Positions 1-64,000 of a stretch of DNA of 64,000 bases are shown here, in pieces. Position 1 is the first letter of the stretch. Each line of letters begins with the position of its first letter. The position numbers and the translations under genes are program-made. This stretch comes from Alphaproteobacteria bacterium. GTDB taxonomy: Bacteria > Pseudomonadota > Alphaproteobacteria > Sphingomonadales > Sphingomonadaceae. The DNA lies in the NCBI GenBank assembly GCA_005883305.1, contig VBAC01000002.1, forward strand, positions 178,527 to 242,526, read 5' to 3'. Under the pieces are notes generated by a model. The model saw nothing but the letters and a program-made list of their open reading frames with translations. It had not been told where the DNA came from and did not search any database.

Positions 1-1
1 C

Positions 2-376
2 GGCTGGCTGATTTCCGGCGACCTCGCCCGGTGCGACGGCGACGGCGTTTTCTGGATCGCCGGCCGGCACAAGGAGATGTTCATCTCGGGCGGCGAGAAC
101 GTCTATCCCGCCGAGGTGGAGAATGTCCTGGCCGCCCATCCGGGGGTCGTCGACGCCGCCGTTCTGGCGGAGACGGATCCCAAATGGGGGGAGGTCGGCC
201 GCGCTTTCGTCCAGCTCGCGCAAGGCGGCTCGCGCCCGGCGCCCGGGGAGCTCCAGGACTTCTGCCGAGCGCGGCTGGCCCCCTACAAGGTGCCGCGCCG
301 CTTCGATTTCGTCGCCGAATTCCCGCGCACCTCGGCGGGGAAGATTCAAAAGCATCTGCTGGCCCAGGGCCTGTAG
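2..376 (+). CDS. AMP-dependent synthetase/ligase (acyl-CoA synthetase family), C-terminal fragment; 5' end lies outside the window
   Basis: Frame is open from the window edge (GWLISGDLARCDGDGVFWIAGRHKEMFISGGENVYPAEVE...). C-terminal adenylate-forming motifs YKVPR and PRTSAGKIQK are present. Stop at 374-376. Confidence 0.85.
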   Translation, partial: GWLISGDLARCDGDGVFWIAGRHKEMFISGGENVYPAEVENVLAAHPGVVDAAVLAETDPKWGEVGRAFVQLAQGGSRPAPGELQDFCRARLAPYKVPRRFDFVAEFPRTSAGKIQKHLLAQGL

Positions 377-423
377 GGGGCTGCCGGCTCCCTCCCGGAA
401 GACGAGGAAGCCGCGCCCGTCGT

Positions 424-657
424 TCAGCACCAATTGCAGTACGTAATGTCCTCATAGGCGTCCAGGCGGCCGATCAGCGTGCTGTGGCCGTCGCAGTAGA
501 AGACTTCGGTGCCCGAAACCGGACCGTTGGGGTAGGGCATGTAATAAACGATCCGATCATAGCCGGGCTGGCACTGGACCTGAGCTTCCGCCGGGAAAGC
601 ATAGACGCCGATCAACGCGGCCGTGGACAGGCCGAATGCTATCAATAGCTTCTTCAT
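424..657 (-). CDS. small secreted Cys-rich hypothetical protein (77 aa)
   Basis: Signal-peptide-like N-terminus MKKLLIAFGLSTAALIGVYAFPAEA. Four Cys in the ~52-aa mature part, ending in CNWC. Strong SD (AGGAGG, 5 nt spacing) upstream of the ATG at 657. No family recognised. Confidence 0.55.
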   Translation of the reverse strand: MKKLLIAFGLSTAALIGVYAFPAEAQVQCQPGYDRIVYYMPYPNGPVSGTEVFYCDGHSTLIGRLDAYEDITYCNWC

Positions 658-876
658 GAGTCCCTCCTCTTGTTGAAGAGATCATGAAGAGGCGCCCTTC
701 GACGGCGCGAGTCAATATGCACCCAATACGGTAAAAGACCCTGCTTCAGGAGTTGAACCAAGCTCTCCGCGACTCTCGCGGCGCGGATTCTCGCCGTTTT
801 GGCGTCACGATGACGCTGCACGCCCCGTCCCCCCGGACGGGGCTGCGCAGTGCGGGGGCACCGCGCAACAGCGTCA

Positions 877-953
877 TGGTCGGGGAGAGAGGATTCGAAC
901 CTCCGGCCCCTGCCTCCCGAAGACAGTGCTCTACCAGGCTGAGCTACTCCCCG
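877..953 (-). tRNA. tRNA-Pro (anticodon CGG)
   Basis: Reverse complement folds as a cloverleaf: acceptor CGGGGAG/CTCCCCG, D arm GCTC..GAGC, anticodon stem CTGTC/GGCAG with loop TTCGGGA, T arm GGAGG-TTCGAAT-CCTCT, encoded ACCA tail. Confidence 0.93.
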
Positions 954-1019
954 ACCGATGCGCTCGGCCCCGGAGATTGAACTCCGCGGCCGGCGGGGCC
1001 GGGCGTCTATAGGGAGGGG

Positions 1020-1523
1020 TCATGCCGAGTGCAAGCGGGCGGCGCGCTCCGCCTCGATTTGCCGCAGGAGAGGCTTCGCCGCCACAGCGGCCAGCGCGCC
1101 GCTAAGCGCCAGAGCGACGATCAGCGCGAGCGGAGACGTCCCGCCGCGCTTCGCCAATTGCTCTGGCTCAGCGCCGCTCGCCACCAGCTTCTCGATCCGC
1201 CGCCGGTAGAAATAATTTCCGTAGCCCCCGGTCAAGAAGGTGAGCAGGACCAGCAGCGCCGGCGTGTACCGGCCGAGGCCCGGGACCGCCGCGCCGAGCG
1301 CGCTGACCGCGATATTGGCGAGGATGAACAAGGCGAGGGCAAGCCACATCTTGCGGAAGACCAGCCAATAGGCGCCGGCGAAGCAGGCCGCCCAATTCCA
1401 GCTGGTCACGCAGCGCCTCTCGTCCATCTCCCGCCAGCGGCGCAGATAATAATCGGCCCGAGGGCCGATCGCGGCGCGCAGCCGCTCCTCGTTCGAAAGC
1501 GCCTCGTTCCCCTTCGCTGCCAT
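1020..1523 (-). CDS. DUF2628-like integral membrane protein
   Basis: N-terminal YYLRRWREMD...SWNWAACFAGAYWLVFRKMW signature followed by two or three hydrophobic helices. ATG start at 1523. Confidence 0.65.
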   Translation of the reverse strand: MAAKGNEALSNEERLRAAIGPRADYYLRRWREMDERRCVTSWNWAACFAGAYWLVFRKMWLALALFILANIAVSALGAAVPGLGRYTPALLVLLTFLTGGYGNYFYRRRIEKLVASGAEPEQLAKRGGTSPLALIVALALSGALAAVAAKPLLRQIEAERAARLHSA

Positions 1524-1572
1524 CTCCCCCTCCCCGCCGCATTTCCGATAACCGCTCGCCCTAGCGCGATCC

Positions 1573-2874
1573 TCAGCCGCCCCGGGCGCCGAGCATCTCG
1601 GCGATCGCCACGAATTTTTCGCGTGGGGACCCTTCGCGCGCGCGGGCCGCCTCCGCCGCCTCGATCCGTTGCCAGTCGCGAAAGGTCACGATCTCGACCC
1701 CGCGGCTCTCCAGCAGCCGGTCGAGCCCGGGCCGCCCTTCCTTGCGTCCGCCGCCCTGCCCGACATCGGCCGCGATTCGCTCGGCCACCTCGTAGCCGTC
1801 CGGACGGTTGGTGCCGATCGTGCCCGTCGGGCCCCGCCGCGCCCAGCCGACGCAGTAGAGCCCGCCGCCGATCACTCCGTCGGCATTGGCGAAGCGGCCG
1901 CGATCCTCCTCATAGGCGACTCCCGGTATCGGCGGCGTCTTGTAGCCGATGCAGGTGACCACCAGCCCGCAGGGAATTTCGTACGTCTCCCCGGTGCCGA
2001 CCGCGGCGCCCCTCTCGTCGAGCCGAGTCCTTTCGACGATCAGCCGCTCCACCTTGCCCTCGCCCTCTACGGCCACCGGCTTGGCGAAGAAGTCGAATAC
2101 GATGCGCTTGGGCTTGTCCGCCGCGAGCCCCGCGAAGTCGCGCAAATGGGTCACCGATTTGCGCTGGCCGGGCTCGAGCAGGGCGTCGTCGAGCGCAGGC
2201 GGAAAATCGGCGAGGTCGACGATCGGGACGGCTTCCTCCAGATGACCGAGTTCGCCGAGCTCCTTGGGAGTCATCGCGATCTGGTGAGGCCCGCGCCGGC
2301 CGAGCACGTCGATCCTTCGGATCGCCGAATTGCCGAGCTTCGAGAAAGCGTGGGCGACGATGTCCGATCCGGCGAACTCGGCCGGAGTCTTGGAAAGGAT
2401 CCGAGCGACGTCGAGAGCGACGTTGCCGTTGCCGATCACCGCGGCGGCCTCGACGTCCAGCGGCGGATCGAGATCGGCGAATTCGGGATGGCCGTTATAC
2501 CAGCCGACGAACGCCGCCGATCCGACCACGCCGGGGAGGTCGCCGCCCGGTATCTCAAGGGTCCGGTCGTCAGGCGCGCCGGTGGCGAGGATGACCGCAT
2601 CGTAGAGCTCGAGCAATTCGGGGATCGAAACGTCGCGCCCGACCAGCACGTTGCCGACGAAGCGCACATTTTCGCTCAGAGCGACCTTTTCGTAGCGCTT
2701 GGCGACGGCCTTGATCGACTGGTGATCGGGCGCGACTCCGAAGCGGATCAGGCCGTAGGGGACCGGCATTCGGTCGATCATGTCGACCCGGACGCCGTCG
2801 CCGAAATTCTTCTGCAGCGCCTCCGCGCAATAATAGCCGGCGGGGCCCGACCCGATCACCGCTACATGCCGCAT
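1573..2874 (-). CDS. FAD-dependent ferredoxin-NADP(+) reductase, adrenodoxin-reductase/FprA type
   Basis: N-terminal Rossmann motif VAVIGSGPAGYY and a second dinucleotide motif AAVIGNGNVALDVARIL. Overall 433-aa layout matches FprA / GltD-like oxidoreductases. Confidence 0.8.
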   Translation of the reverse strand: MRHVAVIGSGPAGYYCAEALQKNFGDGVRVDMIDRMPVPYGLIRFGVAPDHQSIKAVAKRYEKVALSENVRFVGNVLVGRDVSIPELLELYDAVILATGAPDDRTLEIPGGDLPGVVGSAAFVGWYNGHPEFADLDPPLDVEAAAVIGNGNVALDVARILSKTPAEFAGSDIVAHAFSKLGNSAIRRIDVLGRRGPHQIAMTPKELGELGHLEEAVPIVDLADFPPALDDALLEPGQRKSVTHLRDFAGLAADKPKRIVFDFFAKPVAVEGEGKVERLIVERTRLDERGAAVGTGETYEIPCGLVVTCIGYKTPPIPGVAYEEDRGRFANADGVIGGGLYCVGWARRGPTGTIGTNRPDGYEVAERIAADVGQGGGRKEGRPGLDRLLESRGVEIVTFRDWQRIEAAEAARAREGSPREKFVAIAEMLGARGG

Positions 2875-2928
2875 CCCGCCTCCCGTTCGCTTTGCCCGGC
2901 GGGTGTAGCGCGCCGGGGACGGGGCGCG

Positions 2929-3249
2929 CTAGGCCTTCTTCGTGCGGTCCTCGAGCAGCTCGGGGGCGGAGCGCCTGAGGCCCGCCTCGATCGCCTTGCC
3001 GAAGAAGGCGAGCGCGGGCGGGAGAACCACGGTCACCCGCACCAGGCTCTCGCGCACGTCGAGCGAGGCGTCGATCTCCTGCCCCATGACGGCGACGCCG
3101 AGCCTCATGAGATCGCCCTCCCATTGCGAGCGCACCTGCGCGCCCGAGGGCAGATGGGCGGTGAGCCCGCCGACGTTGCTGGCGATGCGCCTCTTGGCCT
3201 CCTCGGCTCCGAGGCGGTGGGGGAGGTCGACGCTGATGGGTGCGCTCAT
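2929..3249 (-). CDS. putative polyhydroxyalkanoic acid system protein (PHA_gran_rgn-like), 106 aa
   Basis: Size and pattern (ISVDLPHRLGAEEAKRRI..., central W.GD, C-terminal LPxxLxxFxxxIE) recalled from the TIGR02610-type family. Not verified by search. Confidence 0.45.
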   Translation of the reverse strand: MSAPISVDLPHRLGAEEAKRRIASNVGGLTAHLPSGAQVRSQWEGDLMRLGVAVMGQEIDASLDVRESLVRVTVVLPPALAFFGKAIEAGLRRSAPELLEDRTKKA

Positions 3250-3292
3250 GCGCCCAGTCTAGGGACGCGGCGCGCGAGCCGCAACGCCCCCC

Positions 3293-3967
3293 TCAGGCGT
3301 TGAAAACGTTGCAGTTCTTCGGCGTCGCGTTGCCGACGTTGGTGATCACCTGATTGGTCCGCTGGCGCACGTTGAAGGCGCTTTCGTAGCGGATGATTCG
3401 AGTCCCGAAGATCGTATCCGAGACGAGCGGCTGGTAGTTGTAGACCACCTCGACGAGCATGATCGCGGTCCCCGTCGTCGCCGCGATCCGGTTTCCGGGA
3501 GGGCCCACCGCCTGCAGATTGGCGTTGTTCTGGCCGGTGCCCTGGGGGCCGTAACTGGAGGCGACGTTGCGCGCTCCGTCGCAGCGCTGCCATCGGATCC
3601 ACTGGCCGGTGCTGGCGCCGTTCAGGCCGGCCGCGTTCGGCTCGACGCTGGAAAGGATGATCCGCCCGTTCTGGCGGAAGCGGATGCTGTCGCCGGTCAT
3701 CTTCGCGCCGGTCAGAAGCTCGATGACGTTGGCTTCGTCGATGCTGTCGCGAACCCGCGCCGCATTGTCGGCGGCGAGCATGGCGATGTTGCTGACTCGA
3801 AGGTGCGCCATGGCGAGGTTGGCGGTTTCGAGCCCGACCAGGCCGAGCGTGACGAGCACCGGCAAAGCCATGGCGAATTCGATGAAGGCGAGGCCGCCTT
3901 CGCAAGCGCGCAGGCGCCGAGCGAAGCGCGCGCCGCGCCGCAGCGGGGCGGGAAGGGTCAGTTGCAT
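3293..3967 (-). CDS. TadE-like Flp-pilus pseudopilin/assembly protein
   Basis: TadE N-terminal motif GGLAFIEFAMALPVLVTLGLVGLE. ATG at 3967 overlaps the upstream TadE-like stop by 10 nt. Confidence 0.7.
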   Translation of the reverse strand: MQLTLPAPLRRGARFARRLRACEGGLAFIEFAMALPVLVTLGLVGLETANLAMAHLRVSNIAMLAADNAARVRDSIDEANVIELLTGAKMTGDSIRFRQNGRIILSSVEPNAAGLNGASTGQWIRWQRCDGARNVASSYGPQGTGQNNANLQAVGPPGNRIAATTGTAIMLVEVVYNYQPLVSDTIFGTRIIRYESAFNVRQRTNQVITNVGNATPKNCNVFNA

Positions 3968-4548
3968 CGGATCGACACCCCGGTGTTGCGGGCCGCGAAG
4001 GGCTGGTTGCGCAGCACGGTATTCTGGTTGATCGTGACGTTGTCGCTCCAGCCGAAGAGATTCCCGACCGGGACGATTCGCGGATAGACCATCCGCACCT
4101 CGAAATAGACGACGTCCTCGGCATTGCCCATGCCGGTGCGGCCCCGATCGAGATCAAATTGGCCGTTGCCGTTGAAATCCTGGTAGCAATCCCCGGCATT
4201 ATACTGGCCGAGCGGCACCGTATCCTGGGTGATCGTCTCGGGCGTCCTGACCCCGGTGAAGTCCGCATAGGAGCGGGTCGTGACGGTCACCGTCGCGTCG
4301 CGCGAGAAGTCCCGAAGCCTGGTTCGGACCTGGGCCGCGATCGTGTCGGTCGAAATACCGCCGACGGTGCCCATCCGCGCCGCCTCGTGAAGCGCCCCCT
4401 GCACGATCGACGAGACGTAGCTGCGGTAGCCGAGGTCGACCACGCCGACCAGCAGGCCGCACATCACCGGCAGGATCAAAGCGAACTCGACGATCGTCGC
4501 TCCGCCGGCGTCGCGCCGCAGCGCGCGGAGGAAGGAACGGCGGCTCAC
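3958..4548 (-). CDS. TadE-like Flp-pilus pseudopilin/assembly protein (196 aa from an internal GTG start)
   Basis: Motif GGATIVEFALILPVMCGLLVGVVDLG. The track ORF (to 5070) runs far into tadG. The GTG at 4548 forms a GTGA overlap with the tadG-like stop (4545-4547). Confidence 0.7.
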   Translation of the reverse strand: MSRRSFLRALRRDAGGATIVEFALILPVMCGLLVGVVDLGYRSYVSSIVQGALHEAARMGTVGGISTDTIAAQVRTRLRDFSRDATVTVTTRSYADFTGVRTPETITQDTVPLGQYNAGDCYQDFNGNGQFDLDRGRTGMGNAEDVVYFEVRMVYPRIVPVGNLFGWSDNVTINQNTVLRNQPFAARNTGVSIRCN

Positions 4549-6524
4549 TGCGTCAGCCTCAGAGCGCCGATGTTGCTGCCGATCTGGCGGAAGCGGGCGA
4601 TGAGGGCGTTGCGGTCCGAGATGGTCGACGCCTGGTTGGCATTGCTCGCGCAGCCCTGCATCTCGCTGGTCAGAGTCGTCCCGAAGGCGATCACCCAGAT
4701 CGAGATGTTCAGGCTCTTGGCCGCGTTGCAGATCATCTTGAACCGCTGCATGTGGCGGCCGTTGAGCTCGGCTTCGGTCGGAGCGGCCTGGCCGCTCACG
4801 CGCTGGTCGTTCTTTTCGATGCCCATGAAGGTGTAGATGCCGGGATCGGTATCCATCTGGCCGTCGGTCATGAAGATGATGTGCCGCGCGACGGGCATCG
4901 AATTGTACGTGTCCGGGCTGTCGTGGAAGATGCCGCCGCTCGAGAGCATCCGAGCGCCCCACAGCATGCCGATGTCGTGATAGGTACTTCCGGTCGGCGT
5001 GAGCGCGTTGACATAGGACTGCATTGCGCTGCGGGTGAACGCGGTGAGGCGCACCGCCGCCGCGGGGCAAGCCGAGCCGACCGGCGAGTTTACGCCGCTG
5101 GTCGAAGAGGTGCGGCTATAGGCGAGCTGCGGCAGCGCCGGGTGCCAGCGCGTGGCGTCGTTGGTCGGGATGAGGTTGATGTCCAGATCGTAAGCGGTCG
5201 CCGGAATCGCCAGGTTCGCCGGCGTGGTCGACGTGATCAGATTCGGTGCGGCGGTCTGCCTCTCCTCGATGCAGCCGGCCCAGGTGATATTCGTCTTCGT
5301 TATCTGAGCGCCGGCGACACCGAGCTCTTCTCCGTCATAGATTCCGGGCGTCGTGACGTAGCCGTCATTCGTGACGTCGTTGTCGTTTGATATGGTGGTG
5401 GCGGCTGTCGCGATCTGGATCGGAGTGCCGAGCTTGTACTGGCTGACGTCGATCGGCTCCTGCTGCCACAAGGTGGCGCTCCAGCGATAGCGCGTCTCGT
5501 AGGTCGGCGTGTTGACCTGGACATAGTGGCGACGGCAGGAACGGCTGTTGGAGGAGGTGTCCGGCGCGCCGGGCCATCCCCAGTCGACGCCGCTGGTTTC
5601 GTCGTTCGAGAAGGTGCGCGTCCAGCTCGGCTGCGGAGCCGGGCCGCCGCCCTGATTGGCGCTCGGGGTGAAGCCGCTGAACGCGACGTTGCGGCCGTAT
5701 TTGTCGCAATCGGTCTGCGAAATCGAACTGCCGTAGACCTGCGTCACCGGCGCCTGGGGCGGATCGGGATCGCCGACATAGGTCAGCTGGTCGTAGCGGG
5801 CGACGCGCGACTGCACGGCCGAGCTGTTGACCAGATAATCGGGATTCACGCCGCGGATCAGCGTCCCGACGTTGACCGTGCTCGAATAAGGCACGACTCC
5901 GTAGCGCAGCCGCATGCCGTTCGCTTCGAGCTGAGTCTGGATCGGCGCGAGCTCGTCGTAGAGCGCCATCACCGCGTCGCGCAGCGAAACGATCTTGTTG
6001 GTGCCGTTGAGCGGATCGGCCATCGATCCGGTGACGTCGAGGACCAGCATCACGTCCGTATTCACGAAGTTCAACGATGCGTCGCAGGTGACGTTGAGCG
6101 GCATCGAATCGAAGCCGAGGATGCGCATGATGGAGGTCGGTATGCGCGTCGAGGCGCTCACTCGGATCGTTCCTGACGTCGGCCGGGTGATGCTGGGCGT
6201 GAACGGGCGAGTTTGGTAGAGGCCCTGCTGGAAGTTGAAGTTGAAGAAGCGGGTGGCCTCGGTGCGCACGTTGGTGTCGAGCGTGTCGTTGACCATCACC
6301 CGGCGGCCGGCGAGGGCGGCGGCGTCGCAGGCGCTCTGCAGGCGGGTCTTGGCCATGTAGGCGCGGCTCATGTCGACTCCCGAGCCGATCATCGCCGCCA
6401 GCGGCACCAGAGCGGCGCCCAGAATCGCAAGCGTGTTGCCGCGCGAATCGCTGCGCAGCCGCGTCAGGAACCCCTTGCCATGTGCAGGAGACGCGTCCGG
6501 GGCGCGCCCGTCGGATTGGTGCAT
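4545..6524 (-). CDS. TadG-like protein: N-terminal TadE/G-like membrane anchor plus von Willebrand A domain (659 aa)
   Basis: N-terminus RGNTLAILGAALVPLAAMIGSGVDMSRAY (TadE/G-like). vWA MIDAS-like DVMLVLDVTGSM, later IIFMTDGQ and ISIWVIAFG. GGAGGG SD upstream of the ATG at 6524. Confidence 0.75.
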   Translation of the reverse strand: MHQSDGRAPDASPAHGKGFLTRLRSDSRGNTLAILGAALVPLAAMIGSGVDMSRAYMAKTRLQSACDAAALAGRRVMVNDTLDTNVRTEATRFFNFNFQQGLYQTRPFTPSITRPTSGTIRVSASTRIPTSIMRILGFDSMPLNVTCDASLNFVNTDVMLVLDVTGSMADPLNGTNKIVSLRDAVMALYDELAPIQTQLEANGMRLRYGVVPYSSTVNVGTLIRGVNPDYLVNSSAVQSRVARYDQLTYVGDPDPPQAPVTQVYGSSISQTDCDKYGRNVAFSGFTPSANQGGGPAPQPSWTRTFSNDETSGVDWGWPGAPDTSSNSRSCRRHYVQVNTPTYETRYRWSATLWQQEPIDVSQYKLGTPIQIATAATTISNDNDVTNDGYVTTPGIYDGEELGVAGAQITKTNITWAGCIEERQTAAPNLITSTTPANLAIPATAYDLDINLIPTNDATRWHPALPQLAYSRTSSTSGVNSPVGSACPAAAVRLTAFTRSAMQSYVNALTPTGSTYHDIGMLWGARMLSSGGIFHDSPDTYNSMPVARHIIFMTDGQMDTDPGIYTFMGIEKNDQRVSGQAAPTEAELNGRHMQRFKMICNAAKSLNISIWVIAFGTTLTSEMQGCASNANQASTISDRNALIARFRQIGSNIGALRLTQ

Positions 6525-6657
6525 CTTTATCCCTCCAAGGCCCTGTCGGGCTCTTCGCGAGGGTGCTTTTGCCCGATTAAAGCTAATCGCCGCTCAAAGG
6601 GTCTGGTTACCGTCCCATTAGCTATGCCGGGCGCATTCGCGCTGCTATCGAAAGCCG

Positions 6658-7410
6658 ATGCGGACCCTCCTTACGCTCGCCTTCGCCCTCCTCTTCCTGA
6701 CCGCCGCGCCCACGCCCGCGCGCGCGCAGGAACTGCCCGTCGGTCAGGGCGAGGCCGAGTATCAGGCCTGGCTCGCCGCCGGCGGCCCGGGCCGTCAGGG
6801 CCAGGTGCTGTCGTTCGAATCCTGGCAGGACGTGGCCGGCGTTCGCGGCGTTCTTCCGACATGGCAGGTGATCCGGACCGCGAGCATGTGGCGCGAATGC
6901 GGCGGCCAGCCGTTCGAGGTGCCGCCCTTCACGCTCTGGCCCGGAATGGTCGACACGCTCCGCTTCATCCGCGACCATGTGAAGCCCGCGGTCGGCGAGG
7001 TCGAGGCGGTCTCCGGCTACCGCAACCCCGCGCTCAACAATTGCGCCCGCGGCTCCGAGCGAAGCGCCCACCTCGATTTCTTCGCGCTCGACCTGGTGCC
7101 CAAGCGGCCGACCACGCGGCGGCAATTGTTCGAGGAGATCTGCCCGGTCCACGCGCGCTACGGAGCGGCGGCCGGCGTCGGCCTCGGCTTCTACACGTTC
7201 ACCCGATTCCACATCGACACGCGAAGCTTCCGCCGCTGGGGCAGCGCCGGTCCGGCGGGCAACGAAAGCCCCTGCGCGGTACTCGAGCGCGGCGGCGACC
7301 CGGAGGCGGTGCCGGTCCGGCCGTCGACCGTCCCGGTGGCTCAGCCGCCGGTGATGCCGTTCCAGCCCAACGTGACCAGCCCGCCCCCGGCGCCGGTGCC
7401 GCCGCGCTAG
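6658..7410 (+). CDS. secreted peptidase M15 family (D-Ala-D-Ala carboxypeptidase-fold metallohydrolase), Pro-rich C-terminal tail
   Basis: Signal peptide MRTLLTLAFALLFLTAAPTPARA. Zn-ligand pattern SAHLDFFALD (H-x6-D) and FHID. Confidence 0.65.
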   Translation: MRTLLTLAFALLFLTAAPTPARAQELPVGQGEAEYQAWLAAGGPGRQGQVLSFESWQDVAGVRGVLPTWQVIRTASMWRECGGQPFEVPPFTLWPGMVDTLRFIRDHVKPAVGEVEAVSGYRNPALNNCARGSERSAHLDFFALDLVPKRPTTRRQLFEEICPVHARYGAAAGVGLGFYTFTRFHIDTRSFRRWGSAGPAGNESPCAVLERGGDPEAVPVRPSTVPVAQPPVMPFQPNVTSPPPAPVPPR

Positions 7411-7446
7411 CTCCCCTTCCTTCAGGGAAGGGGGATGGAGTGGATC

Positions 7447-7595
7447 GTTCCCCGGCGAAGGCCGGGGTCCAGGCCGGCGCGAGCCGGGTTCGAATGGACT
7501 AACGAAGCTCCACCGCGCAAATCCCCAGCGCGGCGAGTCCGCTGCCAGCCTTCCAGAAGCCTTCGGCTCCTGGGCCCCGGCCTTCGCCGGGGAAC
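7447..7595. repeat. intergenic inverted-repeat element, family A (27-nt termini gttccccggcgaaggccggggtccagg / cctgggccccggccttcgccggggaac)
   Basis: Termini at 7447-7473 and 7569-7595 are reverse complements, and each arm holds its own ccccgg-cgaa-ggccgggg hairpin. The same termini recur at 23830-23924 and 35671-35774. Confidence 0.7.
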
Positions 7596-7767
7596 GGTTC
7601 AGGAGCTGACTCCGAGGTTTTCTGGATTGCCGCGACCTGCCTCGCAACTAGCGACGCGCGGCGCCCGCCCGCATGGTTCCGCAGCCCGTCCCGCGGTTTG
7701 AACGACTCGTCGCCTCTGCACGGCCGCAGCGCCTTGAAGACCGCGATATTCTCCCTATCTTGTTGAA

Positions 7768-8517
7768 ATGCGACAATTTATCACGGCGGCCGCGCTAGCG
7801 GCAACGCTCTTTCTCGCGCCCGGCGCGTCCTTGGGTGTGACCCAGGATCAGCCCGTGCAGACCGCAACCGTGCAGGCGCAGGCGCCCACGCCGGAGGTGT
7901 CGCCGGCCGCGGCTTACGGGCTTCCCGCCGGCCACGATCACGACCATGAATCCGGCCTCGCGCCGGGACAGGATGCGGCGCAGTTCCGCGCCTGGCTGGG
8001 CCGCTCCAGCGCCAACCGGGCGGCGATCGATGCCTTTCAGGCTCGGCTGACCGCCGAGGGCGTGGCCGGCGTCGTTCCGCTGTGGCAGCTGGTGCGCACC
8101 TCCTCGTCGTGGCGCGAATGCGGGGCGGAGCCGTTCGAGGTCGCGCCGGCCGATAAGTGGGACCATATCGTCGAGACGCTTCGGTTCGTGCGCGACAAGG
8201 TGAAGCCCGCGGTCGGCGAGGTCGAGGCGCTCAGCGCCTATCGCAACGAGCATCTCAACGCCTGCTCGGCCGGAGCGCCGCGAAGCGCCCACCGGCAGTT
8301 CTTCGCGCTCGATCTGACCCCGGTGAACGCCGCCGTGACCCGATCGGCCATGATCCAAAGCGTCTGCCGCGCCCACGCCCACGACGGGCGCAGCTACGAC
8401 GCCGGGCTCGGCTTCTATTCGGGCCGGCGATTTCATGTCGATTCGAACGGGTATCGCAAATGGGGGCCGGATGGCCGGGGCGCGAGCAGCCCCTGTGCCG
8501 CGGTGCGCCAAGCCTGA
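7768..8517 (+). CDS. secreted peptidase M15 family, paralog of 6658-7410
   Basis: Signal peptide MRQFITAAALAATLFLAPGASLG. Aligns by eye with the neighbour (WQxVRTxSxWRECGxxPFEV...LRFxRDxVKPAVGEVEAxSxYRN...RSAHxxFFALDL...GLGFY...FHxD). Confidence 0.65.
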   Translation: MRQFITAAALAATLFLAPGASLGVTQDQPVQTATVQAQAPTPEVSPAAAYGLPAGHDHDHESGLAPGQDAAQFRAWLGRSSANRAAIDAFQARLTAEGVAGVVPLWQLVRTSSSWRECGAEPFEVAPADKWDHIVETLRFVRDKVKPAVGEVEALSAYRNEHLNACSAGAPRSAHRQFFALDLTPVNAAVTRSAMIQSVCRAHAHDGRSYDAGLGFYSGRRFHVDSNGYRKWGPDGRGASSPCAAVRQA

Positions 8518-8616
8518 TTAGAGCGATGGCGTGGAGCCGCCGCGCCTAAGCGCAAAGCCGGCGGACCGCCCGCCAGAGACCCTCGGTGAGCGAGACGTAC
8601 CCGATACCTTGACGGA

Positions 8617-8871
8617 TCAGCCGAGTCCCAGCGCTGCCTTGTAGGTGTCGAGCAAAGCCTCGGCCTCCTGGCGGACGTGGCTCTCCATCTTGCGCAGGCG
8701 CACCACGGTGCGCATCGTCTTTGGATCGTAGCCGCGGGCCTTGGCCTCAGCGTAGACGTCGCGGATATCGTCCGCCATCGCCTTCTTCTCCTCCTCGAGC
8801 CGCTCGATCCGCTCGATCAGCAGCCTGAGTTCGTCAGCCGCGATGCTTCCTTCCGCCAATTCACGCTCCAT
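8617..8871 (-). CDS. gapR: GapR / DUF2312 (UPF0335) nucleoid-associated protein
   Basis: 84-aa coiled-coil protein with [40 protein letters not shown], the hallmark of the alphaproteobacterial DUF2312 family. Confidence 0.8.
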
Positions 8872-8963
8872 CGGATTCGGGTTGAGGAGCGGCTCTACGG
8901 GCTCCCCTCGCGGCGCTCAAGCGCCTTGCGCTCGCCCCTCTACCCTTTATTGCCCTTGGTCCG

Positions 8964-10442
8964 ATGCCGACCAAACAGAACAGCCAGAGCCGCTTCGTGC
9001 CGCGCAGCCGCAAGGTGCGCATTCTTGCCACCTTGGGGCCTGCTTCCGACACGCCGGCGATGATCCGCCGGCTCGCCGAGGCCGGCGCCGACGCCTTTCG
9101 AATCAACATGAGCCACGGCACCCACGCGGATCACGCCCGGCGGATCGCGGCGATCCGGGAGATCGAGCACGAGCTCGACCGGCCGACGACGATCGTCGCC
9201 GACCTGCAGGGGCCGAAGCTTCGCGTCGGCAGGTTCGCGGGCGACAAGGCGGTGCTGAAGAACGGGCAGCTCTTCACCTTCGACCGCGACAAGACGCCGG
9301 GCGATAGCAAGCGCGCCACCCTGCCCCATCCCGAAATTTTCGCCGCGGTCGAACCCGGGACCCGGCTGCTGGTCGACGACGGCAAGCTGGTCTTCCGGGT
9401 GATCGAGGCGGGCGCCGACAGGATCGAGACCAGGGTCGAGGTCGGCGGCACGATCTCCAACAACAAGGGCCTCAACGTGCCCGACGTGGTGCTTCCGCTG
9501 GCGGCGCTGACCGAGAAGGACCGCGCCGACCTCGCCTTCGCGCTCGAGCAGCATGTCGACTGGATCGCGCTCTCCTTCGTCCAGCGGCCCGAGGATGTGG
9601 CCGAGGCGCGGCGGCTGATCGGCGGCAAGGCCAATCTGCTCGCCAAGATCGAGAAGCCGGCGGCGATCGAGCGGCTGGAGGGCATATTGGAGCTCGCCGA
9701 CGCGGTGATGGTCGCTCGCGGCGACCTCGGCGTCGAGATGCCGCCCGAGGAGGTGCCGCCGCTTCAGAAGCGCATCGTCGAGGCGGCGCGGCGGATGGGG
9801 CGGCCGGTGGTCGTCGCGACCCAGATGCTCGAATCGATGATCTCCTCGCCCTCGCCGACCCGGGCCGAGGTCTCCGACGTCGCCACCGCGGTCTATGACG
9901 GCGCCGACGCGATCATGCTTTCGGCGGAGAGCGCCTCCGGCCAGTTTCCGTGCGAGGCGGTCGAGATGATGAACAAGATCGCGACCAGCGTCGAGCAGGA
10001 CCCGACGCACTATGCCCGGGTCCACTTCACCGAGACCCTGCCCGACGCGACCACCAACGACGCCATCGCGCGCGCCGCGAGCGATATCGTCCGCACCGTC
10101 ACCGCCAACGCCATCGTCTGCTTCACCAGCTCGGGCTCGACCGCGCGGCGGGTGGCGCGCGAGCGGCCGACCGTGCCGCTGCTGGTGCTGACGCCCTCGC
10201 TCAGGACCGCCCGGCACCTCGGGCTGTTGTGGGGGGCTCATGCGGTGCGCACCCGCGACGTCCACAGCTTCGAAGAAATGGTCGGCAAGTCGAAGCGCAT
10301 GGCGATCCGCCACGGCCTCGCCAAGGGCGGCGACCGGATCATCGTCACCGCCGGAGTGCCCTTCGGCGTCCCGGGGTCGACCAATGTCGTTCACGTCGCC
10401 CGGCTGATCGGGGACGAGCTGGAGAAGCACCGGGCGGGGTAA
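8964..10442 (+). CDS. pyk: pyruvate kinase
   Basis: KVRILATLGPAS...RINMSHG...DLQGPKLRVG...MVARGDLGVEMP...ATQMLESM motifs. 492 aa. Confidence 0.93.
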   Translation: MPTKQNSQSRFVPRSRKVRILATLGPASDTPAMIRRLAEAGADAFRINMSHGTHADHARRIAAIREIEHELDRPTTIVADLQGPKLRVGRFAGDKAVLKNGQLFTFDRDKTPGDSKRATLPHPEIFAAVEPGTRLLVDDGKLVFRVIEAGADRIETRVEVGGTISNNKGLNVPDVVLPLAALTEKDRADLAFALEQHVDWIALSFVQRPEDVAEARRLIGGKANLLAKIEKPAAIERLEGILELADAVMVARGDLGVEMPPEEVPPLQKRIVEAARRMGRPVVVATQMLESMISSPSPTRAEVSDVATAVYDGADAIMLSAESASGQFPCEAVEMMNKIATSVEQDPTHYARVHFTETLPDATTNDAIARAASDIVRTVTANAIVCFTSSGSTARRVARERPTVPLLVLTPSLRTARHLGLLWGAHAVRTRDVHSFEEMVGKSKRMAIRHGLAKGGDRIIVTAGVPFGVPGSTNVVHVARLIGDELEKHRAG

Positions 10443-10447
10443 CCCTT

Positions 10448-10567
10448 GAGTCATCCCGGCGAAAGCCGGGACCCATGAACACCGAGATATCCGTGAGAAG
10501 CGAAAGCGTCGTCGCTTTCTTCGGCACCATCGACGTTCATGGGTCCCGGCTTCCGCCGGGATGACTC
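10448..10567. repeat. intergenic inverted-repeat element, family B (33-nt termini gagtcatcccggcgaaagccgggacccatgaac)
   Basis: 10448-10480 and 10535-10567 are reverse complements with one mismatch. Lies between convergent pyk and the histidine phosphatase gene. The arm hairpin cccggcgaaagccggg is related to family A. Confidence 0.65.
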
Positions 10568-10576
10568 ATGAATCGC

Positions 10577-11341
10577 TCACCGCGTCGCCACCATCGCATC
10601 GGGCTCGGAGGTGACCGGGGCCGCCTCCTCGATCAAGGGCGCGGCGAAATTGTAGCGGGCGAGCCTTGGCACGCAGGCCTTGGCGTCGTCGGGCTCGAAA
10701 TCATATTCGCATACGCCGCAATTGACGACGTCGCCCTGGCTGTCGATCGCCAGGATCTGCGCCTCGTCGAGCTCCTCGAGGATGTAGCGAAGGCACAGGA
10801 CGACGACCTGGTGGCAGACGATCAGGACGCGGCGGTCGGCATGATGAAGGCTGACCGTGTCGAGCGCGCTCCTGAGGCGCAGGATGACGTCGGCCCAGCT
10901 CTCGCCGCCGGGCGCTCGGAAATAGAATTTGCCGAGGCGCGCGCGATGATCGGCGAGGTCGGGATGGCGCTGGCGGATGCCGCTCGTGGTCAGCCGGTCG
11001 AGGACGCCGAACTCGCGCTCGCGCAGGCGCTCGTCGACGATCGGCTGGCGGCCGCTCTCGCCCACCCCGCCCGCCTCGCAGATCGCCCGCGCCGTCTGGC
11101 GGGCCCGCACATAAGGCGAGGAGAGGACGATCTCGGGCTTCTGCTCTTCCGGCAAAGCGGCGAACCAGCGGCCCAGCGCCCGGGCCTGCTCGTGGCCGAG
11201 CTCGGAGAGCGGAACGTCGACGTCGCGCGTATCGATGTCGATCATTCCGAGATTGGCAGCCTGCGCCGCCTCGCTCGCGACGTTGCCGGCGCTCTGCCCG
11301 TGGCGGACGATCCACAGTTTCTCGGGCCACCTTTGTCTCAC
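10577..11341 (-). CDS. histidine phosphatase (phosphoglycerate mutase-like) family protein
   Basis: LWIVRHGQSAGN (RHG motif) and later HQVV (second His). The track ORF start (11476) overlaps the upstream HAD gene. An in-frame GTG at 11341 is the first plausible start, so the start is uncertain. Confidence 0.72.
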   Translation of the reverse strand: MRQRWPEKLWIVRHGQSAGNVASEAAQAANLGMIDIDTRDVDVPLSELGHEQARALGRWFAALPEEQKPEIVLSSPYVRARQTARAICEAGGVGESGRQPIVDERLREREFGVLDRLTTSGIRQRHPDLADHRARLGKFYFRAPGGESWADVILRLRSALDTVSLHHADRRVLIVCHQVVVLCLRYILEELDEAQILAIDSQGDVVNCGVCEYDFEPDDAKACVPRLARYNFAAPLIEEAAPVTSEPDAMVATR

Positions 11342-11372
11342 ACGCCGGATAATGCGCCCGGCGGGCAAAGGT

Positions 11373-11981
11373 TCAGAGCAGGCCTTCGGCCTCGAGCCTC
11401 GCGCGCAGGTCGTCCGCGCCGGTGAAGAGGTGGGCCTGCATGCCGATCGCCAGCGCGCCCTCGACGTTGACCGCACGGTCGTCGACCAGCAGCGCCTCGG
11501 CGGGCCTCAGCCGGAAGCGGTCGAGCGCCAGCCAGTAGATGGCGGGATCGGGCTTGAGCAGCTTGACCTCGCCGGAGACGAGGATGTCGCGGAAGCGCGC
11601 GAAGAAGGCCTGCTCGCGCGCGTGGAAAGGCGGCCAGAAATCGGCCGAGAAATTGGTGATCGCGAAGAGCGGCACGCCCCTGGCGTCGAGCGCCTCGACG
11701 ATCTCGTGCGTGCCCGGCACCGGGCCGGTGATCGTCTCGCCGAAGCGCTCGCTCCAGGCGGCGATCAAGTGGGCATATTCGGGGAAGCGCTCGTTGAGCT
11801 CGGCCGCGGCCTCGGTATAGGGCCGGCCGCCATCGAGCGTCTCGTGCCAGGCGAAGAGCGCCGTGTCCTCGATGAACCGCAGCCGCGCCTCGTCGTCCGC
11901 GATCTGGCGGACGAGGAAGGAATCGGGATCCCAGCCGTAGAGGACGTTGCCGACGTCGAAGACGACGGCGGAAATAGCCAC
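11373..11981 (-). CDS. HAD-superfamily hydrolase, subfamily IA
   Basis: Motif I AVVFDVGNVL, motif II AITNFS, motif III/IV K...LLVDD. GTG start 8 nt after the rpmJ stop. Confidence 0.78.
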   Translation of the reverse strand: MAISAVVFDVGNVLYGWDPDSFLVRQIADDEARLRFIEDTALFAWHETLDGGRPYTEAAAELNERFPEYAHLIAAWSERFGETITGPVPGTHEIVEALDARGVPLFAITNFSADFWPPFHAREQAFFARFRDILVSGEVKLLKPDPAIYWLALDRFRLRPAEALLVDDRAVNVEGALAIGMQAHLFTGADDLRARLEAEGLL

Positions 11982-11988
11982 CTGAGGC

Positions 11989-12114
11989 TTAGCCCTGGCG
12001 CGCCTTGAAACGGCGGTTGGTCTTGTTGATGACGTAGGTGCGGCCCCGGCGGCGGATCACGCGGCAGTCGCGGTGGCGCGACTTGAGGGACTTCAAGGAG
12101 TTGCGGATCTTCAT
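11989..12114 (-). CDS. rpmJ: 50S ribosomal protein L36 (41 aa; too short for the supplied ORF track)
   Basis: My translation of the minus strand gives [41 protein letters not shown], the near-invariant L36 sequence. Confidence 0.9.
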
Positions 12115-12193
12115 GGCCTGGAACGCCTGCCTGTCTTCTATCGATGCTGTTGTGCGGAGAATTGCGAGGCGCCCACCTAGTGGCGGAGGCGTT

Positions 12194-13198
12194 TCAAGTC
12201 AAGCGCGAGGCCAGCTTGCGCTCCCAGGCCAAAGCGTCGGCGACGATGGTGTCGAGATCGTCGCGCTCGGGGCGCCAATCGAGCGTTTCAAGGATTCGGC
12301 GATTGTCGGCGACGACCGAGGGCGGATCGCCCGCCCGGCGCGGCGCGGCTCGGCGTTCGATCGCCCGACCGGCGACCCGGTCGACGCTCTCGAACACCTC
12401 CAGCACCGAAAAACCGTGGCCATAGCCGCAGTTGAGCAGCAGATTCTCGTCCGGCCTGGCGATCAGCCGCTCGAGCGTGCGCACATGGGCCTCCGCGAGG
12501 TCGGTCACGTGGATATAGTCGCGTACGCCGGTGCCGTCGGGCGTATCGAAATCGGTGCCGTAAATGTCGACGTGTCCGCGCTTGCCGGCCGCCGCCTCGA
12601 CCGCGACCTTGACCAGATGGGTCGCGCCCTCGGTGGAGAGCCCGGCGCGGCCGCGCGGGTCGGCGCCGGCGACGTTGAAATAGCGCAGGATGCCGACGCT
12701 CAAGGGATGGGCCGCGGCCGCGTCGGCAAGCATACGCTCGGTCATCAGCTTCGAGGCGCCATAGGGGTTGATCGGCGCCGTGGGCGAGTCCTCGGCCACC
12801 GGCATCGTGTTGGGGATGCCGTAGACCGCGGCGGTCGAGGAGAAGATGAAGCGGCGGACCCCGCCTTCGATGGCCCCGGCGATCAAGGCGCGGCTCTTCA
12901 CCGTGTTGTTCTCGTAATATTTGAGCGGGTCGGCGACGGATTCGGGGACCACGACCGACCCCGCGAAGTGCATGATCGCACCGATCCGGTGCTCCTCGAT
13001 CAGGCGCGCGACCAGCGCGCGGTCGGCGATGTCGCCCTTGGCGAAGGCCGCGCCCTCGGGAACGGCCCAGGCGAAGCCGGTCGAAAGATCGTCGAGCACG
13101 ACCACCGGCCAGCCGGCGTCGAGCAGCGCCAGAACGGCATGGCTGCCGATATAGCCGGCGCCCCCGGTCACCAGCACCGCCGTCTTTCCTTCAGCCAT
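12194..13198 (-). CDS. galE: UDP-glucose 4-epimerase
   Basis: [16 protein letters not shown] motif, [13 protein letters not shown] (YxxxK). 334 aa. Confidence 0.9.
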
Positions 13199-13286
13199 TC
13201 GCGTCCCTGTTTGTCCGATGCAGCAAAATCGGGCTAAACTCGTTACACCTCCATACAGTCTCGCTGGTTAAGAACGAGGTGGACAT

Positions 13287-13904
13287 ATGAGCAAATTCGC
13301 ATCCCGCTGTGCCGCGTTGCTTGCCCTTGCCGCCCTTGGGGGCTGCGCCGCCGATCAGGGCGTCCAGCGCTATGCGACGGCGACCAGCTTCCACCTCGGC
13401 CAGCTGATCGCGCGCGGAGAGATCGCGATCGAGCCGGCCGCAGCCGGCGATTCGGGAAGCCTCGAATTCGGCCAGATCGCCGCCTCGGTCGAGCGCGAGC
13501 TGGCCCGGCTCGGCTGGAACGTCGTCCACGGCAATGCGCGTTCCGAGCAGGTCGCGGTGATTCGCGTCGACCAGTCCGCGCACCTCGTCCAGGGATCGGG
13601 CTTCAGCATCGGCGTCGGAGTCGGCGGGGCCGATTACGGCCGCTACGGCCACGGGGGCGGAGTCGCCGGCGGCGTAGGCGCGACGATCCCGATCACCGGC
13701 CAGCCCAACCAAGTCGTCGCGACGCAGCTCGCGGTGCGAATCCAGCGCCGCTCCGACGCGACCGTGGCCTGGGAAGGCCATGCCGAAATGGAGGCCCTCG
13801 GCGGCACTCCGCTGGCCAGCCGGGCAGGCGCCGCGGACCGGCTCGCGGCGGCTCTGTTTCAGGACTTCCCCGGAGAGTCTGGTCGCACTATCAGGGTCCG
13901 CTGA
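13287..13904 (+). CDS. putative lipoprotein (possibly DUF4136-like)
   Basis: Lipobox LAALGGC near the N-terminus. Gly-rich central loop. No catalytic motif recognised. Confidence 0.55.
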   Translation: MSKFASRCAALLALAALGGCAADQGVQRYATATSFHLGQLIARGEIAIEPAAAGDSGSLEFGQIAASVERELARLGWNVVHGNARSEQVAVIRVDQSAHLVQGSGFSIGVGVGGADYGRYGHGGGVAGGVGATIPITGQPNQVVATQLAVRIQRRSDATVAWEGHAEMEALGGTPLASRAGAADRLAAALFQDFPGESGRTIRVR

Positions 13905-13931
13905 CGCCCCGTAGCTTTTCCCAAGGATAAG

Positions 13932-15068
13932 ATGACTCTCTCAGTTTCCAGCGCCTTCGACGGCGGCAACATTCGCCTGGTCGCCATCGAGGGCGACCGC
14001 ATCGACCTCGAAATCGTCAAGGACCACCAGTCCGATTTCTACCAGTGGTTCTACTTCCGGCTGACCGGCGGCGCCGGGCGCTCGCTGACGCTGCGAATCA
14101 CCAATTGCGCCGGCGCCGCCTACCCAATGGGCTGGGACGGCTACAATGCCTGCATTTCCGAGGACCGCGAGGATTGGCGCCGCACGCCGTCGACCTATCG
14201 CGACGGCGTTCTGACGATCGCCTTGACACCGTCCACCGACAGCCTGTGGGTCGCCTATTTCGCGCCTTATACGATGGAGCGGCACCACGATCTCGTCGCG
14301 TCCGTCGCGGCGGTTCCGGGCGTGCATTATCGCTCGCTCGGCCAGACCCTCGACGGGCGCGAGCTCGATTATTTCAGGTTAGACGGCGGCTCGTTGCAGG
14401 TTTGGCTCTACGCCCGCCAGCATCCGGGCGAGACGATGGCCGAATGGTGGATGGAGGGCGCGCTCGAGCGGCTGCTCGACGATTCCGACCCGGTGATCCG
14501 CCGGCTGCGCGACAAGGCCACCTTCCACGTCGTTCCGAACATGAATCCGGACGGCTCCTTCCGCGGCCATCTGCGCACCAACGCGGCCGGGGTGAACCTC
14601 AACCGCGAATGGCACGCGCCGAGCGCCGAGAAGAGCCCGGAAGTGCTCTACGTCCGCGAGGAGATGGACAGGACCGGAGTCGACTTCGCCATGGACGTTC
14701 ACGGCGACGAGGCGATCGCCGCCAATTTCCTCGCGGGATTCGAAGGCATCCCTTCGTGGAAGCAGGCGCAGCAGGATCTGTTCGACGCCTTCAGCCAGGC
14801 GCTGGTCGCGACGACGCCCGATTTCCAGACCGACCGGGGCTATGAGATCCCCGCCCCGGGCCAGGCGAACCTTTCGATGTCCACCGCCCAGCTCGCCGAG
14901 CGCTTCGGCGCGGTGTCGATGACGCTGGAGATGCCGTTCAAGGACAATGCCGACCTTCCCGATCCGGTCTACGGCTGGTCCCCCGACCGCTGCCGGCTGC
15001 TCGCCCGCGCCTGCCTCGATTCGCTGCACGCGGTGATCGACCGGATCGGGGACTACCGGAAGGGCTGA
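13932..15068 (+). CDS. M14 family zinc carboxypeptidase (cytosolic-carboxypeptidase-like, with N-terminal beta-sandwich domain)
   Basis: Zn motif [13 protein letters not shown] (HxxE), [14 protein letters not shown], and a later His in MDVHGDE. No signal peptide. Confidence 0.8.
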
Positions 15069-15754
15069 TGCCCAAGCTCGTTCTGATTCGGCACGGCCAG
15101 TCGGCCTGGAACCTCGAAAACCGCTTCACCGGCTGGTGGGACGTCGGCCTGACGCCCCAAGGCGAGGCCGAGGCCAAGGCGGCGGGCGAGTTGATGGCCG
15201 CGCGGGCGCTCGATTTCGACCTGTGCTTCACCAGCCTTCAGACGCGGGCGATCAAGACTCTGAACATCGCGTTGGAGGCGATGGGGCGGCTGTGGCTGCC
15301 GGTGGAGAAGAACTGGCGGCTGAACGAGCGGCATTATGGCGGCCTCACCGGCCTGGACAAGGCGGAGACGGCGGCCAAGCACGGCGCGGAGCAGGTGCAC
15401 GTCTGGCGGCGCTCGTTCGACGTTCCGCCGCCGCCGCTGGAGGCGGGGAGTCCCTACGACCTCAGCGGCGACCGGCGCTACGCCGGCGTCGAGGTGCCGG
15501 CGACGGAGAGCCTCAAGGACACGATCGCGCGGGTCCTGCCTTATTGGGAGGAGCGGATCGCGCCGGCGCTGCGCGACGGGCAGCGGGTGCTGATCTCCGC
15601 CCACGGCAATTCGCTGAGGGCGCTGGTGAAGCACCTCTCGCAAATCCCCGACGACGAGATCACCGCGCTCGAAATCCCGACCGGCCAGCCGATCGTCTAT
15701 GCGCTCGACGACGCATTGGCCCCGACCGACCGCTACTATTTGAAGGACCGCTGA
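15068..15754 (+). CDS. gpmA: 2,3-bisphosphoglycerate-dependent phosphoglycerate mutase
   Basis: [23 protein letters not shown]...[11 protein letters not shown]...[10 protein letters not shown]. The ATG overlaps the M14 stop (TGATG). Confidence 0.93.
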
Positions 15755-15808
15755 GCCCTCTTTCGTCGCGCGAGCCTGAAACCCTCCCCCCAGGGAGAGG
15801 GGCTTTCG

Positions 15809-16417
15809 TCAGAACTCCTTGACGCGCTCGCGGTTACGCGCCGAGCGGCGGAGAACCTCCTCGACCGTGTCGCCGGGCATGATCGTCGCCACGCTGACGG
15901 TAACGTCGAGCGGAACGACGGCGTGGCCGATGTCGAGCGGGTGGGCGGCCACGCAGCGGGCGATACGCTCCGCCGTGTCGAGCGCGGAATCGGCGTCGAG
16001 ATGATCGAGCAGCAGCGAGAAGGCGCCGCCGCCGCCCCTGGCGGCAACGTCGCTCGCGCGAATGAGGCTCTTGAGCTGGCGGGCGATCTGGCGAAGCGCG
16101 GCGTCTCCGGCGACCCGGCCGTGGCCGTCGTTGATCGCCTTGAGATCGCTGACGTCGACCGAGATCAGCGCGGCCGGCGTGCCGTGGCGCGAGGACTGGC
16201 TGAGCACGCGCTCGAGCTCGATGCGGAACTGGCGGGGATCGAGCAGGGCCGTCAGCGGATCGCGGCCCGAGGCCTCTTCCGCCTCGCCCAGCCGGGCGCG
16301 CGCCTCGGCGAGCGCGGCGCGAAGCAACGCATTCTCGTCGTTGAGACGCGCCAGTTCCGCGCGCGCTTCGGGATCGGGCGCGTTCACGGTTGCGACATTG
16401 GCCTTTCGCCGTGCCAT
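15809..16417 (-). CDS. coiled-coil plus degenerate GGDEF domain protein (GGGAF in place of GGDEF; RxxD I-site retained)
   Basis: DPLTALLDPRQF, VDVSDLKAINDGHGRVAGDAAL, RASDVAARGGGGAFSLLL. An in-frame ATG at 16417 is preferred over the TTG at 16426. Confidence 0.75.
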   Translation of the reverse strand: MARRKANVATVNAPDPEARAELARLNDENALLRAALAEARARLGEAEEASGRDPLTALLDPRQFRIELERVLSQSSRHGTPAALISVDVSDLKAINDGHGRVAGDAALRQIARQLKSLIRASDVAARGGGGAFSLLLDHLDADSALDTAERIARCVAAHPLDIGHAVVPLDVTVSVATIMPGDTVEEVLRRSARNRERVKEF

Positions 16418-16501
16418 GAGTCGCAAATTAGGCCGTGAAGGTTAACGCATCGCTTAGCGCGCGCCGATTGCGGTGCCGCCGCGTGCAATCTAGAGGGGCT
16501 C

Positions 16502-16987
16502 ATGGCAGACGCGCCTCTCGTCGGGATCATCATGGGCAGCCGCTCCGATTGGGAGACGATGCGCCACGCGGCCGAGACTTTGGACTCGCTCGGCATCGCC
16601 TACGAGACACGCGTGGTTTCCGCGCACCGGACGCCGGAACGGCTCTACGACTATGCGCGGAGCGCTGCGGAGCGCGGGCTCAAGGTGATCGTCGCCGGCG
16701 CCGGCGGGGCGGCGCATCTGCCCGGCATGGCCGCCTCGATGACCCGCCTTCCGGTGCTCGGCGTGCCGGTCGAATCCAAAGCGCTGAAGGGCATGGACAG
16801 CCTGCTGTCGATCGTCCAGATGCCGGCCGGGATCCCCGTCGGAACGCTGGCGATCGGCCGGCCGGGCGCGACCAATGCGGGCCTCCTCGCAGCCGCGATC
16901 CTCGCCACCTCGGACGAGGCTTTGGCGGCCCGAATCGACGCCTGGCGCAAGGCGCAGACCGACGGCGTCGCCGAACGGCCCGAATGA
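16502..16987 (+). CDS. purE: N5-carboxyaminoimidazole ribonucleotide mutase
   Basis: [14 protein letters not shown]...VVSAHRTP...[10 protein letters not shown]...GVPV. Confidence 0.93.
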
Positions 16988-16997
16988 CGGCGGCCGA

Positions 16998-18059
16998 ATG
17001 ATATTGGCGCCCGGCTCGACCATCGGAATCGTCGGCGGCGGACAGCTCGGGCGGATGCTGGCGATGGCGGCCGCGCAGCTCGGCTACAAATGCCATGTCT
17101 ACGCGCCCGACGCGGACAGCGTCGCGGCCGAAGTTTCGGGCCGCTTCACGCGGGCCGCCTTCGACGACGAGGCAGCGCTCGCCCGCTTCGCCGCCGACGT
17201 CGACGTGGTGACGTACGAGTTCGAGAACATCCCGACCCGGCCGCTCGCCGCGCTGCCCTGCGTCCGCCCGCCGATCCGCGCGCTGGAGACGTCGCAGGAC
17301 CGGCTGGCCGAGAAGAATTTCGTCGTCTCGCTGGGCGGCCGGCCGGCGCCGTTCGCCGCGGTGGACGACCTGCCGGGACTGGAGCGCGCGCTGGCCGAGA
17401 TCGGCGCGCCGGCGATCCTCAAGACTCGGCGCTTCGGCTATGACGGCAAGGGCCAGGCGCGGATCGACGGCCGGGCCGACGCCGCGCGCGCCTGGGAGGC
17501 CCTGGGCGGCGCGCCCTCGATCCTCGAAGGTTTCGTCGCCTTCGATGCCGAATTCTCGGTCCTGCTCTGCCGCGGGACCGGCGGCGAAACCATGCTTTGG
17601 GACTGCCCGCGCAATCGCCACGAGGGCGGCATCCTGGTGTCCTCGAGCGTGCCCGCCGGGGCGGAGCTGGCCGGCGCGATCGCCGCGGGGCGCTCGCTGG
17701 CCGCAAGGATCGCCGAGGGGCTGGATTATGCCGGGGTGATGGCGGTCGAGTTTTTCGCTTGTCGAGGCGAGGCGATCTTCAACGAGATGGCGCCGCGGGT
17801 CCACAATAGCGGCCACTGGACGATCGAGGGCGCGCGCACCTCCCAGTTCGAAAACCACATCCGGGCGATCTGCGGTCTTCCGCTGGGCGCGACCGACCTT
17901 GCCGCGCCGCGGGTGGAGATGGCCAATCTCGTCGGGGAACAGGCGGACGAGTGGAGCGAGATTCTCGCCGATCCCGCCGCGCACCTACACCTCTACGGCA
18001 AGGGCGAGGCGCGCCCCGGCCGCAAGATGGGTCACGTCACCCGGCTCCTGAACGACTGA
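16998..18059 (+). CDS. purK: N5-carboxyaminoimidazole ribonucleotide synthase
   Basis: Internal ATG at 16998 gives MILAPGSTIGIVGGGQLGRMLAMAA... ATP-grasp body follows, with ...APRVHNSGHWT...GRKMGHV. Confidence 0.9.
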   Translation: MILAPGSTIGIVGGGQLGRMLAMAAAQLGYKCHVYAPDADSVAAEVSGRFTRAAFDDEAALARFAADVDVVTYEFENIPTRPLAALPCVRPPIRALETSQDRLAEKNFVVSLGGRPAPFAAVDDLPGLERALAEIGAPAILKTRRFGYDGKGQARIDGRADAARAWEALGGAPSILEGFVAFDAEFSVLLCRGTGGETMLWDCPRNRHEGGILVSSSVPAGAELAGAIAAGRSLAARIAEGLDYAGVMAVEFFACRGEAIFNEMAPRVHNSGHWTIEGARTSQFENHIRAICGLPLGATDLAAPRVEMANLVGEQADEWSEILADPAAHLHLYGKGEARPGRKMGHVTRLLND

Positions 18060-18101
18060 GCCCCCCGCCGCTGGCGCGGCGGAGGGCCCAATTCGGATGC
18101 C

Positions 18102-18127
18102 GGGGACAGTTACTAGTAACTGTCCCC
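18102..18127. repeat. perfect 26-bp palindrome ggggacagttactagtaactgtcccc between convergent purK and the M16 peptidase gene
   Basis: Checked base by base as self-complementary. AT-rich core with an ACTAGT centre in a GC-rich genome. No U/T tract on either side. Confidence 0.8.
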
Positions 18128-18137
18128 AATTGCAGCG

Positions 18138-21098
18138 TTAGTGCGCGGCGGGCGCCGCCGGGGCCGGTGCGGGAATCACCTCGACCGGCAGGTGGAGCTG
18201 CTCGAGCTGCGGGCGCACCCGGCTCGCGTCGCCGACCACGACCCAGACGAAGTTGCGCGGATCGATATAGCGCCGCGCCGTCGTGTCGAGCACCTGCGAG
18301 GTCATCCCGCGATAGCGGTCCGCCAGCTTGACCTGGTAATCGTCGGGCCGGTGGTAGAGCGCGTTGCTGCGCAGCGCGCCGAGCACCGCCGGCGACGTCT
18401 CGTACTGCCCCGGAAGCTGGCGGGTGTTGCCGTTGATCACCCGCTGCATCTCCTCAGCCGTTACGCCGTTGCGGGTCAGGAAGCCCTGGACGTCCTCCAT
18501 CGCCGCGGCGATCGAGTCCCCGGTCCGGTCCGCCTGGACCGGCATCTGGATGACGTAGGGCACCTGATGCTCGCGAAGGCTCGGGCCGCCGCCGACGCCG
18601 TAGGACCAGCCGCGGCGCTCGCGAAGGTCCATGTTTAGGCGCGAGAGGAAGTTTCCGCCGAGCACCTCGTTCGCGGCCTGCAGGTGGAGCAGATCCTCGG
18701 TGCCGTTGGCGCCCAGCAGCTGGCCGGCGAGGATGAAGCTCTGCGGCGATTGCGGACGGTCGATGAGGACGATCCGCGGCCCCGAAGCGGGCAGGTGGGC
18801 CGGGAAGGCCTTGGTCCCGCGCGGCGCGGCCGGCGGAGCCCAGTTTCCGAAGCGCCGCTCGAGCTGGCCGACGAACTGGTTCAGCGGAAGATCGCCGACC
18901 GCGAAGATCGTCGCATTGTCCGGACGGATCCAGCTCTGGTGGAAGGCGATCAGCTCATCGCGAGTCAGAGTCCTCACCGCGGCGGGATCCCCGCTGCCCG
19001 ACGAGGGCTTCGCGTAAGGATGGCCGGCCCCGTAGAGCAGCCCGGGAAGCGCCCGGCCCGCGAGGCCCTGCGGCTGGGTCATCTCGGCGGCGATTCCGGC
19101 GAGTTGCTGCGCGCGGATCCGCTCGACCTCGGCCGGAGCGAAGGCCGGGTTGCGGATGATGTCCGCGAACAGGTCCAGCGACGGCCCGAGATTGGGCGTG
19201 AGGGCGGTCAGCGAGACCGTCGTCCGGTCCAGGCTGGCGCCGGTCGTGATGGTCGCTCCGAGCCGCTCCTGCGCCTCGGCGAGCTGGATCGAATTGAGAT
19301 GGGTGGTGCCTTCCTCGAGCAGGTTCAGCATCATCGCCTGAGTGCCGAGCCGGCTGGCCGGATCGGCGGCGATGCCGGCGTTGAACTCGACCGCGATTCG
19401 GGTCACCGGAACGACGTTGCGGCGGACATAGACCACCTGGATGCCGTTCGAGAGGCGGGCCCGCTCGGTCGCCGGGAAATCGAGCCGGACGTCGGCGCCG
19501 ACCGGCGGCATCGGAGCGCGGGTGCGGGCCGGGGCCGGAGCCGAGGCCGCGCCGGCGGCCTGCTCGGACCCGTCGAAGCGCGACGGCGCGAGCGGCCGGT
19601 CGCCCGGCTGCGGCGGCGTGTAGTAGCGCGGACGCTGGTTCGGCGTGTTGGCGCCGGTGCCGCCCGCGGCGTTGCGCTGGCCGGAGACGCCCGTGGACTC
19701 CTCATAGGCCTCGCGCGCGCCCGGATCGACCCGGATGGCGAGCACCGGACGGGTTAGCCAGCGCTGCATCGCCGCGCGGACCTGCTCCGGAGTGACTCGG
19801 GCGAGCCGCTCGAGCCGGGTGCGGTAGAAATTGGGATCGTTGGCGTAGAGCATGCCCTCGGCCAGAGCGACGGCCTTGCCGCCGAAGCCGCCGACCTGCT
19901 CCAGGCCCTGAACGCGCGACGACATGGCGGTCATGACCGCTCGGCGGACTTCGTCGGCGGTCGGCCCGGTGCGGATGAAGTCGGCGACGAGAGCGTCGAG
20001 CCGGCGCGAAACGGCGTCGGCGTCCTGGCCCGGCTTAACGTCGACGGTCAGCTCGAACATGCTGATCCGGTGGAACGGCTGGACTCCGCCGGTGACCCGC
20101 ACCGCGCTCTGCTCGCCGCGCACCAGCGCGTTGTCGAGCCGCGAGCTCGACAGGCCGCCGAGGATGGTCGCTCCGACGGAGAGGGGAACGATGTCCGCCT
20201 CGGTCAGCCCCGGCACCGCCCAGTCGCGATAGAGGCGCGTGTTGGCGACGCGGTCGTGCATGACCCGGTCGACCCGGGCGGGAAGCGTGGGCACCGGGGC
20301 CGAGGCCGGGGTGTTGACCGGTCCGCGCGGGATATCGCCGAAATAGCGCTCGACCAGCGGACGGGCCTCGGCGACGTTGATGTCGCCGGCGAGGACCAGG
20401 ATCGCGTTGTTGGGGCCGTAGCGCTCGCGGAACCAGCCCTGCACCGTCTCCAGCGAGGCGGCGTCAAGATCGCGCATCGAGCCGATCGTCGAGTGCCGGT
20501 AGGGATGGCCTTCGGGGAAAAGGCCCTCGAGCTGGGCATATTCGACCATTCCGTAGGGCTCGTTGTCGCCCTGGCGCTTCTCGTTCTGGACGACTCCGCG
20601 CTGGTTGTTCAGCGTTTCCATCGTCAGTGCGCCGAGCAGGTGGCCCATCCGGTCGCTCTCAAGATAGAGCGTCTGCTCGAGCGCCGCCTTCGGCACGGTC
20701 TCGAAATAATTGGTGCGGTCGAACCAGGTCGTGCCGTTGAGATCGGTCGCGCCCATCGCGCGGGTGTAGGTGAAGTAATCGCCCGGAGCGTTCTCGGAGC
20801 CGTTGAACATGATGTGCTCGAACAGGTGGGCGAAGCCGGTGCGGCCGGCGGGCTCGTCCTTCGATCCGACATTGTACCAGACGCTGACCGCGACCACCGG
20901 GGCCTTGTGGTCCTCGTGGACGATGACTCGAAGCCCGTTGGCGAGCGTGAAGGTCTGGTAGGGGATGTTGACCCGGGCAAGGAGGGCGGCCGGGCTGGCC
21001 CCGGCGCTCGCGGCGGGCGAGCGGCGCTGGGCGGTGGCGGCCGAGCCGGCGACGGTGAGGGTGGCCGCAATAGCGAACGCGGTAAGAATCTTGCGCAT
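18138..21098 (-). CDS. secreted M16 (pitrilysin/insulinase) family zinc protease, tandem double-M16 architecture (986 aa)
   Basis: Signal peptide MRKILTAFAIAATLTVAGSAATA. HxxEH zinc motif in GFAHLFEHIMFNGS. A second M16-like half lies in the C-terminal 450 aa. Confidence 0.85.
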   Translation of the reverse strand: MRKILTAFAIAATLTVAGSAATAQRRSPAASAGASPAALLARVNIPYQTFTLANGLRVIVHEDHKAPVVAVSVWYNVGSKDEPAGRTGFAHLFEHIMFNGSENAPGDYFTYTRAMGATDLNGTTWFDRTNYFETVPKAALEQTLYLESDRMGHLLGALTMETLNNQRGVVQNEKRQGDNEPYGMVEYAQLEGLFPEGHPYRHSTIGSMRDLDAASLETVQGWFRERYGPNNAILVLAGDINVAEARPLVERYFGDIPRGPVNTPASAPVPTLPARVDRVMHDRVANTRLYRDWAVPGLTEADIVPLSVGATILGGLSSSRLDNALVRGEQSAVRVTGGVQPFHRISMFELTVDVKPGQDADAVSRRLDALVADFIRTGPTADEVRRAVMTAMSSRVQGLEQVGGFGGKAVALAEGMLYANDPNFYRTRLERLARVTPEQVRAAMQRWLTRPVLAIRVDPGAREAYEESTGVSGQRNAAGGTGANTPNQRPRYYTPPQPGDRPLAPSRFDGSEQAAGAASAPAPARTRAPMPPVGADVRLDFPATERARLSNGIQVVYVRRNVVPVTRIAVEFNAGIAADPASRLGTQAMMLNLLEEGTTHLNSIQLAEAQERLGATITTGASLDRTTVSLTALTPNLGPSLDLFADIIRNPAFAPAEVERIRAQQLAGIAAEMTQPQGLAGRALPGLLYGAGHPYAKPSSGSGDPAAVRTLTRDELIAFHQSWIRPDNATIFAVGDLPLNQFVGQLERRFGNWAPPAAPRGTKAFPAHLPASGPRIVLIDRPQSPQSFILAGQLLGANGTEDLLHLQAANEVLGGNFLSRLNMDLRERRGWSYGVGGGPSLREHQVPYVIQMPVQADRTGDSIAAAMEDVQGFLTRNGVTAEEMQRVINGNTRQLPGQYETSPAVLGALRSNALYHRPDDYQVKLADRYRGMTSQVLDTTARRYIDPRNFVWVVVGDASRVRPQLEQLHLPVEVIPAPAPAAPAAH

Positions 21099-21249
21099 GA
21101 GAATCCCCGTGATGTGCAGGGGGCGGACACTAGCGCGGTGTGCCGTTTAGGCAATACGCTTCGAAGAGCAAGGCCAAGAATTCGCTGCCTCATTGTGCGA
21201 GAGGAGGCCCGCACTACATCTTCTGCGAAACCGAAACGGGGCAGCTGCC

Positions 21250-23820
<2,571 letters not shown>

Positions 23821-23829
23821 GCCGCCTGC

Positions 23830-23924
23830 GTTCCCCGGCGAAGGCCGGGGCCCAGGCCGGCAAGCCGGTCAGCCCACCTTCAGAAAAGCCTTCGGCTCCT
23901 GGGCCCCGGCCTTCGCCGGGGAAC
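23830..23924. repeat. family A inverted-repeat element between convergent clpB and the oxygenase/sulfotransferase operon
   Basis: Termini 23830-23856 and 23898-23924 match those at 7447-7595 and 35671-35774. Plausible bidirectional terminator. Confidence 0.7.
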
Positions 23925-23928
23925 ATAG

Positions 23929-25389
23929 CTAGCGCGGCTGCGCCACGTCGAAGGCGATGCTCAGCCGCTCGCCCGCCGGGAACGGCAAGGTCGCGTGCCA
24001 CATGGTCGAGGGGAACAGCACCAGCCGTCCGGGCTTCGGCTCGACCGACCGAAGCGGCGGCAGATCGAGGCCGAGATCGTGGTGCGGCTGGCCGAGCGTC
24101 AGCCAGCCCTCCTGCCCCTGCGCCTTTTCCGGCACCGCGAGGTAGAAGGCCGAGCTCAGCCAGCCTTCCGGGTGGAAATGCGGATCGTGGTGGCCGGCGT
24201 CCGTCAGCCGCACCGACCACGAGCCGGAGAAGCGCACCGGCCGGTCGCGGCGCGCCTTGAGCGTCGGATGATCGGGATCGACCGGCGGGAGCTGCGCGAT
24301 ATGGCGCTCGACGGCGCCTTTGAGCAGGCGCCGGGCCGCCTCCAGCTCCGGCTCGATGCGGTTCAGCAAGTGACCCTCGGTCTGGGTGCCGCCGCGGACC
24401 GACTGGTGAAGGGGCTCGGCGACCGCCGTGTGGAGCGCTCGGGCGCGTTGCGCGAGACCGTCCGGAAGCTCCAGATCGAGGACCGAGACGAGCCGGTCGT
24501 CGCCTTCGAGCCAGGCGGCGCGCGCGGGATCGCTGAGGCGCCAGGCCGCGGACAGATAGGGCGTCACCTCGGGCGCGTCGGTCGCCAGCTTCGGCTCGAG
24601 CAAGGCCGCGGCCTGCTCCGGCCGCCCTCGCCGAAGCGCGTTGCGGGCGCGGCGGACGATCAGGTCGACCTCGTCGAAATGGGCGAGCGGCGCGAACAAT
24701 AGCTCGGCCCGCGCGTGATCGCCGAGCTCGTCGATGCAGATCGCCTCGTTGGCGTCGAAGGTCGGATGGGCGCCGGCCGCCGCGCGGGCGCGGGCGATCG
24801 CTTCGAGCGCATCGCCGAAGCGCAGAGCCCGGATCAGGCTGATGATCAGCTCGCGCCAAAGGAAGACGTCGCGCGGACGAAGCCGAAGGGCGCGATCGAA
24901 CGATTCGGTGATCCGCTTGGTCTCGCCGGCGGTGCAGACCAGTTGCACGCGATAGGCATGACCCTCGAGCCAGCCCGGATCGGCCGCCAGCATGGAATCG
25001 AGCCGGACCGCCGCCGCCGCCGGCCCCTGCTCCTGCTGGAGCGCCTCGATCATCCCCAGCCGCGCCGTATCGCGCGGCTCGATAGCGACAGCCCCCTCGT
25101 AAAGCGCGAGCGCGGGAAGCCCGGCCTCCAGCGCCACCCGGGCGTAAAGATGGGCGACTCCGAAATCGTCGGGCCAGAGCGAAGCGGCCTGGCGGCACGA
25201 CGCGACGGCGCTCGCCAGATCGCCCTCGGCGCGCTGGAGCAGCCCGCTGACGTGCCAGAGGCGCGGGTCGCCCGGGTTGAGGGCGCGCGCCGCGTCGAGC
25301 GCTTCGAGCGCCGAGCCCTCCCGCCCGGTGCCGAGCGCGGCCATCCCGGCCTGGTAGGCGGCATCGGCATCGGCCGGATCGACGATCAT
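23929..25389 (-). CDS. TPR-repeat protein fused to a PF13759-type (2OG-FeII_Oxy_5 / TIGR02466-like) putative 2OG-Fe(II) oxygenase ('Oxy-B')
   Basis: C-terminal HFHPEGWLSSAFYLAVP...PGRLVLFPSTMWHATLPF. N-terminal ~300 aa of Ala/Leu/Arg-rich TPR-like repeats. No signal peptide. ATGA overlap with the upstream gene. Confidence 0.75.
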   Translation of the reverse strand: MIVDPADADAAYQAGMAALGTGREGSALEALDAARALNPGDPRLWHVSGLLQRAEGDLASAVASCRQAASLWPDDFGVAHLYARVALEAGLPALALYEGAVAIEPRDTARLGMIEALQQEQGPAAAAVRLDSMLAADPGWLEGHAYRVQLVCTAGETKRITESFDRALRLRPRDVFLWRELIISLIRALRFGDALEAIARARAAAGAHPTFDANEAICIDELGDHARAELLFAPLAHFDEVDLIVRRARNALRRGRPEQAAALLEPKLATDAPEVTPYLSAAWRLSDPARAAWLEGDDRLVSVLDLELPDGLAQRARALHTAVAEPLHQSVRGGTQTEGHLLNRIEPELEAARRLLKGAVERHIAQLPPVDPDHPTLKARRDRPVRFSGSWSVRLTDAGHHDPHFHPEGWLSSAFYLAVPEKAQGQEGWLTLGQPHHDLGLDLPPLRSVEPKPGRLVLFPSTMWHATLPFPAGERLSIAFDVAQPR

Positions 25390-26933
25390 GTGGAATAACC
25401 CATTTTCTCGGCCCAGAACGCCAGGATCGGAAGCACCGGCGCCATCTGCGCCCGATACCGTTCCCAGCGCCCGCGCGCCCGTTTGTAGATCGGCTGCGCG
25501 ACCTGCGCGTAGCTCGGCGTGACGATCGGCCCGCGCTCGGCCGCGGTCGCTTCGTTGTCAAGCACCCGGTCGTTCCAGGGCAGGCCGAGGAACCCGAGGA
25601 GCGAGCGCATTTCCGCCCCCTTGTCCTCGACCAGATTCTCGTAGCGGAGCGTGTGAACGTCGAGCGGCAGGATTTCGCAGGCGCGTTCCCAGAAGGCGAG
25701 GGCGAGCGCGTAGAGCCGCGCCGAATCGGCGAGGTCGAGGAAGTTGGCCATCGCCGGATTGAGGTCGAAGGGCTGCATGAAGCACGAAAGAACGACGTCG
25801 CAGGGGTGTCGCGCGGCGAAGATGAACTTCGCGTCGGGAAAGAGGCGGTGGATGAGCGGCGCGCCGAGCAGGTTGAGCGGCAGCTTGTCGACCACCGTCC
25901 GCCCGTCCGCGGGGCCCAGCGCCTCGAAATAAAGGTCGCGCAGCCGCCGAGTCTCGGCCTCGTCCAGCCCGGGCAAGCGGGCGAAGTCGCCGAGCGCCGC
26001 TGCCGAACGCTCCAGAAGCGGCACCTCCTCGAGCACGTTCAGCGCCGGATGGCCCATCAGCAGCGTGTCGAGCAAGGTCGTTCCGGAGCGCGGAAAGCCG
26101 ACGAGAAAGACCGGCGCCGGCCGCTCCCCCGGCGCGACGGGAGTCCAGCGCGCGGCGTAATCCGGCGTCATCATCTCGGCCAGCGCCGCGACATGGGCGC
26201 GATAGGCGGCCGCCTGGCTCCGCACCGCCGGATCGGCCGCGCCCGCAAGCGCGTTCATCTCGGCATAGGCCGCGAAGGCGCGTGCTGGATCGCCCGCCTT
26301 GTCGGCCAGCCGCCCGATCAACGCCAAGCGCCGCGCCGGAACCTCGTCCGTCGGAATCGCCAGCGCCGCCGCCAGCGCTTCGCCCGCGCGGCCCTCGCGG
26401 TCGAGCGCAAGGGCGTTGAGATAGGGCAGGTCCAGCCCCCTCTCCGTCGCCTCGGCGATCAATGCGGGCAGGCGATCGAGCCGGTTGCCGCGCTCGAGCA
26501 TCTGCCCGCGCTCCAGCCAGGAGGCTTCGTGCGAGGGCGCCCGGCGATAGAGGCTTTCCGCCTCGTCGTAGCGCACCAGAGCGGAAAGGGCCCGTGCGAG
26601 ATCGAGCAGGACCGGCGAATCGCCCGGAAGATGGCCGGCCGCGGACAGCAAGGCGGCCGCCGCTTCGTCGGCGCGTCCAACCTGGGCCAGCGCCCCGGCG
26701 AAGTTGAATCGAACGCCGATCTCGCCGGGCCTCAGAGCCGCCGCCCTGGACAGCGCCGCCAGCGCTCCTTCGACATCCCCGGCGGAACGGCGCGCATTGC
26801 CGAGATTGTTCCAGATTTCCCAGTCGTCCGGCGCCGCCGCGACCACCGCCTCGTAGCGCTCCGCCGCCTCGGCATGGCGGCCGAGCGCCTGCAGCCGATA
26901 GCCCTCGGCGCGCAACCGACCGATGTCCGTCAC
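25386..26933 (-). CDS. TPR-repeat protein fused to a PAPS-dependent sulfotransferase domain ('ST-B')
   Basis: TPR consensus stretches (GRHAEAAERYEAVVAAAPDDWEIWNNLGNARRSAGD...). 5'-PSB motif GFPRSGTTLLDTLL and 3'-PB motif ARHPCDVVLSCF. GTGA overlap with the upstream gene. Confidence 0.8.
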   Translation of the reverse strand: MTDIGRLRAEGYRLQALGRHAEAAERYEAVVAAAPDDWEIWNNLGNARRSAGDVEGALAALSRAAALRPGEIGVRFNFAGALAQVGRADEAAAALLSAAGHLPGDSPVLLDLARALSALVRYDEAESLYRRAPSHEASWLERGQMLERGNRLDRLPALIAEATERGLDLPYLNALALDREGRAGEALAAALAIPTDEVPARRLALIGRLADKAGDPARAFAAYAEMNALAGAADPAVRSQAAAYRAHVAALAEMMTPDYAARWTPVAPGERPAPVFLVGFPRSGTTLLDTLLMGHPALNVLEEVPLLERSAAALGDFARLPGLDEAETRRLRDLYFEALGPADGRTVVDKLPLNLLGAPLIHRLFPDAKFIFAARHPCDVVLSCFMQPFDLNPAMANFLDLADSARLYALALAFWERACEILPLDVHTLRYENLVEDKGAEMRSLLGFLGLPWNDRVLDNEATAAERGPIVTPSYAQVAQPIYKRARGRWERYRAQMAPVLPILAFWAEKMGYST

Positions 26934-28804
26934 AGCCTATAGCCGAGCCGCTCGGCCCAGGGGGCGAGGATCGGCAGCACCGGGGCCATCTGCGCGCGGT
27001 AGCGCTCCCAGCGACCGACCGAGCGGGCGTAGAGCGGCTCGGTCACCTGCTTGTAGCTGGCGGTGGCGATATGCGTCCGCTTGGCGGCGGCGGCCTGGTT
27101 GTCTAGCACGCGTTCGTCCCAGGGAAGGCCGAGGAAATCGAGCAGCGCACGCATCTCCGTTTCCGGATCGGCGATCAGCCTTTCGTAGCGCAGGCTATGG
27201 ACGTGGATCGGAAGCAGGCTGCTCGCCCGGGTCCAGGAGTCGAGGACGATGTCGTAGAGCCGGGCCGCCCCTTCCAGCGTGGTGAAGCAGCGCATCGCCC
27301 GGTTGAGGGTGAAATTGGACGTGAAGCAGCTCAGCACCGCGTCGCACGGATGGCGCTCGACGAAGACGATCCTGGCCTCGGGGAACAGGCGGTGGATCAG
27401 CGCCACGCGCGCCATGTGAAGCGGGAATTTGTCGACGATCGTCTGGCCCGGGGCCGGAGGGGAAAGGGCGCGCAGGCGCTGGAAGTAGAGCGAGCGGAGG
27501 CCGTTCGCCTCGGCGTCGGTGAGCGAGGCGAGCCGCGCGTGCCCGCCAAGCGCCGCCTCGACCTCGGCGAGCGGCGGCATCTCTTCCAGCACGTGCAGCT
27601 GGGGGAGGTTCATCAGCAGCGTGTCGAGAAGGGTCGTTCCCGAGCGCGGGAAGCCCAGGACGAAGATCGGCGGCGGCGGATCGCGGTCCAGCGCCAGCGC
27701 CGGCCAGGAGGCGACCCACTCGGGCGTCAGCAGAGCGGCGTTGGCGCCCACTTCGGCGGCATAATCGGGGCCGAAATCCATCCCGGCCTTGGCGGCGAGC
27801 GCAGCCCGGTTCATCTCCGCGAAGGACTCGAAGGCGCGCGCGCTGTCTCCCAGCCGGTCGGCGATCTCGCCAATCAGCTGCGCCTTGCGCATCGGATCGA
27901 TCGAAAGGGGGGTCGCCTCGGCCAGCGGCAGCGCCTCGGCGAAGCGGCCTTGCCGGCGCAGCGCCCAGGCGCGAAGGAACCCGGCCTCCGCGCCTCCCGG
28001 CCCCTGCTTCCCGGCGAGATCGGCGAGCGCGGCCAGATCGTCCGTGCGGTTGAGGCTTTCGAGGAGGATGCCGAGCTCGAGATAGGGGCCGATGTCTTTG
28101 GGATCGAGGCGGATCGCCTGGCGGAAAGCGGCTTCCGCCGCCGCGAAATCGCCCGCCGCCGCTTCGGCGAGGCCGAGCTCGCTCTGCACGCGGGGGATTT
28201 CGGGGGAAAGGCGCGCCGCTTCGCGCATCAGCGCCCGCCGCTCGTCGACGCGCTCGCCGCGGTCGAGCACGCCCGAAAGATTGAGCACCATCTCGATCAT
28301 GTCGGGCCGAAGCCGGATCGCTTGCCTCAGCGCCGCGGCCGCGCGCCCCGTGTCGCCGAGCGCCGAGCGAACATTGCCGAGGTTGTTCCAGCTCTCCCAA
28401 TCGCCGGGCGTGGCGCGGACCACATCCTCGTAGGCGGCGGCGGCTTCGGCGTGCCGGCCCTGCTGCTGCCAGGCATAAGCGGCGATCCGGCGAAGGCGCG
28501 GGTCCGCCCCGCCCGCCTCGCAGATCCGCGCCGCCTCCGGCGCATCGCCCGAATCGAGCACGGCCGCCGCGAGATTGCAGCGCGCGGCGGAATCCCCGGG
28601 CCGAGCGTCCAGGGCGCGGCGGAAATGCGGGATTGCGCCTTTCGGATCTCCTGCCTGGGCGGCGGCGAGGCCGGCGAAGGCGCTGAGCTCGACATTGCCC
28701 GGATCGACGGCGAGCGCGGCCTCTGCCGCCGCGCGCGCCCCTGCGAGGTCGCCGCGGCGGTAGCGCTCGAGCGCCGGGGCGAGGCTTGGCGGTGGCGGGC
28801 TCAT
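26930..28804 (-). CDS. TPR-repeat protein fused to a PAPS-dependent sulfotransferase domain ('ST-A'), paralog of 25386-26933
   Basis: GFPRSGTTLLDTLL, ERHPCDAVLSCF, and a C-terminal stretch GRWERYRAQMAPVLPILA shared with the paralog. The ATG at 28804 (M24 of the track ORF) forms an ATGA overlap with the upstream stop. Confidence 0.8.
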   Translation of the reverse strand: MSPPPPSLAPALERYRRGDLAGARAAAEAALAVDPGNVELSAFAGLAAAQAGDPKGAIPHFRRALDARPGDSAARCNLAAAVLDSGDAPEAARICEAGGADPRLRRIAAYAWQQQGRHAEAAAAYEDVVRATPGDWESWNNLGNVRSALGDTGRAAAALRQAIRLRPDMIEMVLNLSGVLDRGERVDERRALMREAARLSPEIPRVQSELGLAEAAAGDFAAAEAAFRQAIRLDPKDIGPYLELGILLESLNRTDDLAALADLAGKQGPGGAEAGFLRAWALRRQGRFAEALPLAEATPLSIDPMRKAQLIGEIADRLGDSARAFESFAEMNRAALAAKAGMDFGPDYAAEVGANAALLTPEWVASWPALALDRDPPPPIFVLGFPRSGTTLLDTLLMNLPQLHVLEEMPPLAEVEAALGGHARLASLTDAEANGLRSLYFQRLRALSPPAPGQTIVDKFPLHMARVALIHRLFPEARIVFVERHPCDAVLSCFTSNFTLNRAMRCFTTLEGAARLYDIVLDSWTRASSLLPIHVHSLRYERLIADPETEMRALLDFLGLPWDERVLDNQAAAAKRTHIATASYKQVTEPLYARSVGRWERYRAQMAPVLPILAPWAERLGYRL

Positions 28805-30282
28805 GCCGGCCTCGCGACGTCGAACGCCACCGTCATCCGCTCGCCGGCCTCGAACGGCACCGTCCCGTGCCACATGGTCGATGGAAAGAGGACCAGCCGC
28901 CCCGGCTTCGGCTCCACGTAACGGAACGGCTCGAGGCCCAGCCCGAGCTCGGCTTGAGGCTCGCCGAGCTTCAGCCAGCCGGCATGGCCGTCGCCGGTGG
29001 GCGGCAGGGCGACGTAGAAGGCCGAGCTAAGCCAACCGGCCGGGTGGATGTGGTTGGAATGAAAGCCGGCGCCCGGCAGCCGCACCGACCAGGAGCCGGA
29101 GAAGCGAACCGGCGCCCGCCTGGCGATCAGGGTCGGGTGCCCCCCGATCGGGGCGGGCAACTGGGCGACGTGCCGCTCCACCGCCGAAACGATCACCGCG
29201 CGCAGCGCGCGTATCTCGGGCTCGATCCGGGCGAAAAGAGGGCCGTCGGTCTGGGTGCCGCCGCGCACCGATTGCTCGAGCGGCTGGTGCAGATTGTGGT
29301 GAAGGCCACGCAGCCTCTCGGCCAGCGCATCGAGCGACGGAATCCGATCGGCGAGATCGTAGACGCCGACCAGGCGCTCGTCCCCTTCCAGCCATTGCCA
29401 GCGCGGATCGCCGGTGAGCCGCCAGGCAGCTGCGACATAGGGCCAGAGGAAATCCGCCTCGGGAACCCCGAGCCAGGGCCGGGCGAAATCGGCCACCTGT
29501 TCCGGGCGGCCCGCCCGAAGCAGATGCCGCGCGTAACGCGTTGCCATGGCCACGTGCTGGATCGGGCCCAGAGCTGCGAACAGGACATCGGCCTGCTCGA
29601 TGTCCCCGGTTTCGGACGCGATGACCGTCTCCAGCGCATCGAACGCCGGATCGGAGCCGGCTGCCGTCCGGGCGCGGACGACCAGGGCGCGCGCCGCGTC
29701 GTAATCGCCCTGCTGCATGAGCGTCTCGACCCACTCGCGCCAGATGGCAACCTCCCGCGGCGCCTTTGCCACGGCGGTCGCGAAGCTCGCCGTGAAGGCC
29801 TCCGCTTCGCCTCGCAGCCAGCGCAGTCGGCAGAGGGTCTGATGGCCGGGCAACCATCCTGGATGAAGCCTTAGCTGTGCGTCCAGATCGCCTATCGCTG
29901 GGTCGATTTCCCCTTCGGCGAGCTGGGCCGCGGCGCGGCCGAGCATCACCGAGCCGTCATTGGGGGCGAGCGCGAGAGCGCGATCGAACAGCATCCGCGA
30001 CGGCAGGCCGGCTTCGAGCGTGCAGCGCGCCAGGCTGTGGGCTATCAGCGCGTCCGCAGGCGCGAGCGCCGCTGCCCTTTCGAACGCCGCGACGGCCGGT
30101 CCCATGTCCTCGAGTTTGCGATGGGCGAGGCCGAGCACCTGCCAGATTCGTGCGTCGCCGGGATGACGCTCCCGCGCCAGTTCGAGCAGCGGCAGCGCCT
30201 TTGCCTCCAGGCCCGATTTCACCGCCTTGGCCCCGACGGCGAAAACGGCGTCGGCATCTTCTGGACTGACGCGGCTCAGCAT
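28801..30282 (-). CDS. TPR-repeat protein fused to a PF13759-type putative 2OG-Fe(II) oxygenase ('Oxy-A'), paralog of 23929-25389
   Basis: HIHPAGWLSSAFYVALP...PGRLVLFPSTMWHGTVPF. The start at ATG 30282 has an AGGTGG SD 5 nt upstream and aligns with the paralog N-terminus. The longer track ORF (to 30402) would read through the hairpin. Confidence 0.75.
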   Translation of the reverse strand: MLSRVSPEDADAVFAVGAKAVKSGLEAKALPLLELARERHPGDARIWQVLGLAHRKLEDMGPAVAAFERAAALAPADALIAHSLARCTLEAGLPSRMLFDRALALAPNDGSVMLGRAAAQLAEGEIDPAIGDLDAQLRLHPGWLPGHQTLCRLRWLRGEAEAFTASFATAVAKAPREVAIWREWVETLMQQGDYDAARALVVRARTAAGSDPAFDALETVIASETGDIEQADVLFAALGPIQHVAMATRYARHLLRAGRPEQVADFARPWLGVPEADFLWPYVAAAWRLTGDPRWQWLEGDERLVGVYDLADRIPSLDALAERLRGLHHNLHQPLEQSVRGGTQTDGPLFARIEPEIRALRAVIVSAVERHVAQLPAPIGGHPTLIARRAPVRFSGSWSVRLPGAGFHSNHIHPAGWLSSAFYVALPPTGDGHAGWLKLGEPQAELGLGLEPFRYVEPKPGRLVLFPSTMWHGTVPFEAGERMTVAFDVARPA

Positions 30283-30297
30283 CGCCACCACCTGGCC

Positions 30298-30414
30298 GGG
30301 ACCTGCACTCATGCCCGGAGGTGGCCGTGATCGGCCGGAGAAGCCGGCTGGCAAGGAGGGCGGTGAAGGCCGGGCCCGCCCGTCACGACCGCCTCCGGGC
30401 ATGAGTGCAGGTCC
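30298..30414 (-). repeat. 117-nt inverted repeat (32-nt arms, 2 mismatches that could be G-U pairs, ~52-nt loop) filling the spacer between the beta-hydroxylase and Oxy-A genes
   Basis: Left arm 30298-30330 is gggacctgcactcatgcccggaggtggccgtga. The right arm 30383-30414 reverse-complements to ggacctgcactcatgcccggaggcggtcgtga. Confidence 0.8.
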
Positions 30415-30417
30415 TTT

Positions 30418-31599
30418 TCACAGGCCCTCCAGCGCATCGGCGGGATCCGACTCGGCGAGGATCGTTGCAACCGCCTCGCGCTCGGCCGACGAAAGATCCG
30501 GGTGCCACGTGTCGACGATGAGGATCACTCTAAGGGAATTGCTCGGGTTCATCGCTTCATGCTCGATCGTGTCGTCGAACACCCATGCCTTTCCGGCTTC
30601 CCACTCGCGCGTCTCCGCCCCGACCCTGAACCAGCACCCCGCCGGGACGATGAGCGGCAGGTGGCAGACGAGCCTGGTATTGGCGACTCCCGTGTGGGGC
30701 GGGATATGCGCCCCTGGCGCCAGCAGGGAGAACATCGCATTCGGGCCGCGCCGCGCTACGTTCGGCTGGGCGAGACCGCCGAGCAGCGCCATCGTCGCCG
30801 GGCAATGGCGCGCGTTCGCTTCGATCGTCACGCCGTTCTGGACGAGGTGGATCGCGGTCCAGGCCCGGTTGCGGTTGAGTTCCGCCCACTGTCTTAGCGG
30901 GACATCGTCCGGATATTGAACATAGGGGACCAGCTCAGCGAGCTCGGCGGCCATCACCCGTTCGAAATCGCCTCGAATGGACTGGGTCGCCTCCTCGAGC
31001 TGGCGGAGCCACGGGAAGAGCCGTCTTTCATGAAATTCGCGCTCCCGAAGGCCCGGATAGTGAAAATGGCTGGGCTCGCTGTGAAACGGGCGGGTCTTTC
31101 GCAGCACGTTGGTTTGAAAGCGCTCGAACCGCGCCCGCTCGTCCTCGTCCAGCGCCGCCTCGGCACCCGCGCTCGCGGCGCGAAAGCGCCCGGCGGTTTC
31201 GGCGAGATATTCCTCGTGCCGCCGCCGCGCTTCGGCCGTCAGGGCCGCAAGCGGCGCGGGCACCGGATCGGGGGCCTGGGCCAGCGCATGGCCGTACGTC
31301 TCTCCGGCCGCGCCGCTCCGGCCCATTCGATCCAGCAGATTCGCCTTGAGCAGCAACGGCATGAAACCGAGCGGATCGACGCGTAGGGCGCCCGACACCG
31401 CGTCCAACGCTCCCCCCAGATCCTGTGTCGCGCGGCACATCGCGGCGAGCTTCATCCAAAGGTCGATCCGGCCGGCCTCGACCGTGACCGCTTGCTCGAG
31501 CAGGCGCCGGGCGCCGGGCGCATCGCCCCCCTGGGCGGCGCGATCGGCCTGCGCCTCGAGAGCGGCGGCGGATGCTTGTGAATTCAGGCCTTGGTTCAC
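30418..31599 (-). CDS. TPR-repeat protein fused to an aspartyl/asparaginyl beta-hydroxylase domain (Asp_Arg_Hydrox, PF05118-like)
   Basis: C-terminal GAHIPPHTGVANTRLVCHLPLIVP...WEAGKAWVFDDTIEHEAMNPS..RVILIVD. The track start (TTG 31629) sits inside the terminator T-tract, so GTG 31599 is preferred. Start is uncertain. Confidence 0.78.
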   Translation of the reverse strand: MNQGLNSQASAAALEAQADRAAQGGDAPGARRLLEQAVTVEAGRIDLWMKLAAMCRATQDLGGALDAVSGALRVDPLGFMPLLLKANLLDRMGRSGAAGETYGHALAQAPDPVPAPLAALTAEARRRHEEYLAETAGRFRAASAGAEAALDEDERARFERFQTNVLRKTRPFHSEPSHFHYPGLREREFHERRLFPWLRQLEEATQSIRGDFERVMAAELAELVPYVQYPDDVPLRQWAELNRNRAWTAIHLVQNGVTIEANARHCPATMALLGGLAQPNVARRGPNAMFSLLAPGAHIPPHTGVANTRLVCHLPLIVPAGCWFRVGAETREWEAGKAWVFDDTIEHEAMNPSNSLRVILIVDTWHPDLSSAEREAVATILAESDPADALEGL

Positions 31600-31626
31600 G
31601 GGGCGCTTTCTAGCGCGGCTGGCCCG

Positions 31627-31658
31627 CAAAAGAAAACGGCGGGCCGAAGCCCGCCGTC
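31627..31658 (-). terminator. rho-independent terminator directly after the TonB-dependent receptor gene
   Basis: Minus strand reads cGGCGGGC-TTCG-GCCCGCCg followed by TTTTCTTTTG, about 25 nt after the receptor stop (31681-31683). Confidence 0.8.
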
Positions 31659-31680
31659 GAGTTTTTGGAAGTGTCTCGCC

Positions 31681-34600
31681 TTAGAAGTCGAGAGACACGC
31701 CGGCGAAGATGTAGCGGCCGAGCGCGTCGTACACCTGGGTGTAGGCGTTGCCGTTACAGATGCCCGCCGGGCAGGCGTTGCTGCCGACGAGCGGCGGATC
31801 GCGGTCGAACAGGTTATTGACGCCCAGGCGGAAGTTGTAGTGGTCGCCGATCCGGGCCGTCAGGGTCAGATCGATGTAGGACTGCGACGGGATCCTGGCA
31901 TCGGCCGGACGGAGACCGTTGAGCTGCGCCGTGGTCGGCGTGGCGCCGCCGGCGAAGTTCAGCGAGTCGTTCGGGCTCAGCAGGTCCAGATCGACCCCCG
32001 AGAAATACCGCCAGCGGGCGCTCAGCCCGATGCCGTCAGGCAGGTTCCAGGTCACGCGGAACTGGTGCCTCCACTCGGGGCTCGGAGTGCCGCACTGCGT
32101 GCCGAAATAGCCCGTGCAGTCGTAGGGAGTCGACACGCCGTTGTCGGTGATCAGGCGATCCAGCCAGGTGCCGACGAAGTTGAAGCCGAGACCGCCCCAT
32201 CCTTCGCTGATCTCCATGCTGTAGCTCGCCTGGATGTCGATGCCGCGGGTCTTCTTCTCACCGATGTTGATCGAAAGATCGCTGACATAGCCATTCGACG
32301 TCCTCCACAGCGAGCCGAACTGGTCGCGGTGAACGAGGCCGCAGAAGGTCGGATCGAGTGTGGCGGCGCAGGTCGCGAGGATCGTGTCGGCGCCGACGCC
32401 CTGGATGAACGAGTCGACCTGAATGTCGAACCAGTCGACCGACAGAGCGAAGCGCGGCAGGAAGGTCGGCTGGAACACGAATCCGACGGTCCAGGTATCC
32501 GCGACTTCCGGATCGAGGTTCGGGTTGCCGCCGATCAGGCCGTTATACTGCGACGCCTGGTTCGGCTGGATGGCGCCGAACTGGGCCGCGGTGACGCCCA
32601 TCGCCTGGCAGGCGGCCAGGTTGGCACCGCCGGCCACCACGCCGCCGACTACGCCGATGCCCGCGCAGGGATCGGTGCTGCCGTCGAGAACGACGCGCTG
32701 GGGAGCGAACAGCTCCTGGATGTTCGGAGCGCGAACGGCGCGGTTGTAGGCGGCGCGGAAACGGATGTCGCGGATCGGCGCCAGGTCGAGGCCGATCTTG
32801 TAGGCATCCGTGCTCACGCTGCGGGCACCAAGGCCGTAATCAGAGTAGCGATAGCCGGCCTCGAGCGAGAAGTTGTACAGGAACCCCTCCTCGACGATCG
32901 GGATGCGGACCTCGGCGAAGGCTTCCTTGACGTCGAAGCTGCCGTTGACCGGAAGCGTCGGGGCGCCCTGGCCGGCGAGGTCGCTCGACGGAAGCGTCGA
33001 GAAGGCCTGGTCGACGAGAAGCTCCAGCGATTCCTTGCGATACTCGAGGCCGAAGGCGACGCCGACGCCGGACTGCGCCCAGGGAAGCTGGATGCCCCAG
33101 CCGCCGAGGTTGCCCGTGATCGACGCGTTGGCGACGGTCTCCTGGTTCACGCCGCGCTGCAGGCCCGGGGTCTGCAGGTAGGTGAGAGCCGCGGGATTGA
33201 CGGCGTTGAGAGCGAAAATGTCCCAGGGAACGCAGCTCGGATCCGATCCGTCCAGGACCGCGCGGCAGATCGGCTGGACGCCGGCCACGCGCGGATCGTC
33301 GATGACGTCGAGCGCGAGGCCGAGACGGCGGACCGAGAAGTCGTTCGAGTAGGTCTCGGCGAAGTTCGTTTGACCGAACTGGTAGTACATGTCGTACGAC
33401 CAGACATCGTCCAGATCGCCGCGCATGCCGGCGACGATGCGGTAGCTGGTGTGCTGCAGGTCGTCGCGGCGGCCGCCGCCTTCGACGTTGCGGCGCAGCG
33501 GCTGGAGCACAGCGCGGTTATAGGGCGTGCCGGTGGTCGGATCGATGAACACGGCCGGAGGCGGCACGGGCGCGCCCGGGCCGCGGTTGGCATTGACCGA
33601 CAGGCCGTCGGCGGCGAGCAGGTTGCCCGGAGCGCAGACGATGGCGCGCTCCTGAGCGGACATCAGCGGGTTGTCGCAGTTGATGTTCAGCGTGTTGCCG
33701 AAGTTGCCCGACGGAGCGATCTGGGCGACCGTGCGGTCGTCCATGAACATCACTTCCATGTAGGGCTTCAGCGCTTCGCTGATCTCATAGCTGGCGAAGG
33801 CGCCGAGCACGTAGCGCTCGTCGGGGCGCTGATAAAAGTTGGTCGGCGCGAAGTTGTAGGGCGTCGAGCCGGGGATGAAGGTCCGGTTCGGCCCGACCTG
33901 GAACGTTCCGGTGTTCGTGAAGAACGTGCCGTTCGCCGAGGTGCCGGAGCCGCCGCAGGTGAAGTCCGTGGTGCCCGCTGCGCCGCCGGTGCCGACGCCG
34001 GCGGCGATCTGGCCGGCCGTGCGCGACGTGAGGGCGCAGGAGCTGTAGTCGCGCCGGCCCTGGGTGATCTGGTCGGTGTGACGGTAGCCGGCATAAGCGA
34101 GGACGTGGCCGCGGCCGTCGTCGAAGGCCGCGCCGATCGCGAGATTGGCATCCCAGGTGCCGCCGTCGGCGACGTTGCCCGTCGGATAGCCGAACCGCCT
34201 GTTCGGAGCGTCGAGAGCGGCGAGGACCGAAGTCCGCGCGCTGTTCTCATGCTGGAAGAAGCTGTACTGCGAATCGACGCGGACGCCGGTGAAATCGGTG
34301 TCCATGACGAAGTTGACGACGCCGGAGACGGCGTCCGAGCCGTAGACCGAGGAGGCGCCGCCGGTCAGCACGTCGACGCGCTGGATCATCATCGCGGGGA
34401 TGAAGTTGATGTCCGCGAACGGAACCGACGGATCGCCCGGGACGAGGCGGCGGCCGTTGATCAGGACGAGGGTGCGGGCCGGGCCGAGGTTGCGAAGATC
34501 GAGGGTCGCGGTGCCCGAAGCGCCGTTCGAAACGGTGCTGCTCTGGCCGGCGAAGACCTGCGGCAGCGAGTTGACGAGATCCTCGGCGCGGACCGTGCCG

Positions 34601-34836
34601 GTCGCGCGGACCTCTTCGCTGTTGACGGCGGTGACGGGGCTGACCGAGGTGAGGTTCGGCTGGCGGATGCGCGAACCGGTGATGGTGATCGCCGGCTCTT
34701 CCTGAGCCACGGCTTCGACGGGGCCGGCCTGGGGCTGCTGATCGTTCTGCGCGAACGCGGGCGTTGCAACGCCCGCCGTGCCACAGATGATCGTCGTGGC
34801 GAGCAGGTTGCTCAGAAACTGATTCTTGTACCTCAT
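31681..34836 (-). CDS. TonB-dependent outer-membrane receptor (1051 aa)
   Basis: Signal peptide ending PAFAQ. TonB-box/plug region AITITGSRIRQ...LDLRNLGPARTLVLINGRR. Long beta-barrel with aromatic-rich strands. C-terminal ...YIFAGVSLDF with terminal Phe. Confidence 0.9.
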   Translation of the reverse strand: MRYKNQFLSNLLATTIICGTAGVATPAFAQNDQQPQAGPVEAVAQEEPAITITGSRIRQPNLTSVSPVTAVNSEEVRATGTVRAEDLVNSLPQVFAGQSSTVSNGASGTATLDLRNLGPARTLVLINGRRLVPGDPSVPFADINFIPAMMIQRVDVLTGGASSVYGSDAVSGVVNFVMDTDFTGVRVDSQYSFFQHENSARTSVLAALDAPNRRFGYPTGNVADGGTWDANLAIGAAFDDGRGHVLAYAGYRHTDQITQGRRDYSSCALTSRTAGQIAAGVGTGGAAGTTDFTCGGSGTSANGTFFTNTGTFQVGPNRTFIPGSTPYNFAPTNFYQRPDERYVLGAFASYEISEALKPYMEVMFMDDRTVAQIAPSGNFGNTLNINCDNPLMSAQERAIVCAPGNLLAADGLSVNANRGPGAPVPPPAVFIDPTTGTPYNRAVLQPLRRNVEGGGRRDDLQHTSYRIVAGMRGDLDDVWSYDMYYQFGQTNFAETYSNDFSVRRLGLALDVIDDPRVAGVQPICRAVLDGSDPSCVPWDIFALNAVNPAALTYLQTPGLQRGVNQETVANASITGNLGGWGIQLPWAQSGVGVAFGLEYRKESLELLVDQAFSTLPSSDLAGQGAPTLPVNGSFDVKEAFAEVRIPIVEEGFLYNFSLEAGYRYSDYGLGARSVSTDAYKIGLDLAPIRDIRFRAAYNRAVRAPNIQELFAPQRVVLDGSTDPCAGIGVVGGVVAGGANLAACQAMGVTAAQFGAIQPNQASQYNGLIGGNPNLDPEVADTWTVGFVFQPTFLPRFALSVDWFDIQVDSFIQGVGADTILATCAATLDPTFCGLVHRDQFGSLWRTSNGYVSDLSINIGEKKTRGIDIQASYSMEISEGWGGLGFNFVGTWLDRLITDNGVSTPYDCTGYFGTQCGTPSPEWRHQFRVTWNLPDGIGLSARWRYFSGVDLDLLSPNDSLNFAGGATPTTAQLNGLRPADARIPSQSYIDLTLTARIGDHYNFRLGVNNLFDRDPPLVGSNACPAGICNGNAYTQVYDALGRYIFAGVSLDF

Positions 34837-34969
34837 GTCGGTCCCCTTAGATCGGCCGCGGCCGTGATTCGTGCACCGGACAGAATCCGGTGGTGCAGAC
34901 TGCGTTTAGGGGATGAAACGAATCCGACGCAATCGGGACGGGCTCGGCGTCCCGCCATTTTTGCCCGGC

Positions 34970-34985
34970 GTGGCAAAATTGCCAC
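34970..34985. promoter_or_regulatory. 16-bp palindrome GTGGCAA-AA-TTGCCAC in the divergent promoter region upstream of the TonB-dependent receptor
   Basis: Perfect 7+7 inverted repeat about 135 nt upstream of the receptor ATG (34836) and about 100 nt upstream of the divergent gene (35084). Operator-like, but the binding protein is unknown. Confidence 0.4.
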
Positions 34986-35083
34986 AATGCGAAACGCGGC
35001 TCCGCGAGGCTTGCGCAACCCCGGCGCCGTCCGCCATACCCTGCTTTCGACAGCCTAACAGACCTGGGAATGGGACCGCCATC

Positions 35084-35644
35084 ATGTCACGCAAGCCGCT
35101 CTTGCTCGCCGCCGTCATGCTCGGCCTCGTATCCGCCGCTTACGCGCAGGGCGGCGATCCCGCGCCGCAGGCTAAGCAGAATCAGGCGCGGCCCGAGCTG
35201 TTCGAGGCGCTCGTCCGATGCCGTGCGATTTCCGGGGACGCCGAGCGGCTGCGCTGCTTCGACACGGCCTCCGCAGCGCTCGAGCAGGCGGCGGAACGGC
35301 GCGAGCTGGTCGTCGTCGATCGCGCCCAGGTCCGCGAAAGCCGGCGCCGGCTGTTCGGCCTCGCTTTGCCGAGCCTGCCGATCTTCGGCGGCGGCGACGA
35401 CAGCCAGGCGGCGGAGGACGAGGTGACCTCGCTCGAGGGGACCGTGGCCTCGGCCAGCCAGGACAGCCTCGGCCACTGGATGGTCCGCCTCGCCGACGGC
35501 AGCCTGTGGGTGCAGACCGACAACCGCCAGCTTGCGCTTCGCCCGCGAAACGGCCAGCCCGTGGTGATCAACCGCGCCGCGCTCGGCTCCTACATGATGC
35601 GGGTCAACAACCAGCCGGGCGTCAGGGTGCGCCGCCAGCTCTAG
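35084..35644 (+). CDS. secreted hypothetical protein (186 aa)
   Basis: Internal ATG at 35084 gives MSRKPLLLAAVMLGLVSAAYAQ (signal peptide). Two Cys in CRAISGDAERLRC. No family recognised. Confidence 0.6.
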   Translation: MSRKPLLLAAVMLGLVSAAYAQGGDPAPQAKQNQARPELFEALVRCRAISGDAERLRCFDTASAALEQAAERRELVVVDRAQVRESRRRLFGLALPSLPIFGGGDDSQAAEDEVTSLEGTVASASQDSLGHWMVRLADGSLWVQTDNRQLALRPRNGQPVVINRAALGSYMMRVNNQPGVRVRRQL

Positions 35645-35670
35645 CGCGGAATTCGAGCGGGCCTGCACCT

Positions 35671-35774
35671 GTTCCCCGGCGAAGGCCGGGGTCCAGGAGC
35701 CGGAGGCTTTCCGCAAGGCCTTCGTCCGAAACCCGGCGATCGCCGGGCCTGGGCCCCGGCCTTCGCCGGGGAAC
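35671..35774. repeat. family A inverted-repeat element
   Basis: Termini 35671-35697 and 35748-35774 match the other family A copies. Lies between a convergent gene pair. Confidence 0.7.
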
Positions 35775-35801
35775 GCTGAGGGCGATTAAGCGGATCCGGC
35801 C

Positions 35802-36641
35802 CTAGCGCGGTGCTCCCCCGACCGCTGCGGCCGGATCGATCCGGGCCCCGTTCCAGACCAGGCTCCAGTGGAGGTGCGGCCCCGTCGCCCGGCCGGTCGC
35901 CCCGACCGTGCCGATCCGCTCGCCCCGCCGAACCGCCTGGCCGACGCGCACGCTCGCGCTGGACAGATGGAGAAAGGCGCTGCTCAGCCCCATTCCGTGA
36001 TCGACGATTACCAGATTGCCTTCGAGGCTGAAGCCCGGCGGCGGGGCAAGGGTGACGATCCCGTCCGCCGGCGCCACCACCTCGGCTCCCGCGCCCGCTG
36101 CGATGTCGGCGCCGCTATGATAGGCCGCCGGAACCCCGCCCGAATAGATTCGCTGCGACCCGAAGCGCCCGCTGAGGCGCCCGCGCGCGGGCCAGACGAA
36201 CGCCTGGGACCAGCCCATGCTCGCCGAGCGGCGCTCGCGCGCCGCGCCGATCCGCCGCAGCTCTCCTTCCCTCATGCGCTGAAATTCCGGAGTCGGACCG
36301 CCGGCCGGCCGGGCCATGGCGACATGCTGGATCGGCCATGCCCGCGGCGCGACCGCAAGCCGCCGCTCGATCCGCTGGCCATTGGCAAGGCGCGCCTCAA
36401 GCAGCGCGGAGGGCGGCGCGTCGCGGTCGAAGCCGAGCAGGAAGCGGCCATCCGGGGCGAGCGGCACATCGCGTCCGTCGAGCGTGAGCGACGCCGCGCC
36501 CTGGGGCGCCACGCCGTGAAGCAAGCCGCCCTGGACGGGCGCCCCGTCGATCCGCAGCTGTTGGGGGGCGGCCTGAGCGGATAGCGCAAGCGCGGCGAGG
36601 AGGGCGATCAGCGGCCGCACGAAGCGCCGCCCCGCTCTCAC
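35802..36641 (-). CDS. M23 family (LytM/lysostaphin-type) metalloendopeptidase
   Basis: YHSGADI (HxxxD) and GPHLHWSL (HxH) motifs. N-terminal signal RPLIALLAALALSAQA. GTG 36641 forms a GTGA overlap with the upstream DUF2093 stop. Confidence 0.82.
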   Translation of the reverse strand: MRAGRRFVRPLIALLAALALSAQAAPQQLRIDGAPVQGGLLHGVAPQGAASLTLDGRDVPLAPDGRFLLGFDRDAPPSALLEARLANGQRIERRLAVAPRAWPIQHVAMARPAGGPTPEFQRMREGELRRIGAARERRSASMGWSQAFVWPARGRLSGRFGSQRIYSGGVPAAYHSGADIAAGAGAEVVAPADGIVTLAPPPGFSLEGNLVIVDHGMGLSSAFLHLSSASVRVGQAVRRGERIGTVGATGRATGPHLHWSLVWNGARIDPAAAVGGAPR

Positions 36642-36835
36642 CTCTTGCCTTCCGCCTCGAGCGAGGCCTGGGCCGAGGCATAGGCCTCCTGCCGCTCGAC
36701 GCTCCAATATTTGAGGTCGGCGAGCGGGATCGGCTGGCGCGTGACCGCGCAGAGCACGTGATCGCCAGGGCTCAGCACCCGGAAGGTGCCGGAAAGATAG
36801 TGGAGCCGGGCGAGGCGGGCGTTTTGCATCAACAT
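36638..36835 (-). CDS. DUF2093-like small protein (65 aa)
   Basis: ARLHYLSGTFRVLSPGDHVLCAVTRQPIPLADLKYWSVERQEAY resembles the alphaproteobacterial DUF2093 family. From memory, not searched. Confidence 0.6.
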   Translation of the reverse strand: MLMQNARLARLHYLSGTFRVLSPGDHVLCAVTRQPIPLADLKYWSVERQEAYASAQASLEAEGKR

Positions 36836-36848
36836 GGCTTGCGTTCCG

Positions 36849-38228
36849 TTACAGCAGCTTGGGCTGGTCGGCCTTGCCCTTTAGATAAGGCGCGCGCCTC
36901 GGCCGCTCAACCGTCCCGGTCTCCACCTCCACCGCGCCGTCCTTGAAGTGAAGCTTCAGCGCCCTCGCCTCGCGTGCAGCCGCTGCATTGACGAGGGTGT
37001 GCCCGGAGCGGTCGGTGACCCGCGCGTAGCCGCGCTCGAGCGGCTTTTCGGGATGGGCGAGCTGGGCCACCCGCCAAAGCGAGGCGAGCCTTTCCCGGGC
37101 GCGGCGATGGGCGGCCTCGAGCAAGGCTGGCCGAAGCGCCCCGCCGGCGCGGCCGAGCTCGCCGCGCGCGCGGTCGATCCGTCCCTGAAGGCCGCGCGGA
37201 AGCCGCTCGGCCAGCTCGTCGAGCCGCTGCTGCTGCGGCGCGAGCAGGCCCGAGCGCTCTGGCCAGTGACGCAGGAGCGCCTGGAGCTGCTCGCCGCCCC
37301 GCTCCACCGTCCGCCGCGCGCAGCGCTCGCTGCGGGCGCCGAGTTCGCGCACCGAAGCGAGCAATTCGGCGCGCACCGGCACCGCCATCTCCGCCGCGGC
37401 GGTGGGGGTCGGCGCCCGCCGGTCGGCGGCGAAGTCGCACAAGGTGGTGTCGGTCTCGTGCCCCACGGCCGAGATGACCGGGATTTCGGAGCCGGCGACC
37501 GCGCGGACGACGACCTCCTCGTTGAATGCCCAGAGGTCCTCGATCGAGCCGCCGCCGCGGGCGACGATGAGCAGGTCCGGCCGCTCGGGAAGCGCGTTGA
37601 ACCCGGCGATCGCCGCTGCGACCTTCTCCGCCGCGCCGTCGCCCTGGACCGGCACCGGCCAGAGCACGACATGGGTCGGGAAACGGTCCTCGAGCCGGTG
37701 GAGAATGTCGCGGATCACCGCCCCGGTCGGCGAGCTGACCACGCCGATCAGGCGCGGAGCGAAGGGAAGCTTCTTCTTGCGCGCCTCGTCGAACAGCCCC
37801 TCGGCGGCGAGCGCTCGGCGGCGCTTGTCGAGCAAAGCCATCAGGGCGCCCTGCCCGGCCAGCTCGAGCCGCTCGACGACGATCTGGTAGCGCGAGCGCG
37901 CCGGATAGGTGGTGAGCTTTCCGGTCGCGACGACCTCGATCCCGTCCTCCGGCTGGAAGCGAAGAGCGCCCGCCTGGCCGCGCCAGATCACTGCGTCCAT
38001 GCAAGCCGAATCGTCCTTCAGGGTGAAATAGCAATGGCCCGAAGCGACCCGCTTGAACCCCGAAATCTCTCCGCGCACCCGGACATGGTCGAACGCCCCT
38101 TCGACGGTGCGCTTGAGCGAGGCCGACAGCTCGGAGACCGACTGGGCCGGCGCGTTGTCGCCGGGCGCCTCGGTTGCTAGGAGCGCCGCGTCGGTGAAGG
38201 GATCGTCGCTCATGAATGTGCTCATCAT
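36849..38228 (-). CDS. xseA: exodeoxyribonuclease VII large subunit
   Basis: [14 protein letters not shown]...[23 protein letters not shown] (OB fold) followed by the catalytic/coiled-coil body. The start is ambiguous (ATG at 38228, 38225 or 38213) and every option overlaps purD. Confidence 0.88.
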
Positions 38229-39480
38229 CGGTTCGGGCGGGCGCGAGCATGCCTTGGCGTGGAAGCTCGCGCAATCGCCGCTGATGGGAACGCTCTACGC
38301 GGCCCCCGGCAATCCCGGAATCGCGGAAGTCGCCGAGCTCGTCGCGCTCGATGCCGCCGATCACCGGGCGGTGGTCGATTTCTGCCGCCGCCATGCGATC
38401 GGCCTCGCGGTGATCGGACCCGAGGCGCCATTGGTCGACGGGCTCGCCGACAATCTGCGCGCGATGGGCGTCCCGGTCTTCGGCCCGAACAGGATCCCGG
38501 CCCAGCTCGAAGGCTCCAAGGGCTTCACCAAGGATCTTTGCGCGAAGCACCATATCCCGACCGCCCGCTATGCCCGCGCGTCCGACCGGCTGGCCGCGGA
38601 GGCGGCGCTCGAGGATTTCGGAATGCCGGTGGTGATCAAGGCCGACGGCCTCGCCGCGGGCAAGGGCGTGATCATCGCCGAAAGCGCTGACGAGGCGCTT
38701 GCCGCGCTCTCGACGATGTTCGAAGGCGGCTTCGGCGGCGCCGGCGAAGCGGTGGTGGTCGAAGAGTTCATGACCGGCGAGGAGGCGAGCTTCTTCGCGC
38801 TGGTCGACGGCGAGACCGTGCTTCCGTTCGGATCGGCCCAGGACCACAAGCGCGTCGGCGACGGCGACACCGGCCCCAATACGGGCGGCATGGGCGCCTA
38901 CAGCCCGGCCTCGATCCTCACGCCGGCGCTCGAGCGGCAAGTGATGGAGGAGATCGTCCGCCCGACCATCCGAGCGCTGGCCGAGGCCGGCACGCCCTTC
39001 TCGGGAATCCTTTACGCCGGGCTGATGCTGACCGAAGGAGGGCCGAAGCTGGTCGAATACAATGTCCGCTTCGGCGATCCGGAATGCCAGGCGCTGATGC
39101 TCAGGCTCGAAAACGACCTGCTCGAATTGATGCTCGCCTGCGCGAAGGGCGAGCTGGCCGGGGCCGAGCCGCCACGTTTCTCGGATGACGCCGCGCTGGT
39201 CGTGGTGATGGCCGCCAAGGGCTATCCCGAAGCGCCGCGCACCGGCGGAAGGATCGCCGGGCTCGATCAGCCGGCGGCCAGGATCTTCCATGCCGGAACG
39301 GCGCTCGACAAGGGCAAGCTGGTCGCCGCTGGCGGACGCGTGCTCGGCGTCGCAGCGCGGGGGCCGACGGTCGCCGAGGCGCAGCGCGCCGCCTATGAAG
39401 CGGTGGACGGAATCGATTTTCCCACCGGCTTTTGCCGCCGCGACATCGGCTGGCGCGAAATCGCGCGCAACAAGGGCTGA
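38212..39480 (+). CDS. purD: phosphoribosylamine-glycine ligase
   Basis: ATG 38212 gives [22 protein letters not shown]... ATP-grasp body follows, with GGMGAYSP. Confidence 0.93.
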
Positions 39481-39513
39481 CGCGGGCGGGACGGCGGGCT
39501 ATTGACGGCCGAC

Positions 39514-39864
39514 ATGCCGCGCTACGCCAAATTCCTGATCGGCCTCGCCGCCGCCCTGCTCGCCGGATGGATCGGCCACGGCCCGCTCGGCCAGGGCGAA
39601 GCCTTCGTCGGCGCCCTGGACGCGCAAGCCCAGCAGGTCATCCGTCAGGCGGAGCTGCCCAACGTTCGGGCCCGATTCCCGCACGATCCGCTTACCCGCC
39701 AGGCAATCCTGAGCGGCGAGGCGAACGAATTTCAGCGCGAGGGGCAAGGCCAGTTCCCCGGCCTCAACGACCGCATTCGAGCGATCCCCGGCGTGTCCGG
39801 AGTGCATTGGGACGAAAGCGACTGTTGCGCGAATCCGGAGGCCGCCAATGCCGTTGCTCGCTGA
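39514..39864 (+). CDS. membrane-anchored hypothetical protein (116 aa)
   Basis: MPRYAKFLIGLAAALLAGWIG transmembrane helix followed by a soluble domain ending ..HWDESDCC.. ATG 39514 is preferred over TTG 39502. Confidence 0.5.
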   Translation: MPRYAKFLIGLAAALLAGWIGHGPLGQGEAFVGALDAQAQQVIRQAELPNVRARFPHDPLTRQAILSGEANEFQREGQGQFPGLNDRIRAIPGVSGVHWDESDCCANPEAANAVAR

Positions 39865-39961
39865 AACCCTGATCCTCGTGGCGATCGCCTATCTGATCGG
39901 CGTCGGCATCGGCCGGCTGCTGTTCGGCCGGGCCAAGAAAAATTCGTTCCTGGGAGACTAG
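39848..39961 (+). CDS. 37-aa single-pass membrane peptide (not in ORF track)
   Basis: My translation: MPLLAETLILVAIAYLIGVGIGRLLFGRAKKNSFLGD*. Overlaps the end of the previous ORF by 17 nt. Paralogous to the next ORF. Confidence 0.45.
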   Translation: MPLLAETLILVAIAYLIGVGIGRLLFGRAKKNSFLGD

Positions 39962-39965
39962 GCTC

Positions 39966-40097
39966 ATGCTCGCTCTCGCCCAGTTCAACCTCGTCACCCT
40001 TGCCGTCGCGCTGGTGATCGGAATCGCCACCGGCCGCTGGATGTTCGCGCGCCGCGCCGCCCCCGAAGCCAGACCTGAGGATTCGAACCCGTCATGA
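39966..40097 (+). CDS. 43-aa single-pass membrane peptide (not in ORF track)
   Basis: My translation: MLALAQFNLVTLAVALVIGIATGRWMFARRAAPEARPEDSNPS*. The stop overlaps the next ATG (ATGA at 40094-40097). Confidence 0.45.
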   Translation: MLALAQFNLVTLAVALVIGIATGRWMFARRAAPEARPEDSNPS

Positions 40098-40597
40098 CCT
40101 CAAACACCACGATCATCGTCGCCGTCGCAATCCTGGCGGTGCTGATCCTCTCCTTTCTGGTCATGCGCCCGCGCCGCGCGCCGAAGATCGAGCGCAAGCG
40201 CGAAGGCGAGCCTTATGTCGCAAGCACGGAGCGGCCCTATATGAAGCCGCCCGCGAAGGAGGGCGCCGGGGTCGCCGACGAGGTCGCCGCCGCCGCCACC
40301 GACGTCGCCGACGAGGTGCTCGGAGTCCACACCCGCCCGCAGAACGACGGTCCGGCCGACGATCTCACCCGCCTCAAGGGCGTCGGCCCCAAGTTCGTCG
40401 CGCGCTTGGGTGAACTCGGAATCACCCGTTACGACCAGCTCGCCGGCCTGAACGCCAACGAGGCCGCGCATCTGGAAGAGCGGCTCGGACCGTTCCAGGG
40501 CCGCCTCGCGCGCGACCGCGTGATCGAGCAGGCCGATCTGCTTGCGCGCGGCGACACGGACCGCTTCGAGGAGAGGTTCGGCAAGCTGGGCGGCTAG
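40094..40597 (+). CDS. single-pass membrane protein with a C-terminal helix-hairpin-helix-like domain (167 aa)
   Basis: N-terminal TM helix IIVAVAILAVLILSFLVM followed by RPRR. C-terminal DDLTRLKGVGPKFVARLGELGITRYDQLAGL (GVGPK HhH-type motif). Confidence 0.6.
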   Translation: MTSNTTIIVAVAILAVLILSFLVMRPRRAPKIERKREGEPYVASTERPYMKPPAKEGAGVADEVAAAATDVADEVLGVHTRPQNDGPADDLTRLKGVGPKFVARLGELGITRYDQLAGLNANEAAHLEERLGPFQGRLARDRVIEQADLLARGDTDRFEERFGKLGG

Positions 40598-40680
40598 ACC
40601 GCTGTAATCTCAAAGTGAGCCCTCATCGCCGAGTTCGGTCCTTCCTCAGGATGAGCGTGTAAGGCCGGTTCCATTGCACC

Positions 40681-42009
40681 CTACCCCCGCCGCCCCCGTT
40701 TCGCCTCGCTCGCCAGCAATTTGTCGATCTTGCGCCCGTCCATGTCCGATATCTCGAACTGCCAGCCGCGGTAGGTGAAGCGCTCGCCCACCTCGGGCAG
40801 GTGCTTGAGCACCGACAGAGCAAAGCCCGCGGCGGTGGCATAGTCGCGGTCGTCGGGCAGGTTGAGGCACAAGGCGTCGGCCATCGCATCGGCCGAGACC
40901 GAGCCCGACACCCACCAGCTGCCGTCCTCGCGCTCGACGAGCGGCGGATCGGTGTCGAAGTCGGTCGCCGAAAGGAACTTGCCGGCGAGCGCGTTGAGCA
41001 GGTTGCCCGGAGTCACGATCCCTTCGAAATGGCCGTATTCGTCATGGACGAAGGCCATCGGCACCTCGCTGTCGCGAAGCACGGTCATCGCGTCCATCGC
41101 GTCGATCTGGTCGGGAACGATCGGCGCCGTCTTCATCAGCGCGCGAAGGTCGATCGCCTGGTCCTTGAGCAGGCACGACACGACGTCGCGCGCCTGGACG
41201 ACTCCGATCAGCCGGTCGACCGACCCCTCGGCCACCGGGATTCGGTTGTGCGGCGCCTCGATCAGCTTCTGCCGGATGGTCTCCTGCCCCGCGTCGGCGT
41301 CGATCCATGAGACTTCGGTGCGCGGGGTCATCACCTCGCGAGTCGGCCGGTCGGCGAGGCGCACGACGCTCGAGATCAAGGCCCGCTCGCTTTCCTCGAG
41401 CACGCCCGCCGTCGCCGCCTCGGCCACGACCAGCTGGAGGTCCTCGGCGGTGACGTGATCCTCCGATTCGCGGTTCATCCGAAGGAGGCGGAAGATCAGG
41501 CTGCTGGTCTTGTCGAGCAGCCACACGAAGGGCGCGGTCGCACGGCTCAGCCAGCGCATCGGAAGTGCGACGGTGACGGCGATCGGCTCGGGCGAGCGAA
41601 GGGCGAATTGCTTGGGCACCAACTCTCCGATCACCAGCGAAGCGTAGGTGGTGACGAAGATGACCAGCGCGAAACCCAGCGTCTGAGCCGTGTCGGGCCT
41701 GATCCCGAGCATGGCCAGGCGATCGCCCGTGGGCCCGCCGAGGCTGGCGCCCGAATAAGCGCCGGCGAGGATCCCGATCAGGGTGATTCCGATCTGGACG
41801 GTGGACAGGAAGCGTCCCGGGTCGGCGGCGAGATCGAGCGCGGTCTGCGCGCCGCGCCGTCCCGCGCGCGCCATCGCCTTCAGCCGTGTCTTGCGCGACG
41901 AAACGATCGCCAGCTCGGACATGGCGAAGACGCCGTTGAGAGCCACCAGGACGAGGATGATGACCACGTCCAGCCAGGGATAGGGTGCGAGCGGAGGGGA
42001 AGGCGGCAT
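40681..42009 (-). CDS. CNNM/DUF21 - CBS pair - CorC_HlyC family protein (hemolysin-like/TlyC-type putative divalent-cation efflux)
   Basis: N-terminal DUF21 (NGVFAMSELAIVSSRKTRL). Central CBS region. C-terminal transporter-associated domain (...GHFEGIVT...GWQFEISDMDGRKIDKL). Confidence 0.85.
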   Translation of the reverse strand: MPPSPPLAPYPWLDVVIILVLVALNGVFAMSELAIVSSRKTRLKAMARAGRRGAQTALDLAADPGRFLSTVQIGITLIGILAGAYSGASLGGPTGDRLAMLGIRPDTAQTLGFALVIFVTTYASLVIGELVPKQFALRSPEPIAVTVALPMRWLSRATAPFVWLLDKTSSLIFRLLRMNRESEDHVTAEDLQLVVAEAATAGVLEESERALISSVVRLADRPTREVMTPRTEVSWIDADAGQETIRQKLIEAPHNRIPVAEGSVDRLIGVVQARDVVSCLLKDQAIDLRALMKTAPIVPDQIDAMDAMTVLRDSEVPMAFVHDEYGHFEGIVTPGNLLNALAGKFLSATDFDTDPPLVEREDGSWWVSGSVSADAMADALCLNLPDDRDYATAAGFALSVLKHLPEVGERFTYRGWQFEISDMDGRKIDKLLASEAKRGRRG

Positions 42010-42071
42010 GGCGTTGCGGCCCTCCTAGCCGCGAAGCTCCGGTCCCGACAAGTTCGGCGGCGCGGACCGCG

Positions 42072-42500
42072 TCATCGCCGGCCCTTGAAGAAATCGCGCA
42101 ACAGGCCGGCGGCCTCGTCTTCGCCGATGCCGGGATAGACTTCCGGAACATGGTGACAGGTCGGCTGGGAAAAGAACCGGGCTCCGTGGAGCACGCCGCC
42201 GCCCTTGGGATCGGCGGCGCCGAAATAGAGGCGCGAGATTCGCGCCAAAGCGATCGCCCCCGCGCACATCGCGCAGGGCTCCAGTGTTACCCACAGGTCG
42301 CAGCCGTCGAGCCGGCAGTCGCCGATCGCCTGCGCCGCCGCGCGGATCGCGACGATCTCGGCATGAGCCGTGGGGTCGTTCGAATCGCGCATTCGGTTGC
42401 GGCCGACGGCGAGCACTTCGCCGGCGCGAATCACCACCGCGCCGACCGGAACCTCGCCGTCCTGGGCCGCCGCCCTCGCCTCGCCGAGCGCGAGGCGCAT
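42072..42500 (-). CDS. tadA: tRNA adenosine(34) deaminase
   Basis: Only the last 142 aa of the 393-aa track ORF are used. ATG 42500 gives MRLALGEARAA..VPVGAVV.. with zinc motifs HAEIVAI and PCAMCAGA. Confidence 0.9.
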   Translation of the reverse strand: MRLALGEARAAAQDGEVPVGAVVIRAGEVLAVGRNRMRDSNDPTAHAEIVAIRAAAQAIGDCRLDGCDLWVTLEPCAMCAGAIALARISRLYFGAADPKGGGVLHGARFFSQPTCHHVPEVYPGIGEDEAAGLLRDFFKGRR

Positions 42501-42523
42501 TCCATCGGGCAGTGGGAAGGCCG

Positions 42524-42760
42524 TTATTGCGCGTTTTCCTGTCCGTTGGTCACGGCGACGTTCGGCACTTCGACCTGGCGCGTCTCGGTGCGGACCACAG
42601 GAACCTGCACGTTGGTGGTGGTCGTTCCGACCGCGACCGACTTGGCGTCGATCGACACGGAGCCGTCCGCGTGGCGATTGAGATTGATATAGCCGGTCCA
42701 GATCAGCGCCATGACGAGCACGACGACGAAGGCGATGAGCAGAAGGAGCGTGCGCAGCAT
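42524..42760 (-). CDS. small single-pass membrane protein (78 aa)
   Basis: ATG 42760 gives MLRTLLLLIAFVVVLVMALIWTGY. followed by a Thr/Val-rich tail. Lies immediately upstream of tadA. No family recognised. Confidence 0.45.
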   Translation of the reverse strand: MLRTLLLLIAFVVVLVMALIWTGYINLNRHADGSVSIDAKSVAVGTTTTNVQVPVVRTETRQVEVPNVAVTNGQENAQ

Positions 42761-42941
42761 AGGGGACCTCGCGGGGTTCGACGTTTCCAGGTGAACGAGG
42801 GGATGGCAGATTGGTTGCCTTCCCGCAACGATCCCCGGAGCCCGGCGGGGGCGCTCGCGGTTGACGAACGGCCCCGGTGCGGCTATCCGCGCCCGGTTTC
42901 CGGTTGGCCTCGAAGGCCGCCCATTCCAGGAAGAGATTGAA

Positions 42942-43238
42942 ATGTCGCGTATTTGCGAACTGACCGGCAAGGGCCGGCTGGTGGGTAACAACGTTTCCCA
43001 CGCCAACAACAAGACCAAGCGCACGTTCCTGCCCAATCTGCAGAACGTGACGTTGATCTCCGACACGCTCGAGCGCGGCGTCAAGCTGCGCGTCTCGATG
43101 AGCGGCCTCCGCTCGGTCGAGCATGTCGGCGGCCTCGACAATTGGCTGCTCAAGACGAACGACGACAAGCTCAGCCTGAACGTCCGCCGTCTGAAGCGCG
43201 AGATCGTCAAGAAGCAGTCGGAAGCCGCGGCGGCCTAA
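42942..43238 (+). CDS. rpmB: 50S ribosomal protein L28
   Basis: ATG 42942 gives [34 protein letters not shown]... Confidence 0.92.
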
Positions 43239-43246
43239 CACTTCCC

Positions 43247-43277
43247 GAGTCATCCCGACGAAAGTCGGGGATGACTC
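43247..43277. terminator. 13-bp-stem hairpin (family B half-element) between convergent rpmB and the phytase-like gene; possible bidirectional terminator
   Basis: gagtcatcccgac-gaaa-gtcggggatgactc. One extra G in the right arm. No clear T-tract. Confidence 0.45.
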
Positions 43278-43287
43278 CTCATTGCGC

Positions 43288-44301
43288 TCATTCGACTAGG
43301 GCGAACTTCAGCAGCAGCGTCTGCTGCAGCGGGAAGAAATTGTCGTCGGAGGCGATCCACAGGATCGTCCGGCCGTTCTCGACCGTCACGCTGAGCGCCT
43401 CCATATTGTCGACCGTCAAGGGCGGGCGAAGCGTCGCGATCTCGCGCCCCTCTATGGTCCCTCCGGCGCGAAGGCCCGTCAGGTCGGCAACGCTGAGCAC
43501 CGCCGAAACGCCCTCGAACAAGGCGAATCGCCGGTTGAGCAGCAGCAGGCGCCCGTCGGGCAGCAGGGCGGCGTCGGTGATCCGGTAGCCGGGCACGCGG
43601 ACGTAGCGGAGCCGGGCTGAGCGGGTCGCGGGGTCGGACGGATCGCCCTCGAACAGCACCGCCTCGCTGGTCCTCTCCGCTCCGCTGGATCCTTCCGCGA
43701 AGACGAGGAATCGCCCGCCGGCGAGGCGCACCATCGCCTCAGGGCCGGCATTGGCCAGCCAGCGGCGCATCGGTGGCGGGCGCGCCGCGCTCGCTGCCCG
43801 AAGGTCCGATCGCCGGTAGCGCCAGATCATGTTGTGCTTCTCGAACCCAACCCACAGCCAGGGTCCATGGAGGACCAGCGATTCGGTGTCGCGGTTGGAT
43901 TTGCGCGTCGCGGGCCCCGGGCCGCTTGGAAGCGGAAGCAGGCGGACGGGCTCGCGGACGGCGCCGCTGGGCACTGCGAACAGCATGATCGTCCCGGCGT
44001 CGCCGAGCGCGGTCACTCGCCCGCTCGACACCTGCATCGCCGAGATCGAGCCGAAGCGCGGCGAATCGCTGGTCAGCGCCCACCCCCCCAGATAGTCGAG
44101 CGCCCCGACGCGGCGGCGGGCGGGATCGCCGGCGTCGAGCGGGACGGGCATGGCCGTGAGCTCGGCGAGCGCCGGGCCGGGCGGAGGTGCGGGAGGCGGC
44201 CGGGCGATGAACGTCGCGAGCATCAGGAAGGCGGCGAGCACGAACGCGATCCGCTTCGGCCGCGACAGCCAGATCTGTTCAGGAAAACTCCGAAGAATCA
44301 T
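43288..44301 (-). CDS. esterase-like activity of phytase family protein (PF13449-like), membrane-anchored or secreted
   Basis: N-terminal TM helix IAFVLAAFLMLATFIA. Motifs GGWALTSDSPRFGSISA...ESL...GPEAM...ITDAALLPDGRLLLLNR...NMEALSV...LWIASDDNF are typical of this beta-propeller family. Confidence 0.65.
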   Translation of the reverse strand: MILRSFPEQIWLSRPKRIAFVLAAFLMLATFIARPPPAPPPGPALAELTAMPVPLDAGDPARRRVGALDYLGGWALTSDSPRFGSISAMQVSSGRVTALGDAGTIMLFAVPSGAVREPVRLLPLPSGPGPATRKSNRDTESLVLHGPWLWVGFEKHNMIWRYRRSDLRAASAARPPPMRRWLANAGPEAMVRLAGGRFLVFAEGSSGAERTSEAVLFEGDPSDPATRSARLRYVRVPGYRITDAALLPDGRLLLLNRRFALFEGVSAVLSVADLTGLRAGGTIEGREIATLRPPLTVDNMEALSVTVENGRTILWIASDDNFFPLQQTLLLKFALVE

Positions 44302-44423
44302 GAACGATTCCTGACGGGCGCATTCAGTCGAGGCTCAAGCGAATCGCTGCATAAGAGCGTCATGTCGCTGGCCGGATTGGTTTTTTTCTGCCTGCCGGCC
44401 GCAAAGACAGAGGAGTTGGAACC

Positions 44424-44843
44424 ATGTTCAAGAAGATCGCCATTTCCGCCGCCGTCGCCGCCTCGGCCCTGACGGTGATGCCCGCCGCTGCCGAAGCCCA
44501 GAGCTACGGCTATTACAACCAGGGCTATGGCTACAATGGGCGCTACGTCGATCCGCGCTACGCCCAGCGCTACAACCAGCGTTATTACAACGGCTACAAC
44601 CCCTACAATTCCTATAACGGCCGGACCTACTACCAGGGCCGCTACAACTACAATTACGGCTATCGCTGCAACAACGGCTCGACCGGAACGATCATCGGCG
44701 CCATCGCCGGCGGTCTGCTCGGCAGCCAGGTCGCCGGCCGCGGCGACCGCGCGATCGGCGCGATCGTCGGCGGCGCCGCCGGCGCCCTCGCCGGCCGCGA
44801 GATCGATCGCAGCAGCGGCAACGGCTACAACTGCCGCTACTAA
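44424..44843 (+). CDS. secreted glycine-zipper (Rick_17kDa_Anti/Gly-zipper_2TM-like) protein with a Tyr/Asn/Gly-rich low-complexity region
   Basis: Signal peptide MFKKIAISAAVAASALTVMPAAAEA. A Y/N-rich 60-aa stretch. Glycine zipper GTIIGAIAGGLLGSQVAGRGDRAIGAIVGGAAGALAG. Confidence 0.75.
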   Translation: MFKKIAISAAVAASALTVMPAAAEAQSYGYYNQGYGYNGRYVDPRYAQRYNQRYYNGYNPYNSYNGRTYYQGRYNYNYGYRCNNGSTGTIIGAIAGGLLGSQVAGRGDRAIGAIVGGAAGALAGREIDRSSGNGYNCRY

Positions 44844-44874
44844 ATCCCGAACGCCTCGAAGGAGTGTCGAGGAC

Positions 44875-44912
44875 GGGCCGGTCGCCTTTCGGGCGGCCGG
44901 CCCTTGCTTTTA
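44875..44912 (+). terminator. rho-independent terminator after the glycine-zipper gene
   Basis: gggccggtcgcc-tttc-gggcggccggccc stem-loop (one G-U pair) followed by ttgctttta. Confidence 0.7.
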
Positions 44913-44945
44913 TGCGATTCGATGCGATCGGTCCCGCATTCTTCT

Positions 44946-45046
44946 CGCTCATCCTGAGGAGCCGTTGAGCTTGTCGAAACGGCGTCTCGAAGGACGGTCC
45001 TTCGAGACGGGCCTTCGTCAGGCTCAGTCCCTCCTCAGGATAAGCG
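44946..45046. repeat. intergenic inverted-repeat element, family C (16-nt termini cgctcatcctgaggag / ctcctcaggataagcg)
   Basis: About 101 nt, with internal self-complementary gtctcgaaggacggtccttcgagac. Related copies at 48057-48197 and a terminal fragment at 40644-40657. Confidence 0.7.
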
Positions 45047-45062
45047 GATAATTGCGGACGCC

Positions 45063-46892
45063 CTATTCCTTGTCGAACAGCCCCGCCAGCTGCTCGACCA
45101 TCGTTCCGCCGAGTTGCTCGGCGTCCATGATCGTCACTGCCCGCTGATAGTAGCGGGTGACGTCGTGGCCGATGCCGATGGCGATCAGCTCGACCGGCGA
45201 TCGCGCCTCGATCCAGCCGATCACCTGGCGCAGGTGCCGCTCGAGATAGGTGCCGCTGTTCACGCTGAGCGTCGAATCGTCGACCGGGGCGCCGTCCGAG
45301 ATGACCATCAATATCTTGCGCTCCTCGACCCGGCCGATCAGCCGGTTGTGCGCCCATAACAAAGCCTCGCCGTCGATATTCTCCTTGAGCAGCCCCTCGC
45401 GCATCATAAGGCCGAGGCTCTTGCGCGCCCGCCGCCATGGCTCGTCAGCCTGCTTGTAGATGATGTGCCTGAGGTCGTTGAGCCTGCCCGGCTGCGGCGG
45501 CCGGCCGTCGGCGAGCCATTTCTCGCGCGATTGGCCGCCCTTCCACGCCCGCGTCGTGAAGCCGAGGATCTCGACCTTCACGCCGCAGCGCTCGAGCGTC
45601 CGGGCGAGGATGTCGGCGCTGATCGCGGCGATCGAGATCGGCCGCCCGCGCATCGAGCCCGAATTGTCGAGCAGCAGGCTGACGACCGTGTCGCGGAACT
45701 CGGTCTCACGCTCGACCTTGTAGGACAGCGACTGGGCCGGATTGACGATCACCCTGGCGAGCCGCGCGACGTCGAGCAGCCCCTCTTCCTGATCGAAATC
45801 CCATGAGCGCGACTGCTGGGCCATCAGCCGCCGCTGAAGCCGGTTGGCGAGCTTGGTCACCGCGCTCTGGAGGTGGACGAGCTGCTGGTCGAGATAGGAG
45901 CGCAGCCGCCCGAGCTCCTCCTCGTCGCACAATTCGGCGGCGACGACCTCCTCGTCATATTGCTCGGTGAACACCCGGTAGTCGAATTTCGGCGGCAGAT
46001 CGGAGACGGGCCGGTTCGGACGGACCGGGAGCATCCCCTCCTCGCCCTCCTCGCCGAGCGCGTCGGCCGATTCGCCCATCTCCTCTTCCGACCAGTCCTG
46101 CTCGCTGCTCTCGTCTCCTTCCTGCTCGGCTTCCCCACGGATCTCGGCCTCGCCGCGGCCGCTGCCCTCATCCTCCTGGTCGCTTTCGTCGTCCCGGGCG
46201 CCCTCGGCTTCGTCGTCGCCCTCGCCTTCGTCGGCCGAGTCGGGATCGAGATCGGCGTCGGCCTCGCCCTCGATCAGATCGAGGTCGCGCAGCAGCTTGG
46301 TCGCAAGCGCGGCGAAGGCCTGCTGGTCGTCGATGGCGAGGCCGAGCGCGTCGAGGTCGGCCCCGGCTTTTTCCTCGATCCACTCGGCGACGAAGGCGAT
46401 CCCCTCGCGCGCGGCCTCGGGCGGCGCCTCGCCCGTCAGCCGCTCGCGCGCGATCAGCCCGAGCGCGGAGCCCAGGGGCACCTCCTCCCGGCTGCGCGCC
46501 CGGACCAGCGGGTCGGTGCGCAGGCGCAGCTCGGCGAGGTGGCCGAGGTTCGCGCGCACCCCGGCCATGCCACGGGCGCCGAGCGCCTCGACCCGCGCCT
46601 GCTCGACCGCGTCGAACACCGATCGCGCCACCTCGTCCCCGGGCGCGTGGCGCGCATGCATCCGCTCATTGTGGTGCCGCAGCCGCAGCGCCGCAGCGTC
46701 GGCGAAGCCCCGCGCCTCCGCCGCCTCGCGCGCGCCGATCGTCCGCCCCGGCATCGGCGCCTTGACGCTCTTGCCGCTGATTCCGGGAACGTCGCTGGTG
46801 AAGCCGAGCTCGACCTCGGAATCCCGCGCCATCGCCCGAGTCGCCCCGGCAAGCGCCTGGCGGAAGGATTCGAGCGGATTGTCCTCGGCCAC
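45063..46892 (-). CDS. cobT: CobT-type protein (aerobic cobaltochelatase subunit T family; acidic linker plus C-terminal vWA)
   Basis: N-terminal CobT-like region. Long Asp/Glu-rich tract. C-terminal vWA with [19 protein letters not shown] start. Confidence 0.85.
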
Positions 46893-47035
46893 CTACCCTC
46901 TCCCATTTAGGGAGAGGGGGGGACCCATTGCGCCAGCAATGGGGGGGTGAGGGCAAGAGCGGGCGAAGTTCGGGCCCTCACCCTCCCACCGCTTCGCGGC
47001 GGGCCCCTCCCTCTCCCCAAATGGGAGAGGGGCGA
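46893..47035. repeat. highly structured 143-nt cobS-cobT spacer made of consecutive hairpins (family D, ccctctccc...gggagaggg type)
   Basis: Hairpins ccctctccc-attta-gggagaggg, cccattgcgccagcaatggg, ggtgagggc...gccctcacc and a second ctctcccc-aaat-gggagagg. Confidence 0.6.
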
Positions 47036-48040
47036 TCAAGCCGCCCCCACCACGCTCTCGGGCAGATCCTTGCCGAACACGCGCTGGTAATATTCGGCCA
47101 CGGTCGCCCGCTCGGCCTCGTCGCACTTGTTAAGGAAGGTGAGGCGGAAGGCGAAGCCGACGTCGCCGAAGATGAGCGCGTTCTGCGCCCAGCTGATCAC
47201 GGTGCGGGGGCTCATCACCGTCGAGATGTCGCCGTTGACGAAGCCCTGGCGCGAGAGCTCCGCGACCTTGATCATCCGCTCGACCTCGGCGCGGCCGCCC
47301 TCGTGGTCGTATTCGCCCGACTTGGCCAGCACGATCCGCGCCTCGGTCTCGGCCGGCAGATAGTTGAGTGTGACGACGATGTTCCAGCGGTCCATCTGGC
47401 CCTGGTTGATCTGCTGGGTACCGTGATAGAGGCCGGTCGTATCGCCGAGGCCGACCGTGTTGGTCGTCGCGAACAGCCGGAAATAGGGATGCGGGCGGAT
47501 CACCCGGTTCTGGTCGAGCAGGGTCAGCTTGCCCTCGGTCTCGAGCACGCGCTGGATGACGAACATCACGTCGGGCCGGCCCGCATCATATTCGTCGAAC
47601 ACCAAAGCGGTGGGCGTCTGCAGAGCCCAGGGCAGGAGACCCTCGCGGAACTCGGTCACCTGCTGCCCGTCGCGAAGGACGATCGCGTCGCGGCCGACCA
47701 GGTCGATCCGGCTGATATGGGCGTCGAGGTTGATCCGGATCAGCGGCCAGTTGAGCCTTGCCGCGACCTGCTCGATATGGGTCGACTTGCCGGTGCCGTG
47801 ATAGCCCTGGACCATCACCCGGCGGTTCTTCGAAAAGCCCGCGGCGATCGCCAGCGTCGTGTCGGGATCGAAGACGTAGGCCGGATCGAGGTCCGGCACG
47901 CGCTCGTCGGCTTCGGAGAAAGCCGGCACCTCCATGTCCGAATCGACTCCGAACAGGTCGCGCACCTTCGCCATCCGGTCGGGCGCGTCCATCACCGTCG
48001 CGGCGCGGCTGTCGGGGTTCACGTTGGGAATGTCTGCCAT
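47036..48040 (-). CDS. cobS: CobS-type AAA+ (MoxR-like) ATPase (aerobic cobaltochelatase subunit S family)
   Basis: [11 protein letters not shown]...[25 protein letters not shown] (Walker A)...LVFDEYD (Walker B). 334 aa. Confidence 0.9.
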
Positions 48041-48056
48041 GGTTTTTCTCGAAATT

Positions 48057-48197
48057 CCGTCCTTCGATGCGTCCTTCGAGACACCGGTTCGACAAGCTCA
48101 CCGGCTCCTCAGGATGAGCGGATCCGGTCCGATCAATCTCCCACCCGCTCATCCTGAGTAGGGACTGAGCTTGGCGAAGGCCCGTATCGAAGGACCC
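48057..48197. repeat. two abutting half-copies of the family C element in the cobS 5' leader; the inner termini form a 16-bp-stem hairpin
   Basis: ctcctcaggatgagcg (48105-48120) and cgctcatcctgagtag (48146-48161) are reverse complements with one mismatch. The flanks match the interior of the 44946-45046 copy. Confidence 0.6.
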
Positions 48198-48200
48198 GCG

Positions 48201-48788
48201 TCACGCGAATATCGGTCGTCCTTTGAGCGCCGTATAAGCCTCGATCACCTGCTGCAACGCTTTCTCGTGGCCGCGGTCGCCGCCATTGTGGTCCGGATGG
48301 TAGCGGCGGAGCAGCTCCGCATAGCGGGTGCGGAGCGCCTTTCGGTCGGCGTCCAGGCCGAGTCCCATGGTCCGCAGGTTGCGCCGGTCGCCTTCGCTCA
48401 ACGGCTTGCCGTCCCTGCGCTCCCCGGCCTGACGGGAGCGGAAGCGGGCGCCGATCGCGTCGAGAGGATCGACGAAATCGGCCCAGCGCGGCGGCGGCGA
48501 GGCGCCGGCCGTGCCGAACGCGCGGGTCTCGCGCTCCCAGCCGCCATAGGGCGTCTGCGCCTCGCTGATCTCTTCCGCCGTCATCCCCTCGAACCAATTG
48601 TAGCCGGCGTTGAACTCGCGGACATGATCGAGGCAGAGCCAGCGCCACTCGCCCGGTCCGTCGAAATCGGGGCCGTGGACTCCGGGCGCTCGGAATTCTC
48701 CCGGCGCGTCGCATCCGGGGTGCGCGCAATGCGCCGCCCGTCCCTCGACCCGTCCGTGGAATTTCCTGCCTGCGCTGGCCAATGCCAA
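48201..48788 (-). CDS. J-domain (DnaJ-like) protein with an N-terminal Cys/His-rich region
   Basis: C-terminal J domain ...LRTRYAELLRRYHPDHNGGD (HPD motif). N-terminal HCAHPGC...WLCLDHV. TTG start in the track, so the start is uncertain. Confidence 0.8.
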   Translation of the reverse strand: MALASAGRKFHGRVEGRAAHCAHPGCDAPGEFRAPGVHGPDFDGPGEWRWLCLDHVREFNAGYNWFEGMTAEEISEAQTPYGGWERETRAFGTAGASPPPRWADFVDPLDAIGARFRSRQAGERRDGKPLSEGDRRNLRTMGLGLDADRKALRTRYAELLRRYHPDHNGGDRGHEKALQQVIEAYTALKGRPIFA

Positions 48789-48824
48789 CTCCCTTTCCTT
48801 CGCGACCTCACTATATAGGCGCGA

Positions 48825-49109
48825 ATGAGTGCGCCTTTAACCGGATCAGTCGCCCGCGAAATCGAGCAACGCCTCACCGCCGCGCTCGCTCCGGCCAGCC
48901 TGTGCGTGACCAACGATTCGGCCAGGCACCGCGGCCATGCGGGCGACGACGGCTCCGGCGAAAGCCATTTCACTGTAGAGATCGAGGCGGCCCGGTTCGC
49001 CGGCATGACGCGCCTCGAGCGCCAGCGCGCGGTCAACGCCGCGCTCGGCGACCTGATGAAGGAGCGGGTCCACGCTCTGGCGATCAGGGCTCGGGCGCCG
49101 GGGGAGTGA
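48825..49109 (+). CDS. bolA: BolA family protein
   Basis: VTNDSARHRGHAG...SHFTVEIEAARFAGMTRLERQRAVNAAL...VHALAI. Confidence 0.85.
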   Translation: MSAPLTGSVAREIEQRLTAALAPASLCVTNDSARHRGHAGDDGSGESHFTVEIEAARFAGMTRLERQRAVNAALGDLMKERVHALAIRARAPGE

Positions 49110-49276
49110 GCCTTGGCCCTTGCAAAACAGGATTTCATCTGTTCCGCTATGCCGATGGACGCGCGCAGGACATGTCGATCCGGAAGTGGGATGCGTCCTT
49201 GCGGAAGGTTCAATTTTTTCGTTCTTAGGGAGCGGAAACTTCGGAAACTTCCAACGCTTCCGCCGGGCGTTCGAAC

Positions 49277-50179
49277 ATGACGGATGACGAGCTGTTCCTC
49301 CAGACCTTGCTGCCCACGACTCACGATCTCGGCGGGTTCAAGGTCCATCGCACGCTGCCGCATCGCGAGCGCACGACGATCGGGCCGTTCATCTTCTTCG
49401 ACCAGATGGGGCCGGCGAAGCTCGATCCGGGCGCCGGAATCGACGTGCGCCCGCACCCGCACATCAACCTCGCCACCGTCACCTATCTCTTCGCCGGGGC
49501 GATCGACCACCGCGATTCGCTCGGCACCTTCGCCACGATCGAGCCGGGCGCGGTCAATCTGATGACCGCGGGCAAGGGGATCACCCACTCGGAGCGTTCG
49601 CCGGCGGCGCTTCGTCCGGACGGGCCCGAGCTCAGCGGCATCCAGACCTGGCTCGCCCTGCCCGCGGCCAAGGAGGAGATGGACGCCGCCTTCGAGCATG
49701 TGCCCAAGGCCGATCTGCCTTTGGTCGAGGGGGATGGAGTCCGCGCCCGGATCGTCATGGGAACGCTCTGGGGCGAGACCGCGCCAGTCACCTGTCACAG
49801 CCCGACCATCTATGCCGACATCCATCTGGCCGCGGGCGGCGCGATGCCGGTCGATCCCGAGGCCGAGGAGCGCGGCCTCTACGTCGCCGAGGGCGAGGCC
49901 AGCCTGGACGGCCAGCACCTCGAACCTGCGACGCTCTACGTGCTGCGCCCCGGCATTCGAGCCACGCTTCGATCGGAGAGAGGCGGCCGGGTGATGCTCT
50001 GCGGCGGCGCCCCGCTGGACGGGCCGCGCCACGTCTTCTGGAACTTCGTCTCCTCGCGCCGCGAACGGATCAACCAGGCCAAGGAAGACTGGAAGGCCGG
50101 CCGCTTTACCTTGCCCCCCGACGACCATGACGAGTTCATTCCCCTCCCCGAGGTGGTGAAGACGGTGAGCTATCCGTGA
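49277..50179 (+). CDS. pirin family protein (bicupin)
   Basis: GPFIFFDQMGP...VRPHPHINLATVTYLF.G...HRDSLG...NLMTAGKGITHSE. Confidence 0.88.
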   Translation: MTDDELFLQTLLPTTHDLGGFKVHRTLPHRERTTIGPFIFFDQMGPAKLDPGAGIDVRPHPHINLATVTYLFAGAIDHRDSLGTFATIEPGAVNLMTAGKGITHSERSPAALRPDGPELSGIQTWLALPAAKEEMDAAFEHVPKADLPLVEGDGVRARIVMGTLWGETAPVTCHSPTIYADIHLAAGGAMPVDPEAEERGLYVAEGEASLDGQHLEPATLYVLRPGIRATLRSERGGRVMLCGGAPLDGPRHVFWNFVSSRRERINQAKEDWKAGRFTLPPDDHDEFIPLPEVVKTVSYP

Positions 50180-51075
50180 GCACGCTCGCCCTCACCCGCA
50201 TCCCCCTCCCCACCGGAGTCGCGCTCAACGTTCAGACCGGCGGGCCGGAGAATGGAGAGCCGATCGTCCTCCTCCACGGCTTCCCCGAATCGCACCGGAC
50301 GTGGCGCGAGGTGGCGCCCGCGCTGGCCCGCGATTTTCGAGTCGTCGCACCCGACCAGCGCGGCTTCGGCGCGTCGGACAAGCCGGAGGGCGTCGAGAAT
50401 TACAGGACCGACCGCATCGTCGAGGATCTGATCGCCCTCGCCGACGCGCTGGGCATCGGCCGCTTCACGCTCGTCGGCCACGATTGGGGCGGCGCGGTCG
50501 CCTGGCTTGCGGCGCTCAAGCACCCGGACCGCGTTCGGCGCTTGGCGATCGTCAACGCGCCCCACCCTTTGATCTTCCAGAAGACGCTGATCGAGGACTC
50601 GGCCCAGCGCGCCGCCTCGCAATATATCCGCGCCTTCCGCAACCCGGCGATGGAGCAGGGCATCGCGGCAATGGGCTACGAGGCCTTCTTCGCCAGGACC
50701 TTCGCCAGTCATGCCGATATCTCCCGCCTGCCGCCGGAGGAGCGCCAGGCCTATCTCGACGACTGGAGCCAGCCGGGCGCGATGACCGCGATGCTCAACT
50801 GGTACCGGGCGAGCGAGATCGTCGTGCCGGAGCCGGGCGAGGAGGCCGGCGCCCCGGCCTGGACCCTGCTTCCCTTCCCCCACGTGACCCAGCCGACCCT
50901 GGTCGTCTGGGCGCTGAAGGACGTCGCCCTGCTCCCGATTCAGCTCGAAGGCTTGGATGCTCTGGTCGACGATCTGCGCATCGTCACCGTGCCCGACGCG
51001 GGCCATTTCGTTCCTTGGGAGCAGCCCGGGCCGGTGATCGCCGCAATCCGGGATTTCGTGGCCGAGGCCGGATGA
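50176..51075 (+). CDS. alpha/beta hydrolase (epoxide-hydrolase/haloalkane-dehalogenase-like)
   Basis: IVLLHGFPESHRTW, nucleophile elbow LVGHDWGG, C-terminal DAGHFVPWEQP. GTGA overlap with the pirin stop. Confidence 0.85.
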   Translation: MSTLALTRIPLPTGVALNVQTGGPENGEPIVLLHGFPESHRTWREVAPALARDFRVVAPDQRGFGASDKPEGVENYRTDRIVEDLIALADALGIGRFTLVGHDWGGAVAWLAALKHPDRVRRLAIVNAPHPLIFQKTLIEDSAQRAASQYIRAFRNPAMEQGIAAMGYEAFFARTFASHADISRLPPEERQAYLDDWSQPGAMTAMLNWYRASEIVVPEPGEEAGAPAWTLLPFPHVTQPTLVVWALKDVALLPIQLEGLDALVDDLRIVTVPDAGHFVPWEQPGPVIAAIRDFVAEAG

Positions 51076-51090
51076 GCTAAGGGGCCGCAC

Positions 51091-51546
51091 ATGGCCACCT
51101 CCCCCAAGCGCTCGCAATCCCGCTCCGCCGCCCGGCTCGCCGCCGTCCAGGCGCTCTACCAGCAGGAGATGGAAGGCACGCCGATCGCCACCCTGCTCCA
51201 CGAATTCCACCACCACCGGCTCGGCGCGACGATCGACGAGGTCGAATATGCCGACGCCGAGGTCGATTTCTTCGACGACGTGGTCAAGGGCGCCGACGCC
51301 CGGCGCGGGGAGATCGACGCGCTCATCGCGGGGCGCCTCGCGCAGGGCTGGTCGCTCGCCCGGCTCGACAAGCCGATGAAGGCCATCCTTCGCGCCGGCG
51401 CCTACGAGCTCGCCGCACGCGCCGACGTGCCGACCGCCTCGGTGATCAGCGAATATGTCGACGTCGCCAAGGCCTTCTACGACGCCCGCGAGACCGGCTT
51501 CGTCAACGGCCTCCTCGACGCCATCGCCCGGGAGGTGAGGGCGTGA
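51091..51546 (+). CDS. nusB: transcription antitermination factor NusB
   Basis: RSAARLAAVQALYQQEM...ILRAGAYEL......VISEYVDVAKAF......FVNGLLD. Confidence 0.9.
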   Translation: MATSPKRSQSRSAARLAAVQALYQQEMEGTPIATLLHEFHHHRLGATIDEVEYADAEVDFFDDVVKGADARRGEIDALIAGRLAQGWSLARLDKPMKAILRAGAYELAARADVPTASVISEYVDVAKAFYDARETGFVNGLLDAIAREVRA

Positions 51547-51550
51547 CCTC

Positions 51551-51577
51551 AGATCCTCCCCGGGACGGGGAGGATCT
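51551..51577 (+). promoter_or_regulatory. perfect 11-bp-stem hairpin in the nusB-thiL spacer whose 3' arm contains the thiL Shine-Dalgarno
   Basis: agatcctcccc-gggac-ggggaggatct. The hairpin ends 2 nt before the thiL GTG (51580), and the nusB stop is 5 nt upstream of its base. Confidence 0.7.
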
Positions 51578-51579
51578 TC

Positions 51580-52509
51580 GTGAGTGAATCCGCCTTCATC
51601 GACACGCTGCGCGCGATCGCCACCCACCCCGCGGCCCGCGACCTGATCGACGACGCGGCGGTGCTGCAGATGGGGGACGGCGCGCTGGTGCTGACCCACG
51701 ACATGATCGTCGAGGGGGTCCACTATCTGCCGGACGATCCGCCCGCCGACGTGGCCTGGAAGCTGGTCGCGGTGAACCTTTCCGATCTCGCCGCCAAGGG
51801 CGCTCGGCCGATCGGCGTGCTGCTCGGCTTCACCCTCGGCGACGAGGAATGGGACCGGGCGTTCGCCGTCGGCCTCGGCGCCGCGCTCGCGGCCTTCGGC
51901 ATCCCGCTGCTTGGCGGCGACAGCGTCTCCGCGCCCTCGCGCGTGCTCGGCCTGACCGCGCTCGGGCAGGCCGCGGGGCCGGTCCCCTCGCGCGCCGGCG
52001 CCGCGGCGGGCGATGCCTTGTGGGTCAGCGGCACGATCGGCGATGCCGGCGCGGGCCTGAAGGCGCTCCGTGCGGGCGAGGACGCGCCGGCGCTGATCGA
52101 GCGCTACCGAACGCCGCGCCCGCGCCTCGAGGCCGGGCAGCGCCTGGCGCCGCTGGTGAGCGCGATGATGGACGTCTCGGACGGGCTCCTGATCGACACC
52201 TCGCGAATGGCGGCGGCGAGCGAATGCGGCGTCGAGATCGCGCTGGACTCGGTGCCGCGATCCCCCTCCTTCGCCGGAACCGCGACGGAGGCCGTGACGG
52301 CGGGCGACGATTACGAGCTGCTCTTCGCGCTCGCGCCGGGCCGCGCCGCGGCCGTGCTCGCCCTGGCCGAGGAGATCGGCCTGCCCTTCACGCGCATCGG
52401 CCGCTTCGTCGAAGGCGCCGGGCTGACCCTCACCGAGAAGGGGCTCGCGGTTCCGCTCCCCGGGCGGCTCGGTTACGAGCATGGCCGAGGGAACCCTTCG
52501 ACCGGTTGA
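51580..52509 (+). CDS. thiL: thiamine-monophosphate kinase
   Basis: GTG start. ESAFIDTL...DDAAVL...THDMIVEGVHY...AWKLVAVNLSDLAAKGA...GGD...MDVSDGL (PurM-like fold). Confidence 0.88.
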   Translation: MSESAFIDTLRAIATHPAARDLIDDAAVLQMGDGALVLTHDMIVEGVHYLPDDPPADVAWKLVAVNLSDLAAKGARPIGVLLGFTLGDEEWDRAFAVGLGAALAAFGIPLLGGDSVSAPSRVLGLTALGQAAGPVPSRAGAAAGDALWVSGTIGDAGAGLKALRAGEDAPALIERYRTPRPRLEAGQRLAPLVSAMMDVSDGLLIDTSRMAAASECGVEIALDSVPRSPSFAGTATEAVTAGDDYELLFALAPGRAAAVLALAEEIGLPFTRIGRFVEGAGLTLTEKGLAVPLPGRLGYEHGRGNPSTG

Positions 52510-52606
52510 AACCTTTTTCCATCCACCCTAAGGAGCGCGCCATTGCGGCGCGCCCGTTCGGGCGATCAGCGCCGGATCAAGTCCAGTTCAGGGGAAGGAC
52601 GATTTC

Positions 52607-54778
<2,172 letters not shown>

Positions 54779-54804
54779 TCGTTTCGAATAGGTCGCGAAA
54801 AAGG

Positions 54805-54836
54805 CTCGCCGGACTTCGGTCCGGCGGGCTTTTTCT
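54805..54836 (+). terminator. rho-independent terminator after hppA
   Basis: cgccggac-ttcg-gtccggcg stem-loop followed by ggctttttcttg. Confidence 0.8.
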
Positions 54837-54891
54837 TGTCTTTACAGCGCTTGCCGCACGGGCTTATCGTGTTTCGGGGGGACTTGCATCG

Positions 54892-56901
54892 GTGCCGAAG
54901 CGCTTTTCCGCGCTGATCTGCGCGGCATTGCTGACCGTCTGGACGCCGCTCGGCGCGCAGCAGCCGCCCGAGCGCGGCAAGGCGCCGCCATCCGCCGCGA
55001 CGCCCTCGCCGCAGGTGTCGATCGAGGATTTCGCCCGGCTCCCGTTCCTCTCGGACGCCTTGCTGTCGCCCGACGGGCGCCGAATCGCCGGCCGGGTGTC
55101 GCATGACGGCACCGAGGGCATCGCCATCTGGACGCTTGGCGAGGGCGCCGAGCAGGTCCCCCAGCAGATCGCGGTAAGCGGTAGCGAATCGTTCGTCTGG
55201 GCGAGCGACACCAAGCTGCTCGTCACCACCGGCACGACGATCGTCATCGCCGGCCCAGGCGAGCTTGTGCCCCTCCGCCTGCAGCGGATTCAGAGCTTCG
55301 ACCTGATCTCCGGCAAGCTCACCCCGCTCGGCTCGGATGCGGGCTTCCTGCAGGAGCTGATCTTCATCGACCGGGCCGGCCGCTACGTGCTGCTTTCGAA
55401 CGGGGAGCGGTTCGATCGCCCGCCCAGCGTGGTGCGCGTGGACCTCGAGAGCGGGGCGACGACCGTGGTTCAGCCCGGTCAGCGCGGCGTCTACAGCTGG
55501 TTCGCGGACAGCGAGGGGGTGGTCCGGGTCGGCGTCGATTACGGCGAGCGGCGCACCCGTATCTATTATCGCAGCTCGGCGACCGCGCCGCTGGCGCTCG
55601 TCGAAACTCATCGCAACCTGGAGGACGACAGCGTGATCGACGCTGTCCGCTTCGTCACCAACACCAGCCGGGGGACCATCGTCACCAATGCCGAAACCGG
55701 GCGCTTTGCGGTCTACGACTACGATTTCGCCACCGACACGCGCGGCGCCGCGCTCTTTTCCCACCCGGACGTCGACGTCACGCGCGCGATCTACGGGACC
55801 GACGGCCGGCTCGACGGAGTCGTCTACGAGGACGATCGTCCGCGCGTGCGCTGGCTGAACCAGGACATGGAGCGGCTTCAGGCCAGGATCGACCGCAGCC
55901 TGCCCGACCACACCAATTCGATCGTCAACCGAAGCCGCGACGGCAACCGGGTGCTGATCTTCTCGTCCGCCGCCGACGATCCCGGCACCTATTATGTGTT
56001 CGACCAGGCGGCGCGGCGAATGGAGATTTTCGCCAGCCCCTACGACAATCTCGTCGGACGCGGCTTCGCGCCGGTCCGCCCGGTCAGCTACCAGAGCCGG
56101 GACGGCCTCACCATCCGCGGCTATCTGACGCTGCCGCCCGGGCGCGGCGAGCGCGACCTGCCGCTGATCGTCCTGCCGCACGGCGGCCCTTTCTTCCGCG
56201 ACAGCTGGTCGTTCGATCCCGAAGTCCAGTTCCTCGCCAGCCGCGGCTATGCGGTTCTTCAGCCCAATTTCCGCGGCTCCACCGGCTACGGCCGCAGCTT
56301 TGTCGAGCGCGGCTACGGCCAGCTGGGCGGGGGGATGCTCAACGACATCGAGGATGGCATGGACTGGCTGGTCCGCGAGGGCATCGCCGATCCCCGCCGC
56401 GCCTGCATCATGGGCAGCTCCTACGGCGGCTATGCGGCGATCTGGGGCGCGATGCGCAGCCCGGATCGCTATCGCTGCGCGATCAGCTTCGCCGGGCCGA
56501 CCGACCTTCGCGCCATGCTCCATCACGACAGCCGCTTCTTCCTCGCCCGCCGCTATGCCCGCGAGCTTCGCCTTCAGCTGCAGGGCGAGGAGCGGCTGGA
56601 CCTCAACGCGATATCGCCGCTTCGGCACCCTGAGATGCTTCGCGTGCCGTTGCTGCTCGGCCATGGCGAGCAGGACCCGACCGTGCCGGTAGACCAGGGC
56701 CACCGGTTCGTGCGCGCGCTGGGGCGCAACCCGACGCCGGTCGAATCCGTCTTCTTCCCCAAATCGGGCCATGGTTTCAGCGACGCTCCGGAAGCGGCCG
56801 ACTGGATGCGCCGGGTCGAATCCTTCCTCGCGCGGCACAATCCTGCCGGCCCGCCGCCCGCTCCCGCGGTGGCGCGGATCGCGGCGTCGGGAACCCGCTA
56901 G
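54892..56901 (+). CDS. secreted S9 family serine peptidase (prolyl oligopeptidase / dipeptidyl-peptidase type)
   Basis: The in-frame GTG 54892 gives a signal peptide VPKRFSALICAALLTVWTPLGAQ. Beta-propeller N-domain. Catalytic GSSYGG and GEQDPTVP...GH. The 1452-aa track ORF is an artefactual fusion with an off-frame read of hppA. Confidence 0.85.
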   Translation: MPKRFSALICAALLTVWTPLGAQQPPERGKAPPSAATPSPQVSIEDFARLPFLSDALLSPDGRRIAGRVSHDGTEGIAIWTLGEGAEQVPQQIAVSGSESFVWASDTKLLVTTGTTIVIAGPGELVPLRLQRIQSFDLISGKLTPLGSDAGFLQELIFIDRAGRYVLLSNGERFDRPPSVVRVDLESGATTVVQPGQRGVYSWFADSEGVVRVGVDYGERRTRIYYRSSATAPLALVETHRNLEDDSVIDAVRFVTNTSRGTIVTNAETGRFAVYDYDFATDTRGAALFSHPDVDVTRAIYGTDGRLDGVVYEDDRPRVRWLNQDMERLQARIDRSLPDHTNSIVNRSRDGNRVLIFSSAADDPGTYYVFDQAARRMEIFASPYDNLVGRGFAPVRPVSYQSRDGLTIRGYLTLPPGRGERDLPLIVLPHGGPFFRDSWSFDPEVQFLASRGYAVLQPNFRGSTGYGRSFVERGYGQLGGGMLNDIEDGMDWLVREGIADPRRACIMGSSYGGYAAIWGAMRSPDRYRCAISFAGPTDLRAMLHHDSRFFLARRYARELRLQLQGEERLDLNAISPLRHPEMLRVPLLLGHGEQDPTVPVDQGHRFVRALGRNPTPVESVFFPKSGHGFSDAPEAADWMRRVESFLARHNPAGPPPAPAVARIAASGTR

Positions 56902-56970
56902 GGCCCGGCTTTGCATTTTTGCGGCGAGCGGCTAAGGCCTCCCCGCATTTTTTGGACCCCAGGGATTTGA

Positions 56971-57189
56971 ATGGCCAAGGAAGAGCTTCTCGAGATGCGC
57001 GGGCAGGTGGTCGAGCTTCTGCCCAACGCAATGTTCCGCGTTAAGCTCGAGAACGGCCACGAGATCCTCGGCCACACCGCCGGCAAGATGCGCAAGAACC
57101 GGATCCGCGTGCTGACCGGCGACGAGGTGCTGGTCGAGCTGACGCCCTACGACCTTACCAAGGGCCGGATTACCTACCGCTTCAAATAA
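56971..57189 (+). CDS. infA: translation initiation factor IF-1
   Basis: [72 protein letters not shown]. Confidence 0.95.
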
Positions 57190-57204
57190 GCGTAGGCCCG
57201 CATC

Positions 57205-57771
57205 ATGCGGCTGATCCTCGCCTCCGCCTCGCCCCGACGGCTCGATCTGCTTGCGCGGATCGGCGTGACCCCCGATGCGGTCACTCCCGCCGAGATCGAC
57301 GAGACTCCGCTCAAGGGCGAGCTTCCCATCCCCTATGCGCGGCGAATCGCCGCGGCCAAGGCCGAGGCGGTGCGCGAAGGAGGCGCGCTCGTCCTCGCCG
57401 CCGACACCGTGGTCGCCGCCGGCCGTCGCATCCTGCCCAAGACGGAGACGGAAGCCGAAGCGCGCGCCGCGCTCTTGCATCTCTCGGGCCGCCGGCACCG
57501 GGTCTACAGCGCCGTGAACCTGATCGACGCCGAAGGCCGCGCCCGGCACCGCCTCTCCACCTCGATCGTTACCTTCAAGCGGCTGAGCGAGGACGAGCTC
57601 TCCGCCTATCTCGCGAGCGGCGAATGGCACGGAAAGGCGGGCGGCTACGCGATCCAGGGCCGCGCCGAGGCGCTGATCCGCGCGCTGTCCGGCTCCTTCT
57701 CGGGCGTGATGGGGCTGCCCCTGTTCGAAACCCGCGCCCTGCTCCGAGCGGCGGGCTATCCGCTTGGCTGA
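57205..57771 (+). CDS. maf: Maf-like nucleoside triphosphate pyrophosphatase
   Basis: LILASASPRR..LL..IG...........DE........LVLAADTVV...GKAGGYAIQG motifs. Confidence 0.88.
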   Translation: MRLILASASPRRLDLLARIGVTPDAVTPAEIDETPLKGELPIPYARRIAAAKAEAVREGGALVLAADTVVAAGRRILPKTETEAEARAALLHLSGRRHRVYSAVNLIDAEGRARHRLSTSIVTFKRLSEDELSAYLASGEWHGKAGGYAIQGRAEALIRALSGSFSGVMGLPLFETRALLRAAGYPLG

Positions 57772-58711
57772 GTGGCTCTACGAGGAAGGGATCGGCGAGA
57801 ACCGCGCGATCCTCGTCGAGGGCGGCGAGATCGTCGAAGCCGCGATCGAGCTGCCCGGTCTGCGCGCCGGAGCGGTGGTCCCGGCGAGGCTATCCAGCGC
57901 CGCGGGGAGCGCCACGCTGGAGGACGGAACCGAGGCGATGGTCTCGCCGGTCGGCAGGCTGAGCGAAGGGGCGGCATTCCGCGCCGAGGTGCTGCGCGAG
58001 ACGATCCCCGAGCGAGGCCGTCCCAAGCCGCCGAAGGTCCGCCCGACCGAGCTGGCGTTTCGGGCCGGGCCGTCTCTCGCTGACCGCGTCGGATCCCCTG
58101 CCCTTCCCGCGCACCGCCTCGACCTGTTCGAGCAGGCGGGCTGGTCCGAGCTTCTCGAGCAGGCGCGGACCGGCGAAATCGCCTTTCCCGGCGGCGCCCT
58201 GCGGATGAGCGTCACGCCGGCAATGACCCTGTTCGACGTCGACGGCAGCCTTCCGGCGGAGGAGCTGGCCGAAGTCGGGGCGGAAGCGGCGGCGAAGGCG
58301 ATACGACGGCTGGGCATAACGGGATCAATCGGGATCGACCTTCCCACTCTGCCCCGCGAGAGGCGCCAGCGGGCCGCGGCGGCGGTCGACGGCATTCTCC
58401 CCCAGCCCTTCGAGCGCACGGCGGTGAACGGCTTCGGCTTCCTTCAGATCGTCCGGCGCCGGGAACGGCCGAGCATCCCGGAGCTGGTCCAGGGCGATCC
58501 CGTGGCGGCCACCGCGCGCGCGCTCCTGCGCCGTGCCGGGCGCGAAACCGGTGCCGTCGCCCTCAATGCCACGCCCCGCCTGGTCGCGTTCCTCGAGGAG
58601 CGGCCGGACTGGCTGAAGGCGCTTGCGCGCCGGACCGGCGGCGAGATCGTCTTGCGGGCCCAGCCGGGCCTCGCCATATCCGCCGGCCATGTCCAGACCG
58701 TCCAAAGCTGA
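57764..58711 (+). CDS. RNase E/G-family-like protein lacking the S1 domain (short alphaproteobacterial form)
   Basis: ENRAILVEGGEIVEAAIE, MTLFDVDGS and SIGIDLP resemble the RNase E/G catalytic core. Lies in the conserved maf-x-yacG position. TTG start. Assignment from memory only. Confidence 0.5.
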   Translation: MAEWLYEEGIGENRAILVEGGEIVEAAIELPGLRAGAVVPARLSSAAGSATLEDGTEAMVSPVGRLSEGAAFRAEVLRETIPERGRPKPPKVRPTELAFRAGPSLADRVGSPALPAHRLDLFEQAGWSELLEQARTGEIAFPGGALRMSVTPAMTLFDVDGSLPAEELAEVGAEAAAKAIRRLGITGSIGIDLPTLPRERRQRAAAAVDGILPQPFERTAVNGFGFLQIVRRRERPSIPELVQGDPVAATARALLRRAGRETGAVALNATPRLVAFLEERPDWLKALARRTGGEIVLRAQPGLAISAGHVQTVQS

Positions 58712-58886
58712 GTCCTGCCCCTTGTGCGGCAAGCCGGCCGAGCCCGCGCACAAGCCCTTCTGTTCGCGCGGCTGCAAGGACCGCGACCTTTTGAAATGGC
58801 TCGGCGACGGCTATCGCGTGCCCGGCCCGCCGGCCGGTCCGGAGACTTTGCCGAATGGCGAGGACGGGCTGGACAGCGAGCGCTGA
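58689..58886 (+). CDS. yacG: DNA gyrase inhibitor YacG (zinc finger)
   Basis: Internal ATG 58689 gives MSRPSKAESCPLCGKPAEPAHKPFCSRGCKDRDLLKWLGDGYRVP (C-x2-C...C-x3-C). Overlaps the upstream gene end by 23 nt. Confidence 0.85.
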   Translation: MSRPSKAESCPLCGKPAEPAHKPFCSRGCKDRDLLKWLGDGYRVPGPPAGPETLPNGEDGLDSER

Positions 58887-58925
58887 GCGCCTCTATAGCG
58901 CCGCTTCCGCGCATCGAGCGGATAC

Positions 58926-59001
58926 GCCCAGGTAGCTCAGTTGGTAGAGCACGTGACTGAAAATCACGGTGTCGGTGGTTCGATCCCGCCCCTGGGCACC
59001 A
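58926..59001 (+). tRNA. tRNA-Phe (anticodon GAA)
   Basis: GCCCAGG-TA-GCTC-AGTTGGTA-GAGC-A-CGTGA-CTGAAAA-TCACG-GTGTC-GGTGG-TTCGATC-CCGCC-CCTGGGC-ACCA cloverleaf. Confidence 0.95.
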
Positions 59002-59404
59002 TCTTTCCGAGAATGGCGTTCGCATCGCCCGCGCGGTGGACCCGCGACGCGGCTTCGCTTCGCGGAGTCCACAGCATCAGATGCTCCGGCTCCTCGTGGA
59101 CGAGGTTGACGAGTTCGGCGCTCCAGTAGCTCGAGTCGAGCATCACGGCCCCGCCGAAGATCGGCTGAGCCGCCGCGCCCAGCCGCCCGGTGATCCGGGC
59201 CGACCAGCCGCATTCCTCCTCGATCTCGCGCCGAACCGCTTCTTCCGCAGTCTCGAACGGCTCGACCCGGCCGCCCGGCAGATAGAAGCGCCCGTTGCCG
59301 GCGCGGACGAGCAGCACACGGTCGTCGGCGTCGCTGACGACCGCATAGGCGCCCGTCTGCCGTCTCAGCGCCGTGAGCGAGCTATGGTCGAGTTCGAGTC
59401 TCAT
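58964..59404 (-). CDS. NUDIX hydrolase; the ORF's last ~13 codons run antisense into tRNA-Phe
   Basis: Nudix box GGRVEPFETAEEAVRREIEEECG. ATG 59404 is preferred. A TTG at 59491 would give a TTGA overlap with the tamB stop. The true C-terminus is uncertain. Confidence 0.72.
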   Translation of the reverse strand: MRLELDHSSLTALRRQTGAYAVVSDADDRVLLVRAGNGRFYLPGGRVEPFETAEEAVRREIEEECGWSARITGRLGAAAQPIFGGAVMLDSSYWSAELVNLVHEEPEHLMLWTPRSEAASRVHRAGDANAILGKMVPRGGIEPPTP

Positions 59405-59487
59405 GAGCCTCCACCGATCCCCGCCCACAAACGCCGTCACACGGGCGCGGTTCCGCCGGTGAAACGATTTGGACTGAATGGCTTGGC

Positions 59488-62400
59488 TCAATAATCCTTG
59501 TGGTAGCGGATGCTCGCATTGTTCGAGGCGTTGGTGCTGAACTGCGAGAGCAGGCTGAGCGAGCGCGAGAGCGAGATTTCGAGCTGGGTCGCGGTGAAGC
59601 CCTTGGCGTCGGTGATGATCTCCACATAGATGTCGTCGCTGAGGTACATGCCGGCGGCGACCGCCGTCCCGCGCCCGGTGGCGCTATCGGCCTCGATCAG
59701 CCGCAGCCGGTCGATCCCGGTCGCCGAGCGAAGCTGGCCGAGCGGGTTGAGGCCGCCGCTGCCGCCGCGCAAGGAGTTGAGCGAAGCGGCGAGCTGGACC
59801 GCCTGAAGCGCGGAAATCTGGGTGACCGAGCTGCCGAACAGGATCCGCGCCATCACCTCGTCCTGCGGAAGCGAGGGCGAGGAAGTGAAGGCGATCTGCG
59901 GGTTGTTGGCACGCCCGCTGACGTTGATCGTCACGTTCACATCCTCGATCTCGGCTGTCGCGGCGAGATCGATCTGCGGGTTGGGCGGCCGGCTGCCGAG
60001 GAAGGCGATATGGCCCTGGTCCACCCGGAACCTGCGTCCCGCGAGGCCGAGCGTGCCGCGGATCAGGTCGATATTGCCGACGAGCGCCGGCGTCGCCGTG
60101 GTGCCCTGGACGGCAAGCTCGGCACGCCATTCGGATTCCAGGCCCATCCCCGAGACGAACACGCGATTGTTCGCGTTGAGCCGGATGTCGAGCCGCCACA
60201 CGCTCGGCAGCGCGTCGTCCGCCTCCTGCTCGCCCGGCGGCCGGAGCGGCTCGCCGCGGCGGCGCACCCCGGCGAGTTGCGGCACCTCGGCCGCGGCCTG
60301 GCGGACGATCTGGTAGCGGGCCTCGCCGAGCTCGAGCGTTCCGCTGATCACCGCGCCCTGGGCATTGTTGACGATCGCCAGATTGCCGGTCGCCGTCGCG
60401 GCGAGATCGTCGCTTCGCGCGAGCCGGGCGTTCTGGAAGGCCAAGCGAAGGTCGATCGGATAGCCCGCGGCCGAAGCCAGGCCGATGCTCCCCCGCCCCT
60501 CGATCGTGCCGTCCCCGGCGCGGCCGGCGAGGCGGACGATCTCGAGCCGGGAGGCGTTGAAGCGCCCGTCGATTGCAAGGTTGGTGATCCGGGTGCCGTA
60601 AGTCTCGTTGTGGTAGGTCAGATCGTTGGCGCGGACCACGCCGGTCAGTTGCGGCTGCTGGACCCGGCCGGAGAAATCGGCGGCGATGGCGATCGGGCCG
60701 GTCAGCTGGTGGCCCGGCATGTTGACGAACGACATCGGTACGTCCGCGGGCCCGTTGTAGCGCACGCCGCCGGCGAGCGGCGCCGCGAGCAGCCGGGTCG
60801 TCCACGATCCGGCGGCCGGGCCGAGCGGCTGAAGCCGGGCCTGGAGGCGGCCGATCACGGCGCCGCCGCGGCGGATGACCGCGCCCATCTGCCCGCCCTC
60901 AGGACGCAGGCTTCCGGCCAGGAACAGGTCGACCGGGGCGGAGCGGACCGCGATTCCGGTGCGGGTGAAGTTGGCGACGTTGATCCGCGCCTCGGCGCGC
61001 GGGAAGCTGCCGTCCGCGGCTTGCGAGAAATCGAGGCTGCCGGTCGCCTGCCCGCCGAGGCCGAGGCCGGGCGAGAAGGCGTTGAGCATCGACAGATCGA
61101 AGCTGTCGAGCCGCGACTGGATGACGAGGCCGTCGCCCCACGTGCCGGCAAGGCGGATTCGTCCGCGGTCGAGCGCCACGGTGAGCGGCTGAAGCCGCCA
61201 TTCGCCGCCGGCGCGGCGGATCACCGCTGGCTGGGCGAAGCGGAAGCCGATGGCGTTGATCTGTCCCTGCGCGGCGGCGCGGATCATGTCCGGCGAGGCG
61301 ACCGCGTTGGCGGCGATTCGGAACGGCACGCCGCTGCGCCCTTCGGCGAAGAGCTGGACCGGCCCGCTGCCGCCGGTGAGATCGGCCCGGATCCGCGCCC
61401 GCTGGACGAACAGCGCGCCGCTCCTGAGGCCGGCAAGCTGCGCGTCGCCCCGGATGGTCGGCTGCGGCGAGAGGATGATCGTCGCGTTGACGATGGCCCG
61501 CTGGATCAGGATCGGCACCTGCCCCGGGGTGCGCGCGCCATTGGCCGTCGCGGCGATGTCTATCCGCTGGTAGCGCCCGGCGGCGCCAAGCCGGACGACT
61601 CCGTCCAGCCCCTGCCCGGCCATGGTCAGCTCGCCCGCGAAGGGCCCCGCAGCGGTGCGCACGAGGCGGCCGCGGAAGTCGATCCCGGCGAAGGTCAGCC
61701 GGTTGACGGCGATGGTCATCGGCCCGCGTCCGCTCAGCACGCGCACGTCGGCTGTGAACGGCCCGTAAGCCGAATCGCCGCGCGCGAGGATCGCCCAGCC
61801 TCCCGCGACCGCGCGGACATTGGCGGTGACGTGGGCAAGGCCGATGCCGAAGCCCGGATTGGCCGCCTCCAGCGCGACCTGCGGCGCCCGCGCCGACCCG
61901 GTGACGTGGACCGACAGCGCGCCATAAGCGTCGCTGACGCCGTTGAAGCGCAAGTCGAGGCTGCCGTCGCGCCGGTAGAGGCCGCCCCCCGAGGCGACGT
62001 GGAGGTCGGGCGATGCGAGACGCACATTCGCCACCCGCACCAGCCCGTTGGGCTCCATCGCCAAGCGCGCCGTGATCGTCGCGTCGCCGCCGAGCAGGCC
62101 GCGGATCGTGTCGTTGTCGATCCGCCGGCTGCGCGCCGCCACGCGCCCGGTCAGCCCGAAGCCGGCCGGTGAGCTGGTCATGTCGAGATCGGTGTTGACG
62201 TCGAACAGGCCGACGCCGTTGACCAGGTAATTGTTCACCCGCCCCTGAAGCGCGGCGAGGTAGCGGCCGGCGGCGAGATCGAAGGCGAGCGCGAGCCGGG
62301 CGTTCACCCGGTCCGAGCGAAGGATCATGTTGTCGGAGACGAGCCGGGTGCCGGCGATGCCGACCTGCCCGTCGAGGCGGATGTCGCGCAAGGTTCCGCC

Positions 62401-63681
62401 GGCGATCATGTCGAAGCCGAGGATCCGGCTCGCCCGGGCCGAGACGGGGATGACGATGTCGTCGGCGCGGACCCGGGCGCTGCCCACCGCGCGCAGGTTC
62501 TCGAGCGTCGTGCCGCTCATCGTCAGGCTGGCGGCCGTCAGCTCGTAGGCGACGCCCGGAGTCCGGAACGGGCCGTTGAGTACCATGGCGAGCCGGACGT
62601 CGCGGCCGCTGAGATCGGGAGCGATGGCCCCCGGCTCGGTCAGCCGCGTCGCCAGCCGCAGGTCCTGGAAGCGGTTGTGGCCGAGATCGACCAGCCCTTC
62701 GGCGGCGATCGCCAGCGAGCGGCTGTAGGCGCGCAGGCGGATGTCGGCGCGGCGCTGGTCGAGCGTGGCGACGAGGCTGGTCTGAACGAGCGGCCCCGCG
62801 AGGCGCTGGGCGGGGCCGGTGAGGATCAGGCCGGGCCGCATCGGGCCGGTGAGCGTGAAGCGTCCCCGGCGTCCGCCGATCGCCAAATCGGCGAGCCCCT
62901 GGCCGCCGAGCGCGGCCTGGGCCCGGCCCTGCCAGCTGTTCCAGTCGCCGCGTCCGGCGATCCGTGCGGCGACCGGCCTGTTCGTCCCCATCAGCCCGGC
63001 GATGAAGCCGTCCGCCGGGCCGCGCAGGGCCAGCGCGACGTCGAACCGGTTCGCCTCCGGCACCGCGTCGAGGTTGAGGATCGCGCGGTCGCCGCCGGCG
63101 AAGCCCGGCGCGGCGATGGTCCGGGCGTTGAGCCCGATCTGGGCGCGGCGCTCGGCGATCCTGATCCGGCTGTCGAGGCCGAGCAGGTGCCGCCGGCCGG
63201 TCACCGCCGGGTCGATCAGCAGCCGCCCGATCCGCAGGTGGCCGACGTCGATCCTGATGTCCGGCAGCAAGGGCGCGTTGGGGTCGCCAGCGCGAAGCGC
63301 CGGCAGACGGTTCATCCGCGCCGCCGGGATGTCGAGCTCTCGAAGGTCGATATGATTGCGCAGATAGGCGAACGGCCGGTACTCCACGTCGGCCACGGGC
63401 GCGCGGAAGAAGGTGCCCTGCGGGTCGGCGAGGCTGAGATCGACCAGCCGCATCCGGCTGAACACCGATCCCTCGATCCGGCCGACATGCACCTGGAGCC
63501 CGGAGACCGTCTCGAACGCGTTGATCTGGCGGACGATGAACCGCCTGCCCGGGTCGGTGTTGAGCCAGGCGAGGAAGGCGGCGAGCAGCAGCACGATTCC
63601 GAGCAGCGCGAAGGCCGCATATTTGGCCGCCCTGCGCCAGCCCCCGCGGCGGACGACCACCACCTGCTCCTCGCCGGCCAT
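59488..63681 (-). CDS. tamB: translocation and assembly module protein TamB (DUF490 C-terminus), 1397 aa
   Basis: N-terminal anchor AAFALLGIVLLLAAFLAWL. Very long beta-rich body. C-terminal DUF490-like ...SSPSLPQDEVMARILFG...LSDDIYVEI... The ATG immediately follows the tamA stop. Confidence 0.88.
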   Translation of the reverse strand: MAGEEQVVVVRRGGWRRAAKYAAFALLGIVLLLAAFLAWLNTDPGRRFIVRQINAFETVSGLQVHVGRIEGSVFSRMRLVDLSLADPQGTFFRAPVADVEYRPFAYLRNHIDLRELDIPAARMNRLPALRAGDPNAPLLPDIRIDVGHLRIGRLLIDPAVTGRRHLLGLDSRIRIAERRAQIGLNARTIAAPGFAGGDRAILNLDAVPEANRFDVALALRGPADGFIAGLMGTNRPVAARIAGRGDWNSWQGRAQAALGGQGLADLAIGGRRGRFTLTGPMRPGLILTGPAQRLAGPLVQTSLVATLDQRRADIRLRAYSRSLAIAAEGLVDLGHNRFQDLRLATRLTEPGAIAPDLSGRDVRLAMVLNGPFRTPGVAYELTAASLTMSGTTLENLRAVGSARVRADDIVIPVSARASRILGFDMIAGGTLRDIRLDGQVGIAGTRLVSDNMILRSDRVNARLALAFDLAAGRYLAALQGRVNNYLVNGVGLFDVNTDLDMTSSPAGFGLTGRVAARSRRIDNDTIRGLLGGDATITARLAMEPNGLVRVANVRLASPDLHVASGGGLYRRDGSLDLRFNGVSDAYGALSVHVTGSARAPQVALEAANPGFGIGLAHVTANVRAVAGGWAILARGDSAYGPFTADVRVLSGRGPMTIAVNRLTFAGIDFRGRLVRTAAGPFAGELTMAGQGLDGVVRLGAAGRYQRIDIAATANGARTPGQVPILIQRAIVNATIILSPQPTIRGDAQLAGLRSGALFVQRARIRADLTGGSGPVQLFAEGRSGVPFRIAANAVASPDMIRAAAQGQINAIGFRFAQPAVIRRAGGEWRLQPLTVALDRGRIRLAGTWGDGLVIQSRLDSFDLSMLNAFSPGLGLGGQATGSLDFSQAADGSFPRAEARINVANFTRTGIAVRSAPVDLFLAGSLRPEGGQMGAVIRRGGAVIGRLQARLQPLGPAAGSWTTRLLAAPLAGGVRYNGPADVPMSFVNMPGHQLTGPIAIAADFSGRVQQPQLTGVVRANDLTYHNETYGTRITNLAIDGRFNASRLEIVRLAGRAGDGTIEGRGSIGLASAAGYPIDLRLAFQNARLARSDDLAATATGNLAIVNNAQGAVISGTLELGEARYQIVRQAAAEVPQLAGVRRRGEPLRPPGEQEADDALPSVWRLDIRLNANNRVFVSGMGLESEWRAELAVQGTTATPALVGNIDLIRGTLGLAGRRFRVDQGHIAFLGSRPPNPQIDLAATAEIEDVNVTINVSGRANNPQIAFTSSPSLPQDEVMARILFGSSVTQISALQAVQLAASLNSLRGGSGGLNPLGQLRSATGIDRLRLIEADSATGRGTAVAAGMYLSDDIYVEIITDAKGFTATQLEISLSRSLSLLSQFSTNASNNASIRYHKDY

Positions 63682-64000
63682 CTAAAAGGCCTGCCCGATC
63701 GAGACGTAGACGGTGACCAGGGCCTCGCCCTCGCGCCGACCGATCGGGGTGGCGACGTCGAGCCGGATCGGCCCGAAATTGGTATAGAGCCGGGCGCCGA
63801 CTCCGACGCCGAAGCGCATGTCCGAAAAGTCCGGATATTCCCGCTCGGTCAGCGAGCCCGCGTCGACGAAGGCGACCACGCCGTAATTGCCGAAACGGTA
63901 GCGTCCCTCGGCGGCGAACTCGGCGAGGCCGCGGCCTCCCAGCGGCACCCGGATCGTCGCCGGATGGTCCTCGGGATGGTCGGGGTCGAAATCCGGATTG
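63682..64000 (-). CDS. tamA: TamA/BamA (Omp85) family outer-membrane protein, C-terminal fragment; 5' end outside the window
   Basis: C-terminal barrel strands ...VAFVDAGS...RFGVGVGARLYTNFGPIRLDVATPI...YVSIGQAF with terminal Phe. The reading frame appears to continue to the window edge. Confidence 0.8.
   Translation of the reverse strand, partial: NPDFDPDHPEDHPATIRVPLGGRGLAEFAAEGRYRFGNYGVVAFVDAGSLTEREYPDFSDMRFGVGVGARLYTNFGPIRLDVATPIGRREGEALVTVYVSIGQAF

Follow-up and report, generated by a model that had tools for sequence, protein, structure and literature searches.

What is the function of a TonB-dependent receptor (TBDR) gene that is followed by five genes for TPR-fused hydroxylating and sulfating enzymes, as found in 64,000 nucleotides of an alphaproteobacterial genome of the family Sphingomonadaceae (the window)? 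No published work on this gene cluster was found. A sequence-only reading proposed that the enzymes act together on a peptide or protein-like substrate, giving a hydroxylated and sulfated molecule that is taken up or sensed with the help of the receptor.

The receptor and the five enzymes

All six ORFs were found co-directional on the minus strand where the sequence-only reading had placed them (Table 1), and the public record of the source MAG has identical gene calls. The order is TBDR, TPR-AspH-like gene, TPR-PF13759 oxygenase (OXY_A), two TPR-sulfotransferases (ST_A and ST_B) and a second TPR-PF13759 oxygenase (OXY_B). The last four genes are joined by 4-nt overlaps (ATGA/GTGA/ATGA), and the overlaps of ST_B with both of its neighbours suggest translational coupling. 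The flanks consist of housekeeping genes (ClpB, M16 peptidase, M23 peptidase, XseA, PurD, PurK). Every catalytic-domain assignment made earlier scored above the Pfam threshold, and a Pfam scan of the larger ORFs of the window agreed that the cluster lacks a regulator, permease or PAPS gene, and detected no exporter. The five enzymes have no signal peptide and no hydrophobic segment (maximum 19-residue Kyte-Doolittle mean <1.5); they are cytoplasmic. AspH-like gene and OXY_A are separated by 135 nt, which contain a perfect hairpin element (MFE -95.8 kcal/mol, z -7.8) that is probably a REP/MITE-like insertion outside the system; in relatives L007-L009 the AspH-like and oxygenase genes overlap.

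Table 1. Features of the receptor-enzyme locus (positions within the window)
Feature	Position	Strand	Description
TBDR, 1051 aa	31681..34836	-	Pfam Plug 7e-18, TonB_dep_Rec_b-barrel 6e-36
TPR-fused AspH-like 2OG oxygenase, 393 aa	30418..31599	-	PF05118 Asp_Arg_Hydrox 1e-43
OXY_A, TPR-fused PF13759 putative 2OG-Fe(II) oxygenase, 493 aa	28801..30282	-	2OG-FeII_Oxy_5/PF13759 4e-20 + TPR
ST_A, TPR-fused TPST-like sulfotransferase, 624 aa	26930..28804	-	Sulfotransfer_3/PF13469 6e-37 + TPR
ST_B, TPR-fused TPST-like sulfotransferase, 515 aa	25386..26933	-	Sulfotransfer_3/PF13469 8e-35 + TPR
OXY_B, TPR-fused PF13759 oxygenase, 486 aa	23929..25389	-	2OG-FeII_Oxy_5/PF13759 1e-20 + TPR
Intrinsic-terminator-like hairpin + T-run	31625..31658	-	GACGGCGGGC-TTCG-GCCCGCCGT
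Hairpin in AspH-like/OXY_A gap	30299..30414	.	116 nt, 23-nt perfect inverted repeat
Palindrome	34969..34986	-	TGTGGCAATTTTGCCACG, ~150 nt upstream of TBDR start
Secreted protein, 186 aa with signal peptide	35084..35644	+	~160 aa mature, divergent from TBDR

The TBDR combines a signal peptide, a plug and a barrel region of the 22-strand type; it carries the TonB-box-like motif PAITITGSRI and five conserved Cys pairs, and its last residue is Phe. It matches no NCBIfam subfamily at cutoff, and against the siderophore-receptor models it scores 43.8 bits where 223.5 are needed. The palindrome upstream, whose TGT-N12-ACA core is kept across genera, is a candidate operator. The divergent gene encodes a protein whose signal peptide is visible in the sequence and that matched no Pfam family; this gene, on the upstream side of the TBDR in almost every locus, is a conserved partner of the TBDR gene and a possible member of the system.

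The AspH-like protein matches the oxygenase domain of human AspH (E 2e-27) and keeps the equivalents of its H679, H725, R735 and H690 as H302, H347, R357 and H313. In the AF2 model (pLDDT 84), about six TPR-like helix pairs and a long linker helix precede a C-terminal double-stranded beta-helix, an arrangement predicted to reproduce the TPR+oxygenase architecture of human AspH (Foldseek E 1e-17 over ~380 columns; oxygenase domain alone, TM 0.84, rmsd 2.5 A). Its best named NCBIfam matches are OlsC (93 vs a cutoff of 450 bits, E 1e-26) and LpxO (52 vs 500 bits, E 6e-14), both far below cutoff. Some orthologues are labelled OlsC by JGI.

OXY_A and OXY_B are paralogues (50% identity over the full length). 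The metal motif of PF13759 enzymes is not the classical HxD/E...H; it consists of HxH...H and R.[ST].[AS]F, which PDB 2rg4/3bvc also show and with which the HxH...H and R.T.AF motifs of OXY_A align. The best whole-chain analogues of the OXY_A model (pLDDT 92, pTM 0.89) are AspH TPR+Oxy, OGT, SPINDLY and P3H1, all of them protein-modifying enzymes. ST_A and ST_B are likewise paralogues (49% identity), and the closest solved relatives of the sulfotransferase domain are the human protein-tyrosine sulfotransferases TPST1/2, aligned end to end (ST_A catalytic domain to TPST1, full length, E 2e-13). ST_A keeps GxPRSGTT (5'-PSB), the EE catalytic acid, DK and R...S (3'-PB), together with the YE.L...PE..MR.LL.FL..PW and S..QV motifs of TPST1. 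The three enzyme types thus agree with the protein or peptide character first ascribed to them, and a protein is probably the substrate rather than a small molecule. Counted against this are the lipid hydroxylases LpxO and OlsC within PF05118 and the non-protein sulfotransferases within PF13469, for example CurM ST. The earlier idea of a shared substrate gains support from sulfotransferase-PF13759 fusions, single proteins of ~1000 aa in some relatives (P0065, P0087, P0100), which were counted as evidence for it along with the 4-nt overlaps.

Conservation of the linkage and of a terminator within it

Orthologues of the TBDR (49-88% identity) occupy the same chromosomal position across Sphingomonadales, and enzyme genes lie directly behind them in 57 of the 59 species-level loci with a complete downstream region, a set found via the sulfotransferase and so missing any enzyme-less receptor orthologues. 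Up to five enzymes follow, with order and copy number shuffled into at least 12 different arrangements. The combination recurs in Gammaproteobacteria: in Pseudoalteromonas, a TBDR of the same subfamily (30% identity end to end) precedes TPR-PF13759 and AspH-like genes, and in Catenovulum a closely related TPR-PF13759 protein (38.6% identity to OXY_A) is encoded behind an unrelated TBDR within a sucrose/fructan utilisation locus. Co-conservation of the genes and their occurrence in sphingomonads were thereby borne out, with Alteromonadales as an addition.

A strong hairpin (31635-31658, 10-bp stem plus T-run) begins 22 nt past the TBDR stop codon, and the GTG start of the AspH-like gene follows ~26 nt beyond it, in a spacer of 81 nt. 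Of 68 loci (~62 distinct relatives and further records identical to the window), 64 have a hairpin and T-run no more than 110 nt from the TBDR stop, with stem sequences that vary between genera. Between that stop codon and the start of the first enzyme gene the median distance is 83 nt, regardless of enzyme type. Thus, the six genes are no simple uninterrupted operon, and the spacing directly behind a conserved terminator leaves little space for a separate promoter. Transcription may read through the terminator, which could equally be compatible with independent expression of receptor and enzymes.

Neighbours of related enzymes and alternative roles

The TPR-sulfotransferase family is very large (>7,000 50%-identity clusters related to ST_A at E<=1e-30) and mostly without receptor linkage. 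Elsewhere, its members adjoin autotransporter genes (Thalassospira, Pacificitalea, Azospirillum), a flagellin gene (Paroceanicella) and a T1SS adhesin gene, the latter with cysC (in Comamonas the order is cadherin-type giant protein, TPR-sulfotransferase, TolC/ABC/HlyD, cysC). Five lineages or more have porins near them, and 314 kb of flank contained 11 porin ORFs; this association was spotted post hoc and set against a background rate that is the author's estimate. An unbiased count over 149 ORFs in the neighbourhood yielded other TPR enzymes, PF13759, Porin_4, methyltransferases and GT41. Of seven annotated plasmid contexts, five have exported-protein neighbours, which are absent beside several distant TPR-sulfotransferases; on a Novosphingobium plasmid, a sterol-desaturase-family gene precedes the TPR-sulfotransferase. 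These exported-protein neighbours outside the clade point to the adjacent exported protein as a substrate rather than a transporter.

It is unlikely that the substrate is a peptide or a metabolite derived from amino acids, imagined as siderophore-like or RiPP-like, which after hydroxylation and sulfation leaves the cell and is bound or taken up by the adjacent receptor. This was the view of the sequence-only reading and, for related TonB-receptor/dioxygenase/halogenase/sulfotransferase neighbourhoods, of Iyer et al. 2010, who predicted a siderophore-like product (PMC2938197); the layout resembles siderophore and methanobactin loci, and Sphingomonadales lasso-peptide clusters contain sulfotransferase and Asp beta-hydroxylase genes (PMC10040529). 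However, the gaps of the cluster amount to 4-nt overlaps, the terminator spacer and the hairpin insertion, with no conserved ORF of precursor size, and no sizeable precursor ORF, NRPS/ligase or other core synthetase, protease, exporter or inner-membrane permease was detected in the window and ~60 relatives. The receptor scores below siderophore-receptor models, the likely ligand of the Catenovulum receptor is a sugar, and a large TPR array on every enzyme is unusual among small-molecule tailoring enzymes. The earlier proposal is supported in its enzyme types, co-conservation and common substrate; the uptake or sensing of a product by the receptor is not supported.

Nor do we think it probable that the enzymes are functionally unconnected to the receptor and modify, in trans, cytoplasmic or exported proteins whose genes lie elsewhere, and that they owe their place between core genes (XseA/M23 ... 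ClpB) to inherited synteny, with weak read-through perhaps exploited for low constitutive expression. Synteny throughout the order extends over the whole block (PurD-XseA-M23-unk186-TBDR-enzymes-ClpB-M16-PurK), and most of the 60 loci therefore do not count as independent events; the terminator behind the TBDR, the mostly receptor-free enzyme family and stand-alone TPR-sulfotransferase paralogues amid unrelated housekeeping genes of sphingomonads also fit such a role. Against it, independent rearrangements retain some enzyme gene right behind the terminator, the TBDR followed by a TPR-oxygenase recurs independently in unrelated gammaproteobacterial contexts, and exported-protein neighbours recur on plasmids. 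Very doubtful is an LpxO/OlsC-like acyl 2-hydroxylase with sulfotransferases acting on an imported compound, or on a lipid or glycolipid of an outer membrane that is rich in sphingolipids: the OlsC and LpxO matches, the JGI names, the detectable relative CurM (whose sulfotransferase acts on a hydroxy-acyl group) and the sterol-desaturase-family neighbour favour it, but the OlsC and LpxO scores lie far under their cutoffs, the enzymes have no membrane anchor, the AspH-like catalytic domain is equally close to human AspH, whose whole-protein architecture it matches, TPST is a far better match than CurM ST (partial, 7e-8), and the TPR arrays, like the genes for GT41, autotransporters and adhesin found nearby, speak for protein substrates.

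A putative modification of an exported protein

The reading that we tentatively prefer, at somewhat less than even probability, is that TPR-guided protein-modifying enzymes act before export on an exported protein encoded in cis, here the receptor. An AspH-type beta-hydroxylase, PF13759 oxygenases and TPST-type PAPS sulfotransferases would form a post-translational modification set, each enzyme gripping an unfolded protein or peptide segment with its own TPR superhelix and all five sharing one substrate. The likeliest substrate would be the TBDR precursor, or another envelope protein made simultaneously, hydroxylated and O-sulfated in the cytoplasm, presumably in that order, and then exported by Sec; partial read-through of the conserved terminator would keep the substrate-to-enzyme ratio high. 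Counted against the receptor as substrate are its lack of an EGF-type AspH consensus site and its having only two Tyr in acidic context, and against the preferred reading as a whole, the stand-alone TPR-sulfotransferase paralogues and the distant ones with no exported neighbour.

Precedents for such modification include HMW1C (GT41) with HMW1 and Aah with AIDA-I. In OGT, human AspH, collagen hydroxylases and Caulobacter FlmG, a TPR region holds the substrate segment, as proposed here; FlmG combines TPR with a glycosyltransferase and modifies flagellins in the cytoplasm (PMC7591256), and RaxST sulfates RaxX and Omp1X (PMC4892823). Comparison with other bacteria suggests that the receptor or another exported protein may be modified, rather than an imported molecule made.

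Predicted activities of the receptor and its associated enzymes

The six minus-strand ORFs that a sequence-only reading had taken for a TonB-dependent receptor and five enzymes were all present in the window (G+C content approximately 69%), and profile searches placed each of the catalytic-domain assignments made there above its Pfam gathering score (Table). The two TPR-PF13759 oxygenases, OXY_A and OXY_B, are paralogues over their full length (50% identity), as are the two TPR-sulfotransferases, ST_A and ST_B (49% identity), and the last four genes of the cluster are joined by 4-nt overlaps. As had been stated from the sequence, no signal peptide is present in any of the five enzymes, and there is likewise no hydrophobic segment. 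All five are cytoplasmic proteins of a eukaryote-like plan, in which the catalytic domain stands behind a TPR substrate-binding array. We considered a docking module common to the enzymes and defined by sequence, but dropped the idea because no similarity was detectable between TPR arrays from different enzyme classes.

Table. Coordinates of the cluster, of nearby features in the window, and of related loci discussed in the text
Feature	Sequence	Coordinates	Strand	Description
TonB-dependent receptor	window	31681-34836	-	Plug + beta-barrel (Pfam)
AspH-like	window	30418-31599	-	Asp_Arg_Hydrox, 1e-43 (Pfam)
OXY_A	window	28801-30282	-	2OG-FeII_Oxy_5/PF13759, 4e-20; TPR
ST_A	window	26930-28804	-	Sulfotransfer_3/PF13469, 6e-37; many TPR models
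ST_B	window	25386-26933	-	Sulfotransfer_3/PF13469, 8e-35; many TPR models
OXY_B	window	23929-25389	-	2OG-FeII_Oxy_5/PF13759, 1e-20; TPR
unk186	window	35084-35644	+	secreted; 186 aa including signal peptide, ~160 aa mature
Palindrome	window	34969-34986	-	TGTGGCAATTTTGCCACG
Terminator	window	31625-31658		hairpin + T-run between receptor and AspH-like genes
116-nt hairpin	window	30299-30414		between AspH-like and OXY_A genes
TamB homologue	window	59488-63681	-	1397 aa
Extra TPR-AspH	related locus L007	1102-2331		between DUF2093 and M23 peptidase
Extra TPR-AspH	related locus L008	1135-2370		between DUF2093 and M23 peptidase
Extra TPR-AspH	other Allosphingosinicella			between DUF2093 and M23 peptidase
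TPR-sulfotransferase, TPR-methyltransferase	related locus L095	10001-14291		methyltransferase directly following, 747 aa
Comamonas endophytica locus (L178)	NZ_CP106882.1	507460-524173		giant cadherin-domain protein, TPR-sulfotransferase (878 aa), TolC-ABC-HlyD, cysC
Catenovulum adriaticum locus (L184)	NZ_CP109966.1	191732-211012		LacI-regulated sucrose/fructan locus

The AspH-like protein matched the oxygenase domain of human AspH (2e-27) and PF05118 (149 bits, cutoff 22.6), and its residues H302, H347 and R357 correspond to H679, H725 and R735 of the human enzyme, which form the two-His Fe site and the 2OG-binding Arg. Its AF2 model (pLDDT 84) was aligned by Foldseek with 5JQY-type crystal chains of the TPR and oxygenase domains of human AspH over 374-383 columns (E 1e-17), and the oxygenase domain alone was superimposed on human AspH with a TM score of 0.84 at 2.5 A. 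In both proteins an N-terminal TPR array precedes a C-terminal PF05118 oxygenase, and the Fe ligands (HxG...H), the 2OG-binding Arg and His690 of human AspH are all conserved. However, R688 is replaced by Val, the domains are differently oriented in the model (rmsd about 14 A overall), and the bacterial protein is cytoplasmic, with no membrane anchor and no ER context. The EGF-like substrate domain and consensus site of human AspH have no counterpart near the cluster: the site C-x-[DN]-x4-[FY]-x-C is absent from the receptor, the five enzymes and unk186 (the secreted protein encoded divergently from the receptor), and was found in only 6 of 63 receptor orthologues. Scanning the receptor for this site and for Tyr in acidic context was uninformative.

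OXY_A and OXY_B scored 72.5 and 74.1 bits against PF13759 (cutoff 27), and 41.9 and 37.5 bits against TIGR02466, below its cutoff of 62.5 bits. Their catalytic domain is homologous to those of PF13759/TIGR02466 proteins such as cyanophage 2OG oxygenases and 2RG4 and 3BVC, structural-genomics proteins with no assigned function, but these are stand-alone proteins of ~200 aa, whereas in the cluster the domain lies behind a TPR array of ~300 aa. The classical HxD/E...H facial triad is absent from both enzymes, which have instead the motif H-I-H...H with R.T.AF, invariant in 53 homologues; because this pattern (H-x-H...H and R.S.SF in 2RG4 and 3BVC) is held in common with those structures, the two proteins are not textbook HxD/E...H enzymes. 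The best whole-chain analogues of the OXY_A model (pLDDT 92, pTM 0.89) were AspH, OGT, SPINDLY and P3H1, all of them protein modifiers that combine TPR and catalytic domains.

The sulfotransferases scored 128 and 122 bits against PF13469 (cutoff 27), and the closest solved relatives of their catalytic domain are human TPST1 and TPST2 (E about 1e-13 to 1e-11), with the CurM sulfotransferase a far weaker match. The domain aligns with TPST1 over its whole length, including the 5'-PSB (GFPRSGTTLL against GVPRSGTTLM; GxPRSGTT), the 3'-PB (RHPCDAVLS in ST_A and RHPCDVVLS in ST_B against RDGRASVHS), and a common block, YE.L...PE..MR.LL.FL..PW. Positions aligned with the catalytic acid (LEEMP against GEETR), Lys (DKFP against NKDP) and Ser (SYKQV against STDQV) are invariant in nine homologues; the corresponding residues of TPST2 we take to be E99, K158 and S285. 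The sulfate acceptor could be Tyr, or else a hydroxyl that the oxygenases introduce.

The bacterial comparator is RaxST, which has been called the first prokaryotic tyrosine sulfotransferase to be characterised biochemically, a cytoplasmic enzyme encoded near T1SS (RaxABC) and PAPS genes that sulfates RaxX, a locally encoded exported peptide, and reportedly also the porin-like Omp1X (PMC4892823). The same PF13469 catalytic domain is found in the window enzymes, TPST and RaxST, with PAPS-binding and catalytic residues kept, but only the window enzymes have an N-terminal TPR array (260-370 aa), and the window, unlike the rax locus, has no RaxX-like peptide, T1SS or PAPS gene. We know of no second characterised prokaryotic tyrosine sulfotransferase.

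The 1051-aa receptor contains an N-terminal plug (PF07715, 65.5 bits, cutoff 23.9) and a C-terminal barrel (PF00593, 125.6 bits, cutoff 27), and its sequence includes a signal peptide (MRYKNQFLSNLLATTIICGTAGVATPAFA/Q), a TonB box (PAITITGSRI) and a terminal aromatic residue (...SLDF). It fell below the NCBIfam cutoffs of the siderophore, haem and B12 subfamilies, matching them only in the plug region (best scores: TonB-hemin 77.8 against 316.9 bits, TonB-siderophor 43.8 against 223.5, BtuB 68 against 836). The window has no inner-membrane transporter, degradative enzymes or regulator to make a CUT/PUL-like locus with the receptor, although such components do surround the homologue in Catenovulum.

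The cluster is flanked by housekeeping genes (ClpB, M16 and M23 peptidases, XseA, PurD, PurK, pyruvate kinase, CobST, H+-PPase and TamB). The absence of a regulator, permease or PAPS-synthesis gene, noted from the sequence, held for the Pfam-scanned larger ORFs of all 64 kb, among which no exporter was found either. TamB, a module for translocation and assembly of outer membrane proteins, is encoded 25 kb from the cluster, and its nearness is probably coincidental. No further copies of the cluster enzymes or of their TPR arms occur elsewhere in the window. Rfam detected two tRNAs only in the whole window and no riboswitch upstream of the receptor; a sigma-70 promoter scan of the cluster gave no score above shuffled sequences; and PADLOC identified no defence family, its sole match being a generic 2OG domain in both oxygenases (E 1e-5 to 2e-4).

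Conservation and layout of the cluster in Sphingomonadales

Each GTDB species was represented by one genome in a scan with a sulfotransferase alignment as query, which yielded 80 loci, all of them from Sphingomonadales (Allosphingosinicella, Sphingomonas, Sphingopyxis, Sphingobium, Novosphingobium and Rhizorhabdus) because the search patterns came from the TPR region; for wider breadth we therefore turned to representative clusters, to PLSDB plasmids and to a single metagenome scan. Mapping of the window proteins onto the loci revealed a syntenic block, PurD-XseA-(extra TPR-AspH)-M23-unk186-receptor-{enzymes}-ClpB-M16-PurK. The extra TPR-AspH is a paralogue, ~50% identical in the catalytic domain, that is present in many relatives and missing from the window; its gene precedes that of the M23 peptidase and is no part of the array downstream of the receptor. 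Stand-alone sulfotransferase paralogues are also found among housekeeping genes of sphingomonad genomes.

Co-conservation of the receptor and enzyme genes was borne out: among the 59 loci whose downstream region is complete, enzymes directly follow the orthologous receptor in 57. The loci were ascertained via the sulfotransferase, so that receptor orthologues without enzymes would be missed. All three enzyme classes are present in 49 of the 59. Their order varies, with ASPH-OXY-ST (n=21) and ST-ASPH-OXY (n=13) ahead of OXY-ST-ASPH (n=4) and ST alone (n=4), several loci have expanded arrays, including the ASPH-OXY-ST-ST-OXY of the window, and some relatives have the sulfotransferase and PF13759 domain fused in proteins of ~1000 aa. 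This shuffling of order with adjacency kept, together with the fusions, argues for functional coupling of the enzymes with each other and with the receptor gene, although the 59 loci are not 59 independent events because their synteny is shared. That the enzymes act in trans, their adjacency to the receptor being merely inherited, appears improbable.

All six genes are co-directional, but a conserved terminator parts the receptor gene from the enzyme genes. This intrinsic terminator starts 22 nt past the receptor stop codon and comprises a G+C-rich stem of 10 bp capped by a tetraloop, then a T-run, with the GTG start of the AspH-like gene ~26 nt beyond it. A hairpin and T-run follow the receptor stop codon in 64 of the 68 loci compared (about 62 distinct relatives, together with records identical to the window), with stem sequences that vary by genus, and the median distance from the stop codon to the first enzyme gene is 83 nt whether that gene encodes the AspH-like protein, a sulfotransferase or an oxygenase. 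From sequence, this is the layout predicted for an abundantly expressed first gene with attenuated read-through into the genes downstream, and it would leave little room for a separate promoter of the enzyme genes.

The AspH-like and OXY_A genes stand 135 nt apart, and most of this gap is filled by a second hairpin, of 116 nt. It is perfect, with a 23-nt inverted repeat (GGACCTGCACTCATGCCCGGAGG) and a predicted RNA minimum free energy of -95.8 kcal/mol (z -7.8), and occurs once in the window. Because relatives lack it, their AspH-like and oxygenase genes overlapping, it is a lineage-specific insertion that looks REP/MITE-like, and its absence from relatives also led us to reject it as a precursor or regulatory RNA of the system.

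Upstream of the receptor gene, ~150 nt from its start, lies a palindrome within the divergent promoter and intergenic region common to the receptor and unk186 genes. Many Sphingomonadales genera keep its TGT-N12-ACA core ahead of the orthologous receptor, with a conserved TTTACA ~45 nt past it, and the palindrome is a candidate operator for a putative regulator. The unk186 gene adjoins the receptor gene divergently in nearly all related loci; its product, which could be part of the system, belongs to no Pfam family, the only match being weak, N-terminal and VasI-like (E 0.016).

Receptor linkage and exported neighbours beyond Sphingomonadales

A tblastn search of annotated plasmids and chromids for replicas of the arrangement gave two gammaproteobacterial cases. 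The receptor of Pseudoalteromonas sp. NC201 (1002 aa) is 30% identical to that of the window from end to end (E 2e-116), with its Cys pairs conserved; the proteins encoded after it are a TPR-PF13759 protein (618 aa) and an AspH-like protein (387 aa). The locus of Catenovulum adriaticum includes GH32, amylosucrase and MFS genes, together with an 822-aa TonB-dependent receptor unrelated to that of the window, after which come a terminator-like hairpin and, past the hairpin, a TPR-PF13759 protein (38.6% identity to OXY_A) and a tryptophan-halogenase homologue. With receptor-enzyme linkage found also in these two genera, the objection that the genes are not co-conserved in relatives, a check set beforehand, fails.

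Neighbourhoods of TonB-dependent receptor, tryptophan halogenase, SapC and dioxygenase genes were described computationally by Iyer, Abhiman, de Souza and Aravind in 2010, who predicted a halogenated siderophore-like metabolite (PMC2938197). As in the window, the receptor gene is followed in alpha- and gammaproteobacteria by genes of cytoplasmic tailoring enzymes, among them Syn9-gp52/54-like (PF13759-type) 2OG oxygenases, beta-hydroxylases and sulfotransferases; neither Sphingomonadales nor their genera are mentioned (PMC2938197). The sphingomonad cluster differs in having no halogenase, SapC or JmjC gene and in the fusion of all its enzymes to TPR arrays, and the Catenovulum locus, with receptor, TPR-PF13759 and tryptophan halogenase, bridges the two.

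The wider TPR-sulfotransferase family comprises 7,350 clusters (50% identity) related at E<=1e-30. Giant homologues, checked for informative fusions, were tandem (TPR-ST)x2 proteins only. Porin_4 genes adjoin three of six distant representatives (33-37% identity), and one of the six lies beside a TPR-methyltransferase gene, with a flagellin gene ~10 kb away. The metagenome scan gave 80 diverse loci. In 66 non-sphingomonad loci, 149 ORFs lie no more than ~1.2 kb from the sulfotransferase, and an unbiased count of their Pfam families gave 13 other TPR proteins, 6 PF13759 proteins, 5 Porin_4 proteins, 5 methyltransferases and 4 GT41 (OGT/HMW1C family) proteins. Porins number ~35 per Mb of flank, far more than the 1-5 per Mb that we would roughly expect. 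In several lineages this association is real; being post hoc and drawn from a biased query lineage, it serves as supporting evidence only. In locus L095, flagellin and other flagellar genes lie ~10 kb from the TPR-sulfotransferase and TPR-methyltransferase pair, a further combination of TPR-fused enzymes.

The six genes of the Comamonas endophytica locus apparently form one operon, and this combination of adhesin, TPR-sulfotransferase, T1SS and cysC mirrors the rax layout, which suggests a sulfated T1SS adhesin. Among plasmids, an autotransporter gene precedes the TPR-sulfotransferase gene by a 36-nt gap in Thalassospira marina, autotransporters are divergent to it in Pacificitalea manganoxidans, a sulfotransferase with GT9 is convergent with IalB and an autotransporter in Azospirillum argentinense, and the sulfotransferase is divergent to flagellin within a flagellar cluster in Paroceanicella profunda; on those of Methylovirgula sp. 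HY1 and Novosphingobium sp. EMRT-2 the sulfotransferase has no exported neighbour. A gene for an exported or surface protein is thus a recurrent neighbour of the sulfotransferase.

Candidate substrates and significance

The most economical reading, which we favour only tentatively, is that the enzymes modify a cis-encoded exported protein in the cytoplasm before its export. In the window, the substrate would be the TonB-dependent receptor encoded alongside, and the modification would be made in the cytoplasm, ahead of export. Each element of this reading has a precedent, among them the sulfation of RaxX by RaxST. Adhesins and autotransporters are glycosylated before Sec export by HMW1C (GT41) acting on HMW1, Aah on AIDA-I, and TibC on TibA. 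Flagellins are bound by FlmG via its TPR domain and glycosylated in the cytoplasm (PMC7591256). The logic of these glycosylation systems is the same, a soluble enzyme that modifies an unfolded protein, encoded by an adjacent gene, prior to export; GT41 genes are also among the neighbours of TPR-sulfotransferase genes, and autotransporter genes recur there. The window cluster differs from them in its chemistry, hydroxylation and sulfation rather than glycosylation, and in its candidate substrate, a TonB-dependent receptor. To our knowledge, no modification of the hydroxylation or sulfation type is known for any such receptor. A broader generalization is more doubtful: that TonB-dependent receptors are hydroxylated and sulfated before export by TPR-guided enzymes encoded just downstream, that in many Proteobacteria porins, autotransporters and T1SS adhesins would be modified likewise, and that halogenation would be added where a tryptophan halogenase is a neighbour. 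It would amount to a widespread, undescribed layer of post-translational modification of outer-membrane proteins and would account for the tailoring-enzyme genes long noted, unexplained, beside those of TonB-dependent receptors.

In the sequence-only reading the enzymes yield a hydroxylated and sulfated molecule whose uptake or sensing involves the receptor, and Iyer et al. predicted a siderophore-like metabolite. Such ligand tailoring seems unlikely, since a survey of about 60 loci detected no sizeable precursor ORF, core synthetase, exporter or permease, and since enzymes of the tailoring type occur among sugar-uptake genes in Catenovulum, which is hard to square with ligand biosynthesis. 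No precursor-peptide gene lies beside the enzymes, as had been noted, the gaps being taken up by 4-nt overlaps, the terminator and the hairpin insertion; no conserved small ORF was evident in relatives in a non-exhaustive look, and no RiPP leader peptidase, RRE or dedicated exporter was found in the Pfam-scanned ORFs of the window or in the flanks of relatives. Modification of a lipid or small molecule is very unlikely, and the AspH-like protein scored far below the NCBIfam cutoffs of the lipid acyl 2-hydroxylases OlsC (93.3 against 450 bits) and LpxO (51.9 against 500 bits).

A full-text literature search found nothing on the sphingomonad cluster or on TPR-sulfotransferases, and these genes are unmentioned in Blanvillain 2007. 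The finding is not categorically new, because the domain fusions are already annotated in databases, for example as "putative 2OG-Fe(II) oxygenase", and a general association of TonB receptors with dioxygenases and sulfotransferases was noted computationally in 2010 (PMC2938197). As far as the literature search showed, what appears to be new is the conserved sphingomonad cluster with its terminator-attenuated architecture and its replicas in Gammaproteobacteria, the resemblance of its enzymes to TPST and AspH, the family-wide link to genes of exported proteins, and the resulting hypothesis of hydroxylation and sulfation of the outer-membrane receptors themselves.

The TPR-fused sulfotransferases are a very large bacterial family, wholly uncharacterised as far as the literature showed. 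The sphingomonad cluster is a good test case for its conservation, its compactness and its occurrence in cultivable strains of Sphingomonas, Sphingopyxis, Sphingobium, Novosphingobium and Rhizorhabdus; Rhizorhabdus histidinilytica UM2, Sphingopyxis terrae NBRC 15098 and Sphingomonas caeni LB-2 are among those that carry it. The Comamonas endophytica locus may offer a cleaner experimental entry to the family. Should outer-membrane or secreted proteins indeed be hydroxylated and sulfated by these enzymes, there would be a testable answer to the old puzzle of why TonB-dependent receptor genes have oxygenase, halogenase and sulfotransferase genes as neighbours, formerly read as siderophore tailoring. 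It would also agree with what Iyer et al. proposed in 2010, that the peptide-modifying hydroxylases and sulfotransferases of eukaryotes are of bacterial origin. Bacterial surface proteins would bear eukaryote-like marks (sulfotyrosine, hydroxy-Asp/Asn), and these could alter ligand binding, recognition by phages or colicins, immune or host-receptor mimicry, and identification of the proteins by mass spectrometry.
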